Below, in pieces: positions 1 to 64,000 of a DNA stretch of 64,000 bases. The notes under the pieces are model-generated. The model searched no databases. It worked only from the letters and a program-made list of their open reading frames with translations, and was not told the DNA's origin. The translations under genes were made by a program, and so were the position numbers. The stretch comes from an uncultured Nitrospiraceae bacterium (GTDB taxonomy: Bacteria > Nitrospirota > Nitrospiria > Nitrospirales > Nitrospiraceae), in assembly GCA_963706325.1 (NCBI GenBank), contig CAVPLT010000002.1:179748-243747 (forward strand). Reading direction: 5' to 3'. How positions within the stretch are numbered: position 1 is the first letter of the stretch; every line of letters begins with the position of its first letter.

Positions 1-868
1 CCGGCTTCAGGCGATCGATGTGCCGGATTGTCAGATGGGGGAGGATCTTGCCGTGTCGGAGGATAATCGAACCTGGTACCTGACCTGCATGGGCTCGAAC
101 AACGTCATCATGGGGGATGCGCTCCTCGATAAACCGATCAAAACGATCAGCGCCGTGAAGCCAGCACTGGCGACGATTCAGTATCCGCACGGCATTGCGA
201 TTCACAATGGCATCGACCGCGTCTTGGTGACCAGTACGGTCAAGCCGGATATGTCCGATGCGGGAGAGTCGATCACCGTGCTAGAGGCCGCCAGCGGCAG
301 AGTGCTCTCGACGCACAAGGTCTCATCGAAACCCTCTCCGGCGAAATCGGCTCCCGTTGAAGTCATGTTCAGTCCCAACTCGAATCCTCCCGCGGTGCAT
401 ATCACCAACATGCTCGAAGGAACGTTGTGGGCAGGCATATGGGATCCGTCCAGCAAGGGATTTTCGTTCCATCAGGTTGATGACTTTGGCTCACGGCAGC
501 AGGGCATGCCGCTCGAAATGCTCTATAACGCCAAGGGGGACCGCCTGTTCGTCACCACGGCCAAACCGGGGTTCGTCAATCTGTACGACAACAGCGATCC
601 CCGGCAACCGAAGTTTCTCAAGACGATCGCCGCAGCGGCCGGCGCGCACCATAGCGTGCTGTCGCCTGACGAGCGATACCTGTTCGTCCAGAACAGCTTC
701 CTCAATCTGGAAGGCATGAGCGATGGTTCCATCACGGTGATCGACCTGAAGGCGGACAAAGTTTTGGGGAGCATTGACACGCTGAAGGCGCAGGGGTTCA
801 ATCCCAACTGCATCATGCTGCTGCCGATTCAGCCAGGCGACTTGCGGGCAAGCCGGGCCATCGAGTGA
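1..868 (+). CDS. YncE/YVTN-like beta-propeller protein (5' end outside window)
   Basis: Repeated beta-propeller blades (LSPDERYLFV, SITVIDLKADKVLGSI); frame open from window edge. Confidence 0.7.
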   Translation, partial: RLQAIDVPDCQMGEDLAVSEDNRTWYLTCMGSNNVIMGDALLDKPIKTISAVKPALATIQYPHGIAIHNGIDRVLVTSTVKPDMSDAGESITVLEAASGRVLSTHKVSSKPSPAKSAPVEVMFSPNSNPPAVHITNMLEGTLWAGIWDPSSKGFSFHQVDDFGSRQQGMPLEMLYNAKGDRLFVTTAKPGFVNLYDNSDPRQPKFLKTIAAAAGAHHSVLSPDERYLFVQNSFLNLEGMSDGSITVIDLKADKVLGSIDTLKAQGFNPNCIMLLPIQPGDLRASRAIE

Positions 869-1135
869 GCCGACGGAGAACGGTCTGATGAAAGAAAGCC
901 CGACGAGTACGGCGGGGGCCCTGTCTCCGTCGTACTTGCCGCATGCCAGTAGGGTGACGAAGGATGGGATGCTTCACTTTAATGTCCATCGAGCCACGCA
1001 TGGTGACGGTCACGATGGTGTTTTGCTGCAGATCCAGTTTGTTGGGGAGATTTCCTGTGGAGCAGTGGGGCGAGCGGAGGTGTCTGAATGAGATCACCAA
1101 GAGTCGTGAATGATTGCCCATGGGCGAAAGGCCGA

Positions 1136-1391
1136 CTAACGATAGATCTCTTTCCTGTCGCCAATTTTAACACGAGGACGATCAATTCCTTGTCCCGGAT
1201 CGTATAGATGATCCGGTAGTCGCCTTCTCGAATTCGGTACAGATCCTCCTCACCGGCGAGCTTCTTGACACCCTGCGGGCGTGGATTTCCCATTAAAGCT
1301 CGGAGGCGTTTGACGATTCGCTTTTGAATCGGTTCGGCAAGTGCTGTGAGTTGTCGCTCGGCAGGAGGGGCAGGAGAATCGAATAGGCCAT
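1136..1391 (-). pseudogene. relE: RelE/ParE-family toxin, two frameshifts
   Basis: Manual translation MAYSILL/PPAERQLTALAEPIQKRIVKRLRALMGNPRPQGVKKLAGEEDLYRIREGDYRIIYTIRDKELIVLVL/IGDRKEIYR*; one base missing near 1367-1371 and one near 1165-1168. Confidence 0.8.
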
Positions 1392-1400
1392 CGCAGAAGT

Positions 1401-1655
1401 TTAAAGGCCGGGTTCCTTCAGAACGGCATCAAGTGGTTTCGCGCCTTTCTTCTTCGTTTCGGCCAACGCCGCCCGGGCATCGGCGAGGTCGATGCGATCT
1501 TCCAGGTCTTCCAGCAATCGCAAGTCGGCTATGGGAACCACGGCGGCGATTTCTTTGCCGCGTCGCCGGAGTATCACACGCTCTTTCCCGAATGCGACGC
1601 GATTAATCGTATCTGCGAATCCCTCTCTGGCTTTACTGGTCGGCAGATGCGCCAT
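1401..1655 (-). CDS. Phd/YefM-family antitoxin
   Basis: N-terminal SKAREGFADTINRVAFGKERVILRRRGKEIAAVVP; directly upstream of relE-like gene. Confidence 0.85.
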   Translation of the reverse strand: MAHLPTSKAREGFADTINRVAFGKERVILRRRGKEIAAVVPIADLRLLEDLEDRIDLADARAALAETKKKGAKPLDAVLKEPGL

Positions 1656-1673
1656 GGGTCACCTCATCAGAAT

Positions 1674-1706
1674 TGTACGAAACGTACCAACTGTACGAAG
1701 TGTACG
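1674..1706. promoter_or_regulatory. Putative antitoxin operator: four GTAC-core repeats at 9-bp period
   Basis: GTAC at 1675, 1684, 1693, 1702, just upstream of the Phd/YefM start; YefM/Phd operators have TGTACA-like cores. Confidence 0.6.
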
Positions 1707-1717
1707 TTTGAGAGAAG

Positions 1718-2986
1718 TTAAAGTCGAGGGTGGACGTAGGTCCCTTCCTTCTGCTTCCCATCCAACAGACAACTCACGTTCATATCACCCATGACATTGA
1801 TTGCCGTCCGACAGCGGTCGAGAAACCAATCGACGGTAAGCAGGACAGGGATGTATTCCACCGGCAGTCCAACGGCAGTGAATACCATGGTCATCGTGAC
1901 CAGACCCGCTTCTGGAATGCCGGCGGCGCCAACTGAGGCAATGACGCTGGTCAGCACCACCATCAATTGCTGATACCCGCTGAGGTCCATCCCGATCATT
2001 TGGGCGATAAATAACGCCGCCATGGCCTCGTAGAGCGCGGTGCCGTCGTTGTTGAAATTCGCGCCGACCAGCGCCCCCATGCTGGCTGATTGCTCACGCA
2101 AGCCTACGCGATCCCTAAGCGCAGTATAGGTTACGGGCATCGTGGCTGTTGAACTCGCTGTGGAGAAGGCCATGACCAGCGCGTCGCGTCCCCCGCGAAG
2201 CAACTTACCCGGGCGCACCCAAGACCCGAAGCGGATGCGCACGAGGTAATAGGCCGCCTGGATTGCGAGCGCCAGCAGCACGCTCAGCACAAAGATGCCA
2301 AGCGCCTTAAACTGCACGAAGCCCTGCGTTCCCACAGTGCTGGCAACGATGCCGAAGACGGCAAGCGGCACAACGGCGATGATCCAATGCAAAATCTTAA
2401 TCAGCGATTCGAGAAAGAGTCCGACCACCTGCTCGACCGTGCCGAGTGGCCGGTGACGTTCCTTGCGTAACGCCATACCAAATGCCACAGCGACGAAAAT
2501 GACACCAATGACTTTCCCATCGTCACCCAGCGGTCCAAGCAGGCTTTTCGGCACGTTCTCAAGAAAGGCGACGAGCGGATAAGCCCCATGCGTCGTTTCG
2601 TTGGAGGATGGCGACGGCGTCAGTGCCGCACCTTGCCCCGGTTGGATCACGTTAGCGACGGTCAGTCCCACGGTGATCGCAACCAACGTATTCAACAACA
2701 ACAGCCGTGCAAGCCGTGCCGCAAGTGGACCGCCGAACTGCGTCGTCATAAATGTGTGCACGATCGCCGCAAGGATCAGCGGCGGGGCGAGCGCACCCAA
2801 AAGGCGCAGGACCAGCTTTCCCGGCACTGCAAGGACGGCCGCCTGGCTTCCCAGCATCAGCCCTACCATGACGCCGAGAATCAAGCCGGCGACGATCCGT
2901 CCATACAGCGGGATGAGTTGCCATGTTGCGATCAGGCTCCTGTGGGGCGTCACGATCGTCGTTTTATCCAAAGCATTATCATCCAC
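1718..2986 (-). CDS. Dicarboxylate/amino acid:cation symporter (DAACS, GltP-like)
   Basis: AFSTASSTATMP, NNDGTALY and DWFLDRCRTAINVMGD motifs; multiple TM helices. Confidence 0.93.
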   Translation of the reverse strand: MDDNALDKTTIVTPHRSLIATWQLIPLYGRIVAGLILGVMVGLMLGSQAAVLAVPGKLVLRLLGALAPPLILAAIVHTFMTTQFGGPLAARLARLLLLNTLVAITVGLTVANVIQPGQGAALTPSPSSNETTHGAYPLVAFLENVPKSLLGPLGDDGKVIGVIFVAVAFGMALRKERHRPLGTVEQVVGLFLESLIKILHWIIAVVPLAVFGIVASTVGTQGFVQFKALGIFVLSVLLALAIQAAYYLVRIRFGSWVRPGKLLRGGRDALVMAFSTASSTATMPVTYTALRDRVGLREQSASMGALVGANFNNDGTALYEAMAALFIAQMIGMDLSGYQQLMVVLTSVIASVGAAGIPEAGLVTMTMVFTAVGLPVEYIPVLLTVDWFLDRCRTAINVMGDMNVSCLLDGKQKEGTYVHPRL

Positions 2987-3095
2987 GAGTTGTGGCTCCG
3001 ATCTTCTCTATTCTTCATGTAAGGCTTGAGGCAAGCCCACGAGCCCATGCTCAGATATCGCCCCGCCGGGCTGTTGCGGATGGTATCAGCTTCGA

Positions 3096-4016
3096 CTAAT
3101 TAGGTTCATTGGCCGACGCGGTGAATGCCGCTGCATGCTTTCTGATGAACTCCTGCAAGCTCAGGGGCGCATGTCTCGTGAGCGTCAGCACGTCGTCCGA
3201 CATCCGGTCGTAGCGTCCCGCGCGGTGCAGATCGGCCATCGTCGCGAGGTGGTTCACCAAGTGAACCGGCAAGCCGCGCTTGAGCAGCCCATCCCGCCAC
3301 GGCTCGGCCGGAATATCCTGATAGGTGATCGTGCGGCCAAGCGCCTTCGAATACTCCTGGGCATAGAACTGCATGTTCTCGGACTGCGGACCGGTCAGGT
3401 GATAAATCTTGCCGATGTGCGACTGCGGGTTCGCGAGCAGCGCGGCGACCACACGGGCAACGTCATCCGCTGCAATCGGCGACGTCTTGCCTTCGCCGAA
3501 CGGGAGGCGGATCTGATCTGAGCGCTTGACCGAATCCGCTGTGAACAGCAGGAAGAAGCCATCGAGAAACACGGTGGGCCGCACATGCACGACCGGCAGA
3601 CCGGACCAGTTCAGCGCCTGCTCGGCAAGCCAGTGCAGCTTGTGCTGCGGGCTCGCGGTGGTGTCGGTGATGCTCATCTGCGAGACTGTCATCTGCGACA
3701 TATTGACGAACGCCTTTACGCCGTGATGCTTGGCCACCGCCGCTACATTGACCGTCGCGGCCAAATAGGTATCCGACACCGACATGCCGAAGTACATCGT
3801 CTCGCAACCGGCAATCACCCGATGCATCGACTCGAGATCGAGGAGATCGCCCGCCACGACATCCGCACCCAGGTCGCGCAACGCCTGCGCGCGGTCGTCT
3901 TTGTTGCGCACCATCGCTCGCACCGCGTGGCCTTGCTTCAACAGCAGTTCGGTGACCGTGCGCCCGACCGCGCCGACGCGACCCGCCGCGCCTGTGACTA
4001 GAATGGGTTGTGCCAT
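3096..4016 (-). CDS. NmrA-like NAD(P)H-binding atypical SDR
   Basis: ILVTGAAGRVG Rossmann motif; RBS GGAGG before ATG at 4016. Confidence 0.88.
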   Translation of the reverse strand: MAQPILVTGAAGRVGAVGRTVTELLLKQGHAVRAMVRNKDDRAQALRDLGADVVAGDLLDLESMHRVIAGCETMYFGMSVSDTYLAATVNVAAVAKHHGVKAFVNMSQMTVSQMSITDTTASPQHKLHWLAEQALNWSGLPVVHVRPTVFLDGFFLLFTADSVKRSDQIRLPFGEGKTSPIAADDVARVVAALLANPQSHIGKIYHLTGPQSENMQFYAQEYSKALGRTITYQDIPAEPWRDGLLKRGLPVHLVNHLATMADLHRAGRYDRMSDDVLTLTRHAPLSLQEFIRKHAAAFTASANEPN

Positions 4017-4293
4017 CTGCTGTCCTCCTGTGAGTTTCCTCTGAATGAACATCAGAGGTAGTGTCGCCAAACGGCTTCAAGCCTGATCATTTGGAGCAGA
4101 CCAACGGGGGGACGGAGCAGTCTACTGTAAAGCTGGTGGGGTATCCATCACTTCGGAGACGATAGAGGAGCGCTAAAGGTGAGAAAGTAAGCCAGCACCG
4201 GCTGCCAGGGGCGGGGAAATTGATTGCAAGACCTGAGGTGACTCCGAAACAATGGGCGCCTCGGAGTGCCACAATCTATCTATTTCGCTGTGG

Positions 4294-5361
4294 TCATTGC
4301 GCCTGGGCTCGACGCGACAGGGACACGATATAAGAGGCTGAACGGGCGGCGATCATGGGATCGGCTGCTTCGATACCGGGAATCAGCGCTCCTGGCATGA
4401 AGAGCAACTTCTTTTCCGCGGTTTGGCTGTCCGCCACGGCTTTGGTGATAATGATCGTACCCAATTCGATCTGCTTGCGACTGTCCGGCCACGCGATCGT
4501 GGGATCGTCGATCTTGTCTCCTTTCTCAGCCACCTGCAGGAGCAATTTGAACTTGGCGGGACCACGGCGCACGCGTTCGCGAATCTCGGTGCTCAGATAA
4601 TCAGATCCCGCCGTTCCGAGTTGCTCCTGGGTGAGGAAGTGCTCGCCCGCCACGGGCCGGAGCTGGTAGCGACCGAATGTGACGGTGCCTTTCGCGTTCG
4701 TGAATTTGAACGAGTTAATCCCGAAATAGGGCAGGGTGGCGTAGCTCACCGGTTGCGGCTTGGGGCTCTCCACGAAATTTTTTGCAGCCGGATGGGATCC
4801 CAGAAACGTCTCGATGGCGGTTGGTTTGGGAGCATCCGGTCCGCTCGCACCAACTGCAAGCAGAAAATCCCTGAACTCTTCCGCCGTCGCAACCGGAAAT
4901 CCGTTGAACGAAAGGACCACGAGGTCGGTGTTCGATCCATCCGGTAATGAGAACTTTACGGCCATGCCGCGCGGCATCTGGCTGGTGTCCGGGACGCTCG
5001 GTTGCCCGGAACCAGCAGAGAACCGCACCGTCACTGGAACCGGCGCCTTCTTCTTTTGCAGATGAGCGGCTTTGCTCACCGAGGCCGCCGAGGCAGCAGG
5101 GGTGAACGTGCCTTCCAAGACGACGCCCTTTGGGTGATTGGCGCGCATGCCAGGATGAACACCGAATACACCGTTGAAGGCATCGACGAGTTGCTCGGGC
5201 AGCGATTTCTGACTCGCGGGCGACTCTTCAGCCATGACAGAAGCGGGGAGAGTCATGGCAACGGCGAGTGTGGCGGTGGCTGCGAGTGATCTCCACATAG
5301 GCAGGTCCCTCCTCGAAGGCTGCGATTTCGACAATGAGCGGTTTTGCGTGAGCTCACCCAA
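4294..5361 (-). CDS. Catalase-related peroxidase (SrpA-type), exported
   Basis: RANHPKG distal His, VRFS, RGMAVKF, RSASY proximal Tyr; N-terminal SRR plus hydrophobic signal. Confidence 0.88.
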   Translation of the reverse strand: MGELTQNRSLSKSQPSRRDLPMWRSLAATATLAVAMTLPASVMAEESPASQKSLPEQLVDAFNGVFGVHPGMRANHPKGVVLEGTFTPAASAASVSKAAHLQKKKAPVPVTVRFSAGSGQPSVPDTSQMPRGMAVKFSLPDGSNTDLVVLSFNGFPVATAEEFRDFLLAVGASGPDAPKPTAIETFLGSHPAAKNFVESPKPQPVSYATLPYFGINSFKFTNAKGTVTFGRYQLRPVAGEHFLTQEQLGTAGSDYLSTEIRERVRRGPAKFKLLLQVAEKGDKIDDPTIAWPDSRKQIELGTIIITKAVADSQTAEKKLLFMPGALIPGIEAADPMIAARSASYIVSLSRRAQAQ

Positions 5362-5521
5362 TCACGTCTGTGAACCGCTGGGGAGGTTGGTTGGGAGAGC
5401 GGTGAAGACCCTACTCCTACGTGCCGGTTGAGTCAATCCGTTCGCGAGGCTGGATGAGAGGGACAGGGAAGGAGTGGCCCGGCATGCGGCGGATATGTTA
5501 GTTTGCAAGGCCGGACCCCCC
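5351..5521. repeat. ~170-bp direct repeat copy 1 (leftward promoter plus TTGCAAG-GACCCC end)
   Basis: Aligns by eye with 8455-8622. Confidence 0.8.
5408..5436 (-). promoter_or_regulatory. Putative sigma70 promoter of the catalase gene
   Basis: TTGACT-N17-TAGGGT on minus strand; both boxes conserved in the second copy at 8512-8540. Confidence 0.55.
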
Positions 5522-5676
5522 CCTCTAGGCTTCTCACAGAATCATTCAAAATTATTTCGAAGACGCTGCAGCCTTTCTTAACCTCTGAGTTCAGAGACCT
5601 TGCCTGGCAAAAATCGGATTCCCCCGCGCATCCCTGTTCGCTATAATGCGCCCGAATTTTAATCGGGAGGTGCTTC

Positions 5677-5979
5677 ATGGCATTCAATCAAGTGGGAGAT
5701 TTCTGGTTGGCGCCCGGTGAATCTACCCGCGTTCATATTGCCCTCGGAGGCCTGATCAACGAGGCTGAATGGGGCGGTCATGATTTCGGCGCACAATGGA
5801 TCATGGCCGACGGGATCGGGATCAATCCGGTGCGGCTCATGGTCAGCGAGCACACCAAGGAGAAGAAGCCCATTCGCTTGCATCCCGGTTCGCCCAGCCC
5901 CATCGTCTACTCGGTGACCGTGACGAACATCGGTGAGGAACTGGCTCATTTTACTATTCAAGGCGGGGGAAACGTATAG
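5677..5979 (+). CDS. Hypothetical protein (100 aa, beta-rich)
   Basis: Strong RBS GGGAGG; coherent composition; operon with next ORF. Confidence 0.75.
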   Translation: MAFNQVGDFWLAPGESTRVHIALGGLINEAEWGGHDFGAQWIMADGIGINPVRLMVSEHTKEKKPIRLHPGSPSPIVYSVTVTNIGEELAHFTIQGGGNV

Positions 5980-6000
5980 ACGTGTCGAAGGAGGTCGCAA

Positions 6001-6264
6001 GTGAAGGCTAAGCGGACTATTCATGTGGTGACAGATAAAAAGGGAACAATTGTGGGTGGAGGGATTCTCACCCCCGGGAAAGATACCAAAGGCAAAGCGG
6101 TGCATATCCAGATCTCGCCGATGAAAGGGCAGTCGCTGGCCGAAGTCGCGATGCCCGCTGAAATCGCGCAATTGAAAGGCGCGGAACTCTTTCGCCGGCT
6201 GCAGAGCGATTTTCATTTGCCACGCGGCAAAAATGAGTTGGTCCGAAAGGCCGGACGGCGCTAG
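6001..6264 (+). CDS. Hypothetical protein (87 aa, basic)
   Basis: RBS AAGGAGG before GTG; 21 bp after previous ORF. Confidence 0.72.
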   Translation: MKAKRTIHVVTDKKGTIVGGGILTPGKDTKGKAVHIQISPMKGQSLAEVAMPAEIAQLKGAELFRRLQSDFHLPRGKNELVRKAGRR

Positions 6265-6529
6265 AAGGGACTGCATCTTTGTCAGCAGAATGTCGAATGA
6301 CCATCGGGTAGTAATGGGGGGCAGCAGAAGTCGACCGCTTCGCGCCTGGAGGGTTGGGTTGTAAGACGTGATCCTATTGGGGCTGCTATCTGTGACTATC
6401 AATGAAGAAAGCCGCCTGAAATATGGGATTGCCAGACCAGAACCTAGTAGGGAAGGCCGTGGGAGTCGTTGACAAGCTATCAGTGAGTCGGGATAATCGC
6501 GCGCCTATTAGGAACGGGAGATTCCAGCC

Positions 6530-6991
6530 ATGAGCAAACATGCCGCCAGAACGACAGAACCGTTCATCGTGACACCCCAAAAGTACGACCCCGCCTTGAA
6601 CGTGATCGGTACCAAGGTGACCGTGCTCGCGTCAAAGGCGGCGACCCAATCCTATGAGATCACCCTGCAGCAGGGCGATGAAGGAATGGGTCCACCGCTG
6701 CATAGCCACAACTGGGACGAATCGTTCTTTATTCTCAAGGGCCAAGTCGAGTTTTCCTGCGCAGACAACATCACACTCTGCATGCCCGGCACGCTCGTGC
6801 ACGTACCCGCGGGCGCCAAGCACGGGTTTCGCTATGGGGCCGGCGGCGGCCAGATGCTGGAATTCACCGGCCCAGGCAGCCTTGCTTCCCAGATGTTCAC
6901 TGCCCTCAACAGAGAGATTCCACCTGGTCCACCCGACATTCCCAAGGTGCTGGAGGTACTCCAGCAAAACGGGGTGACCGTCGCGGCTTGA
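6530..6991 (+). CDS. Cupin domain protein
   Basis: PPLHSHNWDESFFILKG and GTLVHVPAGAKHGF cupin motifs. Confidence 0.88.
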   Translation: MSKHAARTTEPFIVTPQKYDPALNVIGTKVTVLASKAATQSYEITLQQGDEGMGPPLHSHNWDESFFILKGQVEFSCADNITLCMPGTLVHVPAGAKHGFRYGAGGGQMLEFTGPGSLASQMFTALNREIPPGPPDIPKVLEVLQQNGVTVAA

Positions 6992-7202
6992 GGCCACCCT
7001 GTCGAACAGCCCGGCCATAAGGATTCAGATCCACTTCTTTTGGAATTCAAAGACCATCAACGCACCGCGCCTTTCTCCACCTGCATCGCCTTCCATGAAC
7101 CACGGCTTCCGGCTCAATTTATCTAAGTAACCAGCGTTGGCGCGAAATGATCAGCCCCCCCTTTCTTTCCCGCTCTCACAGCTGGTAAGAGAAGCTCATA
7201 TC

Positions 7203-8330
7203 ATGGCAAACCCAAAGCTATTTGAGCCGATCACAATCGGCGGACAGAAGCTCCGCAACCGCATCGTGATTGCGCCGATGTGCCAATATTCGGCGGTCGA
7301 TGGCCAGATGACCGATTGGCACCTGATACACCTGGGCCATCTCGCTCTGTCCGGGGCGGCGGTGCTGACCATCGAGGCAACCGCGGTCGAGCCGGAGGGC
7401 CGTATCACCTACGCCGACGTCGGGCTATGGAGCGATGCGACCGAAGCGGCGATTGCGCGCACTATTGAAAGTATCCGTCGCTGGTCGGACATCCCCATTG
7501 CGATCCAGCTGGCCCATGCGGGCCGGAAGGCGTCGGTCGAAGTGCCGTGGAAAGGTGGAGCCCAGCTTCCGGTTGATCATGAACATGGCTGGCAGACGGT
7601 CGCCCCGTCGGCGATACCCTTTGCAGCCGGCCAACATCCGCCGATCGCGCTGGATCATTCAGCGATGCATCGCCTTCGCGAATCGTTCGTTTCCTCCGCC
7701 CGGCGCGCCGCGCGGTTAGGCCTCGACGCGGTGCAGCTTCATGTCGCACATGGCTACCTACTGCATGAATTCCTGTCGCCGCTTTCGAACCGACGAGAAG
7801 ACGAGTATGGCGGGGCGCTGGAGAACCGCATGCGGTTTCCGCTCGAGATTTTCGACGCAGTTCGCGCCGCGTTCCCGGCCAACCGGCCGGTGACGGTGCG
7901 CCTGTCGGGCACCGACTGGATTGAGGGCGGCTGGGACATCGAACAGACCATCGCATTCGCCAAGGCCTTAGAGGCGCAGGGTTGCGCCGGGATCCATATC
8001 TCCAGCGGCGGGCTCGATCCGCGCCAGCAGATTCCTGTCGGCCCCGGCTACCAGGTGCCGCTCGCCCGAGCGGTCAAGGAGGCCGTCTCGATGCCGGTGA
8101 TTGCCGTCGGCCTCATCACCGATTACGACCAGGCCGAAGGAATTGTGAGCAGGGGGGATGCGGATATGATCGCACTCGCCCGAGCTGTGCTCTACGATCC
8201 GCGTTGGCCTTGGCACGCAGCGGCGCACCTTGGCGCGCAGGTGACGGCGCCGAACCAATATTTGCGCAGCCAGCCAAGCCGCTATCGAGATTTATTCATC
8301 GAGGATGGGAAGGGGAAGAAAAGAGAATAA
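7203..8330 (+). CDS. NADH:flavin oxidoreductase (old yellow enzyme, YqjM/NamA-like)
   Basis: NRIVIAPMCQYSA, QLAHAGRKAS, HVAHGYLLHEFLSPLSNRREDEYGG. Confidence 0.93.
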   Translation: MANPKLFEPITIGGQKLRNRIVIAPMCQYSAVDGQMTDWHLIHLGHLALSGAAVLTIEATAVEPEGRITYADVGLWSDATEAAIARTIESIRRWSDIPIAIQLAHAGRKASVEVPWKGGAQLPVDHEHGWQTVAPSAIPFAAGQHPPIALDHSAMHRLRESFVSSARRAARLGLDAVQLHVAHGYLLHEFLSPLSNRREDEYGGALENRMRFPLEIFDAVRAAFPANRPVTVRLSGTDWIEGGWDIEQTIAFAKALEAQGCAGIHISSGGLDPRQQIPVGPGYQVPLARAVKEAVSMPVIAVGLITDYDQAEGIVSRGDADMIALARAVLYDPRWPWHAAAHLGAQVTAPNQYLRSQPSRYRDLFIEDGKGKKRE

Positions 8331-8454
8331 GAATCGCATGATTGATATTTCTTCTCGGCTCTCACCTCACTGGGTGGCCAGATTCTGCAAATGATTTCCC
8401 CTGGGTCAGTCCGCCCTGAAAAATATAGCATCGACAATGTATAGCTTATATGCA

Positions 8455-8622
8455 AGTTCACTCAATTAAGACTGAGAACCGATGGAGAGGCTGCTTGGGA
8501 GAGCGGTGGAAACCCTACTCCTCCATGCAGATCGAGTCAATCGAGCGAGCGGGATGAGATGGAAAAGGAAGGAGTGGCCCGCTGTACGCCGCGAAATGTT
8601 TGATTGCAAGACCTGACCCTCT
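8455..8622. repeat. ~170-bp direct repeat copy 2; its right end is the left arm of a 26-bp inverted repeat
   Basis: Matches 5351-5521; 8597-8622 = TGTTTGATTGCAAGACCTGACCCTCT. Confidence 0.85.
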
Positions 8623-8672
8623 GTCTTGTTACTCCGGACACCTTTTGCATTTTCCCATCCACATCGAAGGAT

Positions 8673-9737
8673 TCATTCGGTACTAAGTTCAATGGAGAAT
8701 ACCCCTTCAAGATCAATATGTACCTGAAGGGATGGCAGGGCTAGATAGGTGCACAGATACTTAACATTGAGGGATCCTTGGAACACACGATTGGCTATAT
8801 ATCCAGCCGCTTGCCCCTGATACTGTAGCTGTGTAGCAAGCCCTGCAGTCTCAGTACGCCATCGCATCAGATCAAATATCTGTTCCCCATCCTGAATCTT
8901 TATCGCCCCTATAACATCGAAAACTGTTGGTGTGTCTGGAGTCGATGCGATTTGCTGGGCGAGTGCGACGTATTCTATATCGAGCAGGCGCTTATCAAGC
9001 GCGAATCTGAGCAGGGCATCATGTGGCATGGCCCACGATAGCTTTGCGCGAATTCGAGATTGATCATCCCTCGCCACTGTGCCGCCGGTCACTGTGACAC
9101 GAAACCCAATCAGTCTCCCGCAGATCTCATTGAACTGCTCAACTACATTCGACGGCAGTTGAGTATTGGATGACCACTGACAGGTGGCATAGCGGATATT
9201 GCCGCCGCGAATGTTTGCGCTCGAGCGTAAGCCATCCGCGAGTGGGAGCCCAAGGTCAACACGCGGCGGACTGCAGTCTCTCCGTATCGCGGCGGGAGAA
9301 AGAATCCCCTGAAGCTGTGTAGCCATTGCCTGAGGATCAGACACAGTAAGATCTACTATCGGACTGTCTGTAGATTTTTGTGAAGTATGGTGAACTGTTA
9401 AGCGCTTTCCATTGAGAACGACGGAGTATGCAGCCGACACCTCAGGATGGCGCGCGTATGTAATTGTCTGCTCAATGGCGTCAATATCTATGGGTTCCTG
9501 CGGCGCTTTCGTTTCAAGAACCCATCGACCTGCGCCCGCCACTGTCAGAATGTAGTCTGCTCTTCCTCTGAGTGGGGGATCAGTGCTCTTTTTTCTTCCA
9601 AGCGACTCACGCTCGTAGATTAGCGTCGCCTCGCGAGCGATATTGTTGGCAGTTCCTCTTTCGTAGCCCAGTGCGGCCAATAGTGGTGCCGCAATCTCTT
9701 CTCTTACGTCAGTTTCATTTGCGTTAGGTGGAATCAT
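8673..9737 (-). CDS. Type I restriction HsdR N-terminal-like PD-(D/E)xK nuclease domain protein with unknown C-terminal domain
   Basis: NETDVREEIAAPLLAALGY, RADYIL...VLETK, EQTITYA, VVLNG motifs; lower GC than flanks. Confidence 0.75.
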   Translation of the reverse strand: MIPPNANETDVREEIAAPLLAALGYERGTANNIAREATLIYERESLGRKKSTDPPLRGRADYILTVAGAGRWVLETKAPQEPIDIDAIEQTITYARHPEVSAAYSVVLNGKRLTVHHTSQKSTDSPIVDLTVSDPQAMATQLQGILSPAAIRRDCSPPRVDLGLPLADGLRSSANIRGGNIRYATCQWSSNTQLPSNVVEQFNEICGRLIGFRVTVTGGTVARDDQSRIRAKLSWAMPHDALLRFALDKRLLDIEYVALAQQIASTPDTPTVFDVIGAIKIQDGEQIFDLMRWRTETAGLATQLQYQGQAAGYIANRVFQGSLNVKYLCTYLALPSLQVHIDLEGVFSIELSTE

Positions 9738-10156
9738 TGGATTAGTTTTGGCTGTTGACCGGCAACGCCGTACCCAGCAGCTCCGCTGCCTAACCTGTGC
9801 TGGAAAGCCTTCTTAGCGAGCAGTGGCCTTAAAGAGTTGAAATACATTGCCGTCAGGATCCCATCTGGTGCTGCTTCAGAATGTCGAATATTCCGCCGAG
9901 TTGGGGTATTCGAGCGACCAATCAATGACATTTACAGGTGTCCGCAAAACATGAGCTAGTTCACCTTCTTATCACCGTTGCCCATTGCGTCGTTGAGTAA
10001 AGGAACGAAATTGCTCCAAAACTCTCGGCATATCCTCCTCTGTGATATGAGCTGGTTGCGAAAATCCACATTTTCGCAGTGGCGGACAGGACGACTTAGT
10101 GTACGCAGCTGTAGGCCTGACCACCACTGAGAACCTGTTGGACCTGGAGCCTGGGC

Positions 10157-10513
10157 CTAGCGCTGGACGGGGGACAGAATCCACTCGTTGGCTGTAAATA
10201 CCGGCTGGCGATTCATTGCCACCGCGAGCCGAAAGCCTAACGCATGGAGGAGGGCATCGAGGCTTCGAAATTCAGGATTGCCGCGCTCCGGAAGCATGCG
10301 ATACAGACTTTCCCGATTCAACTTCGTTTTCTCGGCGAGCGTTGCTACCCCTCCTTGTGCCTCAGCCACATTTCGTAACGCCAGCAAGAACAATTCCGGA
10401 TCATCCTCTTCGAGCGCGGCATTCAAGTACTCTTCAGCTTCCCGCGCATCTCGCAGGCTTTCGATGAGATCTGCTTGATAGGCTTTGCTCTTCTTCGTGG
10501 CCGCCTCCTGCAT
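10157..10513 (-). CDS. Addiction-module antidote (HigA/HI1420-like HTH) copy 1, probably degenerating
   Basis: EEYLNAALEEDDPELFLLALRNVAEAQGG...NRESLYRML; relative to copy 2, start ATG>ACG (10496-10498) and stop TAG>CAG (10205-10207). Confidence 0.75.
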   Translation of the reverse strand: MQEAATKKSKAYQADLIESLRDAREAEEYLNAALEEDDPELFLLALRNVAEAQGGVATLAEKTKLNRESLYRMLPERGNPEFRSLDALLHALGFRLAVAMNRQPVFTANEWILSPVQR

Positions 10514-10537
10514 CCGCTCAAATACCGGTTGGCGGCT

Positions 10538-11623
10538 TCAATATTGCGTGCACTTCCCGAGCATCCGAACGATTTGGCCAGTTTCGGTACTCCAGACGAT
10601 GGGCGAACCGAATGTTATACCGCCAACGATATATTTGCCATTCGGACTATATGAAACGCCTCGAACGTTCAGCTCATGAGGAACCTTAAGTTGATGTTCC
10701 GGCTTTGCCGACTCGATGTGCCATATCGTTATGACCTCCTCCCCCAATCCTCCTGAGGCCAAATGGATTCCATCAGGACTGAATGCTAACTGCGTCAATT
10801 CCGACCCTGAAGTGTTGTATCCGAACTTTCGCACGCTTTCACCAGTGGTTGTGTTCCACATGGAGATTGCAAAGTCCTTTGCATCATTTGGGTAAGCAAG
10901 CGCAGCAACGAGACGATTGTCCGGGCTCAACGCGACAGAAAAAATGTGTCCCTCGACCCTAAAACTTTGCTTCTGTAGCTTAGCCCTCACATCCCACGAA
11001 CGAACCGTCCCGTCCCGGCTGCCAGAGAACAGGGTGGACCCATCAGAACTGAAAGTTAAGGATTCGACGACATCCCAGTGTCCTTTCAACTCTGCGACCA
11101 TCGACCCATGTTTCTTAGCCTCCCAAATTCTGATCGAGTTATCATGTCCGCCGGACGCGATCATTTCACCATCTTGACTATAGGCGACCGTCCTTACTCC
11201 TCTCATATCCTCGGTTGAAAAGACCTCAATATCATCAAATACCTCTCCTCGCGGATTGTCAGGGTCTATCCCATAGAGCCTGACAGTCCGATCTCTAACT
11301 CCCGCCGCGAAACGGCTGCCATTTGGACTCCAAGCTACAGACATGACTCCTGCCAAAAGAGGTCCATATCCATCTTCACCCTCGCGAATGCGTGGATCGT
11401 CGATGTAGACAAAAGGGCCACGTTCACATGCGTCAGCTCGCCACAGTCGAATCGTTCAGTCAAGGCCACTGGAAAGAATATGCCTTCCATCGGGGCTCCA
11501 TGCCACGGCTGTCACCTCTTGTTTGTCGGGCAGAAAGTACGTTAGTGCGCGAACCGCCGTCCCAACACAAAGGGGGACTAATGCCACCATCGTCAAAGCA
11601 CCGACTTTTAGGATGTTCCTCAC
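10538..11623 (-). pseudogene. Secreted WD40-repeat protein with in-frame TGA
   Basis: Frame continues upstream of the called ORF: MRNILKVGALTMVALVPLCVGTAVRA (signal) ... VTAVAWSPDGRHILSSGLD*TIRLW; TGA at 11456-11458. Confidence 0.78.
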
Positions 11624-11661
11624 AACGCACGAGAATACACGGATCCCATAAGGATTTCGAT

Positions 11662-11787
11662 AAATGGTTCTCCAAGCCTGCTTCCCGCCTTAGAGCGCGT
11701 CCTGCTCGGTCTCCCACTGCGCGTGTCCAACGAGGGGAGTCCGCGACCGCGCGTTGCACGAGCACAGGAGACCAGCATGACGCCCTT
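11662..11787. repeat. GC-rich palindromic repeat family B copy
   Basis: GCGTCCTGCTCGGTCTCC-CACTGCGCGTGTCCAACGAG...CGCGCGTTGCACGAGCA-CAGGAGACCAGCATGACGC; matches 13923-14035. Confidence 0.8.
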
Positions 11788-11790
11788 CTT

Positions 11791-11898
11791 CTCCCTCTCC
11801 CCCCTCGTAGAACGCAGGCGTTCTCAGCCAACTGCTTGTGGATCCACGGTTTCACGGAGCCACCCATCAACCGCTCTCAGTTTGTATGAGAATCGAAT
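11791..11898 (+). repeat. Duplicate of radical SAM gene leader and first codons (MRIE)
   Basis: Aligns with 14527-14635. Confidence 0.85.
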
Positions 11899-11907
11899 GC
11901 GAGCAAG

Positions 11908-11933
11908 AGAGGGTCAGGTCTTGCAATCAAACA
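11908..11933. repeat. Right arm of 26-bp perfect inverted repeat
   Basis: AGAGGGTCAGGTCTTGCAATCAAACA is the exact reverse complement of 8597-8622. Confidence 0.92.
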
Positions 11934-11990
11934 ATCAGGCGTATGCTTGGTTGGCAACAGGGGTTCATTCAGACGCCTTGCGGCCTGCAC

Positions 11991-12284
11991 CTAGCGATTC
12001 ATTGCAACCGCGAGCCGAAAGCCCAGCGCGTGGAGGAGGGCGTCGAGGCTTCTAAATTCAGGATTGCCGCGCTCCGAGAGCATGCGATACAGACTTTCCC
12101 GATTCAGCTTCGTTTTCTCGGCGAGCGACGCGACCCCTCCCTGAGCCTCTGCCACATTTCGTAACGCCAGCAAGAACAATTCGGGATCATCCTCTTCGAG
12201 CGCGGCATTCAAATACTCTTCAGCTTCCCGCGCATCTCGCAGGCTTTCGATGGTATCTGCTTGATAGGCGTTGCTCTTCTTCAT
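11991..12284 (-). CDS. Addiction-module antidote (HigA/HI1420-like HTH) copy 2, intact
   Basis: 97 aa, RBS AGGAGG, ATG overlaps the TGA of the upstream toxin remnant. Confidence 0.88.
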   Translation of the reverse strand: MKKSNAYQADTIESLRDAREAEEYLNAALEEDDPELFLLALRNVAEAQGGVASLAEKTKLNRESLYRMLSERGNPEFRSLDALLHALGFRLAVAMNR

Positions 12285-12363
12285 GGCCGCCTCCTGTATC
12301 CGCTCCAATACCGCTGGGCGGTTTCAATATCTTTGCCTGTGTGCGCTTATCCCCTCCGCAGAG
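12281..12363 (-). pseudogene. C-terminal remnant of HigB/HI1419-like RelE killer
   Basis: LCGGDKRTQAK/DIETAQRYWSGYRRRP* with a frameshift; N-terminal part replaced by unrelated sequence. Confidence 0.75.
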
Positions 12364-12710
12364 TTGCCAAAGATTGTCGCTTTTTCCTGAGGCAAAGCCG
12401 GACTTCTTTGGCGGTCTCCACGAATCCAAACGTCGCTTATAAGCTACCTCGTGGCAAGGTGGCCTGGCCGGTTCCAAACGTGCGCGCGTACCACGGTAGC
12501 CTTCTGGGGCCGCATGTTGCGGGCGCGCGGAACTGTCAGGCCACGCTTCTTCTATCTCCCGTTCCGTCTTTTTCCATCCTGGACTAAATTTCGCGGCGGT
12601 CACTTGTGACGAAAACAGCTTTTTGATTTCCTGAAACAGATCCACAGGTGTTCAGCTGTACGTTTCCGCTCCACTTCCCAGACCCTCAGAGTCTGGCTAT
12701 AATAGACAGT

Positions 12711-12902
12711 ATGGAATCGACCAAATACATTTATTGGCAGGATCAAGGGCAGTGGCTCGGTTACCTCCAGGACTACCCTGATTACTGGACGCAAGGGGAG
12801 TCGTTCGACGATCTGCAATCCCATCTTCGTGATCTATACCGCGACCTCACCAGCGGTGAAATTCCCGGAGTACGCAAGCTTGCCGAGCTGACACTTCGGT
12901 GA
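12711..12902 (+). CDS. hicB: HicB-like antitoxin (short)
   Basis: YWQDQGQWLGYLQDYPDYWTQGESFDDLQSHLRDLY; overlaps the hicA start. Confidence 0.8.
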   Translation: MESTKYIYWQDQGQWLGYLQDYPDYWTQGESFDDLQSHLRDLYRDLTSGEIPGVRKLAELTLR

Positions 12903-13078
12903 AGCGCAACGACCTCCTTCGAGAACTTGAATCCGTCGGTTGTGTGCTTGTCCGTCATGGTGGAAAGCACGACTAGTATCACAATCCCGCCACGAAGGTT
13001 TCCCAGCCCGTTCCTCGCCACGCCGAGATCAACGAACATCTCGCAAAACGTATCCTGAAGCTGTTGGGCAATTCCTAG
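12899..13078 (+). pseudogene. hicA: HicA toxin with nonsense codon
   Basis: MKRNDLLRELESVGCVLVRHGGKHD*YHNPATKVSQPVPRHAEINEHLAKRILKLLGNS; TAG at 12974-12976 where Trp is expected; not in ORF track. Confidence 0.85.
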
Positions 13079-13094
13079 TACTATTCGCGCTTCA

Positions 13095-13305
13095 GTGGCG
13101 GCCTTGCGGGTTCTCAACGTGCGCGCGTCCAACGAGGGGAGTCTGCGACCCGACTTCATTTTTTTACCAGGAGCAGTCGACTTGCCCTTCAGCTGCGCAC
13201 GTGGGACGAGCACTGTCAGTAATGGTACTTCCGAGCTTGCTCGTTATTTCTCATCTCAGGAAGGGTGCCGGTGCTGTTTCCAACGAGGGTCTTCGGAGGC
13301 CGCAT
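13095..13305. repeat. Family B repeat fragments
   Basis: GCGCGCGTCCAACGAGGGGGAGT, TGCCCTTCAGCTGCGCAC..GACGAGCACTG, TAATGGTACTTCCGAGCTTGCT, CTCAGGAAGGG all recur at 13923-14510. Confidence 0.7.
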
Positions 13306-13438
13306 GTTTATCAAACGGAGGAAAGCGTAGTGATGTCTTCCGAGGTGAGGGGCAATCACATCCACTGTTGGACGGGTTCCTATCGAAGTGCTAGGATGTT
13401 GCAGAGTGATAACAATACATACAGCGTTTAGGTGATCT

Positions 13439-13639
13439 ATGAGCAAAGTAGAAGCGATTGAAGAACAGATTGAGAAACTTTCTCTCGATGAACTCGCGGC
13501 ATTTCGGCGCTGGTATGCGGCGTTTGATGCGGAGACTTGGGATCGTCAGTTCGAGGGTGACGTGACGGCGGGCAAGCTCGATGCTCTCGCAGAAAAGGCT
13601 CTAAGTGCGCATGCGTCCGGCCAGTCGAAGCCGCTTTGA
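13439..13639 (+). CDS. Putative antitoxin (66 aa, acidic)
   Basis: VEAIEEQIEKLS..ELAAFRRW..WDRQFEGDVTAGKLDALAEKA; 4-bp overlap with toxin. Confidence 0.75.
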   Translation: MSKVEAIEEQIEKLSLDELAAFRRWYAAFDAETWDRQFEGDVTAGKLDALAEKALSAHASGQSKPL

Positions 13640-13893
13640 TTCACCACGCCTCACCAGATTTTTGGTCCTGTTACAACGCGCTTCCTGTTTCGATTCGTGA
13701 ACAAGCCGATCACGCTTTTAACCTGTTGAAGGCCAACCCCCGGCACCCATCGTTACATTTTAAGCAGGTGGGCAGGTTTCGGTCCGCGCGAGTTGGGCTC
13801 CAGTATCGAGCGGTCGGAGTTGATGCAGCAGACGGTATTGTCTGGTTCTGGATCGGTACGCATGCAGAATACGACAAACTTATTCGGAAGTAG
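13636..13893 (+). CDS. ParE/RelE-like toxin
   Basis: LLKANPRHPSLHFKQV, SARVGLQYRA, WFWIGTHAEYDKL. Confidence 0.8.
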   Translation: MIHHASPDFWSCYNALPVSIREQADHAFNLLKANPRHPSLHFKQVGRFRSARVGLQYRAVGVDAADGIVWFWIGTHAEYDKLIRK

Positions 13894-13922
13894 AGGGGCA
13901 GCCGACCTTTCTCTGTCTACCC

Positions 13923-14510
13923 CAATGCTCCTTCCAAGCTTGCTTATTCGTTCTCCCGCGAAGGGCGCGTCCTGCCTGGTCTCCCACTGCGCGCGTCCAA
14001 CGAGGGGAGTTTGCGACCGCGCGTTGCGCGAGGTCCACGGCGCGAAGAATAATGAGCGCCATGCTCGTGGACGCCGGCGAGACGGTGAGCCGGCTGTGTC
14101 TTTCAGGAGCCCAACAGGCCGCTTCTCTTTCCAGCTCTATCGTTTTCTCACCCTTCACCAGGGAATGGCCGGGTTGCCCTTCAACTGCGCGCATCGGACG
14201 AGCACTGTTTCATCGTGCGCGTTCTGCGAGCAAGAAGGGCTGCCGGCCGCTCCCGCTATCCATATATAATGTCCCTCCAAGCTCGCTTGTTTGTTTTTCT
14301 CTCAGGAAGGGCGCTGTTGCTGTTCCCAACTGCGCCCGTCGAACGAGACCCTTCCCAGGGCGCGCGTTCCGCTCCTAATGCTCCTTCCAATTACTAAACG
14401 CTCATATACCAGGGAGGAGTCAGGCCGTCCTTTCAATGCGCGCATCGAACGAGCACTGCTTCATCGTGCGCGTTCTGCGAGCAAAAAGGATGGCTTGACT
14501 GCTCCTTTCC
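13923..14510. repeat. Tandem cluster of about four family B palindromic repeats
   Basis: AATG(C/T)(T/C)C(T/C)TCCAA leader near 13923, 14267, 14376; TGCGCGCATCG(G/A)ACGAGCACTG(T/C)TTCATCGTGCGCGTTCTGCGAGCAA at ~14186 and ~14437. Confidence 0.82.
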
Positions 14511-14622
14511 CCTCTCCCCCTTGACCCTCCCTCTTCCCGCCTCGTAAAATGCAGACGTTCTCAGCTAACTGGTTGTGGATACACGGTTTCACGGAGCCAC
14601 CCATGAACCGCTCTCGGCTCGT

Positions 14623-16521
14623 ATGAGGATCGAATATACAAAGGGCGAGCGGGCATCGCGCGAGCTGCTGATGGTCCAGCGCGAGACCTCCGAAGCCACC
14701 AGCGGCCGGAAGATGAAGGTCATGCTGATCTTCCCGCCCGACTGGTTCCCTTCCGAACCCTATCTGAGCCTTCCTTCCCTCACCGCGGTCCTCCGCCAGG
14801 CCGGCCATACGGTCATTCAAAAAGACATCAACCTCGAGATGTGGGATTGGTACTTCAGCGAGGACTTCTTGAAAAAAGTCCTGCGCCGGGTGCCGCAGCA
14901 GCTCGACCGGCTCCGCAAGCTGGCCAAGAAACGCGAGCTCGAAGAATGGGAGCAGGATCTCCAGCTCGCGCTCTGCGATCTGACGCGCCAGCGGATCGAC
15001 GATCTGATCAAGAAGGCGGAGAAGGCCAAGGCGATTATTCGCGGGGAAGTCTTTTACGAAATCGATCAGTTAGAGTGGGCTCTTCATGTATTCCGTGAGG
15101 TCACGTCGGTGATCTCGATGGTCTATGCGCCGGCGCGGATCTGTATGCCGCCGATGGAGACGGACCTTTCTTATAAAGTCTTCGTGTCACACGAAGTGAT
15201 GGATGCGGTGAACGACACCCAGGTGAACATCTACCGCGACGTGTTCGAGCATCTGGTGAAGCCGGCGATCGAAGCGGAAAAGCCGGATGTGGTCGGCATC
15301 TCGATCGTCTTGCAGCAGCAGATGTTCTCCTCCATGACGTTCTGCGCCCTCATCAAGCAGCACTTTCCCAACATCCATGTGACCATCGGCGGCAACACGG
15401 TGACGCGCCTGCGCGACGTGCTGCCGGAGTCGCCGCTGTTTCAATACTTCGACAGCGCCGTGGTCTATGAAGGGGAGACGGCGTTCGTGCAGCTGGTGTC
15501 GGCGGTCGGGGCGAAGCGGAGCCTGGCCGATGTGCCGAATACCATCTATAAGGACGAAACCGGGGTGCACGTCTCGGCGACGAGTTTTGCGGAGGATATG
15601 GCCGCGCTGCCGCCGCCGGACTTCGATGGCTTGCCGCTGGACAAGTATTTCGTACCGACCAAGATTCTGCCCTATCTGGCGACCCGCGGTTGTTACTGGG
15701 GCCGCTGCGAATTCTGCGATCATGGCGAAGGTTATACGGCGGGCTACCGTACGAAGAAGATTCAGGACATTCTGGCCGAAGTGACCTATCTGCGCGACAA
15801 GTACGGCGCAAAGCATTTTCACTTTACCGATGAGTCGTATCCGCCGGCACTCTTTCGAAAGCTGACGCGGGGGCTGATCGACAGCAACATGGGCATTGCC
15901 TGGACGACGCACATGCGGTTCGAGAAGAGTCTGCTGGAAGATCAAGTCTGGCAGGATGCGAAGGCCTCGGGCTGCAAGTATCTCCACTTCGGCTACGAGT
16001 CGGGGAACGAGCGCGTGCTGAAGCTGATGGACAAGGCGACGACGACGGAGATCATGACGAAACATTTGAAGTACACCGCCGAGGCCGGCATCTGGAACCA
16101 CTGCATGGGCTTCTTCGGGTTTCCCGGCGAAACGCGGGACGAAGCCTGGTCGTCGGTGGAGTTTCTGGAGCGGAACAAGAATTATGTGCATTCGCTCGGG
16201 TTCGGCACGTTCGATCTGGGTCGGCATAACCCGGTGGCGAAACATCCGGAGAAGTTCGGCGTGACTGCCTACAAGAATCCCGAATGGGACCTGGCGCTCG
16301 ACTACTACTTCACCGTGAAGCAGGGGTTGAGCATCGAAGAGGCCGAGCGGGTGTTCCAAGAATTCGAACGGAATCACAATCCCGGCTGGGACCTGCGGCT
16401 CTTCATCCGCGAATATATCTTTCTCTACATTGCGCAGTTCGGGTTGCAGAAGCTGCCGGATCTGCAGTTCAGGACCGCCAAGGTCGCTACCACGGCTCCT
16501 TCATTAGCGGGGAAGATGTAA
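14623..16521 (+). CDS. B12-binding radical SAM protein (paralog 1)
   Basis: LIFPP..PYLSLPSLTAVL cobalamin-domain start; RGCYWGRCEFC CxxxCxxC; start uncertain (14575/14623/14713). Confidence 0.9.
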   Translation: MRIEYTKGERASRELLMVQRETSEATSGRKMKVMLIFPPDWFPSEPYLSLPSLTAVLRQAGHTVIQKDINLEMWDWYFSEDFLKKVLRRVPQQLDRLRKLAKKRELEEWEQDLQLALCDLTRQRIDDLIKKAEKAKAIIRGEVFYEIDQLEWALHVFREVTSVISMVYAPARICMPPMETDLSYKVFVSHEVMDAVNDTQVNIYRDVFEHLVKPAIEAEKPDVVGISIVLQQQMFSSMTFCALIKQHFPNIHVTIGGNTVTRLRDVLPESPLFQYFDSAVVYEGETAFVQLVSAVGAKRSLADVPNTIYKDETGVHVSATSFAEDMAALPPPDFDGLPLDKYFVPTKILPYLATRGCYWGRCEFCDHGEGYTAGYRTKKIQDILAEVTYLRDKYGAKHFHFTDESYPPALFRKLTRGLIDSNMGIAWTTHMRFEKSLLEDQVWQDAKASGCKYLHFGYESGNERVLKLMDKATTTEIMTKHLKYTAEAGIWNHCMGFFGFPGETRDEAWSSVEFLERNKNYVHSLGFGTFDLGRHNPVAKHPEKFGVTAYKNPEWDLALDYYFTVKQGLSIEEAERVFQEFERNHNPGWDLRLFIREYIFLYIAQFGLQKLPDLQFRTAKVATTAPSLAGKM

Positions 16522-18482
16522 TGTCGGCCTCAGGTCTCGTCCAGATCGACGGTCTGTCTCCGATCAAGCAAGAGGAACGGAAGACTTCCAAGGTCATGCT
16601 GCTGTTTCCGCCCGAGTGGGTGCCGACGGCGCCGTATCTCGCCTTACCCTCCTTGACCGCCGTGTTGCGAGAAGCCGGGCATACCGTGGTGCAGCGTGAC
16701 ATCAACATTGAGATGTACGACCACTTCTTCACCATGGAGTTTTTGATCTGGGTGAAGGGCCGCCTGGGCATGCAGCTGAAGCCGCTTCAGGACAAGGAAA
16801 AAGCCGGGAGGCTGACGGAGCAGGAAGCCAGTCAGAAATCCGTGCTGGAGCAGGCCTATGCGGTGGATGTGTTCGACTTGGCGCAGCGTTCGGAAGACGC
16901 GAAGGTCATTGTGCGCGGTGAGCGATTCTACCAAGCCGAAAAGTTGGAGCGGGCGCTGAACACGTTTCGCGAAGCGATGCAGTACATTTCCGCCGCCTAC
17001 TATCCGGCTTCGCTGGTGTTCTATCCCATGGAAAGCAACCTGGGCTATCGGCCCGGTGTCTCGAAGGAAGTCTTTGCCTGCCTCGACGACGAACAGGTGA
17101 ACGTCTACCGCGATATCTGCACTCAACTCGTGTTGCCCAGTGTGAGCAGAGAGAAGCCGACGGTGATCGGCATCTCGATCGGCACACAAATGCAGCTGAT
17201 GGCCGGCCTCACGTTTTGCAAGATGATCAAGGAAACGTTTCCCGGCATCCACGTCGTGGTCGGCGGCAATGTCGTCACACGGTTGCAGGAAGAATGGGCG
17301 AAGCATGAGCGTTTCTTCACCGAAGTCTTTGACGCGGCCATCTTGTATGAGGGCGAGCATGCGCTGCTCTGGTACATCGAGGCGGTGAACGGGCAGCGCG
17401 CGATCGAGTCGGTGCCCAATCTCATGTATTACGCGTCCGGCGCGGTGCAGCAGAGCAAGGAAGTCTATACGGAGAAGACGGCGGCGCTGCCGCTGCCTGA
17501 TTTCGACGGCTTGCCGCTGGATCACTATTTCGTTCCCGAGCGGATCATTCCCTACCTCGCGACGCGCGGCTGTTATTGGGGCCGCTGCACGTTCTGTGAT
17601 CACGGCCAGGGTTATTTCGATCAATACCGCGGGATGACGGCGCAGCATGTGGTCGAGCAGGTGACGGCGCTACGGGACAAGTACCAGTGCAAGCATTTCC
17701 TGTTCTCCGACGAGTCCTATCCGCCCGCGTTGTTCAAGAAGGTGTCGCAGCTGCTGGTGGACCGGAACGTCGGGATCAAGTGGACGACGCTGATCCGTTT
17801 CGAGGAGACGCTCCAGGACCAGGCGGTGTGGGACCTGGCGGCGAAGGCCGGCTGCTGCACGCTGTATTACGGGATGGAGTCGGCGAACGAGCGCGTGCTG
17901 AACCTTATGGACAAACACGCGAAGAAGAGCGTGATTCAGAACAATCTCCATCAGGCGGCGAAGGCAGGCATCTGGAACCACGTGATGGCGTTTTACGGTT
18001 TCCCCGGCGAGACGCGCGACGAGGCGCTGGAGACCCGGCAGTTCGTCATTGAGAACCAGCCGGTCATTCACTCGGTGGAGCTGTTCTACTTCGTGGCCTA
18101 CCGCCATACGCCGATGGTGCGTAATCCGGATAAATTCGGCATCACGATTCACAAGCAGGAGGAGTACGACCTGCCGCTGGATTACTATTACACGCTGAAC
18201 GAACCGGTGGGTATTACCTGCCTCGATGCGATGCAGCTGTGCGAAGAGTTCTATAAGAACGACTTCAGCCCCTGGGCGGTGCGGGTGAACAGCCGCGAGC
18301 ACGTTTTTCTCTATATCTCCAAGTTCGGCACGAATCGCTTGCCGCAGATCTACGCGGCGACGAAAGCGGGTGCGACGACGGCTGAAGGTGTCTCGGGTCT
18401 CGTGACCTGGCCGATGGCCATGAGTGAAGGGGATGAGGGCAAGGAAGGGATGAGTCGCGTTGTCTCCCACGGCGTCGGATAA
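16521..18482 (+). CDS. B12-binding radical SAM protein (paralog 2)
   Basis: RGCYWGRCTFC; TAATG stop/start overlap with paralog 1, so the true start is 16521 rather than 16284. Confidence 0.9.
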   Translation: MSASGLVQIDGLSPIKQEERKTSKVMLLFPPEWVPTAPYLALPSLTAVLREAGHTVVQRDINIEMYDHFFTMEFLIWVKGRLGMQLKPLQDKEKAGRLTEQEASQKSVLEQAYAVDVFDLAQRSEDAKVIVRGERFYQAEKLERALNTFREAMQYISAAYYPASLVFYPMESNLGYRPGVSKEVFACLDDEQVNVYRDICTQLVLPSVSREKPTVIGISIGTQMQLMAGLTFCKMIKETFPGIHVVVGGNVVTRLQEEWAKHERFFTEVFDAAILYEGEHALLWYIEAVNGQRAIESVPNLMYYASGAVQQSKEVYTEKTAALPLPDFDGLPLDHYFVPERIIPYLATRGCYWGRCTFCDHGQGYFDQYRGMTAQHVVEQVTALRDKYQCKHFLFSDESYPPALFKKVSQLLVDRNVGIKWTTLIRFEETLQDQAVWDLAAKAGCCTLYYGMESANERVLNLMDKHAKKSVIQNNLHQAAKAGIWNHVMAFYGFPGETRDEALETRQFVIENQPVIHSVELFYFVAYRHTPMVRNPDKFGITIHKQEEYDLPLDYYYTLNEPVGITCLDAMQLCEEFYKNDFSPWAVRVNSREHVFLYISKFGTNRLPQIYAATKAGATTAEGVSGLVTWPMAMSEGDEGKEGMSRVVSHGVG

Positions 18483-18607
18483 CAGGATGCTGAAAACGAC
18501 CTCCCCGGTCGTTCTCGGCTGTTCAAAATCCTCAACGTACCCCTGGAGGGTACGCCTCCGGTTTTACCTCACCTGCGGCCTAGTAGGACGCCGTTTTGAG
18601 CATCCTG
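18483..18607. repeat. ~125-bp MITE/REP-like repeat family A
   Basis: Terminal inverted repeats CAGGATGCTGAAAAC / GTTTTGAGCATCCTG; internal CGTACCC..GGGTACG hairpin. Confidence 0.85.
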
Positions 18608-18679
18608 AAGAATACGGATCGGCGTGACGTTTTGATCATCCGACGGTGAATAAAAATCTCATTGGAGAAGGTTTGACGA

Positions 18680-18928
18680 TCAGCTCGTTGATTCACCAGA
18701 CACCAGCAATACAGCGAGCAGGGCGTACGAAGTTTCGACGAGTTGGCTCATTTTTTCAGCTTGCTTGTAGGCCTGCATATATTTCTTAGGATTGTTCGTC
18801 AGATTGGCATACCGCTGGGGATTCCAGGTATGGAGGAGTTGCTCACGTCTCTGCTCCAGCTGCTCGCGGGTATAAGGCCGGGTGAGCGTAAAGAGTTTTA
18901 GAGCTTCGGTGAGGAGTCCCTCAGTCAT
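18680..18928 (-). CDS. Small J-domain-like protein lacking HPD
   Basis: EALKLFTL..TREQLEQRREQLLHTWNPQRY..AEKMSQLVETSYALL follows the J-domain helical pattern. Confidence 0.55.
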   Translation of the reverse strand: MTEGLLTEALKLFTLTRPYTREQLEQRREQLLHTWNPQRYANLTNNPKKYMQAYKQAEKMSQLVETSYALLAVLLVSGESTS

Positions 18929-19454
18929 GTAACGGAGTCTGGCAACTCGAGGAGACCCTGTCAATCTAGCAGGCGTTGCCTTCCGGCAGGAGGCAGTTTT
19001 CCACAATGGCCACTGCGCTCGCGATTGTTCAGCCCGCCAAATTTCAAGGATCGCACCGACAATCGACAGCAGCTCATTAGCAAATGGAGGGGGGGGAATT
19101 CCCTGAGCCTGGGCCGGGACTGTCCGTCACATGCGAACTCAGTTACGAGCTCGACCACTCCTGCCACGAAACCATCGACCTGCCGAAAACCGCAGGCGGA
19201 GACTGGAAGTTCATTCTCGATTCATCAAGCGGAAACGCACCGACCCCACCCAGTTCTGGTGCCTTGGCGCAAATTGGTTCATGAAATGGACTAATCTCCT
19301 CCTTCATTCCAACGCGATGGAATGGGAGGAGGATTACCTCCGCGAGACAGAGAAAGTATTCAATTCGAAATTACGCTGAGCAATACCTCAAGCATCACTT
19401 GCAGGTGTATGAAGCCCTCTTCAGGGTTCCGTGGGCAATGTAGATTAGATTCGG

Positions 19455-19556
19455 CAGGTCGTTCCCGGCTTGCTAAAACGCTCAACGTCCCTCTAGGACA
19501 TGATTCTGGACCTGCTTTGCCTGCGGTCTAGTGAGACGCCGTTTGTAGCATCCTGC
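19455..19556. repeat. Family A repeat, degenerate
   Basis: CTCAACGTCCC...CCTGCGGTCTAGTGAGACGCCGTTTGTAGCATCCTGC. Confidence 0.65.
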
Positions 19557-19733
19557 GGGAGTGGAACGAGAGTCGCTCAACGCGAAAGGTGAGCGCCGAC
19601 CATGCGCAGAGTTCGATTGTGCATCGAACTTCATCATTGAGCTTCTCCTGTGACGAGCCGCTCAGAGGTATCGCCCCTTGCAAAAAAAACCGACTCGGGG
19701 CAACATGCCGCCAGTCACTTTCGTGAGGAGCCT

Positions 19734-20663
19734 ATGGCTGAGCAGCGCAGATTGCAGTTCTACCATGCGGATGTGTTTACCGACGAACCGTTCGGTGGAA
19801 ATCCTGTCGCCGTGTTTCCCGATGCCGAGGGATTGACCGATGTCGAGCTCCAGCAAATCGCCCGCGAAATGAATTTATCTGAAACCGTGTTCGTCTTTCC
19901 GCCGACCGACAAGGCGGCGGTGGTCAAGATGCGTATTTTCACGCCGACGCAAGAAATTCCCTTCGCCGGGCATCCGGTGATCGGGACCTTTTTCGTGCTG
20001 GGGACATTGAAACGACTCTCGCTCAAGGAACCGGTGACTAGAGTGCTTCAGGAGTGCAACCTCGGACTGTTCCCCGTCGACATTCATTCCAGAGACGGCG
20101 TAATCGAGCGTGTGGTGATGTCGCAACCAAGCCCACAATTTTTGGATGTGATCGACGAACAGGAGGCGCTATTCGCCATTGCCCGTTCCTTGGGCATCAC
20201 GAAGGCGCTGATTACGGAGACGCGGTTTCCGGTGCAGGTAGTCTCGACGGGGTTGCCGGTCATCATCGTGCCGGTGCGGACGCTCACGGCAGTTCGGTCG
20301 ATCATTCCGGATGTGTCTAATATCGCGGACCTCTCTCAGCAGTACGGGGCCAATGGCCTTATGGTGTTCAGTACGATGACGGTCGAGCAGTCCTCGACGG
20401 TGCATACGAGAATGTTTGCGCCGTTGATCGGCATCGTGGAGGATCCGGCGACGGGCAGCGCTAGTGGCGCCTTAGGCGCCTATTTGGTACAGCACGGTGT
20501 CGTGGATATCGGTCCCATCACGACCATTACGGCTGAGCAAGGCTATGAGATCGACCGGCCCTCGCGTATTCTCATTCAGGTCGATTCGGACGAGGAAATT
20601 ATTCAATCCGTGACGGTCGGTGGACAAGCGATAATGGTGGTGGAGGGGACGCTCACCTTCTAG
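19734..20663 (+). CDS. PhzF family isomerase/epimerase
   Basis: DVFTDEPFGGNPVAV, EMNLSETVF, EIPFAGHP, EDPATGSA. Confidence 0.93.
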   Translation: MAEQRRLQFYHADVFTDEPFGGNPVAVFPDAEGLTDVELQQIAREMNLSETVFVFPPTDKAAVVKMRIFTPTQEIPFAGHPVIGTFFVLGTLKRLSLKEPVTRVLQECNLGLFPVDIHSRDGVIERVVMSQPSPQFLDVIDEQEALFAIARSLGITKALITETRFPVQVVSTGLPVIIVPVRTLTAVRSIIPDVSNIADLSQQYGANGLMVFSTMTVEQSSTVHTRMFAPLIGIVEDPATGSASGALGAYLVQHGVVDIGPITTITAEQGYEIDRPSRILIQVDSDEEIIQSVTVGGQAIMVVEGTLTF

Positions 20664-20788
20664 CAGGATGATCAAAACCCCATCTCACTGCGTTCGCGGT
20701 CGCACGTCTCCCTGCGACGTACCGCAAGGATACGCCTCGGTTGCCGCACTTCCTGCGGCCTTGTTACATGAGGCTTTGATCATCCTGC
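20663..20788. repeat. Family A repeat
   Basis: GCAGGATGATCAAA / TTTGATCATCCTGC terminal inverted repeats. Confidence 0.85.
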
Positions 20789-20872
20789 GGGGGAATCTTC
20801 AGCCGGCAATACTCCCGGAAGTGCCTGGTAGTGCGGATGTAATCTGGCCACAAATCAGGGATGAGGAATGAC

Positions 20873-21904
20873 ATGAACGCAGTGGTCTTTCATGAACATG
20901 GCGGGCCAGGCAAGTTGCAGTATCAAGAAATGCCGGCTCCGACGATCGGCCCCAATGAGGTGCTCGTTCGGGTGAAGGCTTGCGCATTGAATCACCTCGA
21001 CATCTGGATCCGACAAGGCAGTCCGGCCTACCCGATGCCGCTTCCGCACATCTCTGGTTCGGATGTCGCCGGCACGGTACAACAAATCGGGTCGCAAGTA
21101 GAGGGGGTCGCCGAAGGGGAGCGCGTGTATGTGTCTCCTGGGGTCGGTTGCGGACACTGCGAGCAATGTCTGGCTGGTCGCGACAATATGTGCCGCTCGT
21201 ACGGCCTGATCGGCGCGATGTGTCATGGCGGCTATGCGGAGTATGTCAAAGTTCCGGCGCGGAATGTGTTTCCCATTCCAGGCACGTTGACCTTCGAACA
21301 GGCGGCGGCGTTTCCGCTGGTCTCCGTCACCGCATGGCACATGTTATTTACACTCGCTGATCTGCACCTGGGCGAAGAGGTGTTGATCATGGGAGCGGGG
21401 AGCGGGGTGGGGCACATGGCGATCCAAATGGCCAAGCTGGCCGGCGCCAGGGTCATCACTACGGTCGGCAGCGACGACAAAATCGACAAGGCTAAAGCTC
21501 TGGGTGCCGACGAGGTGATCAACCACAACCGCGAGAAGGTCAATCAGCGGGTGCGCGAACTCACGCAGCGCCGCGGCGTGGATGTAGTCATCGAGCATAT
21601 CGGTCCAGAGGTGTGGGGCCAGTGTATCGATTCGCTGGCCAAAGGGGGGCGGTTGATTACCTGCGGGGCCACCACCGGCGCGGAGGTGAAGCTCGATCTT
21701 CGGTATGTCTATTCGCGCCAGCTCACGATCAAGGGGTCGTACATGGGGTCGCAGAGCGAATTGCTCAAGGCCGCTGAATTGGTCGGACAGGGGCGGTTAC
21801 GACCTGTGATCGATCGGACCTTTCCTCTGTCTGACGCCAAAGGCGCGCAAGAATATCTTCTGAATCGAAAGTTTTTTGGTAAGATCGTGCTGGCGATTCC
21901 GTAA
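20873..21904 (+). CDS. Zinc-binding alcohol dehydrogenase / quinone oxidoreductase (MDR family)
   Basis: CGHCEQCLAGRDNMC structural Zn site; GAGSGVG; ALNHLD. Confidence 0.9.
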   Translation: MNAVVFHEHGGPGKLQYQEMPAPTIGPNEVLVRVKACALNHLDIWIRQGSPAYPMPLPHISGSDVAGTVQQIGSQVEGVAEGERVYVSPGVGCGHCEQCLAGRDNMCRSYGLIGAMCHGGYAEYVKVPARNVFPIPGTLTFEQAAAFPLVSVTAWHMLFTLADLHLGEEVLIMGAGSGVGHMAIQMAKLAGARVITTVGSDDKIDKAKALGADEVINHNREKVNQRVRELTQRRGVDVVIEHIGPEVWGQCIDSLAKGGRLITCGATTGAEVKLDLRYVYSRQLTIKGSYMGSQSELLKAAELVGQGRLRPVIDRTFPLSDAKGAQEYLLNRKFFGKIVLAIP

Positions 21905-21955
21905 GCTACCTTCATTATCGACTATCTCGTCCCATTGGGCAGAAAGGTATGTGAC

Positions 21956-22390
21956 ATGGCGACTGTGGCGCAGATCATGAACAAACATCCGGAAAGTATC
22001 GGTCCGACAACCTCCATTCGCGGCGCAGCAAAAAAAATGCGTGAGTTGCGAGTGGGCTCTCTCCTGATCAAGAGGGGGAAAAACCATGTCGGCATCGTGA
22101 CTGAGACCGATTTGGTGCGCAAGGCCCTGGCCGGTAGCCAGGATGTGTCGAAGCTGACCGTTGAAAAGGTCATGACGTCACCCGTCTGCACGATCGAAAG
22201 CAGCAGGGCCGTCGATGAGGCGCAAGATATGATGGGCGATCTCGGCGTGCGCCATCTTGGCGTGACCAAAGGTGGCTCGATCGTGGGCGTCGTGTCGGTC
22301 CGCGATCTCTTGATGTTCTACAAGCGGTATGCGCAATCGAAACTTGCGGACAAGCAGATGTATTCTGAACCGAAAATCGCGCAAGACTAG
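21956..22390 (+). CDS. CBS domain protein
   Basis: Two CBS motifs (VGIVTETDL, VGVVSVRDL). Confidence 0.9.
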   Translation: MATVAQIMNKHPESIGPTTSIRGAAKKMRELRVGSLLIKRGKNHVGIVTETDLVRKALAGSQDVSKLTVEKVMTSPVCTIESSRAVDEAQDMMGDLGVRHLGVTKGGSIVGVVSVRDLLMFYKRYAQSKLADKQMYSEPKIAQD

Positions 22391-22771
22391 CAGGACGTTG
22401 AAAACGGCCTCCAGCGGCGTTCTCGGTCGTACGTCTCCTTGCGACGTACCGCAAGGGTACGCCTCAGTCGCCCCACTCCCTGCGGCCTTGCTGGAAGGCC
22501 GTTTTGAACATCCTGCACCAGGCGGATGCTGAAAACAGCCCCTAACTTCGTTCTCGGTCGCACGTCTCCCTGCAACGTACCGCATGCGGTACGCCTCAGT
22601 CGCCGTGCTCGCTGCGGCCTCGTTGGACGGCCGTTTTGTGCATCCCTGACGAGGCGAGGTTGGCGACCTCCAACTTTCCGGCTCATCAAATCCTTGACGT
22701 GCCCCTGAGGTTACGACTCAGTTGCCGAATTCCCTGCGGCCTCGTTGATACGACTGTTTTGAAAATCCTGC
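22390..22771. repeat. Three tandem family A repeats
   Basis: Copies at ~22390-22516, ~22524-22645 and a degenerate one ending ~22771, between convergent genes. Confidence 0.85.
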
Positions 22772-22868
22772 GTGAATAGAGGATTGGTTTGCGTTCTGCC
22801 ACCTCGGCGGCACCTTCCCTGCGGCAGTATTTTACGGACGGTTCCGGAGTGATGCCTTGCAGGCAAGT

Positions 22869-23381
22869 CTACTTGGTAAGTTCTTTGACGAGGTGGCCAA
22901 GTTCGGGAAGGATGAGTTTTTCCATGGCCAGGCGTACGGCGTTTTCTGAGCCTGGAGTTGAGAAGAGTATACAGCCGTGAACGATACCAGCGGTGGCGCG
23001 GGTCATGATGGCCGGCGAGCCGATATCCTGGTAGGTGAGCGCCCGAAAGATCTCACCAAACCCGTCCAACCGTTTTTCCAGCATCGCATCGACGGCTTCG
23101 AATGTCGAATCCCGCCGAGAGATACCTGTTCCGCCGTTGACGATGATGGCCTGAACGCCTTCGGTTCGTAACGCTTCACCGATACAGTTTTTGATCAACA
23201 GCGGCTCATCTTTCACCAAGTGATAGGTCACCACTCGATGCCCCTGTTCCTTCAGCAGCCGCATGATCAATTGGCCGCTGGTGTCGGTCTCGGATGTCCG
23301 GGTGTCGCTGCAGGTCACGACCATGCACCCGACGCTTCTGGGTGCATGGGCTTTGTGTTCGTGCGGAGTGGAATGTCCCAC
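22869..23381 (-). CDS. moaB: Molybdenum cofactor biosynthesis protein MoaB/MogA
   Basis: SDTRTSETDTSG, NGGTGISRRD, GFGEIFR, TPGS. Confidence 0.9.
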   Translation of the reverse strand: MGHSTPHEHKAHAPRSVGCMVVTCSDTRTSETDTSGQLIMRLLKEQGHRVVTYHLVKDEPLLIKNCIGEALRTEGVQAIIVNGGTGISRRDSTFEAVDAMLEKRLDGFGEIFRALTYQDIGSPAIMTRATAGIVHGCILFSTPGSENAVRLAMEKLILPELGHLVKELTK

Positions 23382-23406
23382 TGTAGTTGGTGCGCCTTGA
23401 GATCGA

Positions 23407-23733
23407 TCAGCCCCAGACGGAATCTGGCTTCAGCTTCTCTGCGGGCTTGCCGCCTTTGATGTGTTCATCCAGGATGGTGGCGACATCGGCTTCAGTGACT
23501 TTTGAATACCAGGTGCCCTCCGGATAGACGACGACCGTGGGTCCCTGTTCGCATGGCCCGAGACACGAGGATCCGGTCACCAGGACTTCTCCCGGCATGA
23601 TCCCGCGTTGCATCAATCCCATGTTAAAGGTCATGAGCAGTTGAGCCGACCCCTGGCCGCCGCAGGAGGGCTTGGGATGGCCGGGCGGACGGGCATTGGT
23701 GCAGACGAGGATATGATATTTCGGTTTTGGCAT
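23407..23733 (-). CDS. Thioredoxin-like [2Fe-2S] ferredoxin
   Basis: HILVCTNARPPGHPKPSC...CLGPCEQGPTVVVYPEGTWY. Confidence 0.9.
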   Translation of the reverse strand: MPKPKYHILVCTNARPPGHPKPSCGGQGSAQLLMTFNMGLMQRGIMPGEVLVTGSSCLGPCEQGPTVVVYPEGTWYSKVTEADVATILDEHIKGGKPAEKLKPDSVWG

Positions 23734-23781
23734 AGCGACCTCTAGTTAGGCGGTTGGGACGATTGACGACGTGCAGCGCGG

Positions 23782-24225
23782 TCAGGATGGTTTATAGGCT
23801 TGCCATTGCTCGATGCATTCTTCCGGCAATTTCCACTGCTTGAGTCCCTTCAGGACCCAATCGATGTAGTGTTCCTTCGGCTTGAATTTGCCGATGGGAT
23901 TTGCCGCGTGGGTGGTGACCAGCTGCTTTTCGTCCTCTCCGCTGACCACGCTGACCGGCAGATGCCGGTAGGCTCCTTGCGGGACATCGTCTTCGAAATC
24001 ATCCAGGATCTTCAGGTCTTCGTCGGTGATCTCGAACACGGATCCCCAGACTTTTTCCCCCGGAGAGGGTACGACACTCGCCAGACCGCATCGCCACTGC
24101 GTGGACCAGCGGCAAAATTGAATACTGTGGTCCGGAAGATAGGCATTAAAGAGAAATTTGTGCTCGGGGGCGCGGCGTTTGAGTTGAGACGGATTTAAGT
24201 TGTCCGCATAGAAGAAGAACTTCAT
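23782..24225 (-). CDS. Gamma-glutamylcyclotransferase family protein
   Basis: FFYADNL (YGSNL-like), VWG.VFEI..LDDFE, YI..VLKG. Confidence 0.75.
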   Translation of the reverse strand: MKFFFYADNLNPSQLKRRAPEHKFLFNAYLPDHSIQFCRWSTQWRCGLASVVPSPGEKVWGSVFEITDEDLKILDDFEDDVPQGAYRHLPVSVVSGEDEKQLVTTHAANPIGKFKPKEHYIDWVLKGLKQWKLPEECIEQWQAYKPS

Positions 24226-24426
24226 TGAACAATGATGCTCCCATTAGGTGTCGTACGTTGACCGATACTTGTACCATAGCGTTGCGCGGCCTTGTCAAGC
24301 CGAACGACTCTCACATCGCGGTTTATAACCACGCTGCCCGGTTGCTCGGTGATTGACAGTGAAATCGGGTGCCACATATGATGATTGCTCATTCATAAAG
24401 TTTTTGCAGCCTATGGTCTTACACGT

Positions 24427-24882
24427 ATGAGTAAAGCGATTCATTATGCGGTGGTTCTGCTGCTCGTTGTCGGAGGGGTCATCTACTGGTGGATGAAACC
24501 CCCGACCCTTAACCCCATGACCGACCCTCAAGCGGCTCAGGCTCTGGCTTTGGTGCAGACACATCGAGCGGTCGGCTATCCGACTATTCTGCAGGCGTTT
24601 AATGAACGGGCCCGCATTCAGGAGGCTCGGAAGCTGGGACTGCGTTTGGGGGAGTGGCAAGTACTCAAGCAAGAGGGCCAGCGCTATGAGGTTCGCATCT
24701 ACATGCGCGAGCAGGGGACGAACCAGTGGTTCGAACGGGATTTCATCTGGCACGTGGACCTCGCCACGAAGCGCGTGAATGCTGCTTCGTTACCTGCCGA
24801 TGGTCTGATGCCGGAACGGCCGGAAGACGGACGTCCGCGCGGTCCCAACGCCGATGCCCCGCTGTTACCGCCTACAATGTGA
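24427..24882 (+). CDS. Hypothetical membrane-anchored protein
   Basis: N-terminal TM helix (AVVLLLVVGGVIYWW). Confidence 0.7.
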   Translation: MSKAIHYAVVLLLVVGGVIYWWMKPPTLNPMTDPQAAQALALVQTHRAVGYPTILQAFNERARIQEARKLGLRLGEWQVLKQEGQRYEVRIYMREQGTNQWFERDFIWHVDLATKRVNAASLPADGLMPERPEDGRPRGPNADAPLLPPTM

Positions 24883-25198
24883 ACGGCGTTTTTACTTGCA
24901 CGTTCGCGCCATGTACGCGCACTTCGACGCAGGCCACTCGGATCTCAGGATTCTCGGGACGCTCGCCGGTGCGCACATTGAAGCGCCATCCATGCCATGG
25001 GCACTCAAGCACGTCTCCATCCAGCTCGCCCTCACCCAGCGGCCCGCCCGCATGCGGGCAGGTGTTGTCGACGGCGAGGAATAGTCCATTCACATTGCAG
25101 AGAGCGAGATAAATGCCGTCAACTTCCACGGTTCGACAGGTTCCAGCCGGGATTTCATCCACTTGAGCTACGGTGACGTACAGGGGGAGCGAATTCAT
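24872..25198 (-). CDS. Rieske [2Fe-2S] ferredoxin (NirD/dioxygenase ferredoxin-like)
   Basis: CPHAGGPL and CPWHGWRF motifs. Confidence 0.92.
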   Translation of the reverse strand: MNSLPLYVTVAQVDEIPAGTCRTVEVDGIYLALCNVNGLFLAVDNTCPHAGGPLGEGELDGDVLECPWHGWRFNVRTGERPENPEIRVACVEVRVHGANVQVKTPFTL

Positions 25199-25392
25199 GC
25201 GGTCCCTTTTCAGATGACAGGAGGATGAAGGCAAGTAGACAGAGTGACAGTCTGAACGCTATGTCCTAAGCGCTTGATTTCATTACTGACATATGGCATA
25301 GATTGAGCACAGGCATTCAGGAAAGGGTCAAACGCCGGCGTCATTTTGCTATTCTTAAATAGTGCACTCATAGGAGACCCCTAGGAGCTACT

Positions 25393-25938
25393 ATGGAAAT
25401 GACCTTGTTGCTCAACTCCACCTATGAACCTCTGCGTGTCCTGCATTGGCAGAAGGCTATTACCTTGCTGTGGCAGGGGAAAGTAGAAGTCCTCGAAGTC
25501 TACGACCGCCAAATCCACGGCATTTCCATTTCGATCAAACTTCCGGCGGTGATGCGGCTTCTCAAGCTCGTCAAGCTGAAGGACAGTCACCGCGCCGTCA
25601 AATTTTCCCGCATCAATATTTTTACGCGGGACAGTTATTGCTGCCAGTATTGCAAACACAAGTTCCGGACCGAAGAGTTGACGTTCGACCATGTCGTCCC
25701 CATCGCGAAGGGCGGGCGGAAGACCTGGGAAAATATCGTGACGGCCTGCTGGCGGTGCAACAATCGGAAAAGCGGCCGGACACCGGAAGAAGCGAATATG
25801 CGTCTTATCAAGAAACCCGTGAAGCCCCGCTGGAGTCCCACGGTGACGATCACCATAGGAATTCGCAATACGCCGGAAAGCTGGCGAGACTATCTGTATT
25901 GGAACCTCGAATTGGACGCGGACCAGGCCGAAACCTAG
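25393..25938 (+). CDS. HNH endonuclease (McrA-like)
   Basis: RDSYCCQYC, LTFDHVVP, WENIVTACWRCNNRK. Confidence 0.92.
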   Translation: MEMTLLLNSTYEPLRVLHWQKAITLLWQGKVEVLEVYDRQIHGISISIKLPAVMRLLKLVKLKDSHRAVKFSRINIFTRDSYCCQYCKHKFRTEELTFDHVVPIAKGGRKTWENIVTACWRCNNRKSGRTPEEANMRLIKKPVKPRWSPTVTITIGIRNTPESWRDYLYWNLELDADQAET

Positions 25939-26064
25939 TTGGTGTTTAATCGCGTCCTAGGCGTCGTTTTCGCGGCGCTCAAGTCCTCGACATACGAGAT
26001 CAGCATGTCTCAGACTTTCGCTTACCGCGGCCTTGCCGAATCATCCATTGAACAACTGCAGCAC

Positions 26065-26517
26065 CTAATATACTTTGTCGATGGTGATGTTCACGTCCTT
26101 CCCGCCCGGTAACGTCGGATTTTTCGGGTAGCGCCCCTCCATATCGCCCGGTTGCGGCTGGCCGGCTTGGCCATCGCGATCCAGGCGGGCAACCACGTCT
26201 ACCATGCCTTTCAGCTCGCTGCCCTGCACCATGACGTCGGCGTTGGTGATTTCAAACTGCACCGGAAATTTCGGTCCGTCGATCCGTTTGGCCGCGATGG
26301 GGCGTGGTGGGCCTGCCGGACGCCGCACGATCACGAACAGCACGTCCGTCGGTTTGACCTGGTCGGCCAAGTTGGGCGCAATCTGTACCTGTCCCGCGAT
26401 CGATCCGCTGCCCTGGTTCGGTTCTCCGACGTGCGCGATGCCGAAATAGGCCGCCAGTGCCGCAATGCCGATGATGCCCCCTGCCATCGCGAGGGCTCGT
26501 CCTGTATATCCAGCCAC
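26065..26517 (-). CDS. CcmI/CycH C-terminal-like periplasmic protein
   Basis: VLFVIVR...PRPIAAKRI..FPVQFEIT...VVARLDRDG..QPGD. Confidence 0.65.
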   Translation of the reverse strand: MAGYTGRALAMAGGIIGIAALAAYFGIAHVGEPNQGSGSIAGQVQIAPNLADQVKPTDVLFVIVRRPAGPPRPIAAKRIDGPKFPVQFEITNADVMVQGSELKGMVDVVARLDRDGQAGQPQPGDMEGRYPKNPTLPGGKDVNITIDKVY

Positions 26518-26690
26518 ATATGCTCCTTGGTTGTACTCACCGCGAGAGCGGGTGCGCTCCCGTCATTTAGAGGCCGCATTATACCCAGCTCCTGGCGGAA
26601 AGGGGAATGCCGAAGCAGGTTTACCCTGTGAAATCGCCTGTTGTATGATACGCCCTTACGTTGTTGACGCCTTGTTGGAGGATTATCACG

Positions 26691-27350
26691 ATGGCTGCAA
26701 ATTCGGGCTTTCAAATTTCACTCGATGTGCGTGGTTGGCCGGTTCTGGTCATCGGTGGCGATGAGGAGGCTGCTGAAAAGGTTCAACGGTTATTGGACGC
26801 CGGCGCCAAGGTGACTGTGATCAGTCCCACGATGAACGAACCGCTTCGCAAGTTGGCGGCCTCGGCCAAGATCATTCACCGTGGCCGGCATTTTCGCGCG
26901 AATGATCTGGAGAGCACCATTCTTGTGTTGAACACGATGCGGGATGACCGAGAACTTTCGCATGCGTTGATGCGGCTGGCTCGTGAGCAGAAATTTCTGG
27001 TTTGGTCCGTGGATCAGCCCGACGTCTCGAACGTGGTGATGCCTGCCGTCGTCAGGAGCGGTCATCTTCGCCTGGCAGTCAGCACGAGCGGTCAGGCGCC
27101 CGCGTTATCCGGGTTCATGAAGGAAGATTTGGAACGTATTTTGGACAATGAGTTTGCCGCCTTTGTCGATTGGCTCGGGGAGCTTCGTGAGCAGGCCAGG
27201 GCCAACGAACCGGATGCGGAAAAACGCCGCGCGCTCCTGCGGGAAGCGCTCGACGGTTTTCGTCTTTTGGGGAAAGTGCAATATCCCAAGGTGTGGCTCG
27301 ACCACCGCGCCAGCCAGCAGGCCTCCGTATCACCCGCAACCACCACCTAG
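26691..27350 (+). CDS. Precorrin-2 dehydrogenase/sirohydrochlorin ferrochelatase (SirC/CysG N-terminal type)
   Basis: VLVIGGDEEAAEKVQRLL..AKVTVISP; PAVVRSG.LRLAVSTSGQAP. Confidence 0.85.
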   Translation: MAANSGFQISLDVRGWPVLVIGGDEEAAEKVQRLLDAGAKVTVISPTMNEPLRKLAASAKIIHRGRHFRANDLESTILVLNTMRDDRELSHALMRLAREQKFLVWSVDQPDVSNVVMPAVVRSGHLRLAVSTSGQAPALSGFMKEDLERILDNEFAAFVDWLGELREQARANEPDAEKRRALLREALDGFRLLGKVQYPKVWLDHRASQQASVSPATTT

Positions 27351-27366
27351 AGAGGACGCCGACAGC

Positions 27367-27675
27367 ATGGTGTTATTAGAATTCAGTATGTCGCCGCTGG
27401 GCAAGGGCGAGAGTGTGAGCAAATATGTCTCGCGTTCTTTGGACATCGTCGATCGCAGTGGTGTGCCCTACCGGTTGAATCCGATGGGCACGGTGCTTGA
27501 AGGGGAGTGGGACGAGGTCATGGCGGTGGTCAAGAAATGTTACATGCGCATGCGCAAGGACTGTAACCGCGTCTCCTGCAGTATCAAAATCGATTATCGC
27601 AAAGGACCGAAAGGGCGCTTGGCGAGCAAAGTCACCAGCGTGGAATCGCAGTTGAAGCGGAAGTTGAAGGTGTGA
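27367..27675 (+). CDS. MTH1187-family thiamine-binding protein
   Basis: EFSMSPLGKGESVSKYV...PMGTVLEGEWDEV...KIDYR. Confidence 0.88.
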   Translation: MVLLEFSMSPLGKGESVSKYVSRSLDIVDRSGVPYRLNPMGTVLEGEWDEVMAVVKKCYMRMRKDCNRVSCSIKIDYRKGPKGRLASKVTSVESQLKRKLKV

Positions 27676-27684
27676 GTCCGAAGT

Positions 27685-29112
27685 TTATGGATGACTGCGG
27701 TCGGCATGAGCTTCAAAGAGAAGGGTGCCGTCGGTTTTAAAGGTTGCCGAGAGGCTATCGGTGTGCACGGCGAGTTGTTTCAGCGCGAGCTGCTGCACCG
27801 TGCCATGCAACCGTCCTCCCGTCATCTCCCGATTTAAGCCGTTTTCCAGCGCTTTCCGCATGAGGTCCAACTCCGCTCGAATGGGAAGCACCAGCCTGCG
27901 GGCCAATTCTTGGCGCAGAGGCTCGTGCAGCCATTCCTCGGCCAAGTCAGTGGCCGCGGTGCGCTCCTTGATGGTGTAGTCAACCCCTCGAAATAAGATC
28001 CTCCCCGTAGGCTCGTCGTAGACCGGAGTACCCTTGAGGTGTAGCGTCAACGGCAGCAACCCCCGCAGGATCAATTCCACCCCGACCTGATTTCCGAGGG
28101 GATACAGTGTCGCCCCAGCAATCTTGATCGTGCCGACGCCCAAGGACCATTCCTGACCGACCACTGCCTCACGCAGACGTTGATTTGCTTCCTCAATCGG
28201 AACCTGCAGGGCGAAGGTCACGTGAAAGCCGTTGTCCTGATATCGATCGCGAGCATCTGGCAGGGCGAGGGGCCGTAAAACTGGCTTCGCTCCTCGCACC
28301 ACGGTGGGCTTGGCTGTCACTCCAAAGGCGGCTGCCGGAACCTCTGAGAGAGCCCCCACGCCGGCGGTGGCGACCGCTTCCGGATTCACCAGGAGCCAGA
28401 GAGCCTGAGCTTCGTCCAGCAGTAACGGTTCCTGCAGTTCTGTCCAGATGCGCGCCACTGACGGTTTTAAGGTGACGAGGCTCGCGGCTTTCTGATCTGC
28501 GGCCGGCAGGACTTTGTGAACGTCGCTGCGGTAGACTTGCGCCATCAATGGTGCCGCATCCGCGCGCTGTCCGGATAACACACAGGATCTGGTCGGCTCT
28601 ACGGCAGCGACCGTGCTCGCCGGAAGGAGGGTATAGCCGCGACCGTGCGCAAAGGCGGTCGCGAGCTGTACCGACAACCGGCCTGTTCCTGCCGTCGCGT
28701 CGCGCTGACCGCATTCGGCTACCTTCGTGATCGAGCCGTCAAGGCGTTTTGCATACTCCACTCCAAAGGGAAAGGTCGCGCGAGATATGAGTCGACCTTC
28801 TGCTGTCGTGGAATCCTGCTCTCCCGGCCAGACTCGGTATTTCAAAAATCCCGTGCCGCCGCCCAATGTGATCCACTCACGCCCGGTGGTCTGCTGGGAG
28901 GCAATATGCTGGTGGATTCCTTGGTATACCTCGCTGAGGGCAACCACCGGGATCGGCACATGAATGGTGATATTGGAAACTTGGTCTCGGCCTTGTTGAG
29001 CGCTCTCCTTCATTGCCGCTGATGCCGAGCCTGAGGCTGTGAGGTGACCGACCAGGGCGATCACACAGAGCCACGTCAATGGCGTGGGACGGAACGTTTT
29101 CTTTCCAACCAT
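27685..29112 (-). CDS. Exported protein, DUF4403-like
   Basis: Signal peptide; W..LQEP..L....WL.VNP and L.GTPVYD patterns. Confidence 0.6.
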   Translation of the reverse strand: MVGKKTFRPTPLTWLCVIALVGHLTASGSASAAMKESAQQGRDQVSNITIHVPIPVVALSEVYQGIHQHIASQQTTGREWITLGGGTGFLKYRVWPGEQDSTTAEGRLISRATFPFGVEYAKRLDGSITKVAECGQRDATAGTGRLSVQLATAFAHGRGYTLLPASTVAAVEPTRSCVLSGQRADAAPLMAQVYRSDVHKVLPAADQKAASLVTLKPSVARIWTELQEPLLLDEAQALWLLVNPEAVATAGVGALSEVPAAAFGVTAKPTVVRGAKPVLRPLALPDARDRYQDNGFHVTFALQVPIEEANQRLREAVVGQEWSLGVGTIKIAGATLYPLGNQVGVELILRGLLPLTLHLKGTPVYDEPTGRILFRGVDYTIKERTAATDLAEEWLHEPLRQELARRLVLPIRAELDLMRKALENGLNREMTGGRLHGTVQQLALKQLAVHTDSLSATFKTDGTLLFEAHADRSHP

Positions 29113-29256
29113 CAGTTCTCCTTATTCCATCTATGGATGGAAAATCGTCGCCTGAATTGTCGCGTAGGATCTTGTACAAATATGGGGGAACTGGAAATCG
29201 AAGGCAAGGGTGCCGATTGCGCCGCGCGCATCTCATGAGCACAGTCAGGCACGCTG

Positions 29257-30408
29257 TTAAGAGGTCGCGCTGCCTGGCGGAAGGGGAATGTACTGTCGAG
29301 GTACGCGGGGGCCGATGGCGCAAAGAATTTCATAGGGAATCGTGTGTTGCCATGCGGCCAAGTCGTGCGCCGTGATGCATTCCTGTCCCTGTTGCCCGAT
29401 CAGGATGGCTTCATGCCCGATTTCCACGCCGGGCACGTCCGTCACATCGACCATGGTCATGTCCATGCAGACACGTCCGACCACCGGCGTGCGCCGCCCG
29501 CCGATCAACACGACGCCCCGATTCGACAGGAGACGGTTGTAGCCATCCGCATACCCCATCGGCAGCACCGCAATGCGGGACGGACGTGAAGCGACGAAGG
29601 TGCGATTGTAGCTGACACTATCTCCAGGCTGAACAGTGTGAAGGTGTGCGATGGTGGTTTTCCAGGTAAGGACCGGTTTTACATCCGATGTCGGGTCTTC
29701 CTGTGCCAGGGTGTAGTACCCATAGAGCATAATGCCGGGGCGTACGAGTGAATAACGGCTCGCGGGATAGGTGGCGAGAGCCGCGCTATTCGCCGCATGC
29801 ACGAGCGGAAGTACGAGCCCTCGCTGTTGCAGTGTCTCAAGGGTTTGCTGGAATCGCGCAAGTTGTGCCTCGGTATGCCGGGTATCATGATTGTCGGCAT
29901 CGGCAAGATGGGTCATGAGTCCTTCCAGCCCCAGTACCGTTTGAAAGTCCGGCATGCCGATGAGATCAGGCATCTCCTGCGGAGAGAGGCCGAGACGCCC
30001 CATGCCGGTTTCGATTTTGATGTGCACGGGGTAGGGCGTGGCGCAGGACGGGATCTTGCCTGCAAAGGCATGCACCATATCGAGTCGATAGAGCACGGGT
30101 GTCAGCTGGTGAGCCACCAAGTCCGCAAACTGCGCAGGCATCGTCGCGCCCATCACCAGAATGGCATCGTTGATGCCTGCTTGGCGGAGGGCGATGCCCT
30201 CATCGAGGGTGGCGACGCCAAATCGGTGTACGGCCAGCCGTTGAAGGGCACGGGTCATCTCGACGGCGCCATGCCCATAGGCGTTGGCTTTTACGATGGC
30301 CAGCACCTCGGAGCGGGGAGCGAGACGGCGTACGTGCGCAAGATTCTGCGCAAGCGCACCCAGATCCACTAAGGCGGTAGTTGGGGGAAAATGAGAGGGC
30401 GTGTACAC
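29257..30408 (-). CDS. alr: Alanine racemase
   Basis: AIVKANAYGHG PLP-Lys motif; GRVCMD. Confidence 0.97.
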   Translation of the reverse strand: MYTPSHFPPTTALVDLGALAQNLAHVRRLAPRSEVLAIVKANAYGHGAVEMTRALQRLAVHRFGVATLDEGIALRQAGINDAILVMGATMPAQFADLVAHQLTPVLYRLDMVHAFAGKIPSCATPYPVHIKIETGMGRLGLSPQEMPDLIGMPDFQTVLGLEGLMTHLADADNHDTRHTEAQLARFQQTLETLQQRGLVLPLVHAANSAALATYPASRYSLVRPGIMLYGYYTLAQEDPTSDVKPVLTWKTTIAHLHTVQPGDSVSYNRTFVASRPSRIAVLPMGYADGYNRLLSNRGVVLIGGRRTPVVGRVCMDMTMVDVTDVPGVEIGHEAILIGQQGQECITAHDLAAWQHTIPYEILCAIGPRVPRQYIPLPPGSATS

Positions 30409-30433
30409 GCAGCTTGTCGTGCCGGAAAGGGCG

Positions 30434-30997
30434 TCAGACTTCGAGAATCTCGCCTTCTTTCTTCTTCATGACGTCGTCGATCTTCTGTATATATTGATCG
30501 GTCAGTTTCTGAATCTCGGTCTCCGACTTGCGCAATTCGTCTTCGGTCAACTTGGTGTCTTTCTGAAGTTTCTTGAGCTCTTCATTCCCATCCCGGCGGA
30601 AACCGCGGATCTGAACTTTCACTTCTTCGCCGTGTTTCTTGCACACTTTGATGAGCTCTTTCCGGCGTTCTTCGGTCAGGGGCGGAAGGGGAATGCGGAT
30701 GAGCTTCCCATCGTTGGAGGGCGTCAGTCCGAGATCGGAGATTTGAATGGCTTTTTCGATTTCTCTGATCAGATTTTGTTCCCAGGGCTGAATTGTAATG
30801 AGCCGTGCTTCAGGAGTGGCGACATTCGCGACCTGTTTCAGCGGAGTCAGCGTGCCATAATAGTCGACCTTGATGCCGTCCACCAATGCCACCGAGGCGC
30901 GACCGGTGCGGAGCCCAGCCAAATCGCGTTTCATATGTTCGATCGCGTGATCCATTTTCTCCGTTACGCGTTGTTTCACTTCCTGCGCCGTCGACAT
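30434..30997 (-). CDS. frr: Ribosome recycling factor
   Basis: LRTGRAS, PPLTEERRKEL; operon context. Confidence 0.98.
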   Translation of the reverse strand: MSTAQEVKQRVTEKMDHAIEHMKRDLAGLRTGRASVALVDGIKVDYYGTLTPLKQVANVATPEARLITIQPWEQNLIREIEKAIQISDLGLTPSNDGKLIRIPLPPLTEERRKELIKVCKKHGEEVKVQIRGFRRDGNEELKKLQKDTKLTEDELRKSETEIQKLTDQYIQKIDDVMKKKEGEILEV

Positions 30998-31009
30998 CAG
31001 CCTCTCTCC

Positions 31010-31735
31010 TTAGCGGCTTCCTACGGTGACCACGGTTCCGATGGGATCACCTTGGACGACCCGTTTAAAGTTTCCCTTCTCGGATAAGTTAAAGACGATC
31101 AACGGCAGCCGGTTATCCATACAAAGGCTGATGGCCGTCGAGTCCATGACTTTCAGATTCTGGGTCAGAATCGACAGGAAGGGGATTTCAGTATATTTCT
31201 TGGCTTGCGGGTTTTTAACGGGGTCGCTGTCATAGATGCCGTCGACTTTTGTGCCTTTCATGATGACCTCCGCGCCGATTTCCATGGCTCGGAGCGACGC
31301 GGCCGTGTCGGTCGAGAAATAGGGATTTCCGGTCCCACCGGCAAAAATCACCACACGCTTTTTTTCCAAATGCCGGATGGCGCGACGGCGAATATAGCCT
31401 TCCGCCAACTGGCGCATTTCGATCGCCGACTGCACACGGGTCGAAATCCCTTTGCTCTCCAGCGAATTTTGGAGAGCGAGCGCGTTCAACACAGTAGCCA
31501 GCATGCCCATGTAGTCAGCCGAAGCCCGTTCCATGCCGCGCGCGCTGGCGGCCAGACCACGAAAGATATTGCCGCCGCCGATCACGACGGCGACTTCAAC
31601 GTCCATCGCGACGACGTCGGCAATTTCGTCCGCTAGTCCTTCGAGAATCGAGGGTTGAATGCCATAGCCCTGCTCACCGGCCAGCATTTCTCCGCTGACT
31701 TTCAGCAGGATGCGGCGGTACTGCGCAGAGCTCAT
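31010..31735 (-). CDS. pyrH: UMP kinase
   Basis: [25 protein letters not shown]. Confidence 0.98.
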
Positions 31736-32328
31736 GCCTGGCCTAATTGATACCGGGTGAAGCGGCGAATGTTCATGTTCTCACCGATTTTACCGATTTG
31801 CTGTGCGAGCAGATCTTTGATGGTAACCGACGGATCTTTGATGAAGCCCTGTTCGAGCAAGCAGTTCTCCTGGTAAAACTTTTCCAGCTTGCCCTCGATG
31901 ATTTTTGGCCAGGCTGCGGGAGGCTTGCCCAACTCTTTGGCCTGTCCTTCGTAGATGCTTCGTTCCTTCGTGACGACGTCCGCAGGAATTTCTTCCCGTC
32001 TGACACAGGAGGGATTCGATGCCGCCACCTGCAGGGCTAAATCATTCACGAAGGCTTTGAACTGTTCGTTTCGCGCCACGAAATCAGTTTCGCAATTGAC
32101 TTCGATGAGCACTCCAATTTTCCCCCCGGCGTGGATATAGGCGTGGACCAACCCCTGGTTGGTTTCGCGACCGGCTTTTTTCTGGGCTGCAGCCAATCCC
32201 TTTTGCCGAAGATAATCGATGGCTTTGTCGATGCTGTTTCCATTTTCTGACAAGGCTTTCTGGCAATCCAGAATGCCGGCCCCTGTTTTTTCACGCAGCT
32301 CTTTTACGAGATCACTCAGACTTGCCAT
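31732..32328 (-). CDS. tsf: Elongation factor Ts (short form)
   Basis: [27 protein letters not shown]. Confidence 0.97.
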
Positions 32329-32379
32329 GGGCTCCTCAGTTGGTCGAATAGAACAATGCCGTCCTGCAGGGTGCGGCGT

Positions 32380-33153
32380 TTACGAGGCTGACACGCCGGC
32401 CAGGCGTGCGGTCGGTTTGGAGCCGCCACCCGCCGGTGCCGTCGCAAATTCAGTTTCTTCATGCTGTGTCCGGAGATGCGCCCCTTCGAGGCAGGCGTCC
32501 GCGATGCGGGAAATAATCAACTTGATGGAGCGAATCGCATCGTCGTTGCCGGGAATGGGATATTGAATATGGTCCGGATCACAGTTCGAGTCGAGGATCG
32601 CAATGACTGGAATTTCGAGCCGGCTGGCCTCGAGGATCGCGATGTGCTCGATCCGCGTATCCAAGACGAATACCGCACCAGGCAACCCACGCATGTTGCG
32701 GATGCCCGACAGGTTCTTCTGGAGCTTGACGACTTCCTTCTGCATCTGCCCAAGCTCTTTCTTGGTATGGCCCTGATGAGTCGGGTCGGCGAGGGTCGTT
32801 TCCATTTTTTTCATTTTGTCGATGCTGCGACGGATGGTCTGAAAATTGGTCAACATGCCGCCCAACCATCGCTGGTTGATGAAAAATTGATTGGCGCGCT
32901 TGGCTTCTTCTTCCAAAATCTCCGCTGCTTGGCGCTTGGTGCCGACGAATAAAACGGATTCTCCGGCTGCCACGGTGTCGCGTGCGAAGGCATAGGCCTG
33001 TTCCATGCGCGCAACCGTCTGTTGCAAATCGATGATGTACACGCCGTTTCGCTCACCGAACAGGAATCGCTTCATCTTCGGATTCCAACGGTTCGTCTGG
33101 TGGCCGAAATGGACTCCGGCTTCCAGTAATTCTTTAATCGCAACGACTCCCAT
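32380..33153 (-). CDS. rpsB: 30S ribosomal protein S2
   Basis: LLEAGVHFGHQT, RWLGGMLTNF, PGNDDA. Confidence 0.99.
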   Translation of the reverse strand: MGVVAIKELLEAGVHFGHQTNRWNPKMKRFLFGERNGVYIIDLQQTVARMEQAYAFARDTVAAGESVLFVGTKRQAAEILEEEAKRANQFFINQRWLGGMLTNFQTIRRSIDKMKKMETTLADPTHQGHTKKELGQMQKEVVKLQKNLSGIRNMRGLPGAVFVLDTRIEHIAILEASRLEIPVIAILDSNCDPDHIQYPIPGNDDAIRSIKLIISRIADACLEGAHLRTQHEETEFATAPAGGGSKPTARLAGVSAS

Positions 33154-33382
33154 ACCTTCACCTCCCTCCGAAGCCTGCAGAGCGCCTGGCGAACGCCAAC
33201 GGCGAGGGGGATGTCCCCCTTATTCTCAGGCTGCGCAGCGTGCGCATCACGCTGGTTTGGATTTAAATAAGACGTCCCTGATTGTGTGGCTCAAGCGGTG
33301 AACGATGGGACAGACCCTTCACTGCACGAAAACGCCCGAACGCTAGCACACTCGCCTCTACTTTGCAACCAACCAAGCCCCG

Positions 33383-34588
33383 TCACGAGCGATAACTCGC
33401 GTTGATGCGCACGTATTCGTAAGATAAATCCGTGGTCCACATGTGTGACTCGGATTTCCCAAGTCCGAGGTCCACAAGAATAGTAAAGTCTCGTTGCTGG
33501 AAGACTTTGGTCAGCCGTCGTTCAGCCCCATGTCCGAGACTTTGCCCCCGTCGTACCATTGCGACATTTCCAAATTGAAGACTCACGCGCATGGGATCGA
33601 TGGGGACTCCTGCGCGCCCAAGGGCGGCCATGACGCGCCCCCAGTTTGCGTCACCACCGAACAGTGCTGTTTTGACCAGGCTCGATGTCGCAATCGTTTG
33701 CGCAACCTGTCGGGCTGACCGCGCAGTCTTGGCCCCTTGGACTTGGATGCGCACCACCTTGGTAACCCCTTCGCCGTCCCAGCAAATTTTCAATGCCAGC
33801 GTCCGGCAGACCGTTTCAACCATCGCGCAAAAACGCGTAAAGTCTGCAGAGCCGGGTATGAGTGTCTCATTTCCGGCCATTCCATTGGCAAGGCATAGGA
33901 CCGTGTCGTTCGTGCTGGTATCCCCATCAACGGTGATGCAATTGAACGATTGATCGACGGCCTGACGAAGTGCCAGTTGGAGGGTACGCTGACTAATGGC
34001 CGCATCGGTCGTCAGATAGGCCAGCATGGTTGCCATGCTGGGATGGATCATTCCGGATCCTTTGGCCATCCCGCCGACCGTCACCATGTGTCCGCCTAGT
34101 CGAGCGCGTACTGCCACCTCCTTCGGCTTAAGGTCAGTCGTCATAATAGCCTGCGCCGCCTCGCGGCCTCCGCGGCGATTGACCCGAGCGAGTAGGGCAG
34201 GCATCCCTCGTTTGATACAGCTCAGGGGGAGCGGTTGGCCTATGACTCCGGTCGATCCGATGAAGATGGTATGAAGAGGTGTCTGTAGCGCCGTGGCGAC
34301 CAGCTGCGCCATGTCTGCAGCCGTCCTCATCCCTTCGGGTCCGGTGCAGGCGTTGGCATTGCCGCTATTGATGAGGATGGCGCGGCCAATTCCTTTTTTT
34401 AAATGTAGGCGATCAAGGATGACAGGGGCTGCCGCGATACGATTCGTCGTGAAGACACCTGCGATGGGTCCTTTTTTTTCCGACACCAGCAATGCCAAAT
34501 CGAGCTGCTTCTTTTTCTTAATTCCGCAATAGATTCCGGCAGCCCGAAACCCAAGCGGGGCCGTGACGCCTCCTGGAATAGTTTTCAT
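33383..34588 (-). CDS. argJ: Bifunctional glutamate N-acetyltransferase
   Basis: NSGNANA, KGSGMIHPSMATML, DGDTSTND. Confidence 0.96.
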   Translation of the reverse strand: MKTIPGGVTAPLGFRAAGIYCGIKKKKQLDLALLVSEKKGPIAGVFTTNRIAAAPVILDRLHLKKGIGRAILINSGNANACTGPEGMRTAADMAQLVATALQTPLHTIFIGSTGVIGQPLPLSCIKRGMPALLARVNRRGGREAAQAIMTTDLKPKEVAVRARLGGHMVTVGGMAKGSGMIHPSMATMLAYLTTDAAISQRTLQLALRQAVDQSFNCITVDGDTSTNDTVLCLANGMAGNETLIPGSADFTRFCAMVETVCRTLALKICWDGEGVTKVVRIQVQGAKTARSARQVAQTIATSSLVKTALFGGDANWGRVMAALGRAGVPIDPMRVSLQFGNVAMVRRGQSLGHGAERRLTKVFQQRDFTILVDLGLGKSESHMWTTDLSYEYVRINASYRS

Positions 34589-34645
34589 TTGTTGTCCTGT
34601 GTGGAGTGGGGATGGGTCGTATGCGGGCTCACTCATTCAGCAAGC

Positions 34646-35719
34646 TTATGGATAGATGCCGGGCGCGGTTAAGCCCATCTCTTCAGGATATCCGAGCATG
34701 AGATTCATGGCCTGGATGGCTTGTCCTGCCGCTCCTTTGATCAGGTTGTCGATGGCGGCGACGGTCACGACCCAGCCGGCACGTGTATCGGTATGCACCG
34801 CGAGATCGCAGTAGTTGGCGCCTCGCACATGTCGTGGATTCGGCATGGCGGTTTCGAGTAATCGCACAAATCGTTCACCCTTGTAAAAATCTCGGTAGAG
34901 GGCCCTTAATTCAACGACATCCAGCGTTCCTTTCACTCGCGCGTAGGCGGTGCTTAAAATGCCGCGATTCATAGGCACGAGATGTGGCGTGAACGCGATG
35001 GTGACGGTGCTTTCCTGTCCGTCGGTCCTTCGTCCGTGCTTTCTGGCCAGCATGGAAAGTTCCTGCTCAATTTCAGGAATGTGTCGATGTTGACCGATCT
35101 TATAGGGCTCTAGCGATTCGTGGGCTTCTGGAAAGTGGTAGGGCAAGGCCGGACTTCTTCCGGCTCCGGACACACCCGACTTGGCATCGATCACAATCGT
35201 ATCCGGTACGACCAGGCCATGCGCGAGCAATGGCGCCAATTGCAAAATTGCGGCAGTGGGGTAGCAGCCAGGTGAGGCGACCAGGCGCGCCTGTGCTATG
35301 GCCGCTCGATGCAATTCTGGCAGTCCGTACACCGCGCCTTCGATCAGATCGGGATGCGCATGCGAAGTCTGATACCATGCCTCGTATGTTCGGGGATCCT
35401 TGAGCCTGAAGTCGGCGCTCAGGTCAATGACGCGCTTACCGGCTTTCATGCAGCTCGCCACTGGCCCCATGGACTTAGTATGTGGCAAGGCTAGAAAAAG
35501 CACATCGGCGTGCTCCGCCAAGGCTTCAGGCGCCAGAGCTTCAAACGTTAGGGGTATGACGTTCTGCAAGTGGGGATAGACAGACGAGACCGTCATCCCC
35601 GCGGATTTTTCCGAGGTCACCGCCGCCAAGGTGACTTGGGGATGTTGAGAAAGCAACCGTAACAATTCCGCGCCCGTGTATCCACTGGCGCCCGCCACTG
35701 CGACTCGTACCGACGTCAT
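34646..35719 (-). CDS. argC: N-acetyl-gamma-glutamyl-phosphate reductase
   Basis: GASGYTG, PGCYPT, DNLIKGAAGQA. Confidence 0.97.
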   Translation of the reverse strand: MTSVRVAVAGASGYTGAELLRLLSQHPQVTLAAVTSEKSAGMTVSSVYPHLQNVIPLTFEALAPEALAEHADVLFLALPHTKSMGPVASCMKAGKRVIDLSADFRLKDPRTYEAWYQTSHAHPDLIEGAVYGLPELHRAAIAQARLVASPGCYPTAAILQLAPLLAHGLVVPDTIVIDAKSGVSGAGRSPALPYHFPEAHESLEPYKIGQHRHIPEIEQELSMLARKHGRRTDGQESTVTIAFTPHLVPMNRGILSTAYARVKGTLDVVELRALYRDFYKGERFVRLLETAMPNPRHVRGANYCDLAVHTDTRAGWVVTVAAIDNLIKGAAGQAIQAMNLMLGYPEEMGLTAPGIYP

Positions 35720-35771
35720 GTCACTTCTCCTGCATTAGCGTAGGCTACTTATCGGCACGTTATGTCGCACA

Positions 35772-35806
35772 TAAAAAAAGGGAAGGCCGCGGAGCCTTCC
35801 CTTTTT
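35772..35806. terminator. Rho-independent terminator after rpsI
   Basis: AAAAAAAGGGAAGGC-CGCGGA-GCCTTCCCTTTTT hairpin with U tracts. Confidence 0.85.
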
Positions 35807-35831
35807 GACATATGTCGCTCCAGGCGTTCTC

Positions 35832-36224
35832 TTATCGCTTCGAGTATTGGAAGCGCTTTCTTGCGCCCTTTTGGCCGTACTTTTTGCGCTCTTTCACGCG
35901 CGAATCCCGGGTGAGAAGGCCTTCCTTCTTGAGGGGGCTACGGAATGCCGCACTCATGATGACCAGTGCTTTGGAGATCGCATGCCGGAGGGCTCCCGCC
36001 TGGCCGGCCGGCCCACCGCCATAGACGGTGGCGCGCACTGAATATTTGCCGGCGACCCCAGCCAACTCGAACGGAAATTGAATGACATTCCGCAGGGTCA
36101 TGCGGGGGAATGCTTTGTCCAGTGGCTTCTCATTCACAACGATATCGCCGGCGGCGGCGGTCACCCAGGCACGAGCGATTGCGCTCTTTCTTTTTCCGGT
36201 TGCATACTGAGTCAATGCTGCCAT
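35832..36224 (-). CDS. rpsI: 30S ribosomal protein S9
   Basis: C-terminal KERKKYGQKGARKRFQYSKR. Confidence 0.99.
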   Translation of the reverse strand: MAALTQYATGKRKSAIARAWVTAAAGDIVVNEKPLDKAFPRMTLRNVIQFPFELAGVAGKYSVRATVYGGGPAGQAGALRHAISKALVIMSAAFRSPLKKEGLLTRDSRVKERKKYGQKGARKRFQYSKR

Positions 36225-36266
36225 ATCAGGCCGTCTCCTTCACAGATCCAGTTCAAACAATAATGG

Positions 36267-36698
36267 TCAGAGTGAGAGTGATTCCAGTTGCTGCGCGTGA
36301 TGCGGGTGGGTCGGTCCCGCATAGACCCGCAATTTCTTTGCCATATGATTTCCCAGGGGATTCTTAGGCAGCATGCCTTCAATGGCTCTTGTCAAGAGCT
36401 CGGTCGGTTGTTTCCGGTGGATGTGTTCTGCGGTCAACGTTTTAAGTCCGCCTGGATATCCGGTGTGATAGGAATAGGTTTTGGATTCCATCTTATTTCC
36501 GGTCAGGCGAATTTTCTCCGCATTCACAATCACGACATGATCCCCCGTATCCACATGGGGCGTGAAGGTGGGTTTGTGCTTGCCGCGCAGCAGCGTAGCA
36601 ACTTTCGCGGCCAAGCGGCCGAGCGTTTTTCCGTCGGCATCCACTAAGAACCACTTGCGTTTCACATCAGCTGGCTTTTCGAGGTACGTTTTTGTCAT
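36267..36698 (-). CDS. rplM: 50S ribosomal protein L13
   Basis: LGRLA..LRGKHKPTFTPHVDTGD, HTGYPGGLK. Confidence 0.99.
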   Translation of the reverse strand: MTKTYLEKPADVKRKWFLVDADGKTLGRLAAKVATLLRGKHKPTFTPHVDTGDHVVIVNAEKIRLTGNKMESKTYSYHTGYPGGLKTLTAEHIHRKQPTELLTRAIEGMLPKNPLGNHMAKKLRVYAGPTHPHHAQQLESLSL

Positions 36699-36748
36699 GG
36701 TCTCCATCTACTCCTGCACGATAGGCTTCTGCTGTGAGGCGCAAGGCC

Positions 36749-37234
36749 TCAGGCTTGTTGGGGTTCGATATTTTTGGCGTCGAGTTTGTTGATCCATGCA
36801 TCCAAGTGAACGGCGGTTCGGCGATTAAGTACGTCTTGTGTGGCATAGATCGGGCAATCTGCGCGGAGTGCGAGGGCAATGGCATCACTCGGTCTCGCGT
36901 CTAGTGTCCGGTGCACTCCCTTTGACGCAAATGCCACACTCGCATAATAGGTGCTGCTCTTCACATCCGTAATCACGACTCTTTCAATGCGAATGCCCAA
37001 GTGATCCGCGAAACTCCGAATGAGGTCGTGGCTCATTGGCCGGGGCGTCACCACATGTTCCATAGCGAGGCGAATCGCATTGCCTTCGGCAGACCCGACC
37101 CAGATCGGAAGCGTGACACTCGCGTCCTCACTCTTGAGGACGACGATACGAGTATCGGTATTACCGTCTTCCAATACTTGTTTGACGGTCAACGCCACGA
37201 GTTCCGGCGCCTGGTTCTGGGTGACTAGTTCCAC
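36749..37234 (-). CDS. Bifunctional nuclease family (DUF151) protein
   Basis: LPIWVG..E, RPMSHDL, DARPSDAIALA; GTG start at 37234 inferred. Confidence 0.88.
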   Translation of the reverse strand: MELVTQNQAPELVALTVKQVLEDGNTDTRIVVLKSEDASVTLPIWVGSAEGNAIRLAMEHVVTPRPMSHDLIRSFADHLGIRIERVVITDVKSSTYYASVAFASKGVHRTLDARPSDAIALALRADCPIYATQDVLNRRTAVHLDAWINKLDAKNIEPQQA

Positions 37235-37236
37235 GG

Positions 37237-37692
37237 CTAGGTATCCAGTTTGCCAAAGTCTTCCGGCTTTAAATTTTCCAGCCACTGTTCGAGTTCTTCC
37301 GAAGACTGTTTCTTAATGACTTTCTCGCTCGCAAAGATCGGCGCGCTGGTGCGCAGCGCCAATGCGATTGCATCGCTGGGGCGAGAATCGACCGTGTATT
37401 CTGAGTCCTCATACATTAAGTGAATCGTTGCGAAATAGGTGTTTTCGTTCAAGTCTGTAATGACCACACTGATGATTTTCGCATCGAATGTATCCAGGAA
37501 TGATTTCATCAAATCGTGCGTCATGGGACGCGGAGCGGTGACGCTCTCTAGCGCCAGACCGATCGCGCTGGCTTCTGATTTGCCTACCCAGATCGGGAGC
37601 ATGTCCGATTTCTCTTCATCTCGCAACACTACGATGTAGGCGTTGTTATAGGGGTCAAAAATCAGACCCTTAACCCGCATTTGTGTAATCAC
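37237..37692 (-). CDS. Bifunctional nuclease family (DUF151) protein
   Basis: LPIWVG..EA, RPMTHDL, DSRPSDAIALA. Confidence 0.92.
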   Translation of the reverse strand: MITQMRVKGLIFDPYNNAYIVVLRDEEKSDMLPIWVGKSEASAIGLALESVTAPRPMTHDLMKSFLDTFDAKIISVVITDLNENTYFATIHLMYEDSEYTVDSRPSDAIALALRTSAPIFASEKVIKKQSSEELEQWLENLKPEDFGKLDT

Positions 37693-37909
37693 GGCGGGAT
37701 TGTCCTTCCAGACTTCAGCCTAAAACATCGACAATTGAGGAATTTAGCATTTCGGAAATCGGCCTGTCAACGAATTCAATTTTGAAATTGTGGAGGTGAC
37801 TCTGCGGATCGCAGGATAATAAGATCCACGATCTTTCCTGCGTCGCATGGTTGAAGGCGTGACTGATCTTTGGCCGCACCATCTCGGTCACCTCAACAAT
37901 TTCTCCCGT

Positions 37910-38191
37910 CTAAGAACCGGCTGGTCGGAAGTTCTGTTCCAATTTGGACGTGTCGGTTTGCTCACCTAGCTTGAGAAAGGCCTTCATTTGTTTTTTTACG
38001 AGCTCTCGGCCGCTCTCATCCCCTAAGTTCACCTGGTACTCATTGATGACCATCACGCGCATGCCTTCCCACTTTTGCCAGCAGGGCTTACAAACTTTCG
38101 CTTTGATCTCAGCCTCGAGCTTTCCGAGAAATAACATATCGGTAATTGCTTCGCCCGCTTGGCCGCAGGTGACACATTGCACATCCGCCAT
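37910..38191 (-). CDS. Fe(II)-trafficking / oxidative damage protection protein (YggX-like)
   Basis: CKPCWQKW..MRVMVINEY.VNL...RELV..QMKAFL. Confidence 0.75.
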   Translation of the reverse strand: MADVQCVTCGQAGEAITDMLFLGKLEAEIKAKVCKPCWQKWEGMRVMVINEYQVNLGDESGRELVKKQMKAFLKLGEQTDTSKLEQNFRPAGS

Positions 38192-38371
38192 GGTTGCCTC
38201 CATAAATTCCTTGTCGGTCGCTTGCATATTCCAAAGATCATTCTAGCATCCGATATTTGCAGAAAAAAAGAGTACGCCTTCAGATTGACGCTTATCCCGC
38301 TTCATGGTAAAAAAAGCTCCCCCTCACTGTAAAGAGGTGTAGTGATGGGACCACGTGGCGATGGTTCTTGT

Positions 38372-38458
38372 GCCCGGATGGCGGAACTGGCAGACGCGCC
38401 GGACTCAAAATCCGGTTCTCGCAAGAGAGTGGGAGTTCGACCCTCCCTCTGGGCACCA
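38372..38458 (+). tRNA. tRNA-Leu (CAA)
   Basis: Acceptor GCCCGGA/TCTGGGC-ACCA, anticodon stem CCGGA-CTCAAAA-TCCGG, long variable arm, GTTCGAC T loop, encoded CCA. Confidence 0.97.
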
Positions 38459-38551
38459 TCAATTTGAACGGATGAATCAGGATGATCAGAGAAAATGTAA
38501 TGGTGGAACCCGGGCCAACACTATATAGTGGATGGGTCGCCTGAAAACATC

Positions 38552-38580
38552 TTGACATAATGTGGTTGTTGGCCTATAGT
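38552..38580 (+). promoter_or_regulatory. Near-consensus sigma70 promoter
   Basis: TTGACA-N17-TATAGT upstream of the 38672 gene. Confidence 0.7.
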
Positions 38581-38671
38581 CCGCCCGAATTTGTCTAGGA
38601 ATGCGTATGACCAGTTTATCGCCGTCCATCATCATTCTCTTATCAATTCCATCTCACTAAGGAGGCAGCAC

Positions 38672-39454
38672 ATGCGTAAGGTGTTGGCACTTGGAGCTGC
38701 GGTGCTTTTGGTCAGCTCCGTTGGTGTAGCAGGCGCTCAGGAGCGTTTGCCGCAGTCCTCATCAGGATCCGGATTCGGTGTCGGCACCGGAGTCGGAGAC
38801 GTTTCAGGTAACTCCGGTCGTACCGCCGCATTTGATCGGAACGCATTTATTGACCGGCTTGGTCAAGCTGAAACTGTGTTCGGTCGCGTTTTGGCCATCG
38901 ACGTGCCAGGCCACAAATTGCATTTAGAAACCGGCGGGAGTTCACACGACGAAGGTCGTGCGGGTACGGGCGCCATGTCGTCGTTGACGCTGTATTTCGA
39001 CGGGCAGACCAATATGGATCAAATCAAAGTACTCAATGCCGGCGACGATATTTCAGTGCAAGTGGTTGAAGTGCCCAACGAGAGAGCGGATGTTGGCGTG
39101 TATGGAAGCGGCCGCAAACTCGTCCGTGAAATCTACCTGTTCCGGGGTAACGAAAAGTTGGCAGGCTTTGGCGGCCTCGGGCAGCGCCCGGCCCCGATGA
39201 CTGAGCGTGGGATCGTGACGTCTTCAGGCACCGTTACCGGTGGATTGGTTGGTGGAGTGTTTCCCGGAACGGTGACGACTGGCGTGGTGACAACCAGCGT
39301 TGGCGAATTTACCGGGCAGGCACCTTGCTGGAACTGTGAACCTCAGCCAGGATGGGGTTATCAGACCGTGGCACCGGAAACCAAAGTTCAGAACAAATCG
39401 GACTATGGAACCGATAGCGCCAAGCCAAACCTGCAAAAGGGTTTGACCAATTAA
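38672..39454 (+). CDS. Secreted hypothetical protein (Gly/Thr-rich, CWNC motif)
   Basis: RBS TAAGGAGG; signal peptide MRKVLALGAAVLLVSSVGVAGA. Confidence 0.8.
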   Translation: MRKVLALGAAVLLVSSVGVAGAQERLPQSSSGSGFGVGTGVGDVSGNSGRTAAFDRNAFIDRLGQAETVFGRVLAIDVPGHKLHLETGGSSHDEGRAGTGAMSSLTLYFDGQTNMDQIKVLNAGDDISVQVVEVPNERADVGVYGSGRKLVREIYLFRGNEKLAGFGGLGQRPAPMTERGIVTSSGTVTGGLVGGVFPGTVTTGVVTTSVGEFTGQAPCWNCEPQPGWGYQTVAPETKVQNKSDYGTDSAKPNLQKGLTN

Positions 39455-39485
39455 GATGTAACGTTTCGTCAAGGTCTGGATCTTG

Positions 39486-39522
39486 AACGGGGTGCTTCGG
39501 AAGAAGCACCCCGTTTTCTTTT
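39486..39522 (+). terminator. Rho-independent terminator
   Basis: AACGGGGTGCTTC-GGAA-GAAGCACCCCGTT followed by TTCTTTT. Confidence 0.9.
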
Positions 39523-39627
39523 GACGAGGTGCGCCTGTGAGTTTATTGCAAGTCGGCCAGGCACTTGGTAAATTCTCATGCTCTCCCTTGTCACCAACCT
39601 AGCGCGTCATTAACAGGGAAATCTCAC

Positions 39628-39897
39628 ATGTCTGAACTGCCGTCGAATGTCCACTCACCGCAGGCTCCGGATGAAGAGTTAGATCTTCGCGGGGTCATTT
39701 GTCCGTACAATTTCGTGAAAACCAAACTGAAGCTCGAAACCATGTCCGCTGGGCAATTGCTGTTGGTTCACCTCGATGACGGCGATCCTATCCGCAATGT
39801 GCCACGCAGCGTCAGCGATGATGGCCATGATGTGCTGTCGCAGGAACGAGCTGACCATTCCTACCGAGTCATGATCAGGAAACGGATTGACGGCTAG
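39628..39897 (+). CDS. Sulfurtransferase TusA family protein
   Basis: LDLRGVICPYNFVKTKL. Confidence 0.88.
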   Translation: MSELPSNVHSPQAPDEELDLRGVICPYNFVKTKLKLETMSAGQLLLVHLDDGDPIRNVPRSVSDDGHDVLSQERADHSYRVMIRKRIDG

Positions 39898-39900
39898 TTA

Positions 39901-40650
39901 CTACCGCTTTACCTGCCCCTGCTTTCGTCCCGTTCGCGTACCCTCCACGATCAGGGTCACCTTCACAGGCCCATTTTCAAAGGGACAGTTGAATAGGATT
40001 TTTTGAACTCGTCCCCGTACGATTTGCTGCGTCTTGCAGGTGAGGTCAGCAGCCACGACGATTTGTCGGTTCCCCAAGATGACCAGTAGGAGTCTGAGAA
40101 TCTGTCGAAGCGCCTGTGCCGGCGGAAAGAAGATCATCGTGCGAGACTCAGCCTTCAGCGAGTCGAGTCGATGTTCGAGCTCACGAACGCCACCGGACCA
40201 CCGTCCTTCGAAGACGAACGCATCTCCGTCCATCCCAGCGACAGCAGCAGCAGTTACAACCGCGGAAGTGCCCGGGATGATTTCGATGGGAATGTCTGAG
40301 CGCGCTGCCGCGGTAATGAGCAGTCGCCCGGGATCATAGACGACGGGCATCCCACAGTCGGATACCAACGCAATGTCGGTTCCTTGTTTCAGTCGACCCA
40401 ACAAAATCGGCACCTTTTCAGCGGCATGGACTCGATCATATGTGGTCAACGTGGTATGAATGCCGTGATGAGTCAGCAGCGCCTGGGTCGCGCGAGGATT
40501 TTTGGTCGCAATCAGGCCTACGCGCTGAAATGTCGCGAGGGCGCGAATCGTCAGATCATCAGGATGTCCGATGGGGACGCCGACAATGAAAAGTGTCGCT
40601 CGCTGACTGCCTGATGAAACGCGCTTTCCTTGACTCTGTTCTGGTCGCAT
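39901..40650 (-). CDS. rsmI: 16S rRNA (cytidine1402-2'-O)-methyltransferase RsmI-like
   Basis: LFIVGVPIGHPDDLTIRA, ALVSDCGMP..DPG; divergent. Confidence 0.8.
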   Translation of the reverse strand: MRPEQSQGKRVSSGSQRATLFIVGVPIGHPDDLTIRALATFQRVGLIATKNPRATQALLTHHGIHTTLTTYDRVHAAEKVPILLGRLKQGTDIALVSDCGMPVVYDPGRLLITAAARSDIPIEIIPGTSAVVTAAAVAGMDGDAFVFEGRWSGGVRELEHRLDSLKAESRTMIFFPPAQALRQILRLLLVILGNRQIVVAADLTCKTQQIVRGRVQKILFNCPFENGPVKVTLIVEGTRTGRKQGQVKR

Positions 40651-40712
40651 CGATATAATTTCCAGTTCAGAAAGACCAGCTTTGCTCTGGAATGTTGCGA
40701 GGATAGGGCGAA

Positions 40713-41519
40713 ATGTCTTCAGTTTTTTTTCTACTCACGATAGGGCTCTATTTTGCGAGTACGGTTTGCTATCTGGCCTATTTGCTGCGGCGGGCTGAAA
40801 CCCTATCAAAGGTGTCGCTAGGAATTACCGCCGTAGGGTTCGCGACTCACACTGCGGCGCTGGCTGCCAGAATGGCGGATACCGGACCGACCCAGCTTCC
40901 CACGTTTCACGAAGCCCTGTCTTTTTTTTCCTGGATGCTCATTCTGGTGTTTCTCGCCGTCGAATTTCGCCGACAACTCCACGTCCTCGGTTCATTTATT
41001 GTTCCGCTTGCCCTTATATCCCTGGTGACCGCGGCCGCATTTCGCTCAGACGAGGCCTCGAGTCTCCAGCCCGTTTTCAAAACCCTCTGGGTCCACGTGA
41101 CGCTCAGCATGTTGGGCACGGTGGGGTTTGCGGTCGCATTTGTCGCGGGAGTGATGTATCTCATTCAGGATGGCCTTCTCAAGTCTAAGCGTTTCAATGT
41201 GCTCTATGCCAAACTGCCTGCGCTCGACTATCTTGATCACCTGAATCAACAGTCTATCGTGATGGGCTTTCCACTGCTGACGCTTGGGATCATCAGCGGC
41301 GCTTTTTCCGCGGAGATCGTTCGTGGCACCTATGTGAATTGGAACCCGGAACAGACGTGGGCTATGGTCACGTGGGGGTTCTACTTCGCCGTTCTCGTCG
41401 GTCGGCTCACCATCGGATGGCGCGCCAAACGAGCCGCGTATCTCACGATCATCGGTTTCGCCGGCGTGATCCTCACTCTCATTGGAGTGGTGCTGAAAAG
41501 TCACGGGTCGGTGTCCTGA
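40713..41519 (+). CDS. ccsA: Cytochrome c biogenesis protein CcsA-like
   Basis: Multi-TM, WVHV, GFPLLTLGIISG, WNPEQTW; upstream of hemA. Confidence 0.85.
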   Translation: MSSVFFLLTIGLYFASTVCYLAYLLRRAETLSKVSLGITAVGFATHTAALAARMADTGPTQLPTFHEALSFFSWMLILVFLAVEFRRQLHVLGSFIVPLALISLVTAAAFRSDEASSLQPVFKTLWVHVTLSMLGTVGFAVAFVAGVMYLIQDGLLKSKRFNVLYAKLPALDYLDHLNQQSIVMGFPLLTLGIISGAFSAEIVRGTYVNWNPEQTWAMVTWGFYFAVLVGRLTIGWRAKRAAYLTIIGFAGVILTLIGVVLKSHGSVS

Positions 41520-41520
41520 T

Positions 41521-42927
41521 ATGCATATCATCGTCGTCGGACTGAGCCACAAGACCGCGCCGGTTGAGATTCGCGAAAAACTCGCCGTGCCGGAAAGTCG
41601 GCTCAGAGAAGCGCTGAGTCGGCTCTGTGCCTATCCTGGGGTCCGCGAAGGTTTGCTCCTCTCGACATGCAATCGAGTGGAAGTGTATGCCGTTGTTGAG
41701 GGGCTAGAATCCGGCTATGGTCGAGTACAAGAATTTTTGGCTGATACCCACCTCTCCCTCTCCTCCGAGCATTTAACGCCGCATCTCTATTGGCATGCTG
41801 ACGATCGTGCCATCGGCCATCTCTTCCGGGTTGCCTCTAGTCTCGATTCGATGATCATCGGCGAGTCTCAGATTCTCGGGCAGATCAAAAATGCGTTCGA
41901 GGTTGCCTTGACGAACAAGGCCTCTGGCTTGCTCTTGAATAAAGTCGTGAAGAAAGCGATCTCGGTCGCGAAACGTGTGCGTACTGAAACCAAGATCGCG
42001 GAAACGGCCGTGTCTGTCAGTTATGCGGCCGTGGAGCTCGCCAAGAAAATTTTCTCCAACTTGACTGAGAAAACAGTGTTGTTGATTGGGGCTGGGGAGA
42101 TGGCCAAGTTGGCGGCGCGTCATTTAATCGCTAATGGGGTGCGGCAAGTCCGAATCACGACCCGTAATTTTCAGCACGGCTTGGAACTGGCTCAACGATT
42201 TAATGGAACTGCAGTGCCGTTTGATGACTATAAATCCGAATTGGCAGGTGCCGACATTGTGCTCGTGTCTACCGGCGCCTCGCACTACCTCATTGGCCCC
42301 GACGATGTTCAGCGCGCCATGAGGCAGCGAATGAGCCGACCGATGTTTTTGATCGACATCTCCGTGCCGCGTAATATTGATCCTGCCGTTCGACCGATCG
42401 ACGATGCCTTTCTCTTCGATATCGACGACCTACACATGCGCGTGGAACAAAACCGCGAGGATCGAATGCGGGAAGCGGCAAAAGCCGAGCAGATGGTCGT
42501 CGAAGAAGTTGCCGTTCTGGGACAGTGGCTCCAATCATTGGAGGTCACGCCGACCATTGTAGCCTTACGGAGCCGGTCAGAGGAGATCAAGCGTCGGGAA
42601 GTGGATAAAATCATGGCGCGTTTAGGACACCTATCAGCCGACGATCGCGCTGCTGTAGAGACAATGGCGTCCGCCATCATCAACAAGCTGGTGCATGGCA
42701 CGATGGTGACCTTGAAGGCCGAGGCGACCTCCGCTGATGGGGCGGCCTATGTGGATGCGGCGCGCCGGTTCTTTAACCTCGCATCGGCAACGACCGGATG
42801 CCCAGACGACCATGCAGAGGGCTCAGAAGAGCCGGAGAGAAGTACGGCAAGTAATGGGGCAGGCCGGCATGTTGATGTGCCATTGATACCGACCACGACC
42901 AAGGGACAAGGTCGACGTGTCAGCTAA
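41521..42927 (+). CDS. hemA: Glutamyl-tRNA reductase
   Basis: GLSHKTAPVEIRE, STCNRVE, GESQILGQ. Confidence 0.98.
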   Translation: MHIIVVGLSHKTAPVEIREKLAVPESRLREALSRLCAYPGVREGLLLSTCNRVEVYAVVEGLESGYGRVQEFLADTHLSLSSEHLTPHLYWHADDRAIGHLFRVASSLDSMIIGESQILGQIKNAFEVALTNKASGLLLNKVVKKAISVAKRVRTETKIAETAVSVSYAAVELAKKIFSNLTEKTVLLIGAGEMAKLAARHLIANGVRQVRITTRNFQHGLELAQRFNGTAVPFDDYKSELAGADIVLVSTGASHYLIGPDDVQRAMRQRMSRPMFLIDISVPRNIDPAVRPIDDAFLFDIDDLHMRVEQNREDRMREAAKAEQMVVEEVAVLGQWLQSLEVTPTIVALRSRSEEIKRREVDKIMARLGHLSADDRAAVETMASAIINKLVHGTMVTLKAEATSADGAAYVDAARRFFNLASATTGCPDDHAEGSEEPERSTASNGAGRHVDVPLIPTTTKGQGRRVS

Positions 42928-43016
42928 CGCCCTTCGGAAAGTCGAATGTTTATGACCCGACAAATCACCAGTTGTCCCCCGCATGCTATTGCTGAGCGAC
43001 CGAGTCGTACTCTGCT

Positions 43017-43949
43017 ATGAGTCGCTCGACTCTTATCCTAGGGACTCGTGGTAGCAAACTGGCCGTGCATCAAAGCCAATGGGTGCAGGCACGTCTTCAG
43101 GAATTGGCGCCGGGCCTTACGATATCCCTCACGCGCATCCAAACGTCAGGCGACAAGATTTTAGATGTCCCTCTAGCGAAAATCGGCGGCAAGGGCCTAT
43201 TCGTCAAGGAAATTGAAGACGCGTTGCTGAGCAACGAGATCGACCTCGCCGTGCATAGCATGAAAGATGTGCCGACGGCCTTGCCGGAGGGCCTTGAGAT
43301 CTTGTGCGTGCCTCCGCGCGAAGATCCGCGGGATGCTTTGATCACCCATGCTGGATGCCGGCTTGATCAGTTAAAACCGGGCGCTCGAATCGGCACCAGC
43401 AGTTTGCGCCGGCAAGCCCAACTTCTGCACTATCGGCCAGACTTCATCATTGAAATGCTTCGCGGCAATCTGGATACGCGCTTAAGAAAGCTTCACGACG
43501 GACAGTTCGATGCCATTGTGCTTGCGGCGGCGGGACTGCGGCGGCTTGCCTGGGAACAGGAAATCACGGAGTATTTGCCTGTAGACGTCAGCCTTCCTGC
43601 GATCGCCCAAGGGGCCCTTGGCATTGAAGCTCGCAGTGACGATACCTTCGTGCGCGAGCTGTTGGCTCGCTTCGAGCATCCCGCGACGCGCATCACCGTG
43701 ACGGCGGAACGCGCGCTGCTCCACCGTCTCGAAGGGGGTTGTCAGGTGCCCATCGCAGCGCATGCCGTCCTGGACGGAGATACCTTAAGGCTTGACGGGT
43801 TGGTGGCCAGCGTGGATGGTCGGCGCATCATTCGCCATCAGATCACGGGCGCGGCCGCTGAGGCCTTTCGACTCGGAACCACGCTGGCAGAACGCTTATT
43901 GGCGGATGGTGGCGATGTAATTCTCAAGGAAATCTACGGGCAGGCCTGA
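43017..43949 (+). CDS. hemC: Hydroxymethylbilane synthase
   Basis: GTRGSKLA, GGKGLFVKE, VHSMKD, EGGCQVP. Confidence 0.98.
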   Translation: MSRSTLILGTRGSKLAVHQSQWVQARLQELAPGLTISLTRIQTSGDKILDVPLAKIGGKGLFVKEIEDALLSNEIDLAVHSMKDVPTALPEGLEILCVPPREDPRDALITHAGCRLDQLKPGARIGTSSLRRQAQLLHYRPDFIIEMLRGNLDTRLRKLHDGQFDAIVLAAAGLRRLAWEQEITEYLPVDVSLPAIAQGALGIEARSDDTFVRELLARFEHPATRITVTAERALLHRLEGGCQVPIAAHAVLDGDTLRLDGLVASVDGRRIIRHQITGAAAEAFRLGTTLAERLLADGGDVILKEIYGQA

Positions 43950-43954
43950 TACCC

Positions 43955-45520
43955 ATGCTCATGCAGAAAGGCATAGTCTATTTGGTCGGCGCCGGCCCCG
44001 GAGATCCCAAGTTGCTGACGTTGCGCGGCAAGGAGTGTCTCGAGCAGGCCGATGTAGTCCTGTACGATTACCTCGCGAATGAAGCCCTACTGGGGCATGT
44101 TTCACCGCGAGCTGAACGTTTGTACGTGGGTCGCCGTGGCCGGGGGCAGTATCGAGATCAGTCGGAAATCAATCGATTGCTGATCGACCATGCTCAGGCA
44201 GGAAAGCGCGTCGTCCGTCTAAAAGGCGGCGATCCGTTTGTCTTCGGACGAGGCGGAGAAGAGGCGGAAGCGGTCGCGGCGGCCGGGCTGGAATTCGAAG
44301 TCGTGCCCGGGGTGACCGCTGCCGTGGCGGCCCCTGCCTATGCGGGCATTCCTGTGACCCATCGCACCTTGGCGTCTACCGTGACGTTCGTCACTGGGCA
44401 TGAAGATCCCACGAAAGATCGCAGCGTGGTCGAATGGCCGCGCTTGGCCACCGCGCAGGGTACGCTCGTATTTCTCATGGGCATGACAAATTTGCCGAAG
44501 ATTGTGCGATGCTTGCGTGCAGAAGGCAAGGCTGGCTCGACCCCCGCGGCAGTTATTCGATGGGGCACGCGCGCGTCCCAACAAACCGTCGTCGGAACCT
44601 TGGATGATATCGCGGAGAAAGCGGCTACGGCACACATGGAACCGCCCACGGTCATCGTCATCGGAGAAGTAGTGCGTCTCAGGGAACAGCTGAAATGGTT
44701 TGAGTGCCGACCTCTATTCGGAAAGCGTATCTTGGTGACGCGACCCAAACTACAGGCACCGGCATTCTCTGATCTGATTACAGCAGCCGGTGGGGAGGCG
44801 GTGGAATGCCCGACCATCGAGATCGTCCCTCCTGAAAACTGGGGTCCCCTCGATCGAGCGCTGGAACGGCTGCCGACCTACAATTGGCTGATCTTTACCA
44901 GTGTGAATGGGATTGCTCCATTCATGACTCGTCTGATGGAATCACAGCGTGATGTGCGCGCGTTGGCAGGTCTCACACTGTGTTGTATCGGGCCACGCAC
45001 AGCCGAGGCTCTGTCGGCTTATGGTCTGCATGCCGATGTGATTCCCGAGCAATTTCAGGCGGAAGGGATTCTCAACGCACTTGATGGAAGGCCGGTGCGC
45101 GGCATGAGCGTCTTGATTCCGCGCGCGCTGGTAGCGCGGGAAATCCTTCCGGAGCAATTGCGGACGCGCGGCGCCACGGTGGATGTCGTCCCAGTCTACC
45201 GAACGATACGTCCCGCGGTCGCGACAGAGCGCCTGATTGAGCAACTTCGGACACATGCCATCGACATCATCTCCTTCACCAGTTCGTCAACAGTACGGAA
45301 CTTCGTAGACTTGTTTTCTTCGCCGGATGAAATGGTGCGGCTAGTGGGAGATACCATCATTGCCTGTATCGGGCCCATTACAGCGGCGACCGCTCGTGAG
45401 GTCGGGCTCACCGTGCATGTGATGGCCGGCCAGAATACGATCCCGGCATTGGCAGACGCCATCGTGGGTTCCGTTGCAAATTCGATCAAAGCCCGGCCCG
45501 CTACTTCAGTACGCCCTTGA
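43955..45520 (+). CDS. cobA: Uroporphyrinogen-III C-methyltransferase / synthase fusion (CobA-HemD)
   Basis: GAGPGDP, RLKGGDPFVFGRGGEE; C-terminal FTSVNG and FTSSSTV. Confidence 0.95.
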   Translation: MLMQKGIVYLVGAGPGDPKLLTLRGKECLEQADVVLYDYLANEALLGHVSPRAERLYVGRRGRGQYRDQSEINRLLIDHAQAGKRVVRLKGGDPFVFGRGGEEAEAVAAAGLEFEVVPGVTAAVAAPAYAGIPVTHRTLASTVTFVTGHEDPTKDRSVVEWPRLATAQGTLVFLMGMTNLPKIVRCLRAEGKAGSTPAAVIRWGTRASQQTVVGTLDDIAEKAATAHMEPPTVIVIGEVVRLREQLKWFECRPLFGKRILVTRPKLQAPAFSDLITAAGGEAVECPTIEIVPPENWGPLDRALERLPTYNWLIFTSVNGIAPFMTRLMESQRDVRALAGLTLCCIGPRTAEALSAYGLHADVIPEQFQAEGILNALDGRPVRGMSVLIPRALVAREILPEQLRTRGATVDVVPVYRTIRPAVATERLIEQLRTHAIDIISFTSSSTVRNFVDLFSSPDEMVRLVGDTIIACIGPITAATAREVGLTVHVMAGQNTIPALADAIVGSVANSIKARPATSVRP

Positions 45521-45571
45521 GAGGAGGCCGTTGAGCGGAAATTCGCTCGTTACTTAGAAGGAGGACACTGC

Positions 45572-45964
45572 ATGGTTCCAGTTAAATCATTCATGGTTCC
45601 GAAGGACAAGTTCATCACCGTCGAGCGGGATATCGATGTGCGCACGGCCGGACGGCTCATGCGCGACCGTAATATCGGCAGCCTGTTCGTCACGAATAGC
45701 AAAGAGGTCATCGGCATTATCACGGACACGGACATGGTGCGGCGGGTCGTGGCCACCGGAGCTGACACGACCAAGACGACCGTCGAGCAGATTATGTCTG
45801 CGCCGCTCGTCAGCATAGAAGAACACAAGACGCTGCTGGATGCGAATGACCTGATGGCGCAGACCCATTTGCGACATCTTGGCGTGACGAAAGATGGCCA
45901 GCTGGTGGGAATGATTTCGGTACGCGACTTAGTAGTGTTTTTGACCAATCTTCCGAGGAAGTGA
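45572..45964 (+). CDS. CBS domain protein
   Basis: IGIITDTDM, VGMISVRDL; paralog of 21956-22390. Confidence 0.9.
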   Translation: MVPVKSFMVPKDKFITVERDIDVRTAGRLMRDRNIGSLFVTNSKEVIGIITDTDMVRRVVATGADTTKTTVEQIMSAPLVSIEEHKTLLDANDLMAQTHLRHLGVTKDGQLVGMISVRDLVVFLTNLPRK

Positions 45965-45970
45965 GCGAGC

Positions 45971-46954
45971 ATGGCCTTTCCAATTCAGCGCTTGCGTCGT
46001 TTGCGCGAGAAGGAACCGCTTCGGCGGATGGTGCGTGAAACGGCGTTGACGCCGAACGATTTTATCTATCCGGTCTTTGTGACTGAAGGGCAGGGGCGTC
46101 GCGAGCCGATCGCCTCGATGCCTGGGCAGTCGCGCTTGTCGATCGATCTCTTGGTGAAGGAGGCGCTCGAGGTTCAGGCTCTGGGCATTCCGGCCATGAT
46201 CTTCTTCGGAATTCCAGAGAAGAAAGACGAGCGGGGGAGTTCCGGCTTTGATCCGGACGGAATCGTGCAACGTGCGCTGCGCACGCTCAAGAAAGAGGTG
46301 CCGGACCTGGTGCTGATCACTGATGTCTGCATCGACGAGTATACGAGTCATGGTCATTGCGGCATCGTTCGTGAGGGCAAGATTCTCAATGACGAGACGC
46401 TGGATTGTCTCAGGACTATGGCCAAAACTCACGCGGAGGCGGGCGCCGACATGGTGGCACCGTCCGATATGATGGACGGGCGGGTAGCCGCGATCCGCGA
46501 CGAGTTGGATCGCGCCGGGTTTGTGGACATTCCTATCATGGCCTATGCGGCGAAATTCGCCTCCTGCTTCTATGCGCCTTTTCGTGACGCGGCCCATTCC
46601 AGCCCTCAATTTGGAGACCGGCAGTCCTATCAAATGGATCCGGCCAACAAACGCGAAGCCTTGCGGGAGATCGATCTGGATATCGAAGAGGGGGCCGACA
46701 TCATTATGGTGAAACCCGCCATGCCATATCTGGATGTGATCAGCGCCGCACGCGAACGAACGCTCCTGCCGATCGCCGCCTATCAGGTGAGCGGGGAATA
46801 CAGCATGATCAAAGCGGCCGCCCAAGCCGGATGGTTGGATGAGAACCGCGCCATGTTGGAATCGCTGTTGTCGATCAAGCGAGCCGGCGCCGAGATCATC
46901 CTGACGTATTTTGCAAAAGAGGCGGCCAAACTGTTGCGGTCACGGCACGTATGA
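45971..46954 (+). CDS. hemB: Porphobilinogen synthase
   Basis: [33 protein letters not shown]. Confidence 0.98.
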
Positions 46955-47916
46955 AGATTTCTCGCGGCCTCACCCCCTCGACACACCGACCCTACGCCGC
47001 CGTCACCATCGGGAATTTTGATGGGCATCATCACGGTCACCGCGCCCTCCTAAAACAGGTTGTAGAGACGGCCCGTCGGGAGGCCGGTACGGCGCTGGTG
47101 CTGACCTTCGATCCCCATCCTGTCAAGATTCTGGCTCCGCATGTAAATCTCATGTTTTTGACCACACCCGAGGAGAAGCTGGCCCACTTCGAGGCAGCCG
47201 GCATTGATGAAGTGGTTTTTCTAGAGTTCACGCCGGGCTTTGCCTCGTTAAGCCCGGCCGAGTTTGCGAAGCAGGTGCTGTGTGACGGCATTGGCACGAG
47301 GGAACTCTATGTCGGAGAGCACTTTGCTTTTGGAAAAGGCCGAGTTGGGCGCATTGCCGACCTGTTTGAGTTCGGCGCCCGATTCGGATTCCGCGTCCAT
47401 GCGGTGTCCCCTGTCGTCATCGAGGGCGAGGTGGTCAGTTCTACTCGCATTCGCCAGCTCCTTCAGACGGGGGATCTGGGGAAAGCCTTCCGCTTTCTGG
47501 GGCGGCCGTACAGCATCGAGGGGGTGGTCATTCCAGGCGCGCACCGAGGCACTGAGCTCGGTTGGCCGACCGCCAATGTGCGCCTTCCTTCGGGACGCGT
47601 CACCCCACCAGACGGCGTGTATGCCGCGCAACTCATCTGGAATCATCGGACCTGGAATGCAGTAGTATACATCGGGACCAGGCCTACATTCGGGGCAGGC
47701 GAACGGTTGTTGGAAGTGTCGGTTCTCGACGAGCGGCTTGATCTCTACGGAGAATCGATTCGGGTGCAGCTCATCAGCTTTATCCGTGAGGATAAGGTCT
47801 TTGCTTCGGCGGAGGACCTCACGCGTCAGATTGCAGCGGATGTGGAAACGGCTCGGGCACAGCTTCGTGAGGCGGATGTGTCGAGCCCCTTCTCGACCAC
47901 GCTACCTCGGTCATGA
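46951..47916 (+). CDS. ribF: Bifunctional riboflavin kinase / FAD synthetase
   Basis: [31 protein letters not shown]. Confidence 0.95.
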
Positions 47917-47919
47917 GCC

Positions 47920-49413
47920 ATGAAGGTTTCTCCGACAGCCTTCCATCACCCGCTCCATAAGCAGGTCGCCAAGGCCATTCGTGCGCGAGGGCTGCTGCAA
48001 CCGGGACAGCACGTGTTGGTGGCCGTGTCCGGCGGACCCGATTCCGTTGCCTTGCTGTCAGTTCTGCACGCTCTTTCTCCGACTTGGGATCTTTCGCTGA
48101 CAGTGGTGCATTGTCACTACGGCCTGCGCGGCCATGAATCCGATGGCGATGCGCGGTTTGTCACGACGCTCTGCCGGCGGCTTGCCATTTCTTGCTTGGT
48201 CACACCCCTCAGCATGACTCACCGCGAGTCTAGGTCGTCCAGCTCGCTCCAAGAACGTGCGCGGGAGGCCCGCTATGGCTTGTTTCGTAAGCTGGCCGGT
48301 GATCTTGGGGCAGAGCGAGTGGCCCTTGGGCACAACGCGGACGATCAAGCCGAAACCGTGCTGCTGCGAATGTTACGCGGCGCCGGATTGCGCGGATTGG
48401 CCGGTATGCCGCACATTCGTGAGCGGTTCTTCGTGCGGCCACTCTTGAGTATCTCGCGCCATGAAATCCTGTCCTATCTGGAGACCGCGGAGTTGTCTTA
48501 TCGGACCGACTCCAGCAATGCCAAGCCCATCTATCTTCGTAATCGTGTGCGCCATGAACTCCTTCCGGTCGTGCAAGCGCTGGCTCCCGCGGCAATTCGG
48601 ATGTTGGCGCGCCAGGCCGATCTCTTGCGGGATGATGACCGTCTCCTGGACGCTCTGGCTGCCTGCAGGCTGAAGCGAATCATTCGGTTGCACGACTCCA
48701 CGACCTTAATGCTTGATCGTACGGCATTGCTTGAACAACCGGTTGCGCTGCAACGCCGAATGCTGCGACAGGCCCTGCAGGCGCTGTCGCCGTCATCCGG
48801 CACACCCCGAGGTGATCAGGTGATGTCATTGTTGGCGTCCCTGACTTCTTCCCGATCGGGAGGCGCCTGGAAGGTCGGCGCCGTGTCGGTTGCGTGTGAA
48901 CATCATCAGCTGCGGATGACTATTGCATCGCCGCCGAGCGAGCGCGCCCGTGAGGCCATTGCAGTGGAAGAGGGAGCGTCAAGCTGCTCGCACGAAGCGT
49001 TGACGATCACTTCCTTGCCATCAATGGCTTCGTGGCGCTTGACCGGGCAGTCGATTCGTATCCAGGCAGTGACCTGTGAACGGGGGCTGCTCCTGCTGAG
49101 ACGTAAATCGCCTATGGTGGCATTGCTGGATGCCGAGCAGTTGGCTTTGCCGTTGCAGATTCGGCCCTGGCGCTCGGGGGATTGGTTTTGCCCCACTGGC
49201 ATGAACGGGCGACGAAAGAAATTGCAAGATTACTTCACAGATGCAAAACTGGGTCGGTCTATGCGAGAACGGATGCCACTGGTGCTCTCGCATGGCAGCA
49301 TCGCCTGGATTGTTGGACAGCGAGTTGATGCACGATTCGCCGCCACCACCTCGACGACTCGGTTTATCGTGGCTCGTGTGAGGCCGTCTTCGCGACGGAA
49401 AGGAGCCTTCTAG
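47920..49413 (+). CDS. tilS: tRNA(Ile)-lysidine synthetase
   Basis: AVSGGPDS PP-loop, HNADDQAET, RNRVRH. Confidence 0.96.
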   Translation: MKVSPTAFHHPLHKQVAKAIRARGLLQPGQHVLVAVSGGPDSVALLSVLHALSPTWDLSLTVVHCHYGLRGHESDGDARFVTTLCRRLAISCLVTPLSMTHRESRSSSSLQERAREARYGLFRKLAGDLGAERVALGHNADDQAETVLLRMLRGAGLRGLAGMPHIRERFFVRPLLSISRHEILSYLETAELSYRTDSSNAKPIYLRNRVRHELLPVVQALAPAAIRMLARQADLLRDDDRLLDALAACRLKRIIRLHDSTTLMLDRTALLEQPVALQRRMLRQALQALSPSSGTPRGDQVMSLLASLTSSRSGGAWKVGAVSVACEHHQLRMTIASPPSERAREAIAVEEGASSCSHEALTITSLPSMASWRLTGQSIRIQAVTCERGLLLLRRKSPMVALLDAEQLALPLQIRPWRSGDWFCPTGMNGRRKKLQDYFTDAKLGRSMRERMPLVLSHGSIAWIVGQRVDARFAATTSTTRFIVARVRPSSRRKGAF

Positions 49414-49415
49414 GA

Positions 49416-49967
49416 ATGGAACGCATTTTTGGTCGTCCTATCGTGACGCAGGAGCAGATGAGGACTCGGATTCGAGAGCTCGGACGTCAGATTGCGTCAG
49501 ACTATGCCGGGAAGGATTTGGTGCTGGTGGGTGTGCTGAAGGGGGCCTATGCCTTTTATGCCGACTTGGCACGGGCGATCCGAATCCCGATGCGGGTGGA
49601 GTTTATCGTCGTGACAAGTTATGGATCCGGCAAACGAAGCTCAGGCAAGGTAAAACTGGTGTCCGACCTCACGGAGCCCATAGCCGGAAAAGACGTGTTG
49701 CTGGTTGAGGATATCGTCGATTCTGGCCTCACCATTCAACATCTTATCAAGACCATGTCTAGGCGAAAGCCTCGAACGCTCAAGGTCTGTACGCTTCTCA
49801 GCAAGCCTGAACGCCGGACGGTCGAGGTGGATCTGGCGTACGTGGGTTTCAAGATCCCGAATCGGTTTGTCGTCGGGTATGGTCTCGACTACCAACAGAA
49901 GTACCGCAACCTTCCTTACCTGGCCGCCCTCGATCAGGCCGATGAAAGCGAGCAAGAGTCTGCATGA
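49416..49967 (+). CDS. hpt: Hypoxanthine phosphoribosyltransferase
   Basis: VLLVEDIVDSGLT, FVVGYGLDY. Confidence 0.97.
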   Translation: MERIFGRPIVTQEQMRTRIRELGRQIASDYAGKDLVLVGVLKGAYAFYADLARAIRIPMRVEFIVVTSYGSGKRSSGKVKLVSDLTEPIAGKDVLLVEDIVDSGLTIQHLIKTMSRRKPRTLKVCTLLSKPERRTVEVDLAYVGFKIPNRFVVGYGLDYQQKYRNLPYLAALDQADESEQESA

Positions 49968-50055
49968 AAGGTTGTTACCCCTCCGGAACCTATGGTAACA
50001 TCCGGCAGGGTTATTAGATTATGCAGTCTGCCTAAATTCCTCAAAGGAGAGGTGG

Positions 50056-51870
50056 ATGAATTCACGGGTAAAGAATCTGTTGTTCTGGGTCGTCGTCGGC
50101 CTCTTCATGATTTTGTTGTTCAATTTGTTTAGTGTGCCGACCCACGCGCCGGAAGATGAAGTCATATTCAGCGATTTCATGGCTAAGCTGGACAAAGGCG
50201 AGGTCATGAAGGTGACGATCAAAGCTAACCACATCAGCGCGATTCTCAAAGATCAGAGCCGGATTCGGACCTATACGGCTGAGTATCCTGAATTGGTCAA
50301 GCATCTGCGCGAAAAGGAAGTGCAGATCGAGGCCAGACCGCCTGACGAGAGTCCTTGGTACATCACGTTTTTGGTGACATGGGGCCCCTTCGTGCTGTTC
50401 CTCGGCCTTTGGTTTTTCCTCATGCGGCAGATGCAAATCGGCGGCAATAAAGCTCTGTCTTTTGGGAAGAGCCGCGCCAGGATGCTCACCGAGGAGCGGA
50501 AAAAGGTCACCTTTTCCGATGTCGCAGGCATTGAAGAAGCGAAGGAAGAAGTCCTGGAAATCATAGAGTTTCTGAAAGATCCGAGAAAATTTCAGAAGCT
50601 GGGTGGGCGAATCCCAAAAGGCGTTCTCATCGTCGGACCTCCGGGTACCGGAAAAACTTTGTTGGCCAAGGCGATTGCAGGGGAAGCCGGAGTGCCTTTC
50701 TTCAGCATCAGCGGGTCGGACTTCGTCGAAATGTTTGTCGGCGTGGGCGCCTCAAGAGTCCGAGATCTCTTCGAGCAGGGGAAAAAGCATGCCCCTTGCA
50801 TCATCTTTATTGATGAGATTGATGCCGTCGGCCGGCTGCGCGGTGCTGGTCTCGGTGGAGGTCACGATGAACGTGAGCAAACACTAAACCAGTTGCTAGT
50901 CGAGATGGATGGGTTTGATACCACTGAAGGCGTCATTCTGATCGCCGCCACAAACCGCCCGGATGTGCTGGATCCTGCGTTGTTGCGTCCAGGCCGTTTC
51001 GATCGCCAGGTAGTAGTGAATCGGCCCGATCTGCGCGGTCGGTCGGAGATTCTGAAGGTTCACACGAAGAAGGTACCGCTGGCAACGGATGTGGAGTTGG
51101 AGAAGATTGCCCGTGGGACGCCAGGCTTCTCGGGCGCCGATCTCGAAAATTTGGTGAACGAAGCCGCGCTCTGGGCGGCTCGGTGGAACAAAAAAGAGGT
51201 TGAGCTGGTAGACTTCGAAATGGCGAAAGACAAGGTATTGATGGGCGCGGAACGGAAGAGCATGGTGCTCAGCGACGAAGAGAAGCGCACTACAGCCTAT
51301 CACGAAGCCGGTCACGCACTCATGGCGAAACTGTTGCCTGGAACGGATCCTGTCCATAAAGTGACGATTATTCCCCGTGGTCGAGCACTAGGCGTGACCA
51401 TGCAGCTCCCGACGGATGATCGTCATAACTATTCCAAGGACTTTCTGTACAACAATCTCGCAATCCTCATGGGCGGGCGAGTCGCTGAAGAGCTGGTGTT
51501 GCACGATGTAACGACCGGTGCAGGGAATGATCTTGAGCGGGCCACCGACCTCGCGAGAAAAATGGTGTGCGAGTGGGGTATGAGTGAAAAGCTGGGCCCC
51601 TTGACGTTCGGCAGAAAAGAAGAAGAAATTTTCCTTGGCCGAGAGATTGCTACGAAGCGCGACTTCAGCGAGCAGGTGGCGCTTGAAATCGATCACGAGG
51701 TCAGGCGTCTGGTCACGGAAAATTACGAGCGGGCGAAGCGTATCTTGACCGACAACATGACCAGTCTTAAGGCGCTCGCTGAGGCGTTGTTGGAGAGGGA
51801 AGTGTTGGACGCGCTGGAGATCGATCAGATTCTTATTCAAGGTTCTTCATCGCAAGCGGTGCCCGCCTAA
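50056..51870 (+). CDS. ftsH: ATP-dependent zinc metalloprotease FtsH
   Basis: [20 protein letters not shown]. Confidence 0.99.
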
Positions 51871-52060
51871 GAATATACGTCTGTCTTCGCAGGGGGCATA
51901 GGTAATGCCCTCTGCGAGGCAAGTGTACCCAGTGAGTTTCCCGCTAAAGGTTGAAGCAAGCTCCTGCACATATTGGTGGTAGCCTCGGTTGACCTGCCGT
52001 AGTACACTCATCCCGCTTTGTGGTGTTCCATTCTGATTGTCATCACCGAGGGGATAAGTC

Positions 52061-52957
52061 TTGGCCATAACCACTCCGACTTCCGCACGATCTTACGTGG
52101 TGCGGGCGGGATCTCAGGCGCTCCGTTTGGACTCCCGCCCTCTCATCATGGGGATTCTCAACGTCACGCCAGATTCATTTTCAGATGGCGGTAGCTATGT
52201 CACGGTTGAACAGGCGCTTCGCCATGCGAAGCAGATGCATGAGGAAGGCGCCGACATCATAGACATTGGCGCCGAATCTTCAAGGCCCGGCGCTCAATCT
52301 ATCGAGGATTCCGAAGAGCTTCGACGCCTCATACCTGTACTGGAAGCAGTCCATGCCGCGGTGCCGCTGCCCATCTCCGTTGACACCACAAAAGCCGTCG
52401 TTGCCCGTCGGGCGATTCAAGCAGGCGCCACCATTATCAATGACATCAGCGCATTGCGCGGCGATCCGTTGATGGGAACGGTGGCAGCGGAAACCGGCGC
52501 TGCAGTCGTGCTGATGCACATGCAGGGGACGCCGCAAACGATGCAGAAATCACCCAAGTATCGGAACGTTGTTCAAGAAGTGTCTGCGTTCCTATGCGAA
52601 CGGGCGCAGACAGCGATCGAGCAGGGGATCAGCCGAAGTCAGATCATTCTTGACCCGGGGTTCGGTTTTGGTAAGCTTCAAGAGCATAACCTTCGATTGC
52701 TGGCTGATTTCGCGTTGCTGGCGGACCTTGGCTATCCGATACTCGTAGGACTGTCGCGCAAACAGTTCATCGGTGCTTTGGTGCAACAACCAGTACAGGA
52801 GCGCGGATACGGAACGGCCGGCGCGGTCGCAGTCGCCGTCCTTAAAGGCGCGCATATTATTCGTGTGCATGACGTCCGATCCATGCGCGACACGGTCTCG
52901 GTCGTGTCAGCCGTTTGCCGTCACGCACGTTCTGGTGTAGAGGGATCTCATGGGTAA
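52061..52957 (+). CDS. folP: Dihydropteroate synthase
   Basis: [32 protein letters not shown]. Confidence 0.97.
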
Positions 52958-54299
52958 ATTGTTCGGCACAGACGGCGTTCGTGGAGTGGCCAATCTGGAA
53001 CCGATGACCAGCGAAATCGCTATGCAACTGGGGCGTGCCGCCGCCCATATTTTTATGCGGCGGGCCGGCCGTCACCAAGTCGTCATCGGGAAAGACACGC
53101 GTTTATCAGGATACATGCTTGAGTCGGCGTTGACCTCGGGCATCTGCTCCATGGGAGTAGACGTACTGCTCGTCGGTCCGATGCCGACCCCGGCCATCGC
53201 GTTTCTCACACGTAGTTTGAGGGCGGATGCCGGCGTCGTTATTTCAGCCTCGCACAACCCCTATCAGGATAACGGCATTAAATTCTTCTCGAACGAGGGA
53301 TTCAAACTGCCCGACGAACTCGAGGCGCGTATCGAACAACTGATCATTTCCGATGAGATCAAGCACCTTCGCCCGACGGCGGATGCCATTGGAAAAGCCT
53401 ATCGTATCGGCGACGCCGAAGGGCGTTATATCGAATTCGTCAAACGCTCGCTTCCTAAGGATCTCGACCTTCAGGGGATCAAGTTGGTGGTGGATTGCGC
53501 CAACGGCGCGGCCTACAAGGTCGCACCTGCGGTGCTCCGCGAGCTAGGAGCTGAGATCGAGGTCATTGCGGGCCAACCGGACGGGATGAATATTAATGAT
53601 GGTTGCGGGGCCGTGCATCCGGCACGATTGCAGGAAGCGGTCCGTCGAACTGGCGCGCATATCGGCATAGCCTTGGACGGTGATGCTGATCGAGCTATTT
53701 TCGTCTGTGAGCAGGCCGAGATCATTGATGGCGACCATGTTATGGCCGCGCTCGGTCTGGATCTGCAGGCGCATGGTCAACTCGCCTGTCAGACGGTCGT
53801 GGGGACCGTCATGAGCAACTTCGGGTTGGAACTCGCCATGAAGAAGGCCGGGATTCAATTGGCGCGAACGCCAGTAGGTGATCGGTACTTAATGGAGCGC
53901 ATGCTGGCCGACGGGTATAACTTCGGCGGGGAGCAATCAGGCCATTTTATTTTTCTCGACCATAATACGACGGGTGATGGCTTGATCTCGGCGCTGCAGA
54001 TCCTCTCGCTTATGAAACGAACCCGTAAACCGCTCTCAGAACTCGCGAAGGCGATGACGGCTGTCCCTCAGATCCTCCTTAACGTACGGGTGAAACACAA
54101 GCCTGACTTGAATCAGATTCCGGATATTCAGCAGGCGATCAAGGCCGCTGAAGCGACGCTCAATGGAAGCGGCCGCGTTCTGGTGCGATATTCCGGTACT
54201 GAGGCGCTGTTGCGAATTATGGTCGAAGGCGAACGCGATTCGACGATTCGCGAGGTAGCTGATCACCTCGCCGAGATTGTTCGCGCACGCATAGGGTAG
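52950..54299 (+). CDS. glmM: Phosphoglucosamine mutase
   Basis: [27 protein letters not shown]. Confidence 0.98.
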
Positions 54300-54325
54300 C
54301 ATCGAGCCTTCAGCGCAGGCGCCGG

Positions 54326-56854
54326 ATGCTGCCAGTTTTCACACTCACCTTCATTTTCGGCCTGATCCTTGGTTCCTACCTATCGTATTTCCCCCTGAGC
54401 GTGGCAGCCTTATTGATTGGTTCTGTAGGTTTGCTCACGTATCTGGAATCCCAACGTGTGGTGGCACCGCGTCGCAGCCAGGTATTGTTCGCCTGTGTCG
54501 TCGGCGGATGTCTCTACTGGACGATATGTACCTGGTTCACGCCCCACCTTCCATTTCCTGACAATCCGGGCGTGCTTCCCCCTCGCTTTGAGGGAATCAT
54601 TAGCGAGCCTGTCCGTCACTCGTCGGGGCAGTTGACTGCCTTGGTAGAGGTCACGGTTATTGAGGATCCCGCGTTTGTGGTCCCCCTTCATCTGAGGCTC
54701 ACTTGGCGTGATCCCGACCGCGATCTCCACCGAGGCTTGCGAATTCGAGCCCGCACCCATCTCCACACTCCGTCGGGGACCCTCAATCCAAGGGGATTCG
54801 ACTATGCGGCATACTTGGAAACACAAGGCGTTGACGCCGTTGGATCGGTGTCCGGAGCCGGCGCCGTAGAGGTGTTGGATTTTGAGTCGGGAACGGCGGC
54901 ACCATTCTTCTCGATTCTGATCGAAGGATGGCGCAGCCGAGTACGGGCGGCCGCGGAATCGCTTTCACCGCCCAGCCGCGGGTTATATCTCAGCCTGACC
55001 ATCGGTGAACAGGGCTTCCTTGCGCCGGAGGTCCGCGAGTGGTTCATGACCACAGGGACGGTCCATATTCTCTCCATCTCCGGATCACATCTCGGGCTCA
55101 TTGCCTTGCTATCCTTTGCGATCATCAGGAAAGGATGCCTCTTCCTTCCTTCGATGATGTTGTTGAGCCTTTCTCGATGGCTGACTCCCACTCGACTGGC
55201 GGCACTTCTGACCCTGTCGCCCGTGGTGGCCTATACGGTGCTGGCCGGAGCTGAAACGGCAACGATTCGGTCGTCGATCATGATTGCTGTCGGCCTCTGG
55301 ACGGTGTGGCTCGGCGCGCCGCATTATCTCCTCCATGCTCTTGCCGCTGCTGCTGGCCTCACATTGCTGGCACATCCGCATGCGCTGTACGACATCTCAT
55401 TTCAATTGTCTTACATTTCGGTCTGGGTACTTGCCCTCGCAATTGAACGAGAAGTTGGTGAGGAGTTGGCGGAAGCTCCGGCATCGGTTAGCGGACGGAC
55501 AGTCTATTGGCTATGTGAGTCTGTTCGACTCTCAGCGTTAGTTTCCTTGGCGACCATGCCCCTTGTCGCCTGTTATTTTAACCAGGTGTCATGGATGGGG
55601 CTTTTTGCCAATCTGCTCATGGTGCCCTTCGTGGGGTTTATTTTTTTGCCGCTCAGTCTTCTCTCGGCTCTTTGGGTCATCGTGGCGCACAGTAGTATGC
55701 TCCCGGGTGCCGGCTTGATTGACGGCCTTGGCCAAGGTCTGATTTCTGCGACCCATGCGTTAGCCGGTCTTCCTGGATCGGAATGGTTTGTGGCCGCTCC
55801 GACCCTTCCGATGATGGCGCTCTTCTACCTTCTGGGCTGGGCGTTGATGACCGGCAGGCCTACTGATGCCACTCCGTTGTTGAGGGGCGCCATGCTGACA
55901 GGATTGCTCTGTATTGTCGTTTGGTGGCTCTGGTCTCCGCGGTCGTTGGGCAGCGACGGCCGGTTACGCGTCACCTTTCTCGACGTCGGACAAGGGGATA
56001 GCGCGGTCATCGAATTGCCTGCGGGGGAGGTGATTCTGATCGATGGAGGTGCCACCTATGAGCGATTTGATATGGGGCGCAGTGTAGTGGCTCCCTTTCT
56101 CTGGAATCGAGGGATTCGAAAGATCGACCATGTCATCGGCACCCATCCGCAACTCGACCATGTCGGAGGATTGGCTTGGATCTTAGCGCATATGCATGTC
56201 GGGAATTTCTGGAGCAACGGCGCCGTACGGAATGAGGATTTCTGGCGCAAGATCGAGAGAGCTCTGGCGCAACAACACCTTAAGCCAAAGCTTGCGGCGG
56301 AAGCAGAATTGATTTCGACGGGAACTGATTGCCGCATGGCGGTCCTAAGTCCGCGCGCAGATCGAGGGTCGTCGGCCACTACGAAAAGCGAATCACTCAA
56401 TAATTTGTCAGTGGTCACCGAACTCCGTTGCGGCGATCGGCGCATCCTATTCACGGGCGACATTGAGCGGGAGGCGCTGGCTCGACTGACGCGATCAGGC
56501 ACGCTTGGCCCCATGACGTTGTTGAAGGTTCCGCATCATGGGGCAAAAAGTTCTTTGGAGTATGACTGGCTTCAGCTCATTCGTCCGCAGATCGCCGTGG
56601 TGTCAGCCGGCCGGCGTAATCCTTACGGTCACCCGGTCGGCGAAGTGTTGGCAGCCTACCGGGCACTGGGGACACAGGTATGGAGAACGGATCAGGATGG
56701 AGCGATCTGGGTGGATCTGGATGTGAAGCAGTCCAGACTCAGTGTCCACAATGCCAGAGAATGGGTCCTTCAATCCGCTATTCAATCCTCGGATCCCTGG
56801 ACGGTCGAACTAGATAATATCCGACGATTATGGCGCCGCTGGAATTGGATCTAA
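54326..56854 (+). CDS. comEC: DNA internalization competence protein ComEC/Rec2
   Basis: NPRGFDY, HILSISGSH, SFQLS, FLDVGQGD, KVPHHG. Confidence 0.95.
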   Translation: MLPVFTLTFIFGLILGSYLSYFPLSVAALLIGSVGLLTYLESQRVVAPRRSQVLFACVVGGCLYWTICTWFTPHLPFPDNPGVLPPRFEGIISEPVRHSSGQLTALVEVTVIEDPAFVVPLHLRLTWRDPDRDLHRGLRIRARTHLHTPSGTLNPRGFDYAAYLETQGVDAVGSVSGAGAVEVLDFESGTAAPFFSILIEGWRSRVRAAAESLSPPSRGLYLSLTIGEQGFLAPEVREWFMTTGTVHILSISGSHLGLIALLSFAIIRKGCLFLPSMMLLSLSRWLTPTRLAALLTLSPVVAYTVLAGAETATIRSSIMIAVGLWTVWLGAPHYLLHALAAAAGLTLLAHPHALYDISFQLSYISVWVLALAIEREVGEELAEAPASVSGRTVYWLCESVRLSALVSLATMPLVACYFNQVSWMGLFANLLMVPFVGFIFLPLSLLSALWVIVAHSSMLPGAGLIDGLGQGLISATHALAGLPGSEWFVAAPTLPMMALFYLLGWALMTGRPTDATPLLRGAMLTGLLCIVVWWLWSPRSLGSDGRLRVTFLDVGQGDSAVIELPAGEVILIDGGATYERFDMGRSVVAPFLWNRGIRKIDHVIGTHPQLDHVGGLAWILAHMHVGNFWSNGAVRNEDFWRKIERALAQQHLKPKLAAEAELISTGTDCRMAVLSPRADRGSSATTKSESLNNLSVVTELRCGDRRILFTGDIEREALARLTRSGTLGPMTLLKVPHHGAKSSLEYDWLQLIRPQIAVVSAGRRNPYGHPVGEVLAAYRALGTQVWRTDQDGAIWVDLDVKQSRLSVHNAREWVLQSAIQSSDPWTVELDNIRRLWRRWNWI

Positions 56855-57357
56855 CCTCAGCATCTTCGTCACTGCCCCTCTGGTTTGACTGGGAAAGCTC
56901 TCTCTGGCCGTTGGAGCCGCTGTATCAAGAGCTCCTGGATCCGAAGGCCGTGGCATGCTGAATGTCTCGATCGAAGGAGCAGACGTGATCCTCCCACAGG
57001 CAGCCTCCAGGTGGCAGTGTGGGAAAATCCGGGTTCCGCCCTTTGCATCGCTATTTTAAGCCGCATGATTTTCCTGCCAGTGATGAGGCCGATGAAGGGC
57101 CATCTGGCTGCCCATTTATCCCTTTTTAACTGAAGTGAGAGATCGGACAGGCCGCGCAGATCTTACAGGACGAACTCTGGTGAGGCACAGATCGCTCGAT
57201 GGATGGTGAAGACATAGTCGCTGGTTCTGCGCGATCAGTGGATCCGCCATGGCCGCCCGCTCTTGACCCACGCTCGCCTGATCGTCATGATGGGCGAGAT
57301 TTTTTGCCGTGCGTGACACGGTAGCTTTTCCCTCAATTTAACGCGGAGAACCTCCCC

Positions 57358-58389
57358 ATGGTGCCCACCGTCGAGTGGAAAGACGGAGCGGTTCGTCTAC
57401 TGGATCAGAGCCGACTTCCGACCTCTGTTGAGTTCATAGACTGCCGCGATTATCAATCGGTGGCGCAGGCCATTCGAGAGTTAAAGGTCCGTGGAGCTCC
57501 TGCCATTGGGGTCACGGCGGCCATGGGTGTGGCTCTTGGCGCCCAAGCAATTCAGACCACAGACCCTGTCCAATTTGAAAGAGGAGTCGAGATAATCTGC
57601 GAGCACCTCGCAGTCTCAAGGCCCACGGCCGTCAATTTGTTCTGGGCCATCGCCAGAATGAAAGGGAAGGTGACGCTGCTCCGCGGAATGCCCATTTCCG
57701 CTATTAAGGCTGAGCTGGTGAAGGAATCTCAGGTCATTTTGGACGAGGACATTGCTCTGTGCAAAGCGATGGGCGCACAGGGGGCCGGCGTGATCCAAGA
57801 CGGTCAGACGATATTGACCCACTGCAACGCCGGCGCCCTGGCGACCGCGGGATATGGCACCGCGCTCGGCGTCATTCGGGCGGCCTGGGCGCAGGGAAAG
57901 GATCTTCGTGTCATTGCCGACGAAACCAGACCCGTCTTACAGGGCGCACGACTCACTGCCTGGGAACTGATGCAGGATAAGATTCCGGTCACACTGATTA
58001 CAGACAATATGGCCGGCGCATTGATGAGGCAGGGTAAAATTCACCTCTGCATCGTCGGCGCCGATCGTATCGCCGCGAACGGCGACGTCGCCAATAAGAT
58101 CGGCACCTATTCGGTCGCTGTCCTCGCGCGAGCGCACGACATCCGCTTTTACGTGGCGGCGCCATACTCCACGATCGATCTCAACACCAAGTCAGGCGAC
58201 GACATTCCCATCGAGCAACGCAATCCGCTCGAAGTCACTTCTATCCACGGCAGTAATCGTATCGCTCCGGAAGGCATCGAAGTGTTCAATCCAGCCTTCG
58301 ATGTCACACCCGCAGACTTGATCACCGGCATCATCACCGAGCGAGGGGTGTTCAAGCCGGGCGAGCTGGCCGCGCACTTTAGGTCCTAG
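57358..58389 (+). CDS. mtnA: S-methyl-5-thioribose-1-phosphate isomerase
   Basis: [31 protein letters not shown]. Confidence 0.97.
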
Positions 58390-58427
58390 TAGGGATCATT
58401 CTGTGTGTGTAGAAATCGCTTTATAGC

Positions 58428-59267
58428 ATGGCGCCATCAGTGACCAGGACACTAGCTTGGTCGCTTGTCCTCTTCCTTCTAGGCCTTGCCGCATGGGCAT
58501 TTGTTGTTGAGCCTGCGTCTCTGCGCGTTCAATCCTATTCCATTACCATTCCGGAGTGGCCACATCATCTCAACGGCATTACGATCGCCGTCCTCGCGGA
58601 CCTGCATACCGGATCACCGTTCAATGGATTGCACAAGCTGAGAGAGATTGTCGACCGCACGAACAGCGCCCACTGCGATCTCGTGCTCCTTGCTGGAGAC
58701 ATCGTCATACAAGGCGTAGTAGCTGGGGCGTTCGTCCCACCCGAAGAGTCTGTGGAAATACTGAAAGACCTCTCCGCCCCGCTCGGTGTGTATGCGGTGC
58801 TCGGGAACCATGACTGGTGGCTGGATGCCAATCGAGTTCGAAAGGCATTGGAGCGAGTGCATATTCCAGTGCTGGAAGACGAGGCAATAGAGTTGGGCAG
58901 AGGCGGCGATTCTTGGTGGCTTGCGGGCATCAGTGACTTTTGGGAAGGTCCTCACAATGTGCAGGAGGCCATCAAGAAAATTCCACATCAGATGCCGATT
59001 ATTGCGTTTACGCACAACCCTGATGTCTTTCCCGAGATTTCGTCACGGGTGGCGCTTACCATCGCGGGACATACGCATGGAGGTCAAGTGCGGGTGCCCT
59101 TCTTTGGCCGGCCGGTGGTACCGTCTCACTATGGAGAACGCTTCGCCGCCGGGCATATTGTGGAGGGCGGCCGGCACATGTTTGTGAGCACAGGGCTGGG
59201 CACAAGTATTTTACCGGTTCGTTTTCGTGTGCCACCGGAAATCTCGATCCTGACCATAAGATCCTGA
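58428..59267 (+). CDS. Metallophosphoesterase (YkuE-like)
   Basis: DLH, GD, GNHD, HNPD, GHTHGGQ. Confidence 0.92.
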   Translation: MAPSVTRTLAWSLVLFLLGLAAWAFVVEPASLRVQSYSITIPEWPHHLNGITIAVLADLHTGSPFNGLHKLREIVDRTNSAHCDLVLLAGDIVIQGVVAGAFVPPEESVEILKDLSAPLGVYAVLGNHDWWLDANRVRKALERVHIPVLEDEAIELGRGGDSWWLAGISDFWEGPHNVQEAIKKIPHQMPIIAFTHNPDVFPEISSRVALTIAGHTHGGQVRVPFFGRPVVPSHYGERFAAGHIVEGGRHMFVSTGLGTSILPVRFRVPPEISILTIRS

Positions 59268-59449
59268 GCATGACTTCTCACCGGCGCGTACACGTTTTCT
59301 GTGCCTGTGACCGTGTGAAAGCTTCTGACCATTCCATCTCCTCATGAGCCGTTTGCCTTGCCAGTTCTTCCGCCGCTTCTTTATAATGCCGGAAGAGTTT
59401 TTGTGAATGCCATTGTCATGATTTTCTAGCCGAAGGAGCCCGACGACTC

Positions 59450-59869
59450 ATGAGTGAACGAACACTTGCGATTGTGAAGCCGGATGCCGTGAAGAAGAAT
59501 GCGATCGGTGACATTATCACCCGTTACGAGAAGGCCGACTTACGGCCTGTGGCGATGCGCCTGATGCACATGTCGAGAGACACGGCCCAAAGGTTTTATG
59601 CCGTGCATAAATCGAGGCCCTTTTTCGACAGCCTCTGCACGTTCATGTCTTCCGGCCCCTGCGTTGTGCTGGTGCTGGAGGGTGATAACGCGATCAAGAA
59701 GAATCGCGAGTTGATGGGGGCCACCGATCCGGCGAAGGCGGAGCACGGGACGATCCGGGCGGCGCATGGTGCGAATATCGAATTTAACGCCGTGCACGGT
59801 TCCGATGCGGCAGAGACGGCGAAGTTTGAGATCGGCTATTTCTTTTCGGAAATGGAGTTGGTCGGGTAG
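59450..59869 (+). CDS. ndk: Nucleoside diphosphate kinase
   Basis: IVKPDA, GATDP, NAVHGSD. Confidence 0.98.
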
Positions 59870-59876
59870 GCGCAGG

Positions 59877-61427
59877 TTGAGCCCGGACTATTTCTACGCG
59901 ATCGATGCCCGGCGGTCTCAGCTAGACCGCCGAGTTCCCGCGCCCCCGCTTGCGTTGACGCTGTTCACGCTGCTCATTGCGGCGTGTACGGTCGCGCCGG
60001 CTACCCCCGTGGCACAATCGATCAGCGATCCGGCCATTGAAGCTGAGACACGCCTCTGGTATCAAGCATCGACTGCGTTTTCAGACGGACGCTATTCCGC
60101 CGCCATCCATCTGTACGAACGGTATCTCACTACCTATCCTAAGTCTCGTCGCGCGATGGAAGCCCATTGGGATCTCGGGCAAGCGTATGAACAAATGGGC
60201 GAGGTCACGGCGGCCGTCAAGGAGTATCGTACGTTGGCTGGACCTGAAGGGGCGTCGCCGGCGACGCAGAGTTCTTACGCTGAGCGGGCGTTGCACCGCA
60301 TCGAGGCGTTGCGCGTTCCACCGGCCTTATCGGCTGGCAGTCGGTCCGGCCACACCGCACTGTATGTCTCATTTAATAACCTCCCGCTGCAGTCTCAAGT
60401 CGAAACCTGGATGCGGCAGTTAAGTGCCCAAGGGATCAGCGCTATTTTGTTGGACGCCAGCCCGGAATCGTCCTTCACCAGGCCATCCACCTCAAGCGGT
60501 GCTGTCTCGGCCGGCCCATCACCAGAAGTGCCAAAGGGCGCGTTGTTTCCCACATCACGGGGGCCGATGTTCGCTGATTGGTACAGTGTGATTGTGCCGC
60601 AAGCTCATGAATTGGGCATTTCTGTGTACGCCGTCATGGATCTTTTTCGTGCCCCTCTGTCGGACAGCCGCCCAAACACTCGAATGCTTCTCTACGATCC
60701 GACCCGGCGTAAAGTTCATCCCTGGACACAGTTCGACCTGTTGTCTTCGGCGGTTCAGCCGATGATAGCAGGGTTGTTGACCGACCTGATTAGGACTGGA
60801 ATCGATGGAGTGGTGTTCCGCGCCCGGTCGGAGAATAGCTTCGCATATGAGGTGAGCGATGGGGTGCTGCGCCAATTCGAAATGCAGTTCCATCAGCCGT
60901 CATCCGAGGTGGCCCAGGCCCTGCGTGACCGAATGGTCCTTCGTCCGGACGCGGCTGCTCCGGTGTCCAATAAAACGCTCTGGCGATGGGTGGGTTGGAA
61001 AGCGCGTCAGGAACTCGAGGTCATGGCCCTCCTGAGGAAACACTTACAAAAGATGGTGCCCAGGCTGCGTCTCGTGCTCGAACTCCACGCGGAGGCCTTG
61101 TCGAATCCGACCTCCGCGCTAGTCAACTATGGAGAGGATGCCGCAGAGGCGCGTCGTCGGGGGTTTGATCTTCTCTTGGGTGGACCTTCTCGCGAGGCCT
61201 CGGATGTTCGGGCGTTCGCAGGCTCATTCAAAGGATGGAGCCGCGAAGTCATACAATCGGCGAAAGGCGAACCTCAGACGCTCCCGCAAGGGTGGGTATT
61301 GCTTCACACGCCGGCTGATTACGGGGCCGGTATGTTTACGGGGCTCGCGCAGCAGGCGGATGAGCTACGCACCCCTGATATCCGTCACCTGGTGTTTGTG
61401 CCTGATTCGCAAGGGGCGATTCCTTGA
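59877..61427 (+). CDS. Lipoprotein with TPR domain and putative glycoside hydrolase-like TIM barrel
   Basis: LIAAC lipobox; TPR (YSAAIHLYERYLTTYPKS); AHELGISVYA, IDGVVF, W.WVGWK; start uncertain. Confidence 0.6.
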   Translation: MSPDYFYAIDARRSQLDRRVPAPPLALTLFTLLIAACTVAPATPVAQSISDPAIEAETRLWYQASTAFSDGRYSAAIHLYERYLTTYPKSRRAMEAHWDLGQAYEQMGEVTAAVKEYRTLAGPEGASPATQSSYAERALHRIEALRVPPALSAGSRSGHTALYVSFNNLPLQSQVETWMRQLSAQGISAILLDASPESSFTRPSTSSGAVSAGPSPEVPKGALFPTSRGPMFADWYSVIVPQAHELGISVYAVMDLFRAPLSDSRPNTRMLLYDPTRRKVHPWTQFDLLSSAVQPMIAGLLTDLIRTGIDGVVFRARSENSFAYEVSDGVLRQFEMQFHQPSSEVAQALRDRMVLRPDAAAPVSNKTLWRWVGWKARQELEVMALLRKHLQKMVPRLRLVLELHAEALSNPTSALVNYGEDAAEARRRGFDLLLGGPSREASDVRAFAGSFKGWSREVIQSAKGEPQTLPQGWVLLHTPADYGAGMFTGLAQQADELRTPDIRHLVFVPDSQGAIP

Positions 61428-61523
61428 CAAAGTGGCCGCCGCCTTTTACGATCGCGCCACCCGTTTCTTGAATGTTATTGTTTCATGTAGGTCGCTCGTA
61501 CGGCGGCCGCCAAGAGGAGTGTC

Positions 61524-61910
61524 ATGATACCGTCCAATCTCCGTTACCACGAACAACACGAATGGGTCCGCGTCGAAGGCACGCAAGCGACAATCGGCAT
61601 CAGTCATTTCGCTCAGGATGCATTGGGGGACATCGTCTTCATCGACCTTCCGAAGACGGGCGCCACCATCACGGGCGGCCAGCAAATCGGCGAGGTGGAA
61701 TCGACCAAAACCACCTCCACCATCTACACCCCGGTGAGCGGCACGATCGCAAAGGTCAATGGCGACCTGAAGGATCATCCGGAAGTCGTCAATTCCGACC
61801 CCTACGGCAAAGGATGGATGGCCGTGGTGGACCTCACGGCTCCCGCTGAAGTGGAACGGCTCATGACGGCAGCTCAGTACGAAGCGTTTCTGAGCAAACA
61901 AAAACATTAA
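61524..61910 (+). CDS. gcvH: Glycine cleavage system H protein
   Basis: HEWV, IGISHFAQDALGD, VESTK lipoyl-Lys, DPYGKGW. Confidence 0.96.
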   Translation: MIPSNLRYHEQHEWVRVEGTQATIGISHFAQDALGDIVFIDLPKTGATITGGQQIGEVESTKTTSTIYTPVSGTIAKVNGDLKDHPEVVNSDPYGKGWMAVVDLTAPAEVERLMTAAQYEAFLSKQKH

Positions 61911-61997
61911 GCTCGAGCATAATAGCACCATTGAGTTATCTGCCACCGTTTTCCACAGCAGATGATTCTCTAACCATGCTTCACTGAAGCCATCCTC

Positions 61998-63419
61998 ATG
62001 TCAAAACACCTCGCAATTCTTGGCGCTGGTCCCGGCGGGTACGTCGCAGCCATTCGCGCCGCCCAAATGGGAGCGCAGGTCACCGTCGTTGAAAATCAGG
62101 CGCTTGGCGGCGTCTGCCTGAACTGGGGTTGCATCCCAAGCAAGGCACTGCTGTCGGTCGTGGAATTCGGCGACAAGGCGAAGAAGGCTAAGGATCTTGG
62201 TGTTCAGCTCGGAGGCTCTATCACTTATGATGCGGCTGTCATGGTCGCACGGAAAAACAAAGTGGTGTCCAACTTGGTGAAGGGCATTGCCACCCTCTTC
62301 AAGGCCTGGAACATTGAGCATGTGGAAGGCACCGGCGAATTGATCGATGCCAGAACCATCCGAATTACTAAGAAGGACGGCGCTGAGACCCAAGTTGTGG
62401 CCGATGGTCTGATCATCGCCACAGGGTCGTCCTGGCCGAACCTCCAGTTGTTTCCCATCGATGGATCGCAGATCATCACCAGTAAGCAGGCATTGGATCT
62501 AGTCACGATTCCGGCGAGTCTTCTGATCGTCGGTGGGGGAGTGGAAGGTTGTGAATTTGCCGCCCTCTACAGCGGGCTCGGCACGCAAGTGACCATGGTC
62601 GAATTACTGCCGCGTTTGCTCCCCTTGGAAGACGAAGAGATCAGTCAGATGACGGAGCGTGAACTGAAAAAGCGAGGCGTGGATATCCACACCGGCGTCA
62701 CGGTTGATCAGATCGTTCGCGGTGCGGATATCGTCACGGCTCATCTTCGCGATGGTCTGTCATTGAATGTGAAGCAGGTGTTGGTCTCTGTGGGGCGAGG
62801 GTTCAACTCGCGCGGCATCGGGCTCGAGAAGGCTGGTGTGGAAGTCGGCTCACGCGGTGAAGTACTGGTGAATGAGCGAATGGAAACGAATGTGCCTGGT
62901 GTGTATGCGATTGGGGATGTCGTCGGCAAGGCGATGTTGGCCCATGTCGCGTCGGCGCAAGGGAAGGTCGCGGCCGATAACTTTCTGGGCCATCCTCGCA
63001 CGATCAACTATGATGTCATCCCGACGGGCATCTTTACGTTACCGGAGATTGGACGGGTCGGGCTCACGGAACAACAGGCCCGTGACCGTTGTCTGGCAGC
63101 AGGGAAAGATCCGCAGCAGGCGCTCAAGATCGGGCGTTTCCGCTACGGTGGATTAGGCAAGGCTCAGGCGACGGGGGATATTCAGGGTCTCGTGAAAGTT
63201 ATTGCTGAGACAGATACCGATCGAATTCTTGGCGCACATATTCTGGGAGCCCATGCGACTGATCTCATTCATGAAGCCGCATTGGCCATGCATCTGGGCG
63301 CCACCGCCTCATCCGTGGCTGAAATGATTCACGCGCACCCGACATTTGCCGAAGGCCTCATGGAGGCGGTGGAAGACGTCCATGGCCGAGCCATCCACCT
63401 TGCACGGAGGACCTCATAG
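61998..63419 (+). CDS. lpdA: Dihydrolipoyl dehydrogenase
   Basis: GAGPGGY, GGVCLNWGCIPSK, HAHPT. Confidence 0.96.
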   Translation: MSKHLAILGAGPGGYVAAIRAAQMGAQVTVVENQALGGVCLNWGCIPSKALLSVVEFGDKAKKAKDLGVQLGGSITYDAAVMVARKNKVVSNLVKGIATLFKAWNIEHVEGTGELIDARTIRITKKDGAETQVVADGLIIATGSSWPNLQLFPIDGSQIITSKQALDLVTIPASLLIVGGGVEGCEFAALYSGLGTQVTMVELLPRLLPLEDEEISQMTERELKKRGVDIHTGVTVDQIVRGADIVTAHLRDGLSLNVKQVLVSVGRGFNSRGIGLEKAGVEVGSRGEVLVNERMETNVPGVYAIGDVVGKAMLAHVASAQGKVAADNFLGHPRTINYDVIPTGIFTLPEIGRVGLTEQQARDRCLAAGKDPQQALKIGRFRYGGLGKAQATGDIQGLVKVIAETDTDRILGAHILGAHATDLIHEAALAMHLGATASSVAEMIHAHPTFAEGLMEAVEDVHGRAIHLARRTS

Positions 63420-63420
63420 G

Positions 63421-63945
63421 ATGATGCGTTCGCTGCTGATCAAGCTTGCCATGTTGGCGGTGACCCTGGGGTCCTTGATCTGGATCGGCTCGGTTACCCC
63501 CATACGACAGGTGACGCCGCATCAACTCCAGCCGGCAACAGCCGCTCCGATCTCTAGTCCCGTCCGTCAACCGACGATTGTTGGGTCAGTGGGGAGTCCT
63601 TCCGCTGGCGCAGCGAGCGGCGCATCTGAGAGCGCACTCACTCACGCTTCTCCGAAGGAGGAGCCCACACCCTCAGCACCGATGGGCAGCTCGCGCCCCG
63701 CAACCCATGAGTCGCCGCGCGTCGATTTAAATCACGCTACCGCATCCGATCTGGAAGCATTGCCGGGAATTGGTCCCAAGTTGGCGCAACGAGTGATCGA
63801 GCATCGTGCGTCGCATGGTCCTTTTACCAAAGTGGAAGACCTGCGTCAGGTGCAAGGTATCGGTCATAAAAAGTTTGACCGTCTCCGTCCCCATGTCCTC
63901 GTGACTAATACCAGGTCGCCGTCACGACATAAAGGGACCTTGTGA
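63421..63945 (+). CDS. comEA: ComEA-like helix-hairpin-helix DNA-binding protein
   Basis: VDLNHAT..LEALPGIGPKLA, VQGIG; N-terminal TM. Confidence 0.88.
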   Translation: MMRSLLIKLAMLAVTLGSLIWIGSVTPIRQVTPHQLQPATAAPISSPVRQPTIVGSVGSPSAGAASGASESALTHASPKEEPTPSAPMGSSRPATHESPRVDLNHATASDLEALPGIGPKLAQRVIEHRASHGPFTKVEDLRQVQGIGHKKFDRLRPHVLVTNTRSPSRHKGTL

Positions 63946-64000
63946 CACCGCTCTCTCAGCAGCTCGATCTTATACTTCGAGGCATTGTTGAAGTTATTCA
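63942..64000 (+). CDS. tyrS: Tyrosine--tRNA ligase, 5' fragment
   Basis: MTPLSQQLDLILRGIVEVI matches the typical TyrS N-terminus; only 19 codons visible. Confidence 0.6.
   Translation, partial: MTPLSQQLDLILRGIVEVI

Follow-up and report, generated by a model that had tools for sequence, protein, structure and literature searches.

The locus and its inverted repeat

The DNA analysed here (the window) is a 64,000-nucleotide stretch from an uncultured Nitrospiraceae bacterium, in which a 3.3-kb segment lies between the arms of an inverted repeat. The first-pass annotation read this segment as a transposase-less module, a non-autonomous capture or shuttle element mobilised in trans. The repeat itself is borne out: across its 26 nt, 8597-8622 pairs with 11908-11933 at every position (100%), and none of the other inverted repeats among the 25 longest on the window's list is perfect. 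The left arm (8597..8622, plus strand) comprises a conserved 23-nt core (8597-8619) and a 3-nt tail, with its outer tip pointing right. The right arm (11908..11933, minus strand) has its core at 11911-11933 and its outer tip pointing left, and both tips thus face into the enclosed DNA, called the slot below. Beyond the right core, a 12-nt tail (11899..11910, minus strand) abuts a radical SAM copy at 11898/11899 (+13, counted from the tip).

The four cargo pieces named in that annotation are all real, the HSDR_N match being weak. Nearest the left tip is a stand-alone HsdR-like gene (8673..9737, minus strand), whose 354-aa product has weak HsdR N-terminal (nuclease-like) similarity (HSDR_N, E 6e-4, below cut-off) and whose stop lies about 50 bp from the tip; it is a widespread mobile gene, and no stable hairpin was found upstream of it. 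Copy 1 of an HI1420-type antitoxin gene follows (10157..10544, minus strand; ORF 10157-10513). Over 10205-10544 it is homologous to copy 2 (11991-12308, minus strand), with 92% identity over 340 nt to 11991-12330, outside the right arm. A tree for the donor of copy 1 has no supported branch, and is compatible with a foreign source as well as with an old local duplicate. The WD40 beta-propeller gene (10538..11623, minus strand; start inferred) carries an in-frame stop at 11456-11458 and has no match in 38 relatives at E<=1e-40. The slot ends with a dispersed intergenic repeat (11692..11806; further copy at 13962-14032) and a partial duplicate of the radical SAM gene's 5' end (11791..11898, plus strand; 88%), made up of the leader and the first 13 coding nt and severed at the junction. 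The intact leader and its B12-binding radical SAM gene (14527..16521, plus strand) form a conserved anchor to the right of the variable region. Searches of positions 4000-16000 gave no Rfam match at E<=0.1 for a structured RNA in the leader or arms, and for defence functions the cargo returned only weak PADLOC matches.

In related Nitrospira the same repeat is the terminal inverted repeat (TIR) of a 0.9-kb Y1/HUH transposase gene (TIRYT), as the first-pass annotation had suspected, and the window's arms are loose copies of this TIRYT end-repeat. TIRtrons and TIRYT are described by Di Nocera et al. (2013, PMC3733652), and TIRYT is equated with TnpA-Y1 subclass 2.1 by Quentin et al. (2018, PMC6006769), whose available text places subclass 2.1 enzymes in 14.9% of the strains surveyed. 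Among the article texts searched, as far as available, TIRYT is named in these two only and no report of a TIRYT assay was found. Long Y1 plus HTH matches without stops number 12, in 12 of 39 genomes (250-278 aligned aa, 77-100% identity), and 10 elements in relatives are complete, with both TIRs about 0.9 kb apart and tips outward. The proteins contain Pfam Y1_Tnp and an HTH (about 243-276), an HUH site (H60-Y-H62) and the Y-x-x-x-NP motif as Y119-VVL-NP; the assignment to subclass 2.1 follows these motifs and domains (HUH, Y-x-x-x-NP, C-terminal HTH), not a tree. No clean case of an empty site or target duplication for a whole element was found at the loci of the 10 elements. TIR copy number is low (0-27 per genome), and same-facing TIR arrays adjoin TIRYT genes in relatives. 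In line with the annotation, which listed neither a transposase nor an integrase in or near the segment, no Y1 gene occurs in it, no intact Y1 transposase elsewhere in this 96%-complete assembly, and no phage integrase gene in the window. The window's TIRs, unlike those of a complete TIRtron, have no transposase gene between them.

Only 8 sites in this genome have a TIR profile score >=16. The inner flanks of the arms, which lie outside the slot, belong to recurrent families: that of the left arm (8455..8596, plus strand) to family I4, with 9 sites in 8 genomes and 7 different outer flanks, and that of the right arm (11934..12330, minus strand; holding antitoxin copy 2) to family I3, with 14 sites in 7 genomes and 14 outer flanks. 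The inner flank of the left arm has a 165-bp paralogue at 5351-5518, which ends in a decayed TIR copy (5496..5518, plus strand), and two faint, weak TIR-like copies (6352..6444, plus strand; profile scores 17 and 21) are oriented like the left arm.

The pairing of the arms is not due to abundance of the motif, which is rare: the annotation had named abundance as a possible explanation, and the 4.24-Mb genome holds two exact copies of the 26-mer and three of the 16-nt TIR core (reversed-pattern control, 0). Abundance is thereby ruled out as the source of the pair. Within-genome TIR pairs are identical over the 23-nt core in 28 of 759 cases and over 26 nt in 2, the window's arms being one of these; with a core so conserved, the perfection of the arms is weak evidence of a shared recent origin. 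Both arms carry AGGGTCAG, one mismatch from the GGGG[AT][CG]A[CG] consensus and a common variant (26 of 74 exact-core sites, against 42 of 74 for GGGGTCAG). A hairpin formed by the TIR and its tail was considered and rejected, since stems and folding energy at 133 sites fall within the range of shuffles, and the arms lack a GTAG tag. Viral contigs contain two matches to the TIR core.

Polarity of the arms and slot content in relatives

Intact elements have their repeats oriented with TGT toward the transposase gene and CCC outward. The window's arms are inside-out by comparison, their CCC (outer) tips pointing at the supposed cargo. Across 164 TIR sites in 27 genomes, the inner flank is constant for a given TIR and the sequence past the tip varies, giving 63 inner-flank families against 135 outer-flank families; these counts are not independent events, given the relatedness of the genomes and a profile trained on exact-core sites. 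Homology runs outward from the segment across the left arm in 8 genomes and across the right arm in 7, and breaks inside it. The arms had been described as sitting at visible junctions: the junctions are real, and in relatives the synteny breakpoints coincide with the motif, but they lie on the cargo side of the arms, not outside.

Three relatives also have the I4(+)/I3(-) pair upstream of the radical SAM gene, with other genes between the arms: about 7.5 kb in G001, 2.8 kb in G006 and 8.6 kb in G012, where I3 is decayed. G035, the nearest of the relatives when ranked by radical SAM identity (94%), has a decayed left TIR that nearly abuts sequence matching 13934 onward. The cargo of the window's slot is absent from all 38 relatives. 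Parts of the stretch occur in 20 soil or rhizosphere metagenome entries, and among contigs from 4 runs, pieces of the HsdR-like and WD40 genes occur at 99-100% identity in two studies; of the contigs listed from these runs, none bridges an arm or contains a joint at a tip.

These comparisons largely refute the reading of the segment as a mobile element, in which arms and cargo excise, invert or move as a unit with TIRYT acting in trans, and which we consider highly improbable. It has on its side the rarity of 26-nt identity, the fact that the arms are the best-preserved TIRs at the locus, the lack of the cargo in relatives and the possibility of inverting or exchanging the content by recombination between two TIR cores in inverted orientation. 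However, the tips point inward, the flanks are conserved across both arms, and the segment is in single copy, with no second copy in this genome or in 38 relatives. Mobilisation in trans also meets the lack of an intact enzyme in the assembly, and genuine TIR-bounded miniature elements (G025, G020) have outward tips.

It is rather unlikely, though by a smaller measure, that the arms are passive remains of two TIRYT elements or miniatures in an existing hot spot, the content having come in independently, through homologous recombination with the radical SAM anchor or on other mobile elements, and the tip junctions reflecting only the original insertion or adjacent deletions. The locus is indeed variable in TIR-less relatives too, and contains a TIRYT gene in G021 and miniature elements in G025. 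The radical SAM leader is duplicated without a detected TIR in G026, G032 and G037, which indicates that another process yields similar duplications here. Nor is the HsdR-like gene, as a rule, a TIR-specific cassette: a TIR tip follows it in 1 of 34 other, distinct downstream contexts, about the chance level (3% in shuffles). In its nearest genome homologue (L132, 78%), 53 nt separate the end of the gene from a tip belonging to a second TIRYT family. On the other hand, the outer neighbour of an orthologous TIR nearly always differs (14 of 14 sites in I3, 7 of 9 in I4) and is often joined at +7 to +15, a pattern that calls for repeated events at a stationary tip; moreover, many inner flanks are ordinary chromosomal DNA rather than element remnants.

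Junction positions and a possible joining reaction

Of 43 outer-flank families compared with TIR-less homologues, 20 begin to match between +7 and +15, none between +1 and +6, and the remaining 23 break elsewhere, mostly farther out; inner flanks lack this peak, with 3 of 34 between +6 and +13. No consensus dinucleotide was found at the +7 to +15 junctions. The window's right junction is at +13 and its left junction falls within +1 to +56. Short tandem duplications occur at the tips of 16 of 164 TIR sites (controls 0/164, 1/157 and 0/161); every one of the 16 units has its end between +7 and +13, and 7 begin exactly at C|TGACCC. Local matches of the outer flank were found for 7 of 144 TIRs tested, all on the same strand and on the inner side, including the window's right arm (2724 bp) and the C5 copy of this genome (827 bp). 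The right-hand 1.7 kb of the slot (10205-11898) is a diverged tandem duplicate of the sequence on the inner side of the right arm.

The position of the junctions also bears on an integron-like scheme, in which gene cassettes bearing TIRs would be excised and inserted by site-specific TIR-to-TIR recombination. Same-facing TIR arrays beside TIRYT genes fit this scheme, as do the 3 of 12 multi-member outer families that are paired with more than one inner family and the many convergent genes that end 13-23 nt from a TIR tip. It is nevertheless very unlikely: junctions fall mostly outside the repeat, genes past the tips follow no orientation rule (37 toward, 28 away and 99 uncalled of 164, with a crude gene caller), the slot holds truncated and broken genes, and its cargo genes are not found elsewhere as TIR-bounded units.

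Since the arms stay while the DNA between their tips differs among relatives, the locus is likely a fixed slot rather than a mobile module. The arms are probably two solo TIRYT ends that remained fixed with their neighbours outside the slot while nicks at their tips led to joins with other DNA. The observations behind this reading are the identity and polarity of the repeat, orthologous arms with different contents, the junction positions and the tip duplications. On this view the 3.3-kb content was assembled from two or more pieces and is not a single unit.

The slot was probably made by a TIRYT enzyme, now lost from the assembly, that nicked at the repeat and joined the end 7-13 nt past the tip to other DNA. 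By analogy with the chemistry of TnpA-REP, it would bind the 23-nt core, nick one strand through its HUH/Tyr site and keep one end as a 5'-phosphotyrosine, which a free 3'-OH would then attack. Nick-primed synthesis followed by local re-joining would give the 7-26-nt duplications; joining farther inside, on sister DNA or that of a relative, would give kilobase-scale tandem alleles such as 10205-11898; and deletions and new cargo would come from joins made outward or to foreign DNA. The first nick would most likely be at CC|TGA within the repeat, on the strand ending in CCC, as in the published model of TnpA-REP amplification, and a single nick on the opposite strand would fit the junctions equally well. 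According to the available text of PMC3333891, TnpA-REP cuts at CC|TGA-like sites, and a model of nicking, extension and strand transfer is proposed there.

As a more general and tentative suggestion, inward-facing TIRYT repeats might form a chromosomal gene-capture slot, in which an HUH enzyme splices almost any end 7-13 nt past the tip and accessory genes accrete without attC-style cassettes. If true, this would give a function to the second-largest TnpA-Y1 subclass and constitute a gene-acquisition system separate from integrons, MITEs and REP/RAYT, the accessory genes here being nuclease-like, toxin-antitoxin and signalling genes. The junction map predicts a substrate (23-nt core plus tail), a candidate nick (CC|TGA), joining 7-13 nt past the tip, and as products short tip duplications, tandem alleles and one-sided deletions. 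Hypervariable islands lacking an integrase would be explained by a small ssDNA enzyme able to link one defined end to arbitrary DNA, and such an enzyme could serve as a useful ligation tool. The window's own segment is a fossil example, not an active shuttle.

Comparison with known systems

The system resembles published TIRtrons in its Y1/HUH gene with a C-terminal HTH and in long TIRs fitting GGGG[AT][CG]A[CG]; solo, dimeric and clustered TIRs remote from the gene have also been published (PMC3733652, PMC6006769). The window's arms differ in having no enzyme gene. The available text of those accounts mentions neither a polarity rule nor a position for the junctions, and neither duplications at tips nor a variable slot between tips that face inward; no description of gene capture at TIR tips was found in the literature searched.

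TnpA-REP (RAYT) belongs to the same catalytic family as TIRYT. As far as the available texts go, its gene is usually single-copy, it cuts ssDNA at C|T even far from its binding site, and nick-primed amplification with capture of flanking genes has been proposed for it (PMC3333891, which also mentions IS91/ISCR; PMC8266576). REPs and BIMEs are high-copy, GTAG-tagged hairpins, unlike the low-copy TIRs, which have no significant hairpin; the window's arms thus do not have the features of a REP, REPIN or BIME.

The arms share with MITEs and composite transposons the arrangement of inverted repeats around transposase-free DNA. In MITEs and composite transposons, the outer ends of the repeats face the host and the unit moves, whereas here those ends point at the content and the arms remain in place; the polarity differs from that of the autonomous element, and neither multiple copies nor empty sites with breakpoints beyond the TIRs were found. 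Integrons combine a fixed chromosomal platform with variable accessory genes and repeats between them. Here the joins lie outside the repeat, gene orientation is not uniform and genes are often cut, in place of whole-gene cassettes in one orientation. As regards an integron integrase or attC sites, the window showed no phage-integrase gene, positions 4000-16000 no Rfam match and the DNA upstream of the HsdR-like gene no stable hairpin. IS91/ISCR elements, which have a Y2 enzyme and whose ori and ter ends differ from each other, capture DNA by a one-ended rolling-circle process. The slot resembles them in an HUH enzyme and in one defined end joined to variable DNA, and differs in having the same repeat at both ends and a Y1 enzyme.

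The inverted repeat and its transposase

The two arms (8597-8622 on the forward strand, 11908-11933 on the reverse) match exactly over 26 bp, confirming the perfect inverted repeat of the first-pass annotation. The sequence is rare: the 26-mer occurs twice in the 4.24-Mb assembly and its 16-nt core three times, and decayed copies lie at position 5496 and some 10 kb to the left of the window. Among 39 genomes of the genus (Nitrospira, to judge by named relatives; the present assembly, G000, and relatives G001-G038), the core is present in 20, with no match for the reversed control, and a looser 22-nt pattern in 32. The relatives carry pairs of opposed copies, spaced about 0.9 kb, around a gene whose 278-aa product has Y1_Tnp and HTH domains. 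The link to Y1 genes made in the first-pass annotation is correct. We refer to the repeat as a TIR (terminal inverted repeat of the Y1 transposase TIRYT). Long stop-free matches to this transposase (77-100% identity) occur in 12 of the 39 genomes. No intact Y1 gene was found in G000, an absence that is not proven because the assembly is 96% complete; tblastn recovers only a short, disrupted N-terminal fragment from a second Y1 family (C2:169662-169809). The assembly also yielded no REP-associated tyrosine transposase, despite many-copy dispersed intergenic repeats, several families of which lie at 13094-14490 and 18480-22750.

Runs of same-facing TIRs, directed away from the TIRYT gene on either side, separate housekeeping-type genes at 1-7 kb spacing (loci L031, L032, L033, L035, L036, L037), and the TIR core is also present on two viral contigs (L199, L200). 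A second TIRYT family, a 742-bp element that differs in its tip motif and encodes a 223-aa protein (G002:C273, G011:C50, G017:C97, G031:C133, G014:C12; L132:4108-4130), has matches in 21 of the 39 genomes, G000 not among them, and is also found at the radical SAM locus of G037, G010, G017 and G023.

Arm polarity and the content between the arms

Intact elements have the TGT end of each repeat pointing toward the gene and the CCC tip outward; in the window the CCC tips of both arms are turned toward the cargo. Scanning the loci analysed, which contain some but not all of these genomes' sites, with a profile gave 164 TIR sites in 27 genomes, with 63 families of TGT-side flanks and 135 of tip-side flanks. 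The left arm's inner-flank family comprises 9 sites across 8 genomes and has 7 different outer neighbours; that of the right arm comprises 14 sites across 7 genomes and has 14. Upstream of the same radical SAM gene (14527-16521 with its leader), the same two arms stand face to face in G001 and G006, and G012 has the left arm and a decayed right arm. Between them lie about 7.5, 2.8 and 8.6 kb, respectively, of other genes, including those for a Sir2-like protein, a histidine kinase and a metallo-beta-lactamase-fold protein. G035 lacks everything from a decayed left arm to sequence matching 13934.

The described cargo pieces are present, with qualifications: the HsdR_N match falls under the Pfam cut-off, an internal stop interrupts the WD40 gene, and the "radical SAM 5' end" consists of the leader and the first 13 coding bases. 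A DNA search of the other 38 genomes found neither the HsdR-like nor the WD40 gene; the WD40 protein had no match at E<=1e-40 in those 38, nor the HsdR-like profile in 200 family genomes. Since relatives keep the same arms with other content and lack this cargo, the arms are part of the chromosome and the content is the changing part. The proposal of a non-autonomous shuttle mobilised in trans is thus not supported, the tips facing the cargo and the arms staying in place.

Against the reading of fixed arms at whose tips the enzyme joined in new DNA, radical SAM leaders are duplicated without a detected TIR in G026, G032 and G037, and TIR-less genomes vary here too. The duplicated anchor ends (L081 in G026, L059 in G032, L052 in G037; L132:2605-2655) are the radical SAM leader and 5' end and, by our own reading, the glutamate synthase small-subunit 3' end. 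Such duplications, with no TIR detected, suggest that insertion also took a second route, assisted by homology.

The HsdR-like gene also counts against that reading, being a mobile gene of general occurrence (325 homologues at E<=1e-20) that adjoins the tip of a TIR in just 1 of 34 other contexts. Nor do genes beyond the tips follow any orientation rule. Near-identical cargo occurs in soil metagenome contigs, none of which, among those listed, bridged the arms. The 354-aa protein is a candidate stand-alone defence nuclease. By eye, its homologues in L152, L153, L161, L162, L165, L166, L168 and L173 resemble integron cassettes, with a GTTAG-type core upstream and a complementary core and hairpin-like sequence downstream. 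In another Nitrospira, a distant homologue (37%; L134:2998-3907) sits immediately upstream of this radical SAM gene.

A non-coding miniature element of about 340 bp with outward-facing TIRs (G025:C6:323000-357000, L038/L062; also L082, L083, L027 of G020, and L086) is a fusion between inner-flank sequence of the right arm (the 3' end of the antitoxin gene) and the 3' end of the 87-aa gene at 6001-6264 of the window. G025 has at least six copies, alternating with cargo genes.

Junctions at the tips and a possible mechanism

Junctions and duplications were counted as sites, not events, because related genomes are not independent samples and the boundaries given by BLAST are approximate: outer-flank homology to a TIR-less homologue starts 7-15 nt beyond the CCC tip in 20 of 43 families, at +1 to +6 in none, and in the remaining 23 at 0, inside, or between +16 and +112, and tandem duplications of 8-26 nt occur at the tip of 16 of 164 sites (0, 1 and 0 in three controls; 35 against 8 and 15 in a looser test). 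At these 16 sites all duplication units end at +7 to +13, and seven start exactly at C|TGACCC. The inner (TGT) side has no comparable junction peak. The window's right arm joins at +13; the left junction is imprecisely placed. Four sites (L089, L008 in G017, L037 in G034, L002 in G002) differ in their inner flanks but share the 12 bases after the tip, possibly the end of another mobile element targeting tips; one contig stops 17 nt past the tip.

Among 144 TIRs with sufficient flank, all seven local outer-flank matches are to the inner side, on the same strand, at 71-91% identity. One is 10205-11898, whose order (antitoxin, variable gene, dispersed repeat, leader) is that inside the right arm (11991-14635). 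The third TIR of G000 (C5:153342, L047) has the same geometry as the window's right arm: from +12, its outer flank repeats at 78% a segment lying 827 bp to the inner side. G034 shows the opposite, with 3 kb deleted from +13 onward. Compared with G035, the intact leader is 91% alike and the cut leader 76%; the antitoxin tree lacked resolution, leaving 10205-11898 as either foreign or an old local copy.

What is described for E. coli TnpA-REP is single-strand cuts at C|T, one site class being TGCC|TGA, a 5'-phosphotyrosine, possible cuts hundreds of bases away, and a proposed repeat amplification by nicking, 3'-OH-primed synthesis and phosphotyrosine attack (PMC3333891; PMC8266576). By analogy, TIRYT may act at TIR tips through a similar nick and joining. 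The first nick would fall at CC|TGA, with steps as for TnpA-REP; resolution 7-13 nt beyond the tip would leave short duplications, and tandem alleles, deletions or new cargo would result when the end is joined to DNA that is farther away or foreign. The junctions would also be compatible with one nick on the opposite strand, and the data leave the strand undecided.

Relation to known elements

TIRtrons, as elements with TIRYT are called, and clustered solo TIRs were named in 2013. A literature search, supplements aside, found no TIRYT assay, tip-junction description or inward-facing slot. The feature is real and its repeat family already known; the analysis gives a quantitative, testable picture of how the enzyme probably acts. 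The arrangement of repeat and Y1 gene agrees with the TIRtron/TIRYT that Di Nocera et al. described (PMC3733652) and with subclass 2.1 of Quentin et al. (PMC6006769).
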